Below, piece by piece: positions 1 through 64,000 of a DNA stretch of 64,000 nucleotides; positions within the stretch are counted from its first letter, which is position 1; each line of letters begins with the position of its first letter. The position numbers were made by a program, and so were the translations under genes. Origin of the DNA: Tubiluchus corallicola (lineage: Eukaryota > Animalia > Priapulida). The notes beneath the pieces were generated by a model that saw only the letters and a list, made by a program, of their open reading frames with translations, was not told where the DNA came from and ran no database searches. The DNA is taken from positions 434,001 to 498,000 of the forward strand of contig JAQGDQ010000100.1 in assembly GCA_030141605.1 (NCBI GenBank), in the 5' to 3' direction.

Positions 1-706
1 TAATTTTTTTGGTTATCTGTATTACAAAATACAAATACTGTAAGTGTCACAAAAGTATTGTAAGCATTGTATCGACATTTCATTATATTGTGAGAATTGC
101 GAAAGCTGTCAGGTTAGAAGTGAAATTAAAGTTTTTGTCTGGTTTTTCCAACTGCGACAGGATTCATTGATAAAGAAAGCACAAGCTGTATTGTATCATG
201 GCAATTGTAGTTCATGATATATATAGTAACTGTAAAATGAAATGTAATTTGTCCGATTTTAACTTAAAAAATCTAAGTGCAATAAGAAAATCTGTGTTAC
301 GAAGATTCAGTTATTTCTTTACTGAACTCTGAACATAGAGTGTAAGCTTATTGTGGTAAACTATAAAATGAACTGTATGGCTGTATGTCATGTATGTGTA
401 AACATACACGGCTTCTTGCTATGTCATAAGGCATTTTAGCTCATAATATTGCCCAGATTCGTATTACATGCCCTTATTATTATTATATCACGTCACCTGT
501 CACCTATAAGATGTTTTAAATAACACAGCCATTAGCATGCAAACTAACTGTTCTTATTGTTAATATTGTTAAAATGGCACTGCAGTTTGGTAGGTTTTAT
601 TGTATTAAGTTTATTGTATCAGGGAGATGATGAAGTGATGCACTGATGGATGTAAATACGACACTTGTATGTAATTACTATTTTATCTTCCTATGCTACC
701 TTTCAG

Positions 707-837
707 ATGGTGCTAAGACCTCATGGTATTCTTTACTGTCTTCGTTTCTGTGCCTCTTTTTGAAATTCGAAGCCCGTATCGAGGGATTTTTGCTTATGGC
801 AATTGTCTCTGTGTTTATAGGCCATATGTATTTATAA
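707..837 (+). CDS. Possible terminal coding exon of a gene starting upstream of the window (hydrophobic C-terminus)
   Basis: Pyrimidine-rich acceptor ctacctttcag|AT at 705-706, followed by an open frame (D)GAKTSWYSLLSSFLCLFLKFEARIEGFLLMAIVSVFIGHMYL* and about 3 kb of T/G-rich UTR-like sequence. No recognised homology. Confidence 0.25.
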
Positions 838-1090
838 TCTCTGTGTAATGTTCCTTGCATTCAAAGGTGTGGTATTGCAGAAGTTAAATTTCATTCACTG
901 GATATTTAAAATACGTCTGCCATTACTTTATAGTGCTGTGGGCATAATACCTTATTCAGTATTGTCTTTTCAAGTATAAGATAGCATAGTGTTAACAGGA
1001 TATCGTGATGGTCTATTGATTCTGAAAAAAATCGAGTTAGTTTACTGTTGCTGGTGGTATGAGGCTTAACCTTGATGATAGATAGCCAAA

Positions 1091-1175
1091 GGAGATTGCT
1101 GAGTGGTTATGGTGTGTGTTCGCATTTGATAGTTAAGCAGCACCAGGCCTGGTTAGTAAGTGGATGAGTGACACT
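1091..1175 (+). mobile_element. Degenerate SINE head with 5S rRNA-derived internal promoter segment
   Basis: AGTTAAGCAGCACCAGGCCTGGTTAGTAAGTGGATGAGTGAC resembles the 5S box A/intermediate/box C region; it is preceded by a tRNA A-box-like TGCTGAGTGGTT. Confidence 0.5.
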
Positions 1176-3091
1176 ACATATGCTATTATTCCACATATGT
1201 TGCATAGCCAATGTCATCGCCAATCCTGAAACATGTTTGTATCCAGTTAACTTCTTTACTTTGATTAATGATTTTAATTAATTTATGATTTGGTGTGCAT
1301 TTGTTTTCAAATGTTTCCTCATTTGTTGTGTGGACTAAAAATTTTGGTGTGGTAGTTGTAGATTTTTTATTTAAATGTATGTATGTCATCATTGAAAGAA
1401 TGCTCAGTCTGGATTAAAGAAAGGTTTCGCAAAATAACGATGGCAAAATTTGTCTGATGTCAAGGATGTCGTTTGTTTGTTATTATGTGTTCCACTTGCT
1501 TCTGGTCCTTGGTCAGTGTTTGGAAATGGTTGGCAAGCCGTTTTACTCAGTATCGTGTCATTTTGGGAATCAAAGTAATTTCAGTTAGAGTCTTGACCTC
1601 TGTTACGCTTTAATTTCCATCCCTAGGCTTTCTGAAATAAGTTCTAAAGTACTATTGTATGACTGTTTGACATTTTAAACTCAGGGACTGCCTTGTACTT
1701 TTACTTGAATGTCAAATGCCTCTTGCAAGCCACCTAGCATAATTATTACTTTTTGTTGGGATAATTAAGTCCACTGATTGGAATAATTAGCACCAATTTC
1801 AAGAGTGGTAACCAATATAATGTCAGGACAATGACTGGTTTAAACACACGACCGAAAACCCATTTTGATGTTAAAAGTGTTGGAATGTGTGAACTGTGAC
1901 TGGTCACAATGCCACAAATTTTTAAAATTTGCACAATTTTGTTTGCACATCCTGGCTACCAAAGTGTCAGCTTGAAGCAGGCTTGCTAGAGTTTGCTTGG
2001 ACTTCTCTTCATACTGTTTTGATTCTATCTTATTCATGGACAGCGGAATAGCCTGTAAATGTTATTTTTTGCAACTTAATAATAATTGTAATAAAAATTT
2101 GTCTGTTATGATTATTGCTAAATTATGCGAGTGAAAAAATTTGAACAGTGTTTTTATAGATGCATTTTCTGTAGTTAAATGGTGATTGTATAATGACATT
2201 TATTGTTTATAGATGCTCAATATAATGCGATGCTGTTTGGCATTAATTATTTATAGTGCAATATGATGTGGGATGCATATAACTTTTTGCTGGGTCATGG
2301 TGCTTGACACCAAAGCATAAGTTGTGCAGCATATAGAAAAACGACATAATTTGGCTACAAAGTTTCTTACATGCTACTTGCTCATTTTAGTGAGAAGATT
2401 TTTTTAATAGGCATGTATTGAGAATTTTTTTGTGTTTCTACTACAATACATAGTTGATTTGCTGCGTATTTTGTACAACCCATGCATTTTGTTAGGTTAT
2501 AATGTTTTAGCTTTTTAACAGAGTATGAAATGAATTACATAATACTAACGCATTATATTAAAGGCTTTATTTAGAAGGAAATTGAATGTTGAATTATTCT
2601 TTGGTTTTTAGATTAATTGAAAATTAGACTTGATGGTGCAAATTAAACAAAAACAAAATTGTAACTTTTATAGTAATAGTAAATTTTGTGTCCTTTCATT
2701 TTAAGTAATTTATATGTGTTTATTATAAATTCTGCTCATCTGTTAATGTGCCACAGCAGTTGTTCTAATGCATATATCATTTTGCTGATTTTGTAAAATG
2801 TGCTAGATGTAGGCATGTAGCTAGGTAGGCACTTATATCTGTGAATTGCAATCACTGTTTTTATGTCTAATTATATTGCCAACAAGAGTAATTTTGTATA
2901 ATTAATAGACATCTTGTATCATATATAGGTAACGGATTGATCAAGTACTGCACATTAAACAATGGTGTTTACAAATGCAGCATAATTCGTGTGTAAATTA
3001 TAAATTTATTCTATAGCACTTTATAGTAACATACACACACTGTACAAATTGTGAGCACATCAGTCATAGTATAACTATTTATTCTTTTAGA

Positions 3092-3320
3092 GCTGATATT
3101 CATTCATTATTCACAGTGATGCTATACTGAGTGTTAACTGCAGTTGGGTTTTTGGGCACTGTGTAGTTTATGCCATCATTCTAGAGTGTATTTGTACATA
3201 CGTGCTGATATTCATTCATTATTCACAGTGCTGCTACTAGGCATTAATTGCAATATTACAGTATTGGGCTTTTTGTCACAGTGTAGTTTTTTGCCAACAT
3301 TGTAGAGTATTTGTACATAC
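3092..3320. repeat. Diverged ~112-bp tandem duplication
   Basis: GCTGATATTCATTCATTATTCACAGTG...TATTTGTACATAC at 3092-3201 and again at 3204-3320. Confidence 0.85.
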
Positions 3321-4278
3321 TTGTAAAATTAAAATTTAGCATTTCTTTTGCTATTCTGATTAATGCGAGAACCTAGTGAAAGATATGGCAACTTGGTTGA
3401 ACGTAATTAATACCTACTCAGCATACTGATTATTTCTTGCATGCTGTACCAATTTTACTAGCTCTTTTACCATGTAGTTATTGTTTGGTGCTGTATTATT
3501 GCATAGAAGTGTAGGTTTGGGACAAACTCAAAACTAAATCTTTTTTCTGCAGTGGCGTGCTTTACTTTACTGATGTCACTGCAATTGGTAGTCTTGTTTT
3601 GACATTCGTATAACATAGAATAATTTTTCGTTTTGTAATCTAAGCGTTAGTATGTAATCTGTTAGTATTTTTGATTCTCTGTTTCAAAAACCACAATTCC
3701 AAAAACAAAAACAATACAATATAATGGTCTTAATATAATTGCTAAGCATCAGTAGGCTGATCTTTATTAAAATTGGCATTAAACAGTTTTTGAAACTAAA
3801 CTAGATCATTTTATGGCAACAGATTCATTATAAATCCAATAACTTTTGCAAAAAAATTTATATTTAATCAGTTTTGCTACGTTTGAGAATACACACACAA
3901 AGGAAATATCTTCTTAAAAACAGAATAGTCTTAAAAGAGCACCAAAGTCACAGCAACAGCTCACAATAAAGTTATTTGTTCATAGACAAAACAAAGATGC
4001 ACAATGAGATACTGCAATATCAGTGTGGGTACATTAATATTTATTTATATATTATTAACTTATAATGTACATGTTTTGGTAGGTCGAATTAAATATAAAA
4101 TGATCATAAATTAAGTTCATAATCGCTACTCACAGGTGTTCAAAACATTGCAAAGAATGAGATGTTTTACTGAAATACAAAATTACACAAATGAAGGAAA
4201 ATGAGGTTGAAGTAAAAAACATTTTAAGGTTACCTATCCTGACTAGTGACTATATAGAAACTTGCATTTTTATCAGTA

Positions 4279-4765
4279 CAGTGGCCGCCGCTTATTATGG
4301 ACACGGTTATTGTGGACAGCCGGTTATTGTGGACAACTCGCGAGGGACGGAATTTTCCCCTAATAAAATCCGCCGCTTAATATGGACAGCGAACCTATAA
4401 CGTAAGGTCATATAACGTGAACCAGCCGTGCCAACCACGGCCTGCGCGCGTGATTGAAAAGAGCTTCCCGCTCTGCTGCCTGTGTGAGTCATTGCATCAG
4501 TCAGTTCGCCGTTTGCCGTGGCCTTGAGAGCTTCGAAACTGTGATAACTTCCTTCCGTTCAAGGTTGAGAGAAAAGTTTCCTGCCAAACAAACTCGTCTG
4601 ACTTCTTTTTTTCAATAAAACAGGAGACGAGTTGATACAGACAGTTTTTTGCCTTTTTTAATGAAGGGGAAGGGTCTTCATGGGTCACTTCGCTTAATAT
4701 GGACAGCCGCTTAATATGGACATACACTGCTGGCCCGAGGTGTCCACAATAAGCGGCGGCCACTG
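4279..4765. mobile_element. Tc1/mariner-pogo-type MITE (487 bp)
   Basis: 26-bp TIRs CAGTGGCCGCCGCTTATT(A/G)TGGACAC (25/26 identical), TA on both flanks, internal CCGCTTAATATGGACA subrepeats, no ORF. Confidence 0.92.
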
Positions 4766-5863
4766 TACTACACACTGCAGAAAACGCGAGTACACTTGCA
4801 CAACTGAAAGTAGTTTAACCTGCCACAATGAGATTCGCGAAATTTAGCTGTTTAATTTATAATGCCCATGCATAACATAATCAGTTAGTTCTAAAATTAA
4901 TGTAAAACATGCTCCAAACACCATTTTCCTTAAAAATTTCACACAAATATGAGAAATCTAGTAGACACTTCAAATTGTGTTAAGTGAAACATTAATATAT
5001 ATCATGCCTTATACAATGCTACAGTAATAATGATTAATTTGTTAAGTTGATATAGTCTATCAGTTTTTATTCTACTTTGTTATAGAAAACACACTGGAAT
5101 GCAGTCAATCGCACAAAGTTACAGAAATGGAATCGCTGTGTTGTTTTTGTTTAGAGACACCTGTAGCTGTACAAAATAACCAGAATATCCCAAACATTGA
5201 TTATATATTTAGCAGTTACTCTTATTACGTATTTAGTAGTTACTGCTAAAAATGTCAGGATCTGGAACTACCATGATACATCAGGACAATGCTTCTTGAT
5301 CACACACCAGCGAGTATGGCTAGTAGCCCAGTGTTCATTTCTTAAATCATTTTGTAATCAATAGGATGCATGATGCCTGCTTACCACTATCTGACTAATA
5401 TTCTATTAAATACATGTAATTATGTAATTATTGGAATATGATTCACAGACAAAAGTTACAGAAAGTCAACTACCTTTCGTTTAATAAATAAACCTACGTA
5501 TTCGTATGATTTGGTGTCAGTCTTACTAAAAGCTACAGAACTAAAAACAGTCACTTTACAAAAGATATTTTATTGCCCGAGCCTCTTCCCTCAGTAAATT
5601 CTATTTCCGCCATTGAAACATGAAATAACAAATACAAGGACAGACAAATGGCAGTTATAATAATTTTTTTCAGTGGAAAACATGCACATTAAAATACTAT
5701 AATTTTATAAGAACATATTAAAATACTACATTAAATGAGAAGACAAATTAATCATAAAATGAGCTTCGGTTTTACGGACTAGAGATATTCAGATTTTTCA
5801 TGGAGACTAGCCAGTCGAGACCAGTTGTACTGGATAATTCTATTTATCAGTGTCTTTCACTTC

Positions 5864-13454
<7,591 letters not shown>

Positions 13455-14797
13455 GATGGAGTCTGCTATTGTGTGAAAACGTCAATGTGTCACTCAATAA
13501 TAAATAACAAAATTCTTTAAGCTATATAAAAAAATATTGGTCAAACAAACAACAACATATAGCACAACGTTCAGTGGGCGTACAGTGTTCTATTGTTTGA
13601 TGGTAACGGACGCAAAAAATGTTTTTATTTATTTTGATACGCAAAGTGAGTTTTCATACTTTCCCCGCCCAAGGGGACGAAAAGGAGTTGGGAATTAGGA
13701 ACTTCTATATCCCTTCCGATTCCTTTCTTTTTAGACACTGTCGGAGATTGTTGTGCGCCGTTTACCGCACAATAAGATAGTGGGTCTTGCCAATATGCCG
13801 CACGAGCTTGTTGGGCTGGCCCATATAGCGCACAATAACACTTTATCAGAAAATGAACTACAACGAGATACGTGGTTATCAAAATAATGATGCACGTCGG
13901 GTTTCATCCTTGTACATGTCAGGTGTAAAGACCTGCTTGGGTGTACGTAAGCAAATACAAAATGACTTACTCTAGCTAAATATGCCAGATTTTTTTCATT
14001 AAAATGTACAATAATCATGAGGAACGCAGCAACTTTATGGAGATGATAGAAAAGTGTCATGTTGCAGAAACTCCCATGGCAGATCATGTGTACAATGTCA
14101 GGATGATGGCAATGGATCCTGCAATATTTGACATGAGAGACAGAAAATAAAGGTGTTTGAATTTCGATGCTAGCACAATATGTACCTATAAGCTCATTAA
14201 TCATAGCTTGGTCAGTCACCTACTTTACTGGAATCGCATGACAACAATAACAGAATCAGCTAAACTCTTTTGGACTAGAGCCCATATACCAGCCATCGGC
14301 TACACATTGAAATGGGACGATTAAGGCATTTACCCAGCCAATCTAGAACCTGTAGTTGCCCAATGACTGATGAGGTACATGATGAATGATGATGCTTATA
14401 ATACTACTTGCATTTCATTATGCCAAAAAAGTTTTTTTTACATGCACCCAATTTATACGTGACGTCACTGATCTAGCAGTAAGGAACATGCCTTGTTACG
14501 GACTAACTTCTTTTATATCTACATTGTAATCTTATTTTAATTTTGTTAGTCATTAAATTACATGCATACGGCTAGAAATAAAAAAGCTTGCCTAAAATTT
14601 TGATTAATAATTTGCAATTTCAGCCCGGAATGAAACTCAGACTCAGTGTTCTACTTTGGTACTATATACTGCTCTTATTTTCCGGATATTCGACGCGTGC
14701 GCAATAGCGTAAATACCGTTTATGGGTTAGCGCGCAAAACGGCGTCAAACAGTAATAAAGTTGTTTTTTCAGATGGCGCAAACTTTGCAAATAAGCG
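13455..14797. promoter_or_regulatory. Divergent (head-to-head) REEP5/PLPBP promoter region
   Basis: Start codons at 13454 (-) and 14798 (+) point away from each other, 1.34 kb apart; locally CpG-richer; palindromic CRE TGACGTCA at 14460-14467. Confidence 0.6.
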
Positions 14798-17700
14798 ATG
14801 TTAAAGTTACCAATGACTAAAATGAGTGAAAATGTTGGGAAATCATTGCGCTTGGTTCTAGAAAAGATCAAAATAGCTTCAGAAGCAAGGCCACAGGTGT
14901 GTAACCGTCACGCTTTGTTATTTCTGTGTGGTTCACAGGCAAACTTACTCAGCGATGTGGCAAAAGACCGGTGGTCATTCACTAAGCTTAATTAAAAGGA
15001 CCCTATAAAGATATAAGTTAAGATTGATCTGTAAACTGCAGAAGACTGGTTATTATTATTAGAAAAGAAAATGTGACATTAAAATAGTAATATCTTATAT
15101 AATGATATTACTGATTATTTTGATGCAGTGATATTAGTGATCCACAAAAATGGATGAAGATTATGTTTCTACCTTGGTGCAAAGCTTGAAGGAATGATAG
15201 ATCTGCACAAAATTTAAACTTTAATTACAGTGTTACCCCAATCTTAATTATTTTATTAACATTTTTTAGCATGTATTTAACTGCTAATTTATGTTCGGTT
15301 GATATCTGTCTATGAAACTATAGAAAGAAAAAGGAAAGATTAAAAAATTGCATGAATTAATATGTTTGTGCCATCACCTTCTGCGCAGCCATAACGTGAC
15401 ATCTGTGACATGATTACCTGTGGCTACCTGGACTGGCTCTAGCTAGTTTAACACCCCAGGGAAAAATATTTTTGGTGCTCCCATTTCAACTGCTTCGCCA
15501 TGGTCCAACTTCACTAGGGAACCCTCCCCAAAAGCAAATTTTTGTTGTAAACAATAAAAAGTTTCGGCATCTTCAATTCATATACATAACTTTGGTTGCA
15601 AGTACTTTATTATCGAATCTTCTTACTGTTCAATGTTCGCCAGCTTTTTACCCTTTTGTCTTCTATATTACGCTCCTGCTCCTGAAGGCCTTGATTTCTT
15701 ACAGCTTTATCTGTTTAAATTAGATAAATGCTATAGCAAGAATCTTTTTTATTAATGGAACAATGTGCTGCTGTTAATGGTTGCTTATACAGGACACACA
15801 CAGTGAGAAAATTATCTACAACAACTTGTCTGAAACACATTTTTCCTCGTCTGTCGGCTCAATTGATTCTGTTTCGGAGAGGTTTTTATTAAACATGCTT
15901 AATTTTCTATCATACGAACTGATCCTGTTCTTGTACAGTATCAAATCTGTCTCAGACAAAATCAGGTCACTCTTGTAAAATGCAATCTTTTTGGTCATGT
16001 GTCATCAAAGTAAGTTGTTCATAACAGTGTGCTTCATACAAAAGCTATCCTGTGCGAGCAAATTTGCCTGGACAAATTGATGCAGACAGATTTTTTTATT
16101 ATGTCCGACTAGTATACATCTCTGGTTTGCTGCTTTATGCTTTATACAGTATAAACTATGGGCAAAAAACAGGGAAATGCGTCAGTGTAGTCTGCCTGAA
16201 ATGATGTGATCTTAGAGTGACAGATAAAGCCAAAAGTAGTTCTAATTTGTTTTGTTGCGGGAAAATAGCTTCATGCTAGTGTGGATTGATCTTACATTTT
16301 GGCATGAAAATAATGAAAGAAATTGTTTCATTTAATCAGTGTTGTGCACTTGAGCATTTACACTTGTACTATGTTGTTATTTATGACAACCTTAAAAATT
16401 AAAGAATTACTTTTACAAAAATACAGCATTTTCTGGTGCACAGTAGCAGTCTTCATTAGGAAATATATGTAGAATGATTTAAAATTCTGAACGAAATAAA
16501 AATATTATGGCAAAATCATGAGTATCTATTAAAATAAAAATCACAGAGGAAGAAAAATGAGAAATGCAGTGTATCATTAGTGATTAATTAAAGAAGCAAT
16601 ATATTTTAAAAGCAAAATGTTCTGTGGAACAAACCCTAATTAGAATATTAGCAAATTAGCTAATTAGCAAAGCCAAGTTAGAATATTTTACAATTAAAGC
16701 AGATACAACTAAGTGCATTTTAGTGATGTTTCTAGCTGGATATCAGATTCTTGCTCTATTAAGCATCAAAGCTGTAGTTAGTTTCTCTGACGTTGATAGC
16801 CAAAACACTTTTGGGTTTTTGTTGGTGTATGTCTTCCTTATGCTTTCTAATTTTGACTTTCTCACTATGACTGCTAATGTGCAGTAGAAACTTCATATAT
16901 TTCAATAAAAGTTTAATAAAACTTATTATGTAACGGGTTGCTTATGAAACAGATATGGTTCTTATGGTTAAAGAATTTAAAAGCTGTACTTAATCACTTC
17001 TAGAATTTGTAGCCCCCAAAATTTTGTGACGTAGGCAATTGTCTAGTTTGCTTAGCGGTAGAGCTGGCCCTGATTATTACTTATGCATGTTTGAAAAAAG
17101 TGACACAGATTGACTAACCAAAAGCACATGTTGCTGTTATTTAAAGCTAATACCATACCATTATTTAAAGATAAAACGGTATCAAGACTTTGTCCTGAAT
17201 GTGGAATGTTCCAAATCTTATACATTTTATTGTTGAGCCTTTCATTTTATTTTTTGCATAGCATATTTTTAATAAAATTTCATTTCTGTTGTCAGTTGTC
17301 GTTTACTTTAAAATTTCAGCAAGTAGTTGGTACAAGATATTTTTTTCTTTTATTGACATATTATATATTTCTTGTAACTTTGTGAAATGAATGCCATTGA
17401 TTGTAGCTGACAGATTATATGAAATTAATTTTTTTTAGGAATTACGAAGAGGATTGCCCCGGTTAGTTGCTGTGACTAAAACCAAACCAAAGCATCTTGT
17501 GAAAGAAGCTTATGAGCATGGACAAAGAAACTTTGGTGAAAACTATGTAAGAAACATGTCTTTGATTAACTTAATATGTGACAGTACTGTGCATCGATTG
17601 GACATAGTCGTTTACTAACATATCAGGTGATTTTGTGTAACCGCCGTATTATTAGGAAGTGACTATTTAGGGCTAAGTTTTTGCAGCACCATGGCACCAC

Positions 17701-20700
17701 AAATGAGTTGGGAAGAAATTCTTGTTATTAGTCCAGTCGAGTTGACAGAAGCAGAGGCAGACAACTTATATTCACCTTTGATACAATTTAAAGTTTCTGA
17801 AGAAGACAATGTAAAACATTTGTTTCATTTGTTCTGTGTTACACAAAAGGTGTTGGAAATTAAAGGTGGAGAAGCTGAAGTTTACATGGATGAACTAGAA
17901 AAAATGGCCGAACAACAAGGACAAGATAGCGCTGAACGAGAAAAAGAACTTTTGAGTGAAATCGAAGAGCTAAAACGTGACATTTTACGATTAGAGGATG
18001 TAAAGGGAGGAGATAAAGATGTCCGATCTCTAAGAAATGATTTACGAGATCTAGAAAGGCAAAATAATTTGTTGCGACAAGAAATACAGGGTGTTGAACG
18101 TGAACTTAATGCTCAGAATCGAAGTGTTGAGCAGCATATAATGAGAGCTGAAAAAGCAGAGACTGAACTACGTGAACTGCGTCTGGACAATGAACAGAAT
18201 AAGGCTTCTGTACTAGAACTGCAGCTTCAACTGGAAACTCAAAGAGAGGCAATATCGTCTAAGCGTGGTGATGACGCTGAAGCTAGAAGTAAAATTCGTG
18301 CTAAAAATAAAGAGTTAAGTGAAGCTCTTGATGAAATTACTAACCTGACGGAAGCAAATGATGAACTTCAGAGCAAGTGCGAAGAAATGAAAAACAAGTT
18401 AGAGGATGCTGTTCGTGAAATGGATAAAATAACAGAAGATTACGTTGCGATAAAATCTGCTTTAGATAATGCAGATTCTAAACATGATCACGTTGTGCAG
18501 GAAAATGAACGGCTTAAGGTGCAGTTGGAAGATTTCAATAAGCAGCAACGTGAAAAAACTGAGGCTGATGATGCTGTGATGATAGCAGTTAATGCCAAAG
18601 TAGATGAGTGGAAGCAGATTCTTAGTAAGAAGGATGACGAAATTGTAGAATGTAAAAGTGAAATATTTCATCTTGAAGAGCGTCTAGCTGCCATGTCAAT
18701 TGATACAGACAGAGAATATATTTCAGTGCTTACAAAGGCTGTTGAAGAAAAGGATAAACTGATTGAAAGTTTGCAGCAGCAATTAAAGGATGCAACAGCG
18801 GAAATGGAATCTAATGCTGCAGCCTTGGAAGATCTGCATCAGCAACTTGAAAGTAAAGCTGGAAGTGTAGGCACTGACAAACAGCAAGAAAAGGTTGTGG
18901 CACTTCGAAGTTCTCTCAAGAAAAATGAAACTCTGATAACAGACTTGAAAACAAGAGTCACTTTGGCTGAAGCAGATGCAGCTGAAAAAGACAAGCAGTT
19001 AACGGAAGCGCTTACTAGAATGCGGCAGTATGAGTCTGGGGAATATGGGTTAGCCGAAGCTGTTTCAGAAATAAAGCAGCATAAAGCTCAAATCACAGTC
19101 AGGGATAGACAAATAGAAGAACTCGTGCAGCACTGCAATAAAATTGAAGTCAAACAGAGTGAACTTTGGGAGGAAAATCAACACTTACGTGAAAAGCAGA
19201 ACTTGGATCCATCAGAACCCTTGGATTTTCACCAGAGCTTGGTGGCCAGAAAGCAACAAGATAGAGTACTTGTACTTGCCTTGGAAAAAGAGTTGGAAAC
19301 TTTAGAAGAAGAGAGAATTAACTTGAAAAAACAAATTCGGCAACTTGTTCAGTTAGCTGGTAAGAGGGTTATGGAGCTAGGTTCAACTTCTGAGGGCCTA
19401 GAAGTGACAATTTCTCATTTGTTGAAGCCTGCCTTAAAAGATATACGTAGTGGGAAATTTGACTCTGTAGCTGTCACACACACAGATGTTTTTAAACAAC
19501 AAGTAGAATCAAAAGTATATCAACAACAAATTAGAGAACTCGAACAGGAAATCACAGATTTAAAGAAAGCTATTACTACTAATAAGCATTTTGAGGAACG
19601 CACACATGAGTTAGAAGAAGAGAACAAGAATTTGGAACAGGGCTTAAGAGAAATACTGGAAGCATTGAAGGAGCATCAGGGTCAGAATTCTAAAGGTAAT
19701 GTGACTACCATTCTCTGTCCCACTTTGGAGAAAGTTTTGTCCTTGCTGGAAGCAAAACTGCAAGCTGAAGCTGGCAATTTAGGATCTCCATTTAAATCAC
19801 AAGCCGATGAATTACGTGGCCGTTGCGAAGAATTGCGGAATGAACTGAGACTTGCACATAATGAAGTATTAAGAATTACAACTGAACGTGATAATGCTCT
19901 AGAAAAAATTTCGGAGCTTCAGATGTACAAAGAAAAAATGCAGCAAAAAGAAATTTATAGCATAAAAGCAAAATTTTTACAATTACCACAAGATTTAGCT
20001 GCTAGTAGCAGTGAAGTTATTAATAACTTAAATGAACATTTAATTGAAACTGTAAATGAATTGCTGTTGAAGCAAAGGACTATTTGCGACATGGAAGAAG
20101 CATTGGAAGAATCTAGGCGCAAATTTGCTGTTGTAGTTCACCAGCAAGGACTTGTATACAAGGATTTTACTTCATCAAAGGAACATTGGGAGCAAGCTAC
20201 ACAGCAATTAGAATCAAGAAACAGTGAGCTGTTGGAAAAGAATGCGATTGCGGAAATAAGAAGTGCAGAATTTGATCGTTTGTTAGATTCTTTAAGTCAG
20301 GATGATGTAGAAGTAAGAAGGCGATTGGCTGAATTAACCCGCAAAGTTACAGTTTTACAAGTCAATGAGAGCAAGCTGTCTCGAAAGTACACAACTATGC
20401 AAGACTTAGAGAAAGTCCTGCGCAAAGAGAATACCAAATTACAGAGTGAAGTTCTTTCAATGGAAACTACAGTAATGAAGCGCCTTGGATATTTACAAAG
20501 ACACAAAGACATGAGTGCGTACAAGATTCGCGGTTTGCAACAAGCTTTGGAAAGGAGTGTTCCTGAAGATGAGCTAATACTGGCTAACAAGCATTTCACT
20601 GAGTTGACAGAAAAATACAGGGATGTTTTGCAGAAAGTGAACACGTTGGTAGACAAAACTGAAACTACATCTAAATTAGAGATTGAATTAAATTCCTTAA

Positions 20701-23700
20701 AATCTGACAAATATTCTCTGGAAAAGGAGTTAGAAACAGCAAAAGAGAAGTTGCATGCACTAGATGCAGCATTAGAATTCTTAAAAAAAGGAGGAGTGGA
20801 AATTGTCCAGGATACTTTGTCAAATGAAACTATTACAAACTTGTCAAAACAAGTAACACTACTGGAAATGAGAGAGTTGAATGAAAGACAAAGAGCCGAA
20901 CATTCGGTTAGATTGTATGAACAACAGAAAACTACGTTGCGAGAAGTAGAAGATAGAAATGCAGAACTTGAACAGAAATTTGCAGAAATTTCAAAAATGA
21001 ATTTGCAGTATCAGAAAGAAGATAGAAGGCTTAGAGAGGAATTGGAAAACAGTGTTACTAGGGCAGAGAGCAAAGCAGATAAATTGAGAATAGGTAAATT
21101 GGAAGAGTCTGAGTCTACATTGAAGGAAGAGGTAGAAAAGCTAAGAGAGATAGCCGATGTGGCTTCATTTCAGCGTGATGCTAAGAATTTTGCGCACATA
21201 TCAAGAGATACAGAGTTATTTTCCATTAGGCAGCTGCTGTTAGATTTCCAGTCGAATTCTGATGATAAATCAACTATAGCTAAACTTCACCATCAGTTAG
21301 TAGCTTTACAAGTAGGTGAAGGAACAGCTGTTAGGAAATTAGAACATACTCAGAATGAACTGAAAAAGGTGCAAGCACAGCTTTTAAGAACTGAGCAGAG
21401 ATTAGATGAACGAGAAGAGAGAATGTTTTACATGGGGCAGGATTCACGTAGCAAAATTAGATATTTGAAAAAAAATTTGCATGATGTCCGAAGGAAGTTT
21501 GCAGGAGCCATTCCTTTACTGGAGCAAGAAAAATTTTCTGAGACGTTTTTTAAGTTGCAAGTTGATAAACAGAAAACTGAAGAAGAGCTGGCTTTGGCCT
21601 TGTCTGAAAGATGTAAAGCAGATTCAAAGGTAGCTGAAATGGATTTTCAACAAAAAGGACTGCAGGAACTCATTAGAACACTGAAAGATGGCAGAGGAGC
21701 CACAAAAATTACTGAGTGGCATGCAAAGATGGAAGAAATTCGTCTAAACGAATTGAAACTAACCCGCGAAGTAAGCCAATTGAGGCAGCAAATTCTCCAC
21801 GTGACACAGCTTAAAAAAACTGCTGAAGATGGCATCAGAAATTTGGAGAAAAAGCTTGTGCAGCAAGCTTCTATGCAAGACCAGAGACAATTAACATGGG
21901 AGGAAAGAGAATTGGCACTTGAAGAAAATGTTGCTCGTTTGGAAAAACAACATTGCCTTATTAGTAGCGCAGCTGCAGAATTTGAAGAGGCCATGGGTAG
22001 TATGCCAGATCCTGATGAACCAGTAGCTACTCAATTGGAGCAAGCAGTTACTACTATTAAACGAAATGTGAAAGTGATTCTTGAGAGTCGAGCAAAAAGC
22101 AAAGAATTGCAGTCAAAAGTTATAACACTAGAAGCAAAATTAAAAGAGGTGGATGACAGTTTAATATCAAGAGAACGAATAATTTCTGAACTGAGACTTC
22201 GTTTGCCGGTAACAGTTGAAAGGGAAAGGACTGTAACAAAAGCCAAGGAATCAGGCAAACCGAAATTTCACAAATCAACTGAAAGTGAGTCAAAGCAAGG
22301 TGTTACGATTGCCAAAGAAACTGTCAGTAGCTTGCGGGAGCGCTTGGAGCAAAAACAAGATACTATTCTTAAATACCAAGAACTGCTTAAAGATGCTCGT
22401 GATGAAGTGCGACAGTTAGGTCTAAAACATGAACAAGAATTAAAAGCAATGCACGGTAAATTACAAAAACAGCAGGACCATGAATTTCAGCATTTTAAGC
22501 AAGCAGCAATGGCATTAATTAATAAGCCCGGTGTGCAAGCACCAACTAACAAGCAGGTCGCTCAAGTTAATGAACTTAAAGCCCTTGTTGAAGAGCAAGA
22601 ACAATCTATTTGGGCTTTGAAACATAATTTGGATGAGTCTAACATAGAAATTAATAGGTTAAAATTGGCCCTAGAGGAGCGAAAGTTGAAAATAGAACAA
22701 GAAAAAAAGTTAACAGAGGAAAGTAGTTTGGGAAGTGAAGTAGCCATGGAACAAAATTACGATAAACTGCAAGCAAGAATTACTGAACAGGCGGAAGAAC
22801 TGGCACTGGTTCACCAGCAGCTAGAGGAACAGAGAGCAGTTAATATGCGCGCTCCTTCTGCATTATTGAAACAGACTGTAGAAAAACTAAAAAATCAGTT
22901 GATTTTGAAGGAGAAGCAGTATGATGCTCTTAGTAAAGCTTTGAGTGACGTCAGGGCTGATATGGTGCGTACAGCTGAAGATAATATTAAATTGCATAAC
23001 AAAGGAATATCTGATGACATTCAAACTCTCATTACTAAACATACGCAGGAACTGCAGAGTCGTAATAATGATTTAGAAGCTCTTGTTGACAAACTGAATG
23101 GTCAACTGAAAAAATATCAGGAAGCAGAACCAAAGACCAAAGATGTTAAAATAGATGTAAGTAAGAAAGATTCAATTATTCAGTCTTTAAAATCTGAAAA
23201 GGAAAGACTGGAAAGTGAAGTGCATGAGCTAAAGCAAAAATTTCAGCGACTTGTATCACAACGTAGTGTGAGGACTGTGGGGCTTGATCATAAAAATGAA
23301 GTGGCTGAATTGCGTAGAAAAATAGAACGGCTTGAACAACAGCAGCAATCACGGCAGTCTGTAAAAACTGATTTTTCTTTGTGGGAAGAACGGAAGAAGT
23401 ATGAGAAAAATATTGAGCAGCTAAAGAGAAAATTGAGTTTGAAAGAGGTAGAATGTGCTGAACAGCAGAAATCTGTATCAACTTTAAAGGAAATGGTAGA
23501 ACAAAATGAGAAGGAGAAAACAGTATTAAGGAATCGCCTTCGTGATGCCCAGAAAACTGATGGAGTACCACTCGGAACTGAAGAAAAAATTCAAGAACTA
23601 AAGAAACAAGCTTTTCAGCTAGAAGAAGAAAATTTAAATTTAAAAAGACAAGTTTCTGTTGTGGCTCAAGCAGGTGAGTTGCATCAACACCGACTGGAAA

Positions 23701-26700
23701 ACCAGTTACTTGCAGAAAAGATAGAAATACTTGAAAAACAGTTGGAAAAACAAGCAAAGGGGACAAAATTGAGTTCTGAAGTATTTCAAGAGTTTAAAGA
23801 AAGAGAGCAAAAACTACAACGGAAAATTATTAGTCTTTCAGAAGAAAATATGAATAAACAGTTTGACCTTGAGAAACTAAACTCGGATATTCCTAGATTA
23901 AAGGAAAGAGTTAAGGATCTGGAGCAATATATTGATGTATTAAGAAATGAAAAAGAGGAAAGGCCAGATTCTACTAGATCCACTAGCAGTGGTGGAATTC
24001 GGAAAATTGGTACAAGTGGGAAAACCACTATAGAATTGGAGAGAACAATTAGTTTGATGAAGAAAGTTATTGAAAATCTTAAAACAGAAAATGAAAGGCT
24101 AAAAAAGACATCTCGCCCTATGAATGAAAAAATCACTTCTCTTCTGGAACAAAATGAGAAACTAAGTTCTGAGCTTCAACAGCAAAAAGAAGCAAGTGAT
24201 CTCATTATGTCTAAGATATCTTCTGAAAATGAAAAGCTCCGACTTCAATTTGATAAAGAGAAAAACATTAATGAAAAGTTGAGAATAGAGATGCAAGAAT
24301 TGAGCATGAAGGAACGTAAACTTCAGAGTGATTTACAAGAAGTCAGAAGTGCTGCTCCAGTTAGTAAGGCAAAGCGATCGACAGTTGCATATCGGATGAT
24401 GGAAGACAAATTACAAAGTTTGGAAGCAGAGCTCAGCTCCAAATTGCAGGTGTTGGACAAATGTGAGGAGGAAAAACAGCAGTTACAAGAGCAGTTGACA
24501 ATGTTTCGAAATGTTGCGTCACCCCCATCTAGTGAAGCATACAGGTCTCTAATGTTGGAGAATGTAGACTTGAAGTCAGAGCTTCGTGATGTCCAACTAG
24601 AAAACATGAAGTTACAACGAGAGATTGAGCATCTAAAGCTTGACGCAGATTCCCATACACCTCCTTAAAGGATCTTAAAGCATGGATTCAAACAATCCAT
24701 CTAGCAAAAGGCTCAATACGAATTATAGTTGTCAGGGTCGGCAGGCAATTTGAAAATGATGCCAATATTCATTTAACCCATATTTTGTTTTTGCAATTCC
24801 CTACTTCAGTCACATCTATCAGTATATGTTTCTATGCTTCAAATCCTAAAACACTGGAATATATTTGCTGATTGAGATAACAAGTTTTTCTATCAAAGTT
24901 TCGACCTGCAGAGGCTTGTTAGAGCCTGAATCTGCTGTTTGCTAAGATGAGTAGACCAACCAAATACTAGTCTAAGCAAGCATCCATTTTATTGCACCAC
25001 TACCATGGTTTTGACTATTTATGATATTAGTTTTACTGGGCTGTGATCAAGTATTTTACTTTTTTATTGAATTTGCATAAAAATTTTGTGCAGCTTTGCT
25101 TAAATGTCTGTGACACATGGTGTACAATTAAACATTATGCTTACTGCCTGTCGCATGTGAGAGGGTGTGTGCTCGAATGTGACTATATGAGTGCATGTGC
25201 GGTGTTGCATGCATACTTATGCACAAGCCATGCATCTGTGTTTTCCTTTAAGACCTTAGGTTGAGCAAGTAATCGCTAATTTTCAAACATTTGATAACTT
25301 AACTCCTTCCCAGTGTTTTAAATTTTGGAAGCTAAATTTTGTTTTACTTTGTATATGTAGTTGCTGTGTTTTGTTGCCAACACTCATAAATTATATTGTT
25401 TGCCAAAAATCAGTCATCTGGACACATCACATGTATAGTAATACCCAAATTGATCCTCTCGCTCACATTAGTTAGTCTAATGGTTTTGTATTATTTCATC
25501 ATGTGTATGTGTGTATAGCACTTATAATGCAGTGTGCTCGCGGCTAAGCTTGTAATACAAATTAACCCTTTTTATATTTTCTAACCAATCTTTAGTAAAA
25601 TAATAGTGTTTATACATTTATATTCTGTAGAAAAATGTTGAAGTTCTTGTTTTCTGTTTTGTTTGAGATCACCAGCATAATGATATACTATATAATATGG
25701 TATAGGCTACTATAAAAATTATTAAAATGTTCTTAAAGTGTATCAGTTAAGTGGTCTTTGGTCTGATTGGCACATATTAAGTTTGTTGAAGTACATGTAA
25801 CTAAATTGTAGCTTGCCAGCTTTTAAAAGTGATACGCTCACTGGTAACAGGTAATATTTTTAAATTTACTAGTAACATGGTGTCTTTACTGATTTTAAAG
25901 CAGTTAAATAAAGCAAAAGTGAGCAAAAATTAGTAATTTTTAGAAAAGACAAAGTTATTGTCTTCAGGTGGATGCACAATAATATAACTTTTCGTTATTA
26001 GTAGGGAATAGTTTGTAGGCTTTTAGTTAGTATGTACTGGTCAGCTTAAATTTTCAAAAATCCTCAAAACTGCAACCTCAATTAAGTAGAATCCATGCTA
26101 TGAAGTTGATTGGCTGTACAATGTTTTAGGCTACTTTACATTTTTAAAAAGACAAGTTTAATTCCCAACAAGAACAGAAGAACACAAAAAAGAATTTACT
26201 GAACTCATGATAATGAAATGCTAATTTCAGTTGGCAATGTCTGACCAGACCTAAGTTGAACTTTTAGCTTACTCTCTGATTATAAATTTGCATTTTTTCC
26301 AAATCAGGATGTTTATGTTTTAAGTGCAGCACAAAATAAGTTAAGCTAGTTACTTGAGTTACCGTGATATGTACGGCTTCTAGAGTGCAATTCTGTCACG
26401 TGGATCATCGATAAATTAATGGGTAAGGGCTTCTTTTAAGTTTTTCATATAAATTATCATTCTAAAATGTTTGTTTTCTGTAAAAGTTTTTCTGCACACG
26501 TTGCTGACTTCAAGTGACCTGTTAGTTTTGGTATTACAGATTCAAGAGCTGGTCGACAAGTCCAACGACAAAGAGGTAGCGTACATAACTTTACCTATTT
26601 TTACATTAGAATTGCATATTTGTGCCTACAAAAACACCTACAATTAAATGTATGTGACTCCTACAGATACAAGTTTATTCATTAGGCTCGTACTCGTCCT

Positions 26701-29700
26701 ATAATTCCTATAAAACTATAACAATATCCTATAATTCCTATAAAATCATGAATTCTCAATGAAATGAGAATGTTATTGGTATTTTTCGCACGCATAACCA
26801 CAATTAGATATTATAAGTTTTTTATCTTCATGATTTGGGCATTTTAGTAAATGTAAATAACAGTTGTCTGTCGCGAAGTATGTATGTTTTTACAGAGTTG
26901 GTATTCTCATTGCGTGGTTGATGGTTCTGGTGTATGCTCTAATGGCGTGTGAACACAAGATTCGAAGATCCCCGAACGGTTAGTACAAAGTTTTTTATGT
27001 CTGATTATTGTGACGTGAAATGGATAGTTTTTAGGATCACCCAACACCTAATAAGGTGGCCCAATGATAACTGTATGCATTCTGTGGACTTTCGTTGATC
27101 CAAGCAGGGGTGCACCCATTTTGCCAATATTATTGGTGCACCCATATCGCTGTTGTTTATATCACACGCTGTTTTGTGTATATCGCTGTGTGTAGTGATG
27201 TTCTGCAATAATCGTGCTAAATTTTGTTATTTGACGAATCTTTTGTGGCTGCTTATTCATGTTTGCGTCTGGCCTCTTTAAATATTCTAAAATTTTAAGA
27301 TGTCAGAAAATTTTCGAACTTTTTACGATTTCCAATCAGTGTTTTGCGATTAAACATTCATTCCTTTCATTTAAGTTCGTCAATTTCCAGATATTACATA
27401 TATTATCATGTTCTTTAACCAATGTTAGTTCGTTTGTGCTAGACATTGTGTATCATTTCCGTAAGGGCTCTTCCTGCTCATGTTGTGTTTGTAAAATGTA
27501 ATTTTGAACAATTCCAGGTGGCGAAAGAGCATACCCAGAAGTGTATAAGCCGCTCAATGACAATGCCAACTTCAACCAAAGAATGCTCTCCTGTTACAGG
27601 TAGGAAAAATTATTTTCTTTTGCAAAGAAATTGTGAAAATCGCTGTAGTGTAAAGTTAGAAACTTTTGTTTTTAAGGGAAAATGTCCTATAATTCCTATA
27701 TTTTTTCAAAAAATGTCCTATATTTTTTTAGAATAATGTCCTATATTTTTGAAAAGTAGAGTACGAGTCTCTAATATTGCTTTCACATACAATTTGGCTC
27801 TTTCATTAAACTTTCAGTGTCTGAATAGTTTTATCAGTGACAGAGGCATGCTTGTAGCCAAATGCCGATTTTTATAGTTTTTTCAGACTTAAACAATTTG
27901 ATTTACATGTTTCTTCAGCTGTTAGAAAAATGCACCGATATAAGATGGCATTTCATTGGACATTTACAAAGAAACAAAGTTAACAAGTTACTAGGTATGT
28001 GATGAAGTGGTCTACTCTTAAACATGGGCTGTGTATTCATTGTTAAAACTACTGTCATTTGCACTTGATCTGGAACAGGTGTTGTCACATGGTTTCTAAA
28101 TTGTTGTTGGAAATCTGGTGAAAATGCCAAAGTTTGTGCCTATAGCGGCTTGGTGCTGTGGAATCATTTCAATAAAGACTACTAACCTATGCCAGTATTT
28201 GCACTCACTTGCATTAACAAAGTTATCAAATAAAATTACAAATGCACTTTATATTGGCATTTACCTAGTTTTCTGTATAAATATAATATGATGTAAATCC
28301 AGTTTGACAAGCCCAGTTTTGTCATTTTAACTTTTTTTTAATTTTTGTAGGTGTTCCAAACTTGTACATGATAGAGACGATTGATTCAGAAAAACTTGCA
28401 TGTGCTCTGGATGCAGCTTGGGGAAAGAAAAATACAGGCAGCAAACTTAAAGTGATGGTTCAAGTGAATACAAGTGCCGAAGAAAGTAGGTGTTTCTTGT
28501 GCAGTTATTGAGGAAGTGCTTGTAGAGCCCCATCTGAGCTCTTTCTGTGAAATTTTTCACTTAAAGATAGGATTCGAAATGCGTGTTGCATGTTGACTAT
28601 TTCAATGTGTTCGTGAACACTATGGATATTAACAAAGCTCATGGTGCGTCTTCTGCCATTTTGATTACTGCTTCATGAGAAATTCCTAACAATTTTTTGG
28701 AAGCCGTTTATCTGTCGAAATTTCAGGACCACAGTAATCAATGAGAAATTATAATGATGGCATTAGCTTATTATTATATTACGTAAATTGTCTACATATT
28801 TTGGCTGCATAACATTTTGTAGCAGAGTGAACAGTACGAAATGTACGATTATTTGGTGAAAGAACTTCAGCTACTTTCAGACTAACATAAAGACGTATGC
28901 TTCTCTAGCCTCTCAAAAGCTCAATTGGAAGAAATGTTATTGTGTGTATGTCCCAAGTAAACAAAATTGACCTGACCAGTTGAAAGGAGTCTGTTAATTT
29001 GCATGTGGTGTATTTTAAAATTAGTCCATTCCATTTTGTTTTAACCATGAAAATGGTCACTGGAAAATTGAAAACCCACGAAATCCACTTAGCAGTTGCC
29101 ACTTTCCGTTTGCGTATTGTGCGAAGTATACTGACACAATAGCTATCGTTTTTGGCTGAATATGGGTCACACATTATGCATTACGTACACATGGAAACAC
29201 TTCCACTAAATACAAACTGTAGTAGTCACGTTTTCCTCATCATGGGCAAAACTTAATGATTTTATAAGCACTCAAATAGCTAATCAGCCAATTACCTCTC
29301 CCAAATAGAAAATTTTCTAGCCATGTAATTGTAATAGTATACCTAATTGTACATAGACCCTTTGTACAAAAAAAACTGAAAAAGCTAAATAATGATATGG
29401 AATTGCTTTTTCTGAATTGCGTTTGGTGTATGTTAATGGGTACACATTTTAAGTGATAGATTTGACTAGTAATATTAAATTGTTTTTGAAAAAGCTACCT
29501 GATTGTTTGTTTTAGGTAAGCACGGGATCAGCCCCTCAGAAGCGCATAAACTAGTTGCTTATGTACTAGAGACTTGCAGTAACCTTGACCTTGTAGGACT
29601 CATGACAATTGGTGCATTTGACCATGACTTGTCTACAGGACCTAATCCAGATTTTTTGGTAAGAGAATACATGTGTAATCAGCCACAATGTGCTATTACG

Positions 29701-32700
29701 TGCAGCTTGTGAAAGACACGGTTATTGAAATTTCAAAATGTTTAGTATTTTCGTTCTTTGTTATGAAAATCTGCAAGCTATGCATCGATGCAACTTATTA
29801 TCCGAAAATATGCTGTTACGCTTATTGTTTAACCAAGTTTGTGTAGCTGTGCTGCTTCAAACTAATATACTGGGTTGCATTGCCTGCTTTCTGTTGATAG
29901 AGCATAAATTTGTGCTGCTCAAACTGGTACCTGAGTTTGTTCCCTACTGCCCCCTCTCGAAGAAAACAATGTAAATATTGCAAGAATATCACATGTATTG
30001 TCATAACTTTCACGGGAACAAATTCTGAAATGTCTTTACACTACTAAAGTACACATTAAAACTTAACCGGCACTTGCTTGCTCTGATTAAAACTGCAGCC
30101 CTTCCCACAAAAAACCTGTGCCACCTTAGGCGAACTGTCTCCTTGTCGCCTTCATGCTGCTGGCTAACAGTGTACAAATATCGTATGTTTGTTTACCTTT
30201 AACAATTTCAGTGTATTCAGCAATGAAAAAATTGAAAATGTACTCTAATGTGTTTTAATTATCAGTTTAATTAAGTACTACAGCTGTAATACAGCATAGT
30301 AGCTTTCAAAAGGATAGTTGGCAGTTGCAAATTATATTTAGAGCAAAATCTAAAATTATAAATCAATAAAGAAGTTTCTGTATCTAATCCTGATAGAAGC
30401 ATGTTTAAAATGAAAAATAAAATTTTACTCAATCCATTTTCATCAGTTTCTTTCTTTGTTAGACAGTGAATTGCTAGCAATGCTATTATTAGAGTTCTTT
30501 TGAAATGCTTACTCTAGATAAACAGTTTTTCACTGTTCTTGTGAATCTAATCGGTTTTGTTCCAGCTTTAATTTTTTGGTATTATATGGAACCAAAAATA
30601 TGTACCAACACTGTTTGCTATATTACTAAAATCACTTACACACACTGAATATAATGTCAATATAACTGCCAATTATACTGAATGTTTCTAAGCAACTATC
30701 AATATAACTGATGAAATCAAATTTAATGTAAGGCAGCAAAACAAAAAAATTCATCAATTGCATTGAGAAAGTTATTAACAATTATTACTGAGTGTGTGTA
30801 TAGCCCTTATAGTAATCGGACAATTTTATTTTAGAAGGTGTTGCCAGAAAGTTGTTGGCATAAGCGTCAAGTATTTCGTCAGAGCTAAATCATTTTCAAA
30901 AATACAAGTTGATGTAAATACACTCATGACATACATTTTGAGTATGAATTTTATTTTCAGTGTCTTCTAGACTGTCGAAGAGATGTTTGCGAGAAACTTA
31001 AACTTAGTGTTGACAGTTTAGAGCTCAGTATGGGAATGTCAAATGATTTTGAACATGCTGTAAGTAAATAGATGGCTGTAAATTTGATACTAGCTGTTAG
31101 CATACAATGTTACAAGTTTACATGCATTCAGTCTTTTGCAGATTAGGGGCCGGATTAACGTATCTTGCCTACGAGATGCACCTACGCATGTTTGCATACG
31201 AAAACCTTAAGCACGTTTGGCTTTTTGTCTTAAGTACGGTATTAGGTGCCATTCACGGTAATCTTACATTATGAGTATGTAGCTTGATGTTTCAAGTCAT
31301 ACTCCATTTTGATCTTCGTGCTAAAATATACACTTTGTTACTGTTGATAGTGCATTATCATAGCATTTGGAAATGAATCCCAATTATATTATGTTTATTA
31401 CCTATACATGTTTAACCTAGCAGCATCGTGCGTGTTACAAACTTATTTTTTCATTTGTTGTTTAGTTGACTTACTGATCACCACGAACTGACAGCGTATA
31501 TTACGAACCGACAGCATAAATTAAGAATTGCTCTTTCAATTTGCTTATTTACTTAATTAGTTTGTAATAAAAAACATAAGCCTGATAAAGCTTCAATTAA
31601 TTGTAACTGTAATTGTAGTATGTAATTGTAATTTGTAATCCAGTATTAACGTATAATTCATATTATTCATGTAGTTACAGAATTATATTTACATTATAGT
31701 AATGGATCTACAGATTATGCAGCTAGAGTTACGGAATAAAAACATTATAGTTACAAAACTACGTAGTGGATAAAAACACAAAGCAAGAATGCTATACTAC
31801 AATAAAGCATATATACTCAATATAATAAACCACAGACAGGAAGAGATGAAAAATAAAGAGAAAGAAAGAGGAAAGAATGAAAAAGTAATTCTGAAGAGAT
31901 TTGTGACGTAGTAGCATAAAATAAACGATCATAAAGCAATCTGTCAAGGGATGTGCAGGCAACTTCAAAATTTAACTAAAGTATTATTGTAACAAACGCT
32001 GCTGTGGCAAACATTGGTAAAAGGTGAACTGCTGTATATTTAAAAAGACAAATAGCTTTATATGATTTTAATCACTACTACACCTATCACTATGTCGTAA
32101 TTGGCAATTTATAATTAAGTAAATTTTTCACTATTATCTGTATTAGAAACTAAAAAGTCGGACATCCTTGGTCAAATATTTAGCAATTAGGAGCATATTT
32201 ATTACTTTATTTTCGCTGTTTTATTACTAGGTTGCCTCGCTACGACAGACTTACTGGTGCTCCTGACCACTCGTAACCTTTTGCATGTTTCTACGACAGT
32301 TTTGAGTCTCGTGAATCTCACACAAATCCTTAAGTGCGCGTAATTTATGCATGCGTAACTTCTCTCGTAAGTGTGGTACGTGAATTACGCGTAAATGCTT
32401 TCACATGCGGAGTTTAAGTGTACTAAGCATTTCATACTTATGAATGATATGTGAATCGTAACTACTTTCTTAAGCTTGCCTAATCACTCGTGTGCACAAA
32501 GCATGTGCTTAGCACGGTACATAAATCCAGGCTCAGGATATGTGCTAAAAATAAATCTGCCTTCCTTTATAGTTTCTCTCATAAATTTTTTGTATGTAGT
32601 TCTGCATATTGTTAGCCAAAGTGCAGCACCCACCCGTAGAATCAGTGCAATGCAGATACTAGTGAACATGATTGGAATATATGTCATTGAAATGGATAAT

Positions 32701-33649
32701 CTTTTAAGATGAGACAGTGAACTTGTTGAAGTGTCTTAGCCTATTCAGCTATGTATAAATTCTGCTTAGATCGTTGGTAATTCTGTGGAGGCAGTATGGC
32801 GGATGTGAATAAAACAACCTTGGCCACCAATCCATTTAATGACCAACTGTTTATTTTGTTTGCCATGTTGTCTCTACGTAATTATTGATCTTAAGATTAT
32901 ATTTTTCTAAAAGGCGGCTCATGATATACCAGAACTTTATCTTTGAAGTTCCTCTATATTATTTCTTACTTTGGCATTATCTAGTCAATTTAAGTGCATC
33001 TGAATGTGGCTTAGACACAGACCTCTGCCTGTTCAATATGTGTTCTTAAGATTGTCCTTGATAATGAGGTATGTTCCAGTCCTGCCTCAAGTATTTGCAT
33101 TACGTCTCACCTTTGTTTAAATTCAGTCTGTGTTGACTGTATTAACTGCAGACAGGAAATAGTAGAATACTTTTACTCAGATACTGGATTTTGAAGATAA
33201 TTTTCAATGTCAGAAAAAAGTTTGTCACTCTCACTGCCTCATTTCTTATGCAATAAGACATTTATTTTCTGTTAAGCTGTAATCAAATGTCATAATTATT
33301 TATAATCACAGAAAAGTAATAGCAGTTATAGAACACATTACGCGTAGCACAAAATTCCAATGCTTGAAAATTTCATCTTGGATATGCAATCTTGATAGTG
33401 GTAATATGTTCCTAAAAACCTATCTAAAATTCTGTCTTTGTTTCTTCAAAACATGTGCTGAATAGTTAATTGTCCTGTGATTTTGCAATAATAGAGAAAC
33501 ATTTTGTTATACAGATACTACTAGGAAGTACAAATGTTCGAGTTGGCAGTACTATATTTGGAGCACGTGTATATCCCACAAAGTCTACCTTAAGCGGCAC
33601 AGAAACCTCATCAAAAGATGGAGCAGCTGTTTTAGGTAGTTCCAGCTAA
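14798..33649 (+). CDS. PLPBP: Pyridoxal phosphate homeostasis protein (PLPBP/PROSC, YggS family), 276 aa, 8 exons
   Basis: join(14798..14896,17439..17546,26540..26575,27919..27994,28351..28485,29516..29658,30961..31059,33515..33649); GT-AG, phases consistent; 831 nt. Motifs: LVAVTKTKP (PLP lysine), [78 protein letters not shown] at 34132-34137. Confidence 0.97.
17691..24668 (+). CDS. CEP290: Centrosomal protein of 290 kDa (ciliary transition-zone coiled-coil protein), single exon, 2325 aa, nested in PLPBP intron 2
   Basis: Uninterrupted 6,978-bp ORF with Kozak-like CACCATGG. Collinear CEP290 motifs from N- to C-terminus: [139 protein letters not shown]. Confidence 0.95.
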   Translation: MAPQMSWEEILVISPVELTEAEADNLYSPLIQFKVSEEDNVKHLFHLFCVTQKVLEIKGGEAEVYMDELEKMAEQQGQDSAEREKELLSEIEELKRDILRLEDVKGGDKDVRSLRNDLRDLERQNNLLRQEIQGVERELNAQNRSVEQHIMRAEKAETELRELRLDNEQNKASVLELQLQLETQREAISSKRGDDAEARSKIRAKNKELSEALDEITNLTEANDELQSKCEEMKNKLEDAVREMDKITEDYVAIKSALDNADSKHDHVVQENERLKVQLEDFNKQQREKTEADDAVMIAVNAKVDEWKQILSKKDDEIVECKSEIFHLEERLAAMSIDTDREYISVLTKAVEEKDKLIESLQQQLKDATAEMESNAAALEDLHQQLESKAGSVGTDKQQEKVVALRSSLKKNETLITDLKTRVTLAEADAAEKDKQLTEALTRMRQYESGEYGLAEAVSEIKQHKAQITVRDRQIEELVQHCNKIEVKQSELWEENQHLREKQNLDPSEPLDFHQSLVARKQQDRVLVLALEKELETLEEERINLKKQIRQLVQLAGKRVMELGSTSEGLEVTISHLLKPALKDIRSGKFDSVAVTHTDVFKQQVESKVYQQQIRELEQEITDLKKAITTNKHFEERTHELEEENKNLEQGLREILEALKEHQGQNSKGNVTTILCPTLEKVLSLLEAKLQAEAGNLGSPFKSQADELRGRCEELRNELRLAHNEVLRITTERDNALEKISELQMYKEKMQQKEIYSIKAKFLQLPQDLAASSSEVINNLNEHLIETVNELLLKQRTICDMEEALEESRRKFAVVVHQQGLVYKDFTSSKEHWEQATQQLESRNSELLEKNAIAEIRSAEFDRLLDSLSQDDVEVRRRLAELTRKVTVLQVNESKLSRKYTTMQDLEKVLRKENTKLQSEVLSMETTVMKRLGYLQRHKDMSAYKIRGLQQALERSVPEDELILANKHFTELTEKYRDVLQKVNTLVDKTETTSKLEIELNSLKSDKYSLEKELETAKEKLHALDAALEFLKKGGVEIVQDTLSNETITNLSKQVTLLEMRELNERQRAEHSVRLYEQQKTTLREVEDRNAELEQKFAEISKMNLQYQKEDRRLREELENSVTRAESKADKLRIGKLEESESTLKEEVEKLREIADVASFQRDAKNFAHISRDTELFSIRQLLLDFQSNSDDKSTIAKLHHQLVALQVGEGTAVRKLEHTQNELKKVQAQLLRTEQRLDEREERMFYMGQDSRSKIRYLKKNLHDVRRKFAGAIPLLEQEKFSETFFKLQVDKQKTEEELALALSERCKADSKVAEMDFQQKGLQELIRTLKDGRGATKITEWHAKMEEIRLNELKLTREVSQLRQQILHVTQLKKTAEDGIRNLEKKLVQQASMQDQRQLTWEERELALEENVARLEKQHCLISSAAAEFEEAMGSMPDPDEPVATQLEQAVTTIKRNVKVILESRAKSKELQSKVITLEAKLKEVDDSLISRERIISELRLRLPVTVERERTVTKAKESGKPKFHKSTESESKQGVTIAKETVSSLRERLEQKQDTILKYQELLKDARDEVRQLGLKHEQELKAMHGKLQKQQDHEFQHFKQAAMALINKPGVQAPTNKQVAQVNELKALVEEQEQSIWALKHNLDESNIEINRLKLALEERKLKIEQEKKLTEESSLGSEVAMEQNYDKLQARITEQAEELALVHQQLEEQRAVNMRAPSALLKQTVEKLKNQLILKEKQYDALSKALSDVRADMVRTAEDNIKLHNKGISDDIQTLITKHTQELQSRNNDLEALVDKLNGQLKKYQEAEPKTKDVKIDVSKKDSIIQSLKSEKERLESEVHELKQKFQRLVSQRSVRTVGLDHKNEVAELRRKIERLEQQQQSRQSVKTDFSLWEERKKYEKNIEQLKRKLSLKEVECAEQQKSVSTLKEMVEQNEKEKTVLRNRLRDAQKTDGVPLGTEEKIQELKKQAFQLEEENLNLKRQVSVVAQAGELHQHRLENQLLAEKIEILEKQLEKQAKGTKLSSEVFQEFKEREQKLQRKIISLSEENMNKQFDLEKLNSDIPRLKERVKDLEQYIDVLRNEKEERPDSTRSTSSGGIRKIGTSGKTTIELERTISLMKKVIENLKTENERLKKTSRPMNEKITSLLEQNEKLSSELQQQKEASDLIMSKISSENEKLRLQFDKEKNINEKLRIEMQELSMKERKLQSDLQEVRSAAPVSKAKRSTVAYRMMEDKLQSLEAELSSKLQVLDKCEEEKQQLQEQLTMFRNVASPPSSEAYRSLMLENVDLKSELRDVQLENMKLQREIEHLKLDADSHTPP
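26683..27773. mobile_element. Non-autonomous DNA transposon (~1.1 kb) in PLPBP intron 3
   Basis: Inverted ends AGGCTCGTACTC (26684-26695) and GAGTACGAGTCT (27759-27770); TCCTATA subterminal repeats at both ends; TSD not clear. Confidence 0.6.
31146..32534. mobile_element. Possible old Harbinger-like non-autonomous element in PLPBP intron 7
   Basis: Imperfect inverted ends GGGGCCGGATTAACGTA and TACATAAATCCAGGCTC; ACG/CGT-rich subterminal sequence at both ends. Confidence 0.35.
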
Positions 33650-35282
33650 CTACAGGCCCTCAGCACCATTGTGAAGTAGCCAAAATACCTCAGTTTTTGT
33701 CACAAATCTTTGTCTTCATTTATACATTGAAAGTTTCCTGCATTTTTTATTGTGATTATATTTACAGGACATTTTATTCAGATTGTAATTTTCGTATATA
33801 CTCTACTGTACAAAGTAGCATAAGCCCTATGCACACTACTCAAATTAAGTAACAGGTGTGTCAGTTGTGTAGGTTATTGGTGTAAATGTCAAACACTTAT
33901 AGAATTATTGCTGTAGGTAAACTTATATAGCACAGTTGTACATTGTATTGGTTGTATGTTATACTGAATGATGTGTTAAGTATTTATAAAATTTTAAAGT
34001 TTTAAAAATTTGAATGGCATATTTGTTGTGACTTGGTGGTTAAACCTTAATTTTGTAAGCTCTTCTGAAATTCCAGCTAGTGTGAACTTATTTATACGTT
34101 CACTATAAGGTCATTTATTTCATTTGTGAACAATAAAATCGGCCATTTGATGATGCACACATAACATCGTCAACAAAAACAAAAAAATGTTTTTATAATT
34201 TACATAATGCATGTTTGATTGGCAAGAAAAAAGACAAATAAAATACAAACTAATCACAACTTTGTTGCATTATATAGACATACACGTAATAAATATTTTA
34301 ATGATAGACTGGACCACACACTATTGCTACCAATGCAATGATATGATATCAATTTTTGCACATTTTCATACAGAGGTAAAACATGACTTGGTTGACCTGC
34401 AAAAACAAGATCTAGCAGTTAAAGTTTTAGACACTCATTGGTGGTGTGCTGCAGAAGCTTTAATTCTTCAGTCAGGCAAAATGAAAACACCAGTCACCAA
34501 TTAGACAACCAATTTAATGCAATTTTTGTTCAACTGACACTGTGGCAAACCAATAAAAAATACATATACAATATTTTTAAACAATTACAAATTTGGTTTA
34601 AAAAATGTCTGAATGACATATAATTATTATCAGTACATCATGCATTGACTAATTGCAAAATTTATCTTAACAATCTGCAATCATCACGTAAATAAACTGT
34701 TACAGCATGATTAAACATCAAGTATTTGACCTTATTTGTAATAAAAACTACATTTATAAAAGCTTCTATGCCAATGTACCGGTAGCGATCCTTAACAGTA
34801 ATTTTTGGCAACATAGCCTATATAAGTGTCAGCAACTATCCACATAGCAAATTAGCCAACATTAAGAAACATCAGCAGCTAAGTTACCCTGAACACATTA
34901 TTTAAAAAAAACAGCAATACTTTTACTATTTTGACATCTAAGTCAAATGGAAAGCTGCATGCAAGTTATAACATAATTGCCAAGGGGCATAAATTAATGA
35001 AATCGTAGTGCCACAGATAATGCATAAATATTTGTTGTCAGTTTAAATAAAATGATGTTACTGCAGATTTTATTTATTATGATGAATGTTGCATTATTTT
35101 CACACTTACTGATACCTGAAGATAATATGACTTGCACAAATAAGCGGATTTTTTCCATCAGGCAGAACAATGATATGTTCTCTGATTATAAGAAGAGAGA
35201 TGAACATGTGTGCTTTACTAAAGCAGAATATTTACAATATGTCTTGTGCTTGTTTCTGCAAGTAATGCAGTCAGCTCACTTG

Positions 35283-38200
35283 TCAGGAACGAATAGCAGA
35301 ATCATGCAAAATACAAATTTCGACCTGAAATGTGATGTTAAGAAAATAATAGGTCAACAAGATGATAAACAAGCTAAATAAAATGTGAGACACTGTATAC
35401 AACAAGGCTGTAAATAACTGTAAAGTGTACTTTTAATGTAGATTGATGAACACTGTGATCGACGTCGTGGAATGTGGCAAAAGTGAAGATGTAACTGAAC
35501 TTGGCTCCTTTTTTTGAAAGTAGGCAACTGCGGTTTTAGTATGAAAAACTATTCATTTGGTCTAGTTCACTAGACTTATAGGCTGTGTGTCAACATCATT
35601 CAATATCTCTATATTATCATACAATAATACCATACTAGATCTATATATAACGATGATGATATATAATATAGAAAACATTAAGCTTCTCTTTTTTTACACC
35701 TAAAACCGTTCCACAGCTTTTCTCTCACATAAACATGTACCACTACACAAACAAACACCAAAAAAGCTAGTAAATAGCAATTCTGCAAAAACATTAAGTT
35801 GTACACACATAAACTAGCCTCTGCTTGTTATCAGAAACTCTACACAAGGCAAAAAGACGAACATGAAATTTGAAATACAGATAGTGTGCTATCTGTGGAG
35901 TGGTCTGTTTGTACCTTAGTATTCTGTATTTCACGCACTAAATGCATTCATTAACTAAAAATGGTAACTAAGAAAGGCAATAGTCTGAAAGCATAAATTA
36001 AAAAAGCATCTGCACATTTTTTATATTTAAAGCAAAATCAAATGACACCTTAATATTGCTGTTACATGTGGAAGTGTAAATTTATTTCATCAATTTTCTG
36101 TACTGCTGTGAAGTTTACACTAAAAGGATACAACTCGTAGTCCACGCTCTATTGGATCAACAATCATTAATCCTCTAGGGAGATAAATAGTTTTGTTCTG
36201 CTCTTGGATAAACCGCGAAATTTTTTTCAAGCACTGAAATCATAAGAAATGTTTAAATTCACAGCAAAATACTACTTACATAAAACTGGGCAGTGAGAAA
36301 AGTGAGCTATGAAAAGCCTGGAAATGAAAAAAATGGTCAACTGGTGGAAAAGTAGGCAATGGAAAAAACTGAGACAATGAGAAAAGTAAGGCTAACAGGA
36401 GATTGGGCTATGAAAAATGAGCAATAATAGCAAGCCTCCACATTTCAAACATTTATATAACCCAAAATTGTTCTCGAGCTATTTGGTTTGCATAAGCTAT
36501 AGTAATAACACAATGTTTTGTGTAAAATATTATAAATACGAAGTTCCAAAATTATGTCCTAAATTCTGCATTGTATGGTTTAAAATACACTATTATTTGA
36601 ATAAGATTCTGTACTCATGGATTCGTTTTATTTTTGGCTATTTTCCAAGCTAGATTTTGCATTTGGTTTATTTTTATCAAGAATGTCCCTTAAAATGACT
36701 CCATCATCTGGCAGCCCCGCAGCTCACATACACCCATGAGTCTGTGACATATTAAAATTAAATTAAAACATTTTTTAATATAGTAGAACAGCAGTTGTAC
36801 CAATATAATTTTTGGAAGAATAAATGTTGCCCGATGAATAAACGTGAACTTCACAGTGATACTTATTAATTATCAGTTTCATAGGAATGAAAGTCTGTTC
36901 TCGTTTGCATAAGCTATAGTAATAACATAATGTTTTGCGTAAAATACTACAAATACGAAGTTCCAAAATTATGTCCTAAATTCTGCATTGTATGGTTTAA
37001 AAGACAATATTATTTGAGTAAGATTCTGTACTCATGGATTCGGTTTATTTTTGGCTATTTTCCAAGCTAGATTTTGCATTTGGTTATTTTTATCAAGAAT
37101 GTCCCTTAAAATGACTCCCATCATCTGGCAGCCCCGCAGCTCACATACACCCATGAGTCTGTGACACATTAAAATTAAATTAAAACATTTTTTAATATAG
37201 TAGAACAACAGTTGTACCAATATAATTTTTGGAAGAGTAAATGTTGCCCAATTCCCGGTGAATAAACGTGAACTTCACAGTGATATTTATTAATTATCAG
37301 TTTCATATGAATGAAAGTCTGTTCGCGTTAGCGTTCACGAAAATAATATTCGGTTATGCAGTCTTTCTTCGTTTAGTTAAGCCTTGTATTTGACTGCCTA
37401 GTATGTATGCTGTTAGTCTATTACCTTTTCATAGCGAGTGTTCATGCATATGTATATGAGGTAAGCAGTAAGGCAGGCCAGGCACCCTTCACAATACGTT
37501 TTAGTTCCAATTTTCTCAGCTTCACCATACATAGCATTAAGTGTGTTGATGGTGTGGTCAAATACTGAAGGTTCCACCTGAAAAAAATTAATGTACATAG
37601 TAAAAGCAAAAATGACTTTTGCATTATGGTTTTGATTCTCATTGCAGTATTATGACTTTGATAAATGTGACTTATTTTGACTACCTTTCCCTCCAGTTCT
37701 GGAGGAAATTTTGTTTGGAATCTGCATATTGTTCCCTCCGAATAATCTCGCTGTATGAATACTTTTGCACAACAGGTTTGAGGCAATCGGTCACTCTGGA
37801 GAAGAAAACAAAAACAAATAAGTTACTACAAGTTATCAAACTTGAGCTTATATAGTACAAGTGAGAGAATAACAATAAAAAATATTAAACACTACTCAAG
37901 ATTCCCAAAGCTAACAAATCAATGCTATATAACAGTTTTATGCGACATAAAAAATATTTTACAGCAAATGAAACCCAGAGATTTTTCATAGTTTATCACT
38001 ATCATATCACATAATAATATTGATTCCATGACATCTTATAACTAACTGTAGTGGATTTGAACGTCGAACCATTCCACCTAAGTAACTTATAGTATTTTAA
38101 GGCTGACTTCTATAATTAAGCTCCATAACACATTATTGGGTAAAGTGTATTCAATAACTACTGAAATTTTTATTGAGCCACTTCTGGCACAGTAATTAAT

Positions 38201-39330
38201 AATTTAAACCACAACCAGATTTAACATTGAGCATGCAATGAAAAGTGACATTTTTATAGAAGTTGAAACGTATGTAAGAGAAAGAATTTAGAGGAAACTA
38301 TGTTTATGAGTGGAAAATTAATTTCTAGCAGCATTATTTACATTTCAAATAGTTGTGTATATATGGTACATAAAGTTCAGATGGTAAGTGTTGCACAAAC
38401 TTTTTATTTCACACAAAAGTACCTATAAATCTGTCCACAAAGAAACACAAGACATTTTTTAGTTTTGACAATGTGAAATTTTTAATTTATTAGTTTTTGT
38501 CCATAGAATTAAATACCACCACGATCTGACATTGTCATCCAACTACAAACAACAGCCTTAGAAAAAAATAACTGAAAAATATAAGAAAAAAACTTGACAC
38601 TGTAAAATTCTAGTAAAAATTTTATGAAGACCTTAGACTCTTAGAGAAATCATGGAAATTACCATTCACGTTTAAATCGAGCCTGGAAAGAGTTGTGATT
38701 TCAGTCTCCTACTCGGTCTGCCTCACTGTGGAATTTTATGTTAACAAAATTAATATTTCAGTTATGGTCAAGAAATTCCATAAATTTTACGGTTTGTGAA
38801 TTTTTCTTTCTAATGAATTCGATCTACGCCTACATTTCGTTTGACTTATGCACAACAAGTTACAGAACAGGGTAACATAGGGTCTTCGTTACACCGGCTC
38901 CTACTGACTGTGCAAGAAAACACACACTGCTTCTCCACATCTAAACACAGGTGCACCTTAATTACTGTTTTTTCCTTTATTTAGGACGATACGTGTAATG
39001 CACATGATTGTCGACGAAGCGAAATTATAAAAATAGGGTGGCTGACGCGCGCCGCCATATTGTGGGAGATGAAGGTAGAACATCATTTTCTAGCATATTT
39101 CGGTTATCAGTTTTCAAACAATATGAAAGTAAATTAAAAATGGCATTGGTTCAAACGATTGCAATAATCTACAAAAGCATTATTACTTAATCATTTTAAT
39201 TTTGTAATAATCAGACAAAAAACAATAGCATAAGTGACGTACAAAGTATTTAACCAGCTATTAGCTCATGTTAGTATGTAAATGCATAATTTTTAAAGAA
39301 AACACAATAGCTTACCTCCGTGGTCGCCAT
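35283..39330 (-). CDS. GOLGA7: Golgin subfamily A member 7 (GCP16/Erf4, palmitoyltransferase cofactor), 140 aa, 5 exons
   Basis: complement(join(35283..35324,36132..36233,37425..37577,37685..37795,39316..39330)); 423 nt. MATTE|...[27 protein letters not shown]|...[30 protein letters not shown]|[13 protein letters not shown]...[16 protein letters not shown]|[13 protein letters not shown]. Confidence 0.95.
35325..36131 (-). other. U12-type (minor spliceosome) GT-AG intron, GOLGA7 intron 4
   Basis: Donor |GTATCCTTT matches the U12 consensus; branch point TTTCTTAAC (35345-35337) lies 12 nt before the end of the intron (CAG). Confidence 0.9.
36486..37329. repeat. Near-identical ~420-bp tandem duplication in GOLGA7 intron 3
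   Basis: 36486-36902 is repeated at 36903-37329 (offset 417) with scattered substitutions and a small indel. Confidence 0.92.
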
Positions 39331-39571
39331 TACTGTAAACTGAGTCTTACCCCTTACGTCATCGTGTGAATCATCCAGTCATTGCTTCGATATCTATGGT
39401 TTAGATGACCAGCCATAAAGCAAGGATTGTAACTCCTGCACAGCATGGCAAGCACAAGCATTAGCACACTAGCATTCCCCCTCTCCAAGCACCAATTTCA
39501 CACCAGAGCATAGTTAATAGCAGAATTAAAAATAAATGCTATTACCTATTTGTATAATTTTGGTGGTATAA

Positions 39572-40225
39572 TCTATATATATATATATAAGATTCGAGGC
39601 TACAGCTCAGGTCGACGGCACCATTTGCGGCGATCTATATATATCAAATGAAAGGTCTCGATCTAGTGTGGTCTCATTGGGGGTTTATTTTTTTAATTGG
39701 GCCATCCGGATGAATGGGGGGGGGGGTCGAAAAACCTCCAAAATGGCCCTTTTCGGACGTTTTTTGCAAAACTTATATCTCTTATTTTTGGAGAATGGGA
39801 ATGGGCTTGGGGTAGTGCGCACTATGGCTAAAGAGCCCGTTCAGCGGTGGGTGTAGTAGGCATATTAAGAATGCACGAGAGGGCCACGGAGTGTCGTAAC
39901 GGGCGTTTTCCTGGACGCAACTCTCGATTTTTTTGAAATTTCGGCCAAACAGCCTGTAGAAAAAACTTTCTACATTACTGTACCTGTACCTGTTTTACAT
40001 TGCTGTACGTGTTTTACCATAAATTTATGCATATAGTATAACTATTGTTATTATTCACAATGTAACCTCGTATTCAATTCTCAAGAATTTCTCGCTCACT
40101 ATTTTTTCCGCCCTTTAAAAATATGACTAGATTAAATATACATTTCTGCTACTTAGTATTTAATTTAATACCAAATCTATTTTTAATACTATAATGTTTA
40201 TATACGTATGTGTATGTATATGTGA

Positions 40226-40272
<47 letters not shown>

Positions 40273-40767
40273 AACGCCTAAAAAAATGTAATGAGCCTGT
40301 AAGTAAACTTGTATTTTTAATAAGGGGCAGCTGACCAATAGGTCTTTTGCTGCTCCTTCTCAGCTGCAATGAAATGTAAAAATAATTATGACGAATTTTA
40401 ACTGCTATTGAGAAAATAAAATAAAATTGAAATTTCTAGTGGCGCCTGGTGGGACTCTCGGAAGGAGCTATATGGCTCTTTAGAAAGAGGAGGAACATGG
40501 GTACACGACGGTGTGGGCTATGTTTTAGGACACCTCAACCAAAAGGAGTGGCGACAAGTTAATTAGATGTTCCATTTTTGGCAATTTTTGCTCAGAAAAC
40601 TGCTGACGCAAAGCTATTGTTCCGACGTCATCCATTATACTCTCTTTATAACTTTAATTCAGTAAAAGCTGCTACTGGTTTAGCGTTATGAGGACTGTGT
40701 AGGATGTTCGCGTATTATTGATTATAAGTGTATTTATACGCAAAATTTTTTGCGAGGCCTTTGCTAG
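39572..40767 (+). mobile_element. Non-autonomous Helitron (~1.2 kb) between JTB and GOLGA7
   Basis: A|TC at the 5' end (TCTATATAT...), 3' hairpin CGCAAAATTTTTTGCG then CTAG|T, no TSD; related copies at 6940-7933; contains (TA)n at 40227-40270. Confidence 0.8.
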
Positions 40768-41500
40768 TTATTTAATACTTTGCAACAAGCTTAGTATGTA
40801 TGATTGGTAATTAGTAGAGATTGTGCAGATGGTTATAATTAGTGCTCAAATTAGTATGCAGTGATTTGTGACTTTTTCAATAATAATTTTAATTCGGTGC
40901 TAACAAAACTGAACTGAGTTTCTGAAATTTTGCACAAGTATGGGTCACATATGATCATAGGCAATTATCTAGTCTTCACATGGAACTTAACAGAACCTCG
41001 TGTTTTGAGAAACACAGGCTTTGATGATTACGAGTTATGAATGTACTAACAACAGAGATTTAATAATCATGTTTATTAGTTCTTATAAATAATACAAAAA
41101 TGATTATTTACACATTAAATAGAATAAGCATGTATAGCAAGGCTTTAAATATCTGTGTTTTTTATACCTAGTAGGCCTGTAAATTTATAACAAAAATACA
41201 CAAGAAATTAAATTTTAAGTGGCTTCGCATGTACAAGGTTATTATTATGAATGAAGCAAAAGAATCAGTAAACCACGTGAAGCTGATGCATAAAAATTTT
41301 TCCTAACTACATTTAAGATCATCTGCATCTTCCTTTAGTGCACAGCACCTTTATAGCATCACCCAATGCTCGCATCGTACCCGTATCACGGTGAGCAATT
41401 CAAGGAAATGAGACTAGAGTTAAAGTCAATATCTTACACCACCTGGCTGCAGTCCATAAACCAAAGTAGGAATACAGACTCTGTTAAGCTGCTGTAATTG

Positions 41501-44500
41501 TCACATCAAGCTTTCTCCAATCTGTTTTTGAATTCTTTCCAAAGTCTGTCGATGCATTTGCCATTCTCTAATCACAGTAATTGCAATGGCAACAACTCCT
41601 ACACAAAATGCACATGCTTCAAATATCCAGAACTTTCGTGCTGCTTCATTTCTTGAACCATCACAACTGTAAATAGTACAGAACAGTCTGTCAGTAATGT
41701 ATGTTTAGCTTTAAAAACTCCATAAATGAAAAAACCAAAATTTAAATCTTGTGGTACCATGCAACACTACTATTCAGTGGCGTAGCTAACGGAGGGTAGT
41801 TTGTCCCAGGTGGCACTTTTCAAAGGACAGCATTCTGATCAAGTTAACTGAAAAAGTTCAAGTTTGCAGATTAACTGTTTGTTGAGGTGTGTGATTTTCC
41901 TAGCATTAATTTATCAAACACTTAAATGTTGTTTGAAGCAATATCAAAGTACTGAAAATGCTATAGTAATTATAGCTACACACAGTTAAAGCTAAAAAAA
42001 TGAAACAGATTGTATAACGGCAAATATACAAATATTTTTTTTGAACAGCATTTCATTTTTTACAAACTTTTTGCAAACAATGCAATGGCTTATTCGTGGT
42101 GAGGTAACATACGGAAACAACATACAGTAAGTTCTCGCTTAACGACGGTAATGCGCTCCAGCAAAATGTGTCGTTAAGTGAAACATCGCTAAACGAAACA
42201 GCATTGTAACAACACAATGTAAAAGCATTCAGCTGCGTTCCAGGAGCAAAAATCAATAGTGCTTGGTTATGAAAAATGTTCAGTTGTTTGCATGGGCGTG
42301 AAAACTATAGAAGTGTGGTTGTGGTAAAAGATTCAGTTTTCTTGCAGGAGAAAAATCAATAACGTTTGGCTCATAAATTAAGCACTTTATATGGTTTATT
42401 GCTTCCAGTTCTGCAGCGTTTCTTTAATTAAAATGCTACAGTGTACTGTGTAAAACAAAATACTACTGTACTAGTAAAATTTAAATCTGAAATGTAGCCT
42501 CCTCTCCTTCAGTCATTTTTTCCTCTTCTTCCTTTTTTCTTTTGTTTTTTTATAAAAATAATATATTGTTGGTTGTTTCGATTTTTTCTTTTTTCTGCTA
42601 ACACTTCCTTATAGTATTACATTGCTTTCGCTATGACCCGCTTCACTATTAGACTCTGTTCTAGGTCACTGTGATTTTGACATAAAATATGAAGCCCAGC
42701 ATCAATGTGTTTACAAGCTTCATATAGATGCGCTGTGGTTACCTTATGCTGTGGTTCAGGAGATGAGTCGTCATCTTCTTGCAAGATAACTTGATGTTCA
42801 TGTAATTCCTGTAATTCTTGTTTAGTCAGTTTTTCAGTATGAGATTCCAGTACTTCTCCTATGTCATGCTTTTCCAAGTCATTGAAACCTGTAGCTTATG
42901 CTATTTGTAGCGTCTCTTCATTTACACAAGGAATCAACTTTGCCTGTTCTGTTTTTGTCACACACTCCGTGCATAAATTACGCCACACTCCATTCATGCA
43001 TTCTGCCATAATACAGCCCCAGGCTTCTTTAACATTATCTAAACAGTGCAAAATGTTGCACACTCGCCAGGACTCTTGAATAGTCGACTTTTCTTTACCG
43101 TTAGTTTCAGCAATGAATTGTTCAAAACTGCAGCGTAGATAATACGCCTTAAAAGCAGCAATTGCTCCTTGATCCATTGGCTGTATTAATGCTGTAGTAT
43201 TTGGTGGCACGAAAACAATTTTTACATTGTCACAAAGATCATGGAGATTTGTTGGGTGCGAAGATGCCTTGTCGACAAGCAAATGCTCGGTCAGCCATTC
43301 ACTAAAAATTTTGCCTGTCATTCATGCTTTCTTGTTACGTTTTCAACTGACAGGCATGCAGTCTTTTGAATAACCCTTCAATGCTCATGGGTTGGCAAAG
43401 CGATAAACCAATCTTTAATGCTCATGGGTTGGCAGAGCGATAAACCAATGTTGGCTTCATTTTCATATCACCTGTTGTGTTAATCTCCCAACAGCAACGT
43501 GAATCCGTCTGTCGCTGCTTTGAAACTGGGTGCTGATCTGTTAGACCCTCATATATAAGCGCGTGCTGGCATTCTTTTCCAAAAGAGTCCTGTTTCATCG
43601 ACGTTAAAAACATGTTTGCTTGAATAACTGGCATCTGTGATTATAATCTTGAAAGTTTTTGTAAATTTCTCGCTGCTTCAACGTATGCGCTGCCCGCATC
43701 CCTCGTAATTTTAATGTTGTGATCATGGTAATATTTCTTAAACTGCTGAAACCATCCTTGACTTGCAGTAAATGTTTCTTCCTGTGAGCTTTCACCCTTC
43801 TTAGTTTTTATGCCATTACACAAACTTAAAGCCTTAGCTTGAATCATGTGCAATTTAGAGGCATACTATGCTGACTCCGATCATCAATCCACATAGATAA
43901 AGCTGCTCTGCTTTTTCTATTGTTGAACTCCTCACTCTCGTAATCCTTGCAGCGTCTGGTGGTGTTGTACTTTTTGCACTCGCTCTTATTTTTGCAGCAT
44001 TTTTGTGAATTGTCTAGACAGTTAACGGTAGTAAATTTAGAGCCTTACTAATGTCTATTGCTCTTTTTCATCAGCATCAAAACAGTGCAAAATGTCCAAT
44101 TTTGTCTCTAACATAATTGCTTTTCTTTTTTGTTTAACACTGGCCATGACACCTGAGAAATATTACTAGTGTTGTGTTTGCGACAGTTAAAATGCAAATG
44201 AGGTGAACGCAGCAATTAACCATGTAACACCCACCAGAGTTTTATCAGCTGAAACGTTTGTGTTTTAACAAGAAGAATTTTACCTAAATGTGGAAAAGCA
44301 ATGAATTATCGTGGCCCGCCTATAGCCGTAGCAGATTGTCTGCCTAGTTGTGCTATGGTGATCCGGGTTAAGTGGCGGGCTTCTTGATAGAGTACAAGCG
44401 CAGTAAATAAGGTTTTAGTGTTTAAAGCAAGGCAAAAAAATCGTCGTAAAGTAAAACATACAATGTAAAGCAAAAACAGGTGTCAAATGATTAGCGTGGT

Positions 44501-47261
44501 TAAAACGAAACGTCACTAAGCGAGGAGTTGGTAAGCGCGGACTTGCTGTACATAGTAGTTTCACAATAAACAGCTCTGGAAATACTGTTTCTTAAAGCAA
44601 AAAGTACTAAATTCGCAATAGACACAAAGAAGAATTTGCAGACATTAGATATTGATTAATTCTACCTTCTGTACACATCTCCTTCTTTTTCACAGTGGAC
44701 CGTTTCACGATATCCTGTTTCTGAACATCCTTCTGCATGGATCTTCTGTAAGAAGTGTAAACATACTGCCATTTAGTTCAAAAATGTAATCTAAAGTTCC
44801 CTCAGATACTAGGATAAGTTACTTTTCATTTTCTTTAAAAATACACTTTTGTCAATGACCACAGTTTATGTTGTTTGAACATGACTATTAGTGTTGTTTT
44901 AACAGAATTTTCTCACATTTGTTCTCAGTTGTAATAGAGGAAAAATCACAAAAAAGCTCTGAAGATTTTATGACCAACTGTCATTAAAGTATGCTTATAT
45001 GTAATCTTGTGACAAACTAATAAAACAGAAGTTACAACTTTCATACAGATCATGGAATATATATATTTAATAGCATTCTTTTGTAAATTCAGCCATACAC
45101 ATGTAACAGGAGCTTACTGCAGTAACTGTATACAAATCAATAGAACTACATTAACATGTGTGTAAAAAACACACACAACACACCTTTTCAAAATTAGTGC
45201 ACTTTTTGCAAGGCTCTACAATTGTAAAATTTTCAGTTTCCCAACAATCTAAAGATCCATTTTCTGAAAAACCAATTTTCAGTTTAAACTTGAACTATAT
45301 TTCTAGTAATGTGTCATGCCAGCAAAGCTAGAAAACAATAAAATTAATAAATTTAAACACTTGGAGCAACATAAAACATCATCTCATTACTTTATAAGGA
45401 AAAGTCGTAATTAATAAATTTACCATAAAAGTCGCATATAATATGAAAACCTTTACAATGAAAAGAATTGATGTAGCAGAAGGCCTTCCATAGTTTGAGC
45501 AAATGTTATAATTTCTTTTAGTTGCAGTTTAAGTGCAACTTATGTTACACTAATCTATTTTCTAAGTGTGCCTACCTGGCTTTTTGTGATTTGTACCTTT
45601 CACGGCAAATACATCTTCCAATATTAATATTAGGATTGATGCTCTGAAAATTGGATCAGTAAGTTTACTGCAATGATTAATATACATTCTATAACTATAT
45701 ACACAGCATAACTGTACAATGGGTAAAATAGGTAGTTTTTATGATAAGACCCATGCAATGATGGATGATGACTGTATTAGATGAATGTCAGTATAATATT
45801 TTTCAAGAAACAGTGCTTAGGCCTAAAATATAAGTTGCCCAACAATGATTGCCTTATATTGATTCCACTTGTTAGAGCCCTTTCAAATAGACTATCAGTA
45901 GCTATGCAGAGTTTGTCTTGATCTAGCGTTAATTTATAGACAAAATTTTACCAAGATTAGTGCTGTTCTTCAGTAAATTATTTTAATGTACTAAAAGATA
46001 TTTACTCCACCAGTTACAAATGCAAAAAAATGACAAGCAAAATCTTTGTAATTCATCCGATTTTGTCGGCCAACAAAGTTGGCAAATACCATCCGACGAC
46101 TTGAATTAACTCAGATATTCAAGCATTGAACATTTCAAACATTGATGTCTGGCATATTTGTCCTTGTTTGAATGTTGCATTTGTTACATTTGCTTTGCGA
46201 AGACATCCAAATTTATTACAATCATCCTTCAGCAAAGGCAGTTTTGTTTTGTTCACATAATTTATAATGGTTTCATACTCTACATTGTATGTAAGCTTGT
46301 GGTTTTAATTATTTATTATTTGCAACATAAGCAACATGAAGAAATTGTTGTGTTCATTATTAAATGCCGTAACTATGCTCTCCATCTCTCTCTCTCTCTC
46401 TCCCCACATCTCTCTCTCTCTTTCTATCGGTCTCTCCCGCTCTCTCTTTCTCTGTCTATCTATCTATCTAACTACCGAGCTCTGCAAATAGAGAGTCTCT
46501 GTCTTCTGTATTGTAAGTATAATTTGTAAATATTGTATGTATAATTTTTACATTTTAACTTAATAATAACAATAATGGTAATAACAATAATTTCTTCTTC
46601 TCTCTACTTCTGTGCCTCCCTCCCTCCTCACTCTTTCCTCTCTCCATCTCTATCTCACCCTCAATCTCCCCTTCCATCTTTCGATCTTTCTCTTCCCCTC
46701 TCTCCTAATGGGGGTATGTTCTCATATGCTAAGCTAGACATAAATAGTTTAATGTATGCATAATAACGAATAGCTGTAATGTTCCTTATTTGCATAATAG
46801 CCTATATCACGTGAATGCAAGAAGGTTTACTACTGCCGAGTACTGGCTGTCTTCCCAGAAGCCAGAAGACAGTTGGATGAAAAGTTGAGCAATTCCTGAC
46901 TTTCAACTGACAACTTGGATGTTCAATTTTCCTCTTCACATGACATCCGATAAAGTCTGTCCAACACCATCCGATTTTGTCTGATCGTGTAAACGATTCA
47001 TCTGACTTCATCTGACAATCCGATTTTGTTGGACCATCTAAACGGGTATAATATTTGTGCGCTAGTGTTTCAGCACATTGTATTTTTATAATGCTTTATA
47101 CAGTGTGCAAATAAATGCACTTCACTTTACAATCAATTAATAAAAAAAGTTGATAGGATTGATTTCATTATTTTCAGGGATGCTGAAGAAAGATACTTAA
47201 CTTACCCTATCAAAACTGCCAGAGCAATTATCATGCTCTTCACTGAACATGTTTCAATCAT
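41501..47261 (-). CDS. JTB: Jumping translocation breakpoint protein homolog, 149 aa, 5 exons
   Basis: complement(join(41501..41666,44666..44745,45184..45263,45576..45643,47206..47261)); 450 nt, phases consistent. MIETCSVKSMIIALAVLIG N-terminal hydrophobic segment; six-Cys luminal domain (CWETENFTIVEPCKKC...GCSETGYRETVHC...RSC); FWIFE followed by a TM helix; LERIQKQI tail. Confidence 0.92.
42125..44548 (-). mobile_element. Full-length but degenerate Tigger/pogo DNA transposon (~2.4 kb) in JTB intron 4
   Basis: 22-bp imperfect TIRs (CAGTAAGTTCTCGCTTAACGAC vs CAGCAAGTCCGCGCTTACCAAC, 17/22) with TA flanks. Fragmented transposase from ATG 44147: KRKAIMLETKLDIL, FTASQGWFQQFK, PPNTTALIQPMDQGAIAAFKAYYLR. 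Confidence 0.92.
42600..44147 (-). pseudogene. Tigger-type transposase pseudogene (CENP-B HTH + DDE_1)
   Basis: Split across several short ORFs by frameshifts and stops, including a 33-bp tandem duplication (43380-43412 / 43417-43449). Confidence 0.85.
46050..47049. mobile_element. Fragmented MITE-like element with CT-rich simple repeats, JTB intron 1
   Basis: Recurrent CATCCGATTTTGT motifs at about 46054, 46968 and 47020; (CT)n tracts at 46385-46470 and 46590-46705. Confidence 0.35.
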
Positions 47262-47406
47262 TATTTGTCACTTCAAAACGGATTCACCTTCAATCTTGAA
47301 AGGTTGTAAAAATAAACTTTATAAATTTTCAGCTGCCAACACTTTATCAGATAGTGGTTATCTATCTATTAGAATTTAATTATCTTTTACACGAATATAC
47401 ATCATG

Positions 47407-48500
47407 GTTGGGAGCGGAGTAGAACACTAGCCAAAGTAGGACAATTGGCATACATGTGCTAGTCCAAGTAGGACGCATTGTACATGGGCTAGCTCAAGTA
47501 AGACGCGTACACGGGCTGCCCAAGTAGGACACTAGAGACAGGTCACGAATTGAGTCCTTGACCGTACTGGCAGTGTCAGTTCTCCTTGTTTATTTAACAA
47601 TAATAATAGTATCTCTCGGTTAATCATTCGATACTTAGTTTAATGTTATGATGATTTTAATGGAGTTAATAATACTGATGAACTATTGTAAAAAATACAT
47701 TAATTTTGTAAATTGTCAAGGACTAGCCATCATCATTATAAAGTTACTTTTTTTCTAAAACAAATTTTATTTATGTTTTATTATATCATCATAATTCTTA
47801 CAAGAATCGCCAGTTCCCTACTTAGGCTGCCCATGTACATCTGTCAGTGCAATGTATAGCGTTAAAGTAAATGAGCTCCATAGGATTAAAACATCTCGGT
47901 TACGCCTCTCCTCACATAACCTAGCTATTGAGACGGGAAGATGGGCAAGGATAAAAAGAGAGGACAGGCTATGCTCCTGTTCTGGCTTAAACATTCAAAC
48001 AGAAGAGCATGTTATCTGTTTTTGTCCACTTACTAATCACCTTCGTGAAGATAACACTGAACTGAGCTTCAACGTTTTGCATGAATTTTTCAATGGAAAC
48101 CCAAACTCATATTGTGAATTTGTAAATAACTGTTTAGCGATTTTTGGACAGTAATGATCATGTTAGGCGATAATAAGTGGGTAGTGAGAATGTATAAATA
48201 ATTCTTCAGTTATTTTTTTTGACAGTAATGATCATGTTAGGCGATAATAAGTGTGTAGTGAGAATGTGTAAATAATTCTTCAGTTATTTTTTTTTGACAG
48301 GAATGATCATGTTATATGATCAAAAGTCCTTTTTTTGTAATGATCTATGGACTGAACCAAATGTTCGACTATCTCTTAATCAGTCAATAAACATATATAT
48401 ATATATATATATATATACAACACGGCTTTTTCGCAAATTTAGCACATGCGTTTTACCGGAAGTGTCCTACTACGGCTAATGGTTTACTCGGCGCCCTACG
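47407..48500. mobile_element. Old inverted-repeat element (MITE) hosting a nested LINE fragment
   Basis: Left GGGAGCGGAGTAGAACACTAGCCAAAGTAGGACA resembles the reverse complement of 48461-48497 (GGGCGCCGAGTAAACCATTAGCCGTAGTAGGACA); four AAGTAGGAC-type subrepeats at 47430-47532. Confidence 0.5.
47833..48417 (+). mobile_element. 5'-truncated non-LTR retrotransposon (LINE ORF2 C-terminus, RTEX-like)
   Basis: ORF 47852-48154 RLRLSSHNLAIETGRW...EDRLCSC...QTEEHVICFCP is a typical LINE C-terminal Cys/His motif. It is followed by ~74-bp tandem units (48147, 48221, partial 48296), AATAAA and a (TA)n tail. Confidence 0.8.
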
Positions 48501-49144
48501 GCTATATCTGTAACATGCTGCTGCATGGGATGTTCGCTCTTGCTCCACTTTCATGTACGGCTTCGCCGTTTAATGAGTTAGCGTGTACTGCCTTGACATG
48601 TACTATGGTGTTGCATTCTGCCTTGGCATATACCATGCCACCTCGCTGTGTACCGTAACTCCAAGTGTCACCTAACTGTACTTCATAGTTTCTACTTTTC
48701 TTAATCAACTTCAGCTGTAGCAGCTAAATTAATATATTTTAAGCATACATTTTATATTTGATTTTTGTACATTTTAACTTGTTTTTAATGATTAATTTAT
48801 ATTTTTCTTGCTAAATTTGCTTGTGAAGTCTAAGAGAGCTAAACGTAACATGGTTTTTGGCGGTTCCTCATACATTTCGAAAATTGAGCCTTTCCCGTAT
48901 TTACTTTTCTAGTATGAGCCAGCAAGCAGCTTACTCAAATCAAATAAAAATCTGGGGATTAAGTTCCCTGCTGAACGTGCATGGGCTGACCAGTGTGTCA
49001 TATGACACAAAATTGTGAACTATGTGTATTTGTATGCAACTGACAAAAAGTCACTTCTGAAATTCTTTCTTCATACCCTGATATCTATAATTGTAGATAT
49101 GTATTGGAATTATGACTTCTAATTTTGCAGAAGCTGTGTGAACA

Positions 49145-49247
49145 ATGGTTTGGCAGTTGCCTAAGCACCAAATACCAACACTAATGAAAAGCTTTGAGAA
49201 ATGGTTTCCTTATTCATATAAGGTAAACAATTTATACTTGATCATTG

Positions 49248-49294
<47 letters not shown>

Positions 49295-52200
49295 ACTTAT
49301 GAATATATGCTATAATATATGTATATTTTGCAATATAATCATGTTTGCATATTCTATATATTATGTAGTTTTTATAGATATTACATAGAATTTATAGTCT
49401 TGACAAAAATTGAATATTGTCGAAGATTTTCATATTCACGCTATTGTCAAATGGTTTGTACATTTGTTACAAAAAAAAACTGTGAAATGTGAGAAAAAAC
49501 AAAAATGTGATTATGTATAGATACATACTTGTCAGCTCGAGTCAATTGCCACTTGATTTGAAAAACTTTTGCAGCAACTCGACAAAACGAAACTTATTGC
49601 AAACCACTCTATCTCTTTTCCAGTCTGCTGTATTGGCAAGCTAGCAACATCTTTGTTACAGCAAAATCTTTGACTTAGGCCAATCTAGGCACCTCATGCC
49701 TTGGGTGAAATTGAGCAAAAATTTGAAGTGGTTTCATAAATTTTATTCTGTCTCTGTATTCATTCAGAGTGAATCAGCTAGCCTGTTTTTCAGAAATTGT
49801 TAGAACTATTCAAGAGTTATTAGGCATGTAGAGAAGTTCGGTACCAGGAAAGTTTGGAAATCACAAAATTTGGTACAAGGAGTTTAAGTACATGGAAAAT
49901 TTGGTACTACGATCTTTGTGCTAAGCACTAGGGATTTTTGGTACTACGAAAATGTGTTTTGGAGAATGTTTGGTTGTAGGAGAATACGGTACCAGGAATG
50001 TTTAGTACTAAGAAGAAAGTGTGATACAAAGGAAGTTTTGGTACTAAGAAAATATGCACAGGGAGAATTTTTTACTAGGAAAGTTTGGAGCTAGAAAATT
50101 GATGCTAAGCGGAAAAGAGATGAGAACATTCACACCAGTAGTAGCAGGAACAGCAATAACAATAACAACAGCAGCAGCAGCAGCAAAAACAATGACAACA
50201 ACAACAGTAACAACAAGAACAACAAACAACAGCAACAGCAGCAATAACAGTAGCAGTAGCAAAATGGCAAAAGTGACAGCAGTGGTGAAGATGGTGATGA
50301 TGATGATGTCGACAATGATGATGATAATGATCACAACAAAAGAGCGAGTAAGAAACAGTCAAACAACAGCAACAATAACAGCTACAGCAGCAGCAGCTGA
50401 CATTGTGTAACAAGCAACAGGCAAACAAAAATAACAAATAAAAACAAATGTAACAATATGAACCTTATAGCTTTTTTGAGTAGGTATCTAGAAGATATTT
50501 TTGTAGTACCAAACTTTTCTTTTATCAGACTTTCTCTGTATCAAATTTTCCTAGTACCGAACTTACTGTTATTAGTTGTGCTTCTACTCGCGTGTTTAAA
50601 TATTAGCTCATTTAGTTGCCAGTTGCGTTTCAGCAAAAAAAGCTATTTGAGTTAGCACTTAGTCTCCAAACTCTTCTTTTAAATAATATTTCGTATGGAA
50701 GGCTCAGCTTTGTTTAATTACAATTTGTTTAACATTACACTTTGTTCGAATACATATCCTTCATTAAGGGAAGACTCCCTGTAAATAATAATTGTTTAGA
50801 TAAGGCCTTTGATAGAATGGTTATATTGTGCTGTAAAATACTTTGAAGATGAATATTATCTAAATATATCAGTTTCCAGAAAAGTTCCTTGTTGACTGTC
50901 TCTAATTTTGATAGCCATTACTAGATTGTTAGATCACAAACCAAACAACTTAAAACTGTTTTAGCCATAGATTGAGCGCCATTAACTAAGAAAGTAAACC
51001 AGAGATATAAATCATGTGCTACTTGTTAGTTTGAAACGCAATTTATAATTCAAAGTTATAAGTTCTGAGAAACATACATAATTTCATTTTGTTTTTAAGG
51101 TGGACATATTTTGGTCACCCAGGCTTAACCTGTGTTTTCAGTTGACCATTCCATATAGCTGGTTTCAGTTTCCTTTTTGGTTAGGCAAGCCTGGTGATTT
51201 TGGGATGCTGAAATGATCTCTTATTAATTTTAACAGGTTTTTTGCTTGGCTCGAAATGTTCACCAGAAGCGATGGCGAGGTGTGGACTTTGTAGTGGACA
51301 AGTGGCCTGATTGGCATGCTGTTGTGTATAAACCTAGTAAGAATGCACATGTATGTATGTAGTGGCGAAGTATATCAACAAAAGCAGCTGTACTATTTTT
51401 ACTTTCTCCTTTACTTTTATACAAAATTGTGTGCAAAGAAGAGTAAACGTGTGTATTTAACTAGCACTTAAAAACTGTTCGTAAATACAGTTAACTTACT
51501 AGCTAATATCGTAACAATATTAACAACTTCTTTGTTATCTAATTTTTAGGAATTTTGCTTGCATACTAGTAATAACTATGGAATGTTTAGTAATGACAAA
51601 GAAGCTTTGACAAGTCTGCTTAAAGAGCCTGGTGTTATCGACTGGAGTAAGAAACCTGTATTTTCTGGTGAATTTATATTTTATTTTTTCTAAATTATTT
51701 CAGAATATAGGCTATAGTATAGCCTATAGTTTTCCTCAAACTTGACCCAAATTTAATATTGCTTGAATTACTGTCACTTGAGTTAGTTTTTACTACAGCT
51801 TGTAAGAGACACTAGATGGGCAGTTCACGTTCTGTTTTGTTGCTGATTCTGCTGCATGAACACATCACTTTGTGGAAAATAATGAGCCGGTCTGTGCCTG
51901 ATCTATTGCTCGCAATGGATGATTGTTACCACGGTTTTCATGAAAAATGTGTCAAATCTTGATTTTTGCCAGATATTTTTAATTACTTTCCTTACTGCTA
52001 TTATTACTCTTCTCTTGTTTTGTAACAGAGAAACTATTAACTAAACAAGTCGTCTAAACAGGTAATAAGTATAGTTGTAAAGATTTCATACCTGTTGTTT
52101 TTTAAAACAGCGAATCTAGGACAAAGACTAGATTGATTGGGCTGTTGTTCAAGTTTGCTGCTTGTTGTCAACAAAAGTGGATTATATTATAAATGGGTGT

Positions 52201-54342
52201 GTTGTCAACAATAGCATATTCAAAATTGGTTTGTGCCATGAACTGGTCATTTATAGCTTACTTTTATTTTTTGCTGTCTGGTGTTCAAATTTTAAGGCTC
52301 ATGGTACATAGGTAATTTGCCAGGTAGCTCGTGCTATCACCCAGTTGAAGCTGTTTTGCGCATTAGTATTAAAATTTAATTTGGAAGTCAGAGTGTGTTC
52401 GCACTGCCATTGATAACATGCGATGTGGTAACATTCGGATTTGTAACACTAGATTTTTGTGTTTTTCAGAAATGTATGAATCATAAAGCAGCTGGTATTT
52501 GCAATAATACACGTACCAGTTTTCAAACAAGCCCAGTGATTCAGTTACACTTATAGAGTTTTTACTTGGTTTAATCAAAAATGCTTAGAAAAATCGTATA
52601 AGTGATTTAGGAATTCTGTTATGCCAATAAGTGTCTGTTTGGGAGGTTTCTAAATGATTTGATTTGTTTCATATAGCTGTACGTAGTGTGGTTGAGCAAG
52701 AGGCACTGACTGATGCAGCAGTAGGGAAGGGAAAATTAACCATAATTTTTCCTGCAGAAATGTACATTGGAAATCCACACATGTTCATTGATTTTCACAA
52801 CACTTGGTAAGTAATAGCATGTAATGAATTTGCATTTGAAGTTGTTTTGTTTCTTGAAGTTAAACTTCAGCGCTGTGAACCTATCTGGCTACTGATCATT
52901 TGCCTTGAAGTAAACAAAAATCTTCGATGATTTCAATACTGCTGGGGGGGGGGGGCTCTTGGTGAATAAAGAGTCGGTGTAATTCATTCTTGGGTGTAGC
53001 TGAGTGAGGAGTGATTCAGTTGCTCATCAAGTCATATCTCCCCAAGCATTCTTGTTAGGGGCTCGAAACTATGCTGGCTGGCTTATTAGCATTAGCATGA
53101 TCTGCCCGTAAGGGGTAAGACTATGCGTGGTTTTATTTCTTTAAATCTTGTCTTTCCAAAGCCTCTGAATTAGTGTTTTGAAGCTGTAGCAGCAGTTACT
53201 TGGAGGTAAGAAATGCCCCAAGGCACTATTCAGCCTTTGAGGGTAGGTTTGGGCATTGTTCAAGCAAGATGTGGGTTCCATTCGTTGCCAGGCATGCACC
53301 TAACCATCTGCCCTTCTCTCCAAATTCATTTCTTGCTAGTTTAGATTGCTTTTATAGGATGGCAACAAATCTGAAACAAACATCTGCATTTAGTTTTGGA
53401 AATTGCAGTTAATTGGAAATGATGTACCAGCAAACAAAGTATCAATGCAAAATGTAGTACTGACCATTTACTTTGTGAGCATTCATATATATTATGAATT
53501 TATATCAAGTATGAGTTTACATAATTACGTGTGAAATGTTGTATCTCATTATTTGACTAGATTTTAGTGCTTGTCAAAAGCTTATCTAGATACCAGTATT
53601 TTCACTTTACAGCAATGTCAGCTTCAAACATTTTCTGTGGTTCAATTACATCTGTTGAGTTTTCACATGGTTTAAACTGCTTGGGATTGCTTGGTACTTT
53701 GTGTGAATGATTTTGTGAACTGTAATGTCATGGTTGTCAGTGACATCACCCTTGCTCTTATCTGTATAAACTTCTGATTCAACTTAGAGTAGTGTAAAAT
53801 CGTGTCACGTAAAGTCATCATAATATATTATGAATGGGTTATAATTATGGCTAGTTCAATTTCATGCATGTTGCTGTTATTATTTTTGTTTTCTCATTAT
53901 ATTTATCCTCAGTCCTTCCTTACCTGTGGGCGTCTATGCTGTGGAAGTGAAAGGGGAGCATTTGGAGGAAATCAACCGTCTTTGGAAATTTGGAGGGACA
54001 TCTTATACATTGGATTACATCAGGTGTGTCGTTGAAAATTTACCATATGTATGTCTGGTTGATGAGAAACAGAAATTTGTACATTTTGGTGCAATTAATG
54101 AATATGGTGCTTACAATATTGCATACACTGTCCCACATATGCGAAACAAGGGACTTTTTTTGTATGACTTACATGTATTGGTCAGGCAGAAATTGAAATT
54201 GTGGCCTGATGATGCATTTGACTTTACTTATGTGGCACCTGGTAATATTGTTATGAAGCAGTTGGCTGCCAAACTGGGTTATATTTGTGTGAAGGACAGC
54301 CTTTCTTGTCAAATGAGGCTGTCAAGCTTATCAAGCTTATAA
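49145..54342 (+). CDS. Glycine N-acyltransferase-like protein (GLYAT/GLYATL GNAT family), 289 aa, 5 coding exons
   Basis: join(49145..49222,51237..51350,51550..51667,52677..52806,53913..54342); 870 nt, phases consistent. Motifs: FEKWFPYSYKVF, DFVVDKWPDW, GVIDWSK, INRLWKFGG, YTVPHMRNKGL, NIVMKQLAAKLGY. Confidence 0.88.
49825..50572. mobile_element. MITE-like element with ~19-bp subterminal repeats around a CAA/CAG/GAT microsatellite
   Basis: AAGTTCGGTACCAGGAAA (49834-49851) is inverted at 50547-50564 (17/18); many degenerate TTTGGTACTA units on the left; trinucleotide tract at about 50140-50450. Confidence 0.7.
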
Positions 54343-54356
54343 AGTAAACGTGCATT

Positions 54357-55206
54357 CAGGGTCAGATTATCCTATACGCTAGCATAGGTTGTAGTCTAGG
54401 ACCTTGGGGGAGCTTTTAGCATTTGGTAAAAATCTGTTTTTTCACCATGGTTGCGTTGAAATGTGTGCTAATTTGGTTTGCAATAAATACTGGTGCTTCT
54501 TAACCCATTCACTATGTAGTTGCTTTTTAACAGGGCTGCATTGGCTTTTCACATTGGACAATAGCTTCTTGTGGCGTGTTACTAAAACAGAAATTTGTAA
54601 TAAACAAATAGCCATTTGTTATTAAACACTAATATTGAATATTAGTTTTATTTATACACATGCACACACTTCCACACACACATATATGCACTCATGCATG
54701 CACGCATGCGCACACCCACACAAATAAGAACATACTTATATTTAGAAACCAATTTTCACAAAAGTCATATTACTAATCTATAATATGTAATTATTTTATA
54801 AGAATGCAAAACAAGTACTAGACACATTTCACCAACTATCAAGCAGTTTTTGCATGAGGACGTACTATACAGTACAGTATTACAGAATGCACCTATCTTA
54901 GGATGCTGATTGGCTGGTTAGTGTTACTTGTTGCAAAGCAACCCCAATCCTATGGTTGTTAAATTTTCTATAAGGTTTTTGCATACCATGCAGTGAAATA
55001 AACAGACCGGGGTAACTGCGCTTAGATTTGAGCTCTGGCGATAGTTTGTCACCTTCCGACCCTTGCAAGAAAAACATAGTGAAAGGGTTAAAGAATATTT
55101 TTATTGACAAAGAAATGATAGCTATTCGAGTTAGTGGGTAGCTTCGGCTGAGGGGCCCCATAATTTCATTAGCCTAGGGACCCCAAAAGGTTATAATCTG
55201 GCCCTG
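54357..55206. mobile_element. hAT-type MITE (850 bp) inserted just after the acyltransferase stop codon
   Basis: TIRs CAGGG(T/C)CAGATTAT (13/14); perfect 8-bp TSD CGTGCATT at 54349-54356 and 55207-55214. Confidence 0.92.
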
Positions 55207-55827
55207 CGTGCATTCAGTATCTTGGTGTTTTATATATCATTGAATAAACAAAAAAGCATTTTAAAAATTTGCAAGTCACATTGATGAAACACAAAAAAAG
55301 ATGCAGAAGTATGCAGAAGATGGAAGTTGCAGAAGTATGCAAATCAAAAATGACTTGCAAGAAACAGTCCGAACATATATTACAAAAACAAAAATGAGAG
55401 ATTTGCAGAGATCATATGAGATCAGGTGTTAGCTTACACCTTGCACCCTAAATTTTTTCTGGAAAATTCATCCGAGCTATTTAAGAAAAACTGATTACTT
55501 CATCAGTTTGTCTCTTACAATGTCTAATGAACATGGTTTAACTTTGTTCTTGAAATTCAAAAATTAGTATTCACATAAGAATTATAATAGTCAAAATAAT
55601 TGCAAAAGCTTTGTCAATAGAGTAATGTTATGCTACTTACCATTTGTTTTCATACTACACATTAGTGTAAAAATTGTTCATAATGCCAACATTGGTTTTG
55701 CATACAGCTCTATGATTAAAGTGTGTTGAATAATCAGGTAACTGTTTGATTTCCCGCATTAGGTAATATAATTATTGCATATTATAGTATACATGTATTT
55801 ATCGCTACAGGCCATCTATCACCAATT

Positions 55828-57482
55828 TAAGTTCTGCTTATTTTTAATTTTGGTCTGCTTTTGAATACTCATAATTTTTCATTAACATTTGATTTGGTGT
55901 TGTGGCATCTTAAGAAAGTGCAAGTATATAAATATTGCAAAAAATATGCACATGTTATTTAAAATGTAAAAACAAGAATATGTAGTAGTAAGTGCAGTAG
56001 ATGTTAAGTGATATTTTTGGTAATCATATAATGACACTTATGGTTTGAATTTTAAAGAATCCGTTTCTTTAGTAGAATTTTCTTTCAAAATTACAATATT
56101 ATGCAATTTGTACAGATTTGTTGATATTTGAGAGATTACAACAGAAATTCTTTCACACAGAATTTTTATATCTTATGCTTGATGATTAGTATTTTGTATT
56201 ATTTACATTTTAGAGATTATATAACTGTGATTTTAGTTTTATCATTCCATTCTGTTTTACAAAATTCAACATTTAAAAAAAATATTTGTTTTTTTTTCTA
56301 TTGCAATTAAAATCTTACAGGTAGTTAATTGTTACGTTACTTTGTGCATGCTTGCAAATTGATTATATTTATGAGGTTTATTTACACCTATGAGGAAAAA
56401 TTCTCAAAAAACATTAGCACTATTTGGAGAGATATTGAAAAAGCATTACTTCACATTACTGATGTAAAAATATTGATAACATCATTAATTAACAATTGTT
56501 AATATGATAAACATGTCAAGTTAATAATTTTGATACATATTACAGCATACAGCATTCATTAACCACAATGCCATCATGAACATCATTCAGTTTCCCCAGG
56601 AACATTGTCTTAATTTTTTTCATTCATCATTTCTTTACGCAGGAGCTAATAGAAATAAGTTCTGCTTATTTTTAATTTTGGTCTGCTTTTGAATACTCAT
56701 AATTTTTCATGAACATTTGATTTGGTGTTGTGGCATCTTAAGAAAGTGCAAGTATATAAATATTGCAAAAAATATGCACATGTTATTTAAAATGTAAAAA
56801 CAAGAATATGTAGTAGTAAGTGCAGTAGATGTTAAGTCATATTTTTGGTAATCATATAATGACACTTATGGTTTGAATTTTAAAGAATCCGTTTCTTTAG
56901 TAGAATTTTCTTTCAAAATTACAATATTATGCAATTTGTACAGATTTGTTGATATTTGAGAGATTACAACAGAAATTCTTTCACACAGAATTTTTATATC
57001 TTATGCTTGATGATTAGTATTTTGTATTATTTACATTTTAGAGATTATGTAACTGTGATTTTAGTTTTATCATTCCATTCTGTTTTACAAAATTCAACAT
57101 TTAAAAAAAATTATTTGTTTTTTTTTCTATTGCAATTAAAATCTTACAGGTAGTTAATTGTTACGTTACTTTGTGCATGCTTGCAAATTGATTATATTTA
57201 TGAGGTTTATTTACCTATGAGGAAAAATTCTCGAAAAACATTAGCACTATTTGGAGAGATATTGAAAAAGCATTACTTCACATTACTGATGTAAAAATAT
57301 TGATAACATCATTAATTAACAATCGTTAATATGATAAACATGTCAAGTTAATAATTTTGATACATATTACAGCATACAGCATTCATTAACCACAATGCCA
57401 TCATGAACATCAATCAGTTTCCCCAGGAACATTGTCTTAATTTTTTTCATTCATCATTTCTTTACGCAGGAGCTAATAGAAA
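55828..57482. repeat. Near-identical 828-bp tandem duplication
   Basis: 55828-56655 is repeated at 56656-57482; the duplicated spurious ORFs at 56128 and 56956 are offset by 828. Confidence 0.95.
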
Positions 57483-58574
57483 ATCTGCTTTTAACTGTGT
57501 TTAAACGTAAAATTTTCAGTTGCAAAAGCATTAAATATTGCTAACTCTGAAAGTCTAATTTGCACATAAGTTGCACAAGTAACTGGCATATTTTCGTTTG
57601 GATGTATGCCTATGTGTCGCTGCAGTTCCTATGCCAAAGTTTTGACATTGAGGTTAGTGAAGAAATGGCTTAACACTGGTAGGTAATCGTAATCTAATTA
57701 TGTACCTACCTGTAATAATATGGAAACGTTTATTTTATCAAGCGTTATTAATATGATAACTGTGATACGCAAGTTACTAGATGGCACACACTTTATTACA
57801 GAGAACTGCAACTGCTATTAATAACTGTAATTGTAATGCTACTGAACCATAACAAGGAACAAATTCCATAAAACTATTGTAGAACTGGATTTATGTATGT
57901 TGTCAACCCCATTAGTTTATATATTGATCACTGAGGAGGCATTGAGGAGAACATAAAATTGACACTAACAAAGGTGACTAAATTTACCTTTATAATTATG
58001 TAACTAAAACGTCTGTCAATTCACAAAGCATGTAATCTATTTTTTTCATCATTTGATTTCAATGAGCAAAATGCTCAATGATCCTATAAATTGTTAAAAC
58101 CTCATAAACATCCACAAATGCACACCATTCTAATTAAATTAGTAATACAATTTTAATGGCAAATTGTTGATGCAAACAAATGTCTGTAATTTGTCAGCTA
58201 ATTATTCTTCAACTAATTTGGAAGTACACTCTTAAATTAATCAAACAATTTTCCATTTCTGAGGCTCATTTCTAAGTGGGTTTGCCTAAAAGGTTTAGGC
58301 CCATGCACCTCGTAACCGTGTGGGTAAACTCCATAAAAGCCGCAAATCCAAAATGGCTTCCCACAGTAGGGCATTTTGAAAATCACATTTTTTGTTGATT
58401 TTGTCTATGTAGTGCTGCAGTATATAGTTTCTGGAACTTTCTGGATCATGAATATTTTTTGTGTTATGTTTATGACTTCACCTATTTCTTATTGTCAACT
58501 TCAAAATTGCCACTGTCAGCCATTTTGGAATTTATGTTTTAAATGGCTTTCTCTTCAAATGTATGCATAGTGTA

Positions 58575-59010
58575 TGCGGCCTCTCCAGGGCGCATGCCTG
58601 GGCAAGGTGCATGGAGATCCTGAGTTGCCCAGACAACTGGAACCCCTCTGTTCCTCCCTGGTGTAATCCAAAGGAAAGCGGAGCGATACGTTTGGCACTA
58701 GGTTGGCTGCAGGAGCTGCCAGAGTCAGTGAGCATGCTGCACTGGTCCGTCTTCGGGGCTCCACTCCTGATTTGGAAGGTTTACTCTTCTACACATGGCC
58801 GTTGGGTCACTTGACCTCCTATGCTCTCTAACCATTGGCTGCTTGTGCAGCTTCTCCGCCTAGTGTTGAGATGCAGTGTGGGCATCCCGCAAGCCTACAG
58901 CACCTGGTATTCCTAGGCAGTTACCCATCCAAGTACTAACCAGACTCCGCATTGCTTAACTTCGGTGGTCAGACGAGAACCGGTGTTTTCAACGTGATAT
59001 GGCCGTAGAC
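58575..59010 (-). mobile_element. 5S rRNA-headed SINE (SINE3-like): complete 5S head plus ~315-bp GC-rich body
   Basis: The 120-nt 5S sequence runs directly, without an oligo-T terminator, into a GC-rich body (58890-58575) that is very distinct from the AT-rich flanks. Confidence 0.7.
58891..59010 (-). rRNA. 5S rRNA-like sequence (full length, probably SINE head or pseudogene)
   Basis: GTCTACGGCCATATCACGTTGAAAACACCGGTTCTCGTC...GAAGTTAAGC...GGTTAGTACTTGGATGGG...GGTGCTGTAGGCTT. Single copy, several transition-type deviations from typical metazoan 5S, no TTTT terminator. Confidence 0.8.
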
Positions 59011-62000
59011 TGCAAATGTGTGTAGTACTCACATTGATCATCAATTTGTTTTTTTATTTTGATACAACTTACACAATATGGTGTAGGCGATTATTTTTTT
59101 ATTCAAGTCTGTTGTCTGACTTGATTCTCCACACTTGCTTTTCTCATCATCGCTACTGCTGTCATCAATACTTTCATTTGAACAGTATAAATAAGGTGTG
59201 AACTGCTTGGATGAGTTGAAATAATGTGGTAAAAGTGTGTCTTTGGAACCATTCACGGCTTATCAGTCTTGGCCAAATGGGGATGCATGTTTCACAGGGT
59301 ATAATGAAACTGACGGTATGAGCTGTAGTTCGTCCTTTCCACATGGGGTAATCCAACATGTCATCATCAGATGGAAGACAAATAATACTCCACTTCTTCA
59401 GTTTGCGCTGCTTGGATACTGCAACCTGTCTACAGAATCTGATTACGAGTGAACCCTTAGTCTAAACTTTGAAGAGAACAAATGTCTTTATATTTTCTGT
59501 TACTTTGTCCTCTAGTTCTAAACTCTCATCTGCTTGCCCGAGGTGTTCTCTCACCTCATTGATCTTCAACAGTGGCACTGCTCGTGAAGAAGGGTATTTT
59601 TATGTTGTTTTGGTTTCCTGACCCTCATCTAATTGTCTGAGAAGCTTTCATGTCTCAGGGTCAGATATCACCTTTTCCACTGGCTTTTCCAATGCCCATA
59701 GAAACCTGATGTGTGGTCACTGCTAGTAACATGGGAAACTATGATGAGCTTGTTATAGGCAGAGATATAGGCAGAGATGTCCCTGGTTGTATAAGGGCAT
59801 ACTTCCATCCCCACCATGCTAGTGCTCAGATTAGTTGACATCTTCTCGTCACTGTCCATGATGTAATCTTGCCTTTCCTTGTTGAAAATTCCACAGCATC
59901 TGTAGAAAGTGTCTTCAGTTTTTGGGAAATTTGGGAGTCGGGGAAACAGATGCATCCATTGTAAAGCAAGATTAGGTTGTAGTATATCAAGTGAAATAGC
60001 TCATTGAGGCAAATTGAATGGTATGACTTATGCCGAGATGGTTGAGCCCTGACCTCACTATGGAGGGGGGGTGGGGCAGAAACCGAAATTGGGGTGTTGG
60101 GGGAGGCATATGTTTCCTGTGTCGAGCAACTGTGGTTTGTAGTCTATCATATCAATTAGAATTGAGTTGCATGAATTTTGCCTACATGAATGACCCCTGG
60201 CCCCAACATCACAGGTTGAAATTGGTGTTCCAAATTTAGTAGTTTCTAATACACCAAGATAGGGTGTATTTTTAACACACCACCTATACACTAAGATATC
60301 GATGAGGTATGTATTGGCCCCCATTTGATTGACCTTGACCCAGGGCTCACCAAGTCAACAAGTGACATTCTGATTTCACTAAAACTATTCATGTCAAACT
60401 CAGCCGTATTTATGCTAGGTTAAATGCAGTATTGTTAATTATTTTGAAAAACATTTTTATCCATAAATACGAAATAAAAGCCGTCACTTAAAGCATCTCC
60501 TGTCACAGAAGCAGAATCTTATCACAGTTTTTAATAGGTCAAAAACGTTCAATAGTTTATTTTATGTTATAGATATACTTTGCTACTTATATATAAACAA
60601 AGTACTTGTGCCTTTTTAGCGCTCCTTGGATTTGAAAATGTGAACGCTGGGTCTATCATTCATATACATGTGTATGCAGACATCAGTATCGGGTAGCTTG
60701 TGATATAAGTCCATACTACTCAATACGCAGAATCTGTGTGTAGCAAAAAAACTGATTTATACTTTGCCATATGGTTTTTCCTGTATGAATTATTATTTGC
60801 GATTGGTATTTGTCTGCATGGGGGTGGAATCAGAAAAGTAGTCGTAGAAGCGTGATAATCACGCAATTTTAGTGCAACATGTCTGCTGTTAATGTATATA
60901 AATCCTTGCTATATTTAAATACATATAAAATTAATGACTGCATGGAAAGATGAGTTCCAAATGTACCATCTACATTTTATCTTGCCCCAAAAACCACGAA
61001 TGTATTGTAAGAAATCATTTTCAAAATGAATTACTGTCGTTAAATGAATTGAAAGGAATCAAATCAGAGATCCATTAGACAAGACTATAGTCAGGATGAT
61101 GTTATAGGTAGTAGATGAAGCTAGACCAGAACTGATTTTGTTCGTGTTGAGGTGAATCGAAATACGAACCGTAAAAAGAAAGGAGTTATTATTGCTTAAT
61201 TAAACTGCTTGGACAATTGTCATTTCAAATTGAGATTTTTAACTTCATTTAAGATGTTTTCACTATTATTTAACTGGTTATTAGTGGTTAATGCCTAAAC
61301 AATTATTGGTTTTCACATAACCACATAACGGGCGATGTTTCAACACATGGGTGTGAATGTTGAGCGAAGCGTAGTTTGATTATTATGTTCTCAGAAGTAT
61401 GATTAACTAACAGAAAGCCGCATCGATAGTGGATTCAAACGTCACGTATTACTTTGCTCAGACTGTTGCGTCTAGAACCGATCTAGATAGATACTGTAAA
61501 AAATTATCTTAAAAATCAGCTTTTCAGTTGACTGACTGTTTGAGTTAAAGGACTAGTCAGTTAAGGATTAATGCCCTAACTCGTAGATAACTCGCATTCT
61601 CATAGATATCAACGAATTTAACCAGACTATAGTTTGAGGAAATAAGACGTAAATCCCAAACATTAGTGCAGGCGATTGCCTTCTGAAGATTATGTAGATC
61701 AATTTGATTGTAGGTTTTCATACAAGATCTCAATATCATTTTTCAGTTTCTTAATGTTACAGATCTGAAGGCGAGAACTAGTGATTTCTGGTAGCGTTGT
61801 CGTTTAATAATAATTTTTTGTAAATACAATATTGTGGGATTTTGTGTAAAAACGGTTCATTTTCGTTATAAAGAATATCATAATAATAAAACTGTTTAAA
61901 CGTTATAGAATTAAATCGTGTTGGCCTGAAAGAGTCATGGTGTTGAGCTAGAAACGCGTCATAGAGATATAATGATGTTGAGCTAGAAACGCATTGCTTT

Positions 62001-62527
62001 TGATCCACTTGTTATTTACTATCAAGCCGCATTGTTCAAAATTTGCGATTAGGAATTAAATAGTGAAACCGCACCTTGTAAATTTAATTTATGAAGTGAG
62101 CAATACTTGCTGTAAAGTTAAGAGAAACAGTTCTAAAATCAAATTCTGCTGAATGAAAAGCCCTCGAGCTTGTTGTATTTCTTTCTTAAAGGAACATATC
62201 TTTAAGTTAGTAAGTTTGGTTCTAAGCTAAGCCGGCCGTTGTGCCACCATCGTCACAATATATAAACTCAGCTTTTAAGTCCTGTGTGGTACGTACTACT
62301 CAAATTTAACTTCGCGTATAAGGTAGTAATAAACCGTGCGTCATACTAAAGCTGATAATTAATTCTAGTAATAACTAATAACTTACAGCAAAACAGTCAC
62401 ATAAACCCTAAATCCTGGACGGAATATTTGTGGCTCGAACGTTTAATAGCGACACGTGCAGGTATGGGATTCATTGGCAATTAGCGAATTAGGACTAAAT
62501 GACGAAAACGCCTTGTAAAAAGAATAT

Positions 62528-62667
62528 ACTAGACTAGACTAGACTAGACTACACTAGACTAGACTAGACTAGACTAGACTAGACTAGACTAGACTAGAAT
62601 AGAATAGAATAGAATAGAATAGAATAGAATAGAATAGAATAGAATAGAATAGAATAGAACAGAACAG
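62528..62667. repeat. Compound pentanucleotide microsatellite (ACTAG)n-(AATAG)n
   Basis: About 14 ACTAG units switch in register to about 12 AATAG units, then AACAG. Confidence 0.97.
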
Positions 62668-63232
62668 TTTTTTTCGTGGAGCTCATTAAATTGAATACAA
62701 AATATTTCATAAAGGTGTAGCCTTATTGTTGTCAAAATTTACGATTATTTGATAAGCAAGATTTTATAACTGAAATATCACCTTTCCGTTAATACAAACT
62801 GACAGTAAACAGAGTGCACACATCCTGGAAATAAATTACTTCCAAACTATTTAATCCAAACTGAAACCAACGAATTCCATTTGTTGTTATTTAACCTTCA
62901 TTGTGAAGTGAAGAGCATTTGTGACAAGTGTTATCTTATGCAGAGTATTTTACTTGTTTAACAGAAGTTAAGAAGAGTAAGTTTATACAAACACACGTGA
63001 AATGCAGGGCTCCTATATATCCATTTATCCTGCAAGTAATCTCTTTTTAATCTTTGCGTATATTAAGGTTTTTGGCTGCCTTTTAGTGACCTTTCTAAAA
63101 TTTTCAAAGTCATAGTGTTCCAGAACAAACTTAATTCACATTTATAAAACTAATTACCCTCTGCGGTTGCGTGGTTTTCTTACGTTTGTTTACGTTTGGG
63201 GCTATTCACCTAGATGGAGAGTATCACTCGGA

Positions 63233-63270
63233 ATCACCATGGAAACCAGCGAAACGGTTGTCACGGAAAC
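63233..63270. promoter_or_regulatory. Two tandem RFX X-box motifs
   Basis: ATCACCATGGAAAC (63233-63246) and GTTGTCACGGAAAC (63257-63270) versus the palindromic X-box GTTGCCATGGCAAC, in a locally GC/CpG-richer island. Confidence 0.65.
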
Positions 63271-63314
63271 CGATTACGACGAATACAAAATCAGGTGTAT
63301 TTGCTGTGTGACAG

Positions 63315-63373
63315 ATGGAGACAGGTACGGGAAGGAACGCGCTCAAGGTGTTGGAGAGGATATTGATAGCTAG
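63315..63373 (+). CDS. Probable first coding exon of an unidentified gene continuing beyond the window
   Basis: ATG at 63315 gives METGTGRNALKVLERILIA and ends at a strong donor AG|GTATGT (phase 2), 45 nt downstream of the X-boxes. No recognised homology. Confidence 0.35.
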
Positions 63374-63869
63374 GTATGTTACTGTCATTATAATACACGG
63401 CTGCTTGCTGCGCGCTTTAGTGTTTTGTGTATTGAATCTGAGCATGTCAAATACATGCAGGTAGTCAATGTCGTGCTGTGGTTAAGATGTCAATGTGTAC
63501 TGTGCATGGTTAAATCTACTATATAGATAAGACGAGCGGATACAACTAGATTTCAGGTCTACAATTTTAAATGTAAGTTAGTCGAACTAATATTTAATAT
63601 TTATAGCTATTTTGTTATGCCAGCGTAACTTATAGGCCTATTGTTGTTGTTTTTTTAACAGTAGTACCAAGTATTGCTTGCTTTCGGATTTATCTAATCA
63701 TTCAGTTCAGCGCTCTGCAAACCGGAATCCAGAACTCGGAAACTGGGTTTACTTAATATAGATAGTTTTTGTTGGATGTGGCGGGACTGGAATCTAGTTC
63801 AATATCATAAATAATTTTCCAAGATGAGATACAGAACTGTCAAAGGCATATGTTTTCTTTCTTAATGTG

Positions 63870-63975
63870 ATAAATAGCCAGGATGAGCCAAACTACCTAG
63901 AAGCAGTGTACTCCGTGGGCACTCATCCAATTACTGCCCAGGCTTCGTTGCTAGGCATAGACTGTGATCACTGTC
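63870..63975 (-). mobile_element. Degenerate 5S-derived SINE fragment
   Basis: Minus strand GCCTGGGCAGTAATTGGATGAGTGCCCACGGAGTACACTGCTTCTAGG resembles the 3' half of 5S rRNA. Confidence 0.4.
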
Positions 63976-64000
63976 CAAATTAGACTATACATGTATATAA

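Follow-up and report, generated by a model that had tools for sequence, protein, structure and literature searches.

In the window analysed here, a 64,000-nucleotide stretch of the genome of the priapulid Tubiluchus corallicola, a near full-length CEP290 gene lies in one exon, on the same strand as its host, within intron 2 of PLPBP (Table 1). It lacks every ancestral intron that we could map, its host intron is old, synonymous changes within it are in excess and the C-terminal tail that once followed it has decayed. We consider it likely that this is a reverse-transcribed nested gene in working order, expressed most simply through a host leader exon and an intronic poly(A) site. On this account, reverse transcription of a complete CEP290 mRNA, its introns already removed, would have produced a cDNA that was inserted into the ancient PLPBP intron. 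The resulting retrocopy is probably the functional CEP290 of the animal today and may be its sole one. In its simplest form, transcription would include PLPBP exon 2 as a leader joined to an acceptor that precedes the CEP290 ATG by 4 nt, and the transcript would end at an intronic poly(A) site.

Table 1. Features of the PLPBP-CEP290 locus, in window coordinates
Feature	Position	Strand	Basis
PLPBP coding exon 1	14822..14896	+	start ATG, GT donor and an open frame after splicing
PLPBP exon 2, 108 nt, phase 0	17439..17546	+	TIGR00044 match; donor GT at 17547
PLPBP intron 2, 8,993 nt	17547..26539	+	same position as human c.207+1
Candidate 140-nt mini-intron, acceptor-like end 4 nt before CEP290 ATG	17547..17686	+	splice score
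CEP290 ORF, single exon, 2,325 aa (P0001)	17691..24668	+	stop-free frame, CEP290 matches
Decayed in-frame relic of CEP290 C-terminal tail	24669..24731	+	profile score
ATTAAA, candidate poly(A) signal in intron 2, followed by GT-rich sequence	25127..25132	+	sequence inspection
Further candidate poly(A) signals	25721; 25907	+	sequence inspection
PLPBP exon 3, 36 nt	26540..26575	+	spliced PLPBP frame
PLPBP exons 4-8 (27919-27994, 28351-28485, 29516-29658, ~30961-31060, ~33515 to stop)	27919..33650	+	

An earlier sequence-only reading of the window had proposed this nesting, with a stop-free CEP290 frame on the PLPBP strand beginning 144 nt past the exon 2 donor, and recomputation reproduced all of these coordinates exactly. 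The chance of so long an open frame is about 1e-68. Its product carries the CEP209_CC5 domain (PF16574) and aligns with Owenia CEP290 at 40% identity over 97% of the query; other CEP290 proteins likewise align end to end, and both the N-terminal, membrane-side and the C-terminal, microtubule-side regions are present in the alignment. In a tree of residues 1-750 from 21 proteins, the product is sister to Priapulus caudatus CEP290 with support of 100/100, and this grouping keeps an SH-aLRT value of 100 when 18 further representatives are included (31 rows); the two branches measure 0.67 for the window protein and 0.44 for Priapulus. No relative closer than Priapulus was found, a search at shorter lengths giving one match, and the best identity among long matches in a search of 1.84 billion representatives was 42%. 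The exact protein is absent from the protein collection searched, and positions 14000-34500 gave no Rfam match. Judged on sequence, the product is a near full-length CEP290 orthologue.

CEP290 of other animals is divided into dozens of exons. The gene appears in exon-sized pieces at 24 of 28 metagenome loci, and we could map intron positions in 13 of the 28, all animal. Seventeen positions recur in at least two of the 13 mapped loci, and the window ORF has none of them. Seven (739, 789, 862, 939, 1099, 1119 and 1196) are common to fish-like or coral-like loci and protostome-like ones, and position 939 coincides with K939, where exon 25 of the human gene has its donor. The host intron has the position of human PLPBP intron 2, and exons 3 and 4 together measure 112 nt, matching the human distance from c.207 to c.320. 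The ORF sits at an apparently new location, in a host that agrees with human PLPBP both in where this intron lies and in the sizes of the adjoining exons. The spliced host gene comprises eight exons encoding 265 residues, with 59-61% identity over about 220 residues to all four PLPBP proteins tested, and four of five single exons match TIGR00044. Without the ORF, intron 2 would measure 2,015 nt, within the range of the other six introns (356-2,542 nt). The loss of every mapped ancestral intron from an insert in an intron common to human supports the proposed retroposition into an old PLPBP intron, and the ORF very probably arose by reverse transcription of an mRNA.

The absence of a poly(A) relic and of a target-site duplication counts against retroposition. 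Both had been noted as missing: no A-run of at least 6 occurs within 1.5 kb after the CEP290 stop, and the sole 10-nt flanking repeat (17660/25012) was rejected as a target-site duplication and attributed to chance, being matched in 188 of 500 shuffles. Such marks are expected to erode in old retrocopies. Also counting against a retrogene is the occurrence elsewhere of long intron-poor CEP290 stretches: one locus (L002) has a single uninterrupted stretch of about 640 codons, reflecting partial intron loss, and in a coral-like locus (L001), which may be a transcript, CEP290 is almost continuous. The missing marks and the partial intron loss of L002 would fit a gene that lost its introns at the ancestral locus, through cDNA-mediated gene conversion, and was later transferred to PLPBP at the DNA level. 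We regard this course as very unlikely, as it calls for two rare events, the flanks are as tight as for an mRNA copy (144 nt upstream) and the neighbouring genes keep their introns. The REEP5-, GOLGA7-, JTB- and GLYAT-like genes are multi-exon as first described (the GLYAT matches being weak), and the U12-type intron reported for the window has its U12-type donor at 36131 (minus strand), within GOLGA7. Priapulus, too, probably retains CEP290 introns, as hinted by a garbled gene model that restarts exactly at 790 and 940, adjoining ancestral introns. A repeated peptide in that model was considered as intron read-through at 1367 and rejected, since its alignment is to homologous coding sequence.

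The nesting itself is supported by contigs of sequencing runs. The assembly check suggested for the two PLPBP-CEP290 junctions is addressed by one contig of run X1, which spans 17121-26694 and joins exon 2, the ORF and exon 3 in one piece; X1 and a second run, X2, may come from the source sample. In X3, from another study, single contigs cross 15 of the 22 intron sites checked, with the ORF unbroken there. A further run, X5, is 6.8% diverged and covers pieces of the ORF but not its flanks, a gap that carries no weight at a depth of 3-5; no listed contig of X3 or X5 links the ORF with any exon of PLPBP. Among the joints listed over 17380-25100, and among the 15 of 50 listed across the locus, none bypasses the insert. 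X1 contigs lack one nucleotide in each of two A-runs of the ORF (21468 and 22702), deletions that are absent from X2 and X3, both of which are free of frameshifts wherever they cover the ORF.

The gene had been called intact, and this holds in part: no stop or frameshift interrupts the ORF, but an early stop cuts off the last ~45 residues of the protein, a tail kept in 112 of 120 named or listed homologues, Priapulus included. Directly downstream, a decayed in-frame relic of this tail scores 27.2 against the family profile, compared with a best of 24.2 among 113,482 other 19-residue windows of non-ORF sequence; it holds two further stops, and about four codons are missing upstream of it. Searches of the window by tblastn and profile in six frames found no separate downstream exon encoding the missing tail. 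The tail is also missing, by a motif test, in 30 of 40 long representatives, so its loss requires no backup copy.

Purifying selection on the ORF had been asserted and a dN/dS comparison proposed; changes relative to X5 bear this out, with 21 synonymous and 13 replacement changes (omega ~0.24) where 28% synonymous would be expected (synonymous excess, p = 4e-5), these being the 34 visible of 122 changes, on low-depth contigs (4-5.5) that may hold errors. The ratio of synonymous to replacement changes is 18:7 in the N-terminal part and 3:6 in the C-terminal sample, which consists of the nine listed X5 changes near residues 1959-1989 and is compatible with neutrality (omega ~0.7, p = 0.43). We find it highly likely that the ORF currently works as a ciliary transition-zone scaffold. 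That it is instead a recently dead processed pseudogene, as its early stop before a conserved tail might suggest, or an assembly artefact, to which the X1 deletions could also point, is extremely improbable: a 7-kb frame has stayed open with a synonymous excess relative to a 6.8%-diverged run, the tail region has accumulated three stops and one deletion where the ORF has none, and a single contig spans both junctions with no listed joint skipping the insert.

At an identity of at least 80%, positions 17380-25100 matched only two X1 and three X2 contigs, the extra ones over 18-24 nt. In X2, the ORF and the host contig upstream of it have the same depth. Neither whole-run contig set contains a trace of a second CEP290 at or above 80% DNA identity, a threshold below which short, diverged exons of a parent would escape. 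A functional retrocopy could coexist with such a diverged, multi-exon parent and serve a restricted role, for example in sperm flagella, in which loss of the tail would be tolerated; the decayed tail and the low constraint seen among the C-terminal X5 changes would fit this arrangement, and retrogenes mostly coexist with their parents, according to the available excerpts of PMC4772013. We nonetheless hold it to be unlikely, as no second copy was traced, the protein is near full length on a branch that is not unusually long and many long representatives do without the tail. Loss of the parent seems to us probable, and its replacement by the retrogene plausible. The most far-reaching version, in which a full-length, 7-kb retrocopy wholly replaced a ~50-exon CEP290, discarded its tail and serves PLPBP transcripts as an alternative terminal exon, the choice at the exon 2 donor (140 versus 8,993 nt) switching between vitamin-B6 homeostasis and cilium building, is a possible but rather doubtful proposal.

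As to how the retrogene is expressed, PLPBP exon 2 has a little under an even chance, going by splice-site and frame predictions, of being a leader exon for CEP290 through the candidate acceptor ending at 17686. This site scores 5.7, where true acceptors left out in turn score 3.9-8.6; its rank of 18 among the 831 AG sites of PLPBP intron 2 is low and counts against it. Splicing of exon 2 to 17687 would bring its two ATGs (17512 and 17518) into frame with CEP290. Were exon 1 included, the PLPBP frame would run for 75 codons to a stop at 17729, overlapping the CEP290 start, which makes a start site in PLPBP intron 1 or exon 2 more workable. We rejected a fusion protein that would read from PLPBP into CEP290, because neither exon 1 nor exon 2 is in frame when joined to 17687. 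Run X6, presumed to be RNA, gave no match to the ORF, a result that has no bearing on expression. Also compatible with a retrogene origin, and differing in expression route alone, is a transcript free of host exons, which would start at a promoter of its own within the 144-nt leader or receive a spliced leader in trans at the 17686 acceptor. We see this as possible, at rather less than even odds. The frames opened by the leader ATGs at 17556 and 17576, read from the sequence, end ahead of the CEP290 start, and acceptor-like AG sites are seen by eye shortly before the ATGs of three genes, PLPBP, GOLGA7 and the GLYAT-like one; chance, on the other hand, often puts an AG close to an ATG, and the titles and abstract openings of a few papers that touch on spliced leaders and priapulids report no priapulid leader.

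Host-intron retrogenes and retrogene replacement have both been described, and what is new here is a very long case involving CEP290, together with the decay of its tail and the acceptor-like site 4 nt before its ATG. Among the matches listed in the literature searched, whose scope left out subscription papers and supplements, there was no report of an intronless CEP290 nested in PLPBP. In the available excerpts of Carelli et al. 2016 (PMC4772013), the mouse Taf9 retrogene in Ak6, like other chimeric retrocopies in host introns (13 human and 14 mouse cases are reported), is expressed with upstream host exons, as in the model proposed here; chimeric splicing is shown there, whereas for CEP290, a 7-kb ORF in an invertebrate, it is predicted. 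UTP14C in ALG11 and Utp14b in ACSL3 intron 1 are likewise intronless copies inside housekeeping genes, and UTP14C starts within a host coding exon and shares a splice site, as we propose for PLPBP exon 2; as excerpted, however, these copies are testis-restricted and their X-linked parent is kept, and UTP14C lies in the last exon of its host rather than in a coding intron (PMC5750009). A further parallel is amphioxus SYCP1, a large coiled-coil gene with one coding exon at a new locus, whose parent was lost and which stays under purifying selection. It differs, on the portions of that paper available, in size and setting (~3.2 kb, between genes, versus 7.0 kb, nested), and its parent loss is shown where that of CEP290 is proposed (PMC5803294). 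Human orphan retrogenes, in the excerpts of PMC3548309, make replacement a known kind of event. CEP290 (NPHP6) is known, in the parts of PMC7793253 and PMC10914257 available, as a transition-zone scaffold, of which the window ORF encodes a near full-length, PF16574-bearing orthologue, differing in its single exon and missing tail.

The locus indicates that even an mRNA of this great length can be copied in full and retained; the copy is over twice as large as the SYCP1 replacement of amphioxus and, if replacement is true, would rank among the longest orphan retrogenes known. Because its presence or absence is easily scored, the insertion is also a marker of a rare and clean sort for the phylogeny of priapulids and related animals, and it lets one study how splicing and polyadenylation are divided between a host and a gene nested in it on the same strand. 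Should the parent have been lost, a central ciliopathy gene would function here with no internal introns to splice and with its last ~45 residues missing, which amounts to a natural experiment on what portions of CEP290 are required.

The sole long frame of the window is a stop-free plus-strand stretch at 17631–24668, which reads from its first ATG as a CEP290 ORF of 2,325 codons. The encoded protein carries PF16574 and can be aligned over its whole length with animal CEP290, at 34–40% identity (best 120 of 272 matches); the Priapulus caudatus model reaches 48%, across one third of the length. The eight plus-strand exons that flank the ORF splice to a 265-residue PLPBP protein, 59–61% identical to all four PLPBP proteins tested, and four of the five exons tested individually match TIGR00044. 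The same-strand nesting in PLPBP intron 2 described by the sequence-only reading is borne out: the ORF takes up 6,978 nt of the 8,993-nt intron, and the other 2,015 nt are a typical intron size for PLPBP. The nested, intronless CEP290 is well supported as real.

Coordinates of the nested CEP290 ORF, its flanking host exons and candidate 3′ signals
Feature	Position	Strand	Basis
PLPBP exon 2	ends 17546	+	spliced PLPBP model
CEP290 ORF	17691–24668	+	
PLPBP exon 3	starts 26540	+	spliced PLPBP model
Candidate poly(A) signal	25127	+	sequence inspection
Candidate poly(A) signal	25721	+	sequence inspection
Candidate poly(A) signal	25907	+	sequence inspection

Spanning sequence supports the assembly. 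A single contig of run X1 (17121–26694) contains the ORF together with PLPBP exons 2 and 3, crossing both junctions, and run X2 gives gapless cover from 17517 to past 25100 at the depth seen on the upstream host contig, both runs possibly being the sample behind the window itself. Run X3, from a separate study, has contigs (17615–19854 and 24282–24764) that link intron sequence to either ORF end, none of those listed extending into a PLPBP exon. The X1 contig has lost a single nucleotide in each of two A-runs within the ORF; X2 and X3 do not share these deletions, which are therefore taken as contig errors. At 18340, the window has C and all four runs have A (residue 217, Thr versus Asn); the C is likely an error or a rare allele.

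In a tree of residues 1–750 from 21 proteins, the window CEP290 is sister to that of P. caudatus (support 100/100), a placement kept after the addition of 18 unnamed representatives, some long-branched (SH-aLRT 100, fast search), with Priapulus the sole other scalidophoran in these trees. The animal is accordingly described as priapulid-like. For one PLPBP exon, the best named matches are arthropods, by a small margin.

Human CEP290 has about 54 exons. Scanning metagenomes with a CEP290 alignment recovered at least 28 loci, with exon-sized pieces in 24 of 28 and a single piece in two; the remaining ones are L002, with some long pieces, and the almost continuous, coral-like L001. Splice sites mapped in 13 of the 28 define 36 positions, 17 of which recur in at least two loci, several of these mapped loci possibly belonging to one species. 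Fish-like loci have positions 739, 789, 862, 939 and 1099 in common with protostome-like ones, and coral-like loci share 1119 and 1196 with them; 939 matches the exon 25 donor (K939) of human CEP290, a gene of at least 49 exons (PMC5886250, excerpts). None of the 17 recurrent positions is present in the window, and among 22 intron sites checked, contigs cross 15 in X3 and two in X5, a 6.8%-diverged run.

Two of the scanned loci deserve mention in their own right. L001 (2–6968; 88% to Porites) consists of two long pieces with one open frame of 1,915 codons, unlike the multi-exon, coral-like L026; it is probably a transcript with retained introns and, if genomic, would be a second near-intronless CEP290. 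The diverged L002 (36%) is unbroken for about 640 codons over many ancestral intron sites (5649–7553): a separate lineage in which CEP290 has lost part of its introns.

In human PLPBP, intron 2 comes directly after c.207 (Tyr69), and exon 5 begins at c.320 (PMC7932866, excerpts); exons 3 and 4 total 112 nt in human, by the same excerpts, and measure 36 and 76 nt in the window. Its position, common to human, shows the intron to be old, so CEP290 entered PLPBP and not the other way round. The P. caudatus model (XP_014672525.1) is scrambled: a middle block is duplicated and out of place, some stretches are out of frame, and the displaced blocks resume exactly at 940 and 790, each one residue past an ancestral intron. 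This evidence is indirect, because gene predictors favour such sites; it hints that Priapulus retains CEP290 introns and that the loss and insertion are younger than the Priapulus split. As the sequence-only reading had noted, no poly(A) or target-site relic was found around the ORF.

Purifying selection on the ORF, also proposed there, is supported. X5 differs from the window at 140 of 2,071 aligned ORF bases (6.8%), its contigs having a depth of 4–5.5 and possible errors. Among its 122 changes, the 34 listed comprise 21 synonymous and 13 replacement changes (omega about 0.24, uncorrected), a synonymous share above the 28% expected from X5's own mutation spectrum (p = 4e-5). The ratio is 18:7 in the N-terminal part and 3:6 in the C-terminal contig, the latter, with nine changes, indistinguishable from neutral.

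A conserved terminal motif of about 45 residues, present in 112 of 120 homologues including Priapulus, is missing from the window protein, whose C-terminal third is otherwise present; in fly, that third links CEP290 to axonemal microtubules (PMC7793253 and PMC10914257, excerpts). Directly past the stop, in the same frame, 24669–24731 still resembles the tail: a 19-residue relic picked by eye scores above all 113,482 non-ORF windows. The relic contains two further stops and lies four codons nearer than in all eight homologues checked; X2 and X3 both span the CEP290 stop, with no difference there among those listed. The tail decayed while 7 kb remained open, which disfavours a dead gene. The window protein is not the only case of tail loss: the motif is also missing from 30 of 40 long unnamed representatives, some possibly incomplete or too diverged.

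At 80% identity or more, 17380–25100 recovers only two X1 and three X2 contigs, the extra ones matching 18–24 nt. A recent parental copy is excluded; an old, diverged parent with short exons may persist elsewhere.

Only 4 nt upstream of the CEP290 ATG, at 17686, lies the end of an acceptor-like site that scores 5.7, against 3.9–8.6 for true acceptors, and ranks 18th of 831 intron AG sites. Splicing of PLPBP exon 2 to it would excise a 140-nt GT–AG intron. From the PLPBP start, this would give a 75-codon frame that stops at 17729 and overlaps the CEP290 start; being out of frame, it would yield no fusion protein. With transcription starting in PLPBP intron 1 or exon 2, both exon 2 ATGs would share the frame of CEP290 and lengthen the protein by 11 or 13 residues, a one-in-three coincidence. 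Expression as an alternative last exon of PLPBP is the route we tentatively favour; CEP290 might instead use its own promoter or be trans-spliced at the 17686 acceptor.

The neighbouring genes, REEP5-, GOLGA7-, JTB- and GLYAT-like (names assigned from Pfam families), are multi-exon, as originally described, and the U12-type GT donor reported in the GOLGA7-like gene is seen at 36131 (minus strand). The REEP5-like gene (13458, minus) and PLPBP (14822, plus) are divergently oriented with about 1.4 kb between them, which suggests a shared bidirectional promoter. The stretch 14760–14821 holds a strong pyrimidine-rich acceptor-like site and, immediately behind it, a short upstream frame whose stop comes right ahead of the PLPBP ATG. 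AG sites of this kind also lie ahead of the GOLGA7- and GLYAT-like starts; they might mark trans-splicing or introns of the 5′ UTR. Also present are a decayed DNA-transposon-like element with inverted ends in a JTB-like intron (about 42120–44540, minus), two blocks of intronic or intergenic sequence, about 0.4 kb and 0.8 kb long, that were recently duplicated in tandem (about 36470–37330 and 55820–57480), all by eye, and a probable first coding exon of another gene with several cysteines (63239–63370, plus), for which a Pfam search gave no match.

Both host-intron retrocopies borrowing host exons and retrogene replacement have been described. The former include the Taf9/Ak6 type, with 13 human and 14 mouse cases (PMC4772013, excerpts), UTP14C/ALG11 and Utp14b/ACSL3 being nested retrogene precedents (PMC5750009, excerpts); the latter include amphioxus SYCP1, at 3.2 kb (PMC5803294, excerpts), and 25 human orphan retrogenes (PMC3548309, excerpts; see also the review PMC5470649, excerpts). 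Our literature search found no paper that describes CEP290 as intronless or nested. Against this background, the nested CEP290 stands out by its length, the gene concerned and its decayed tail.
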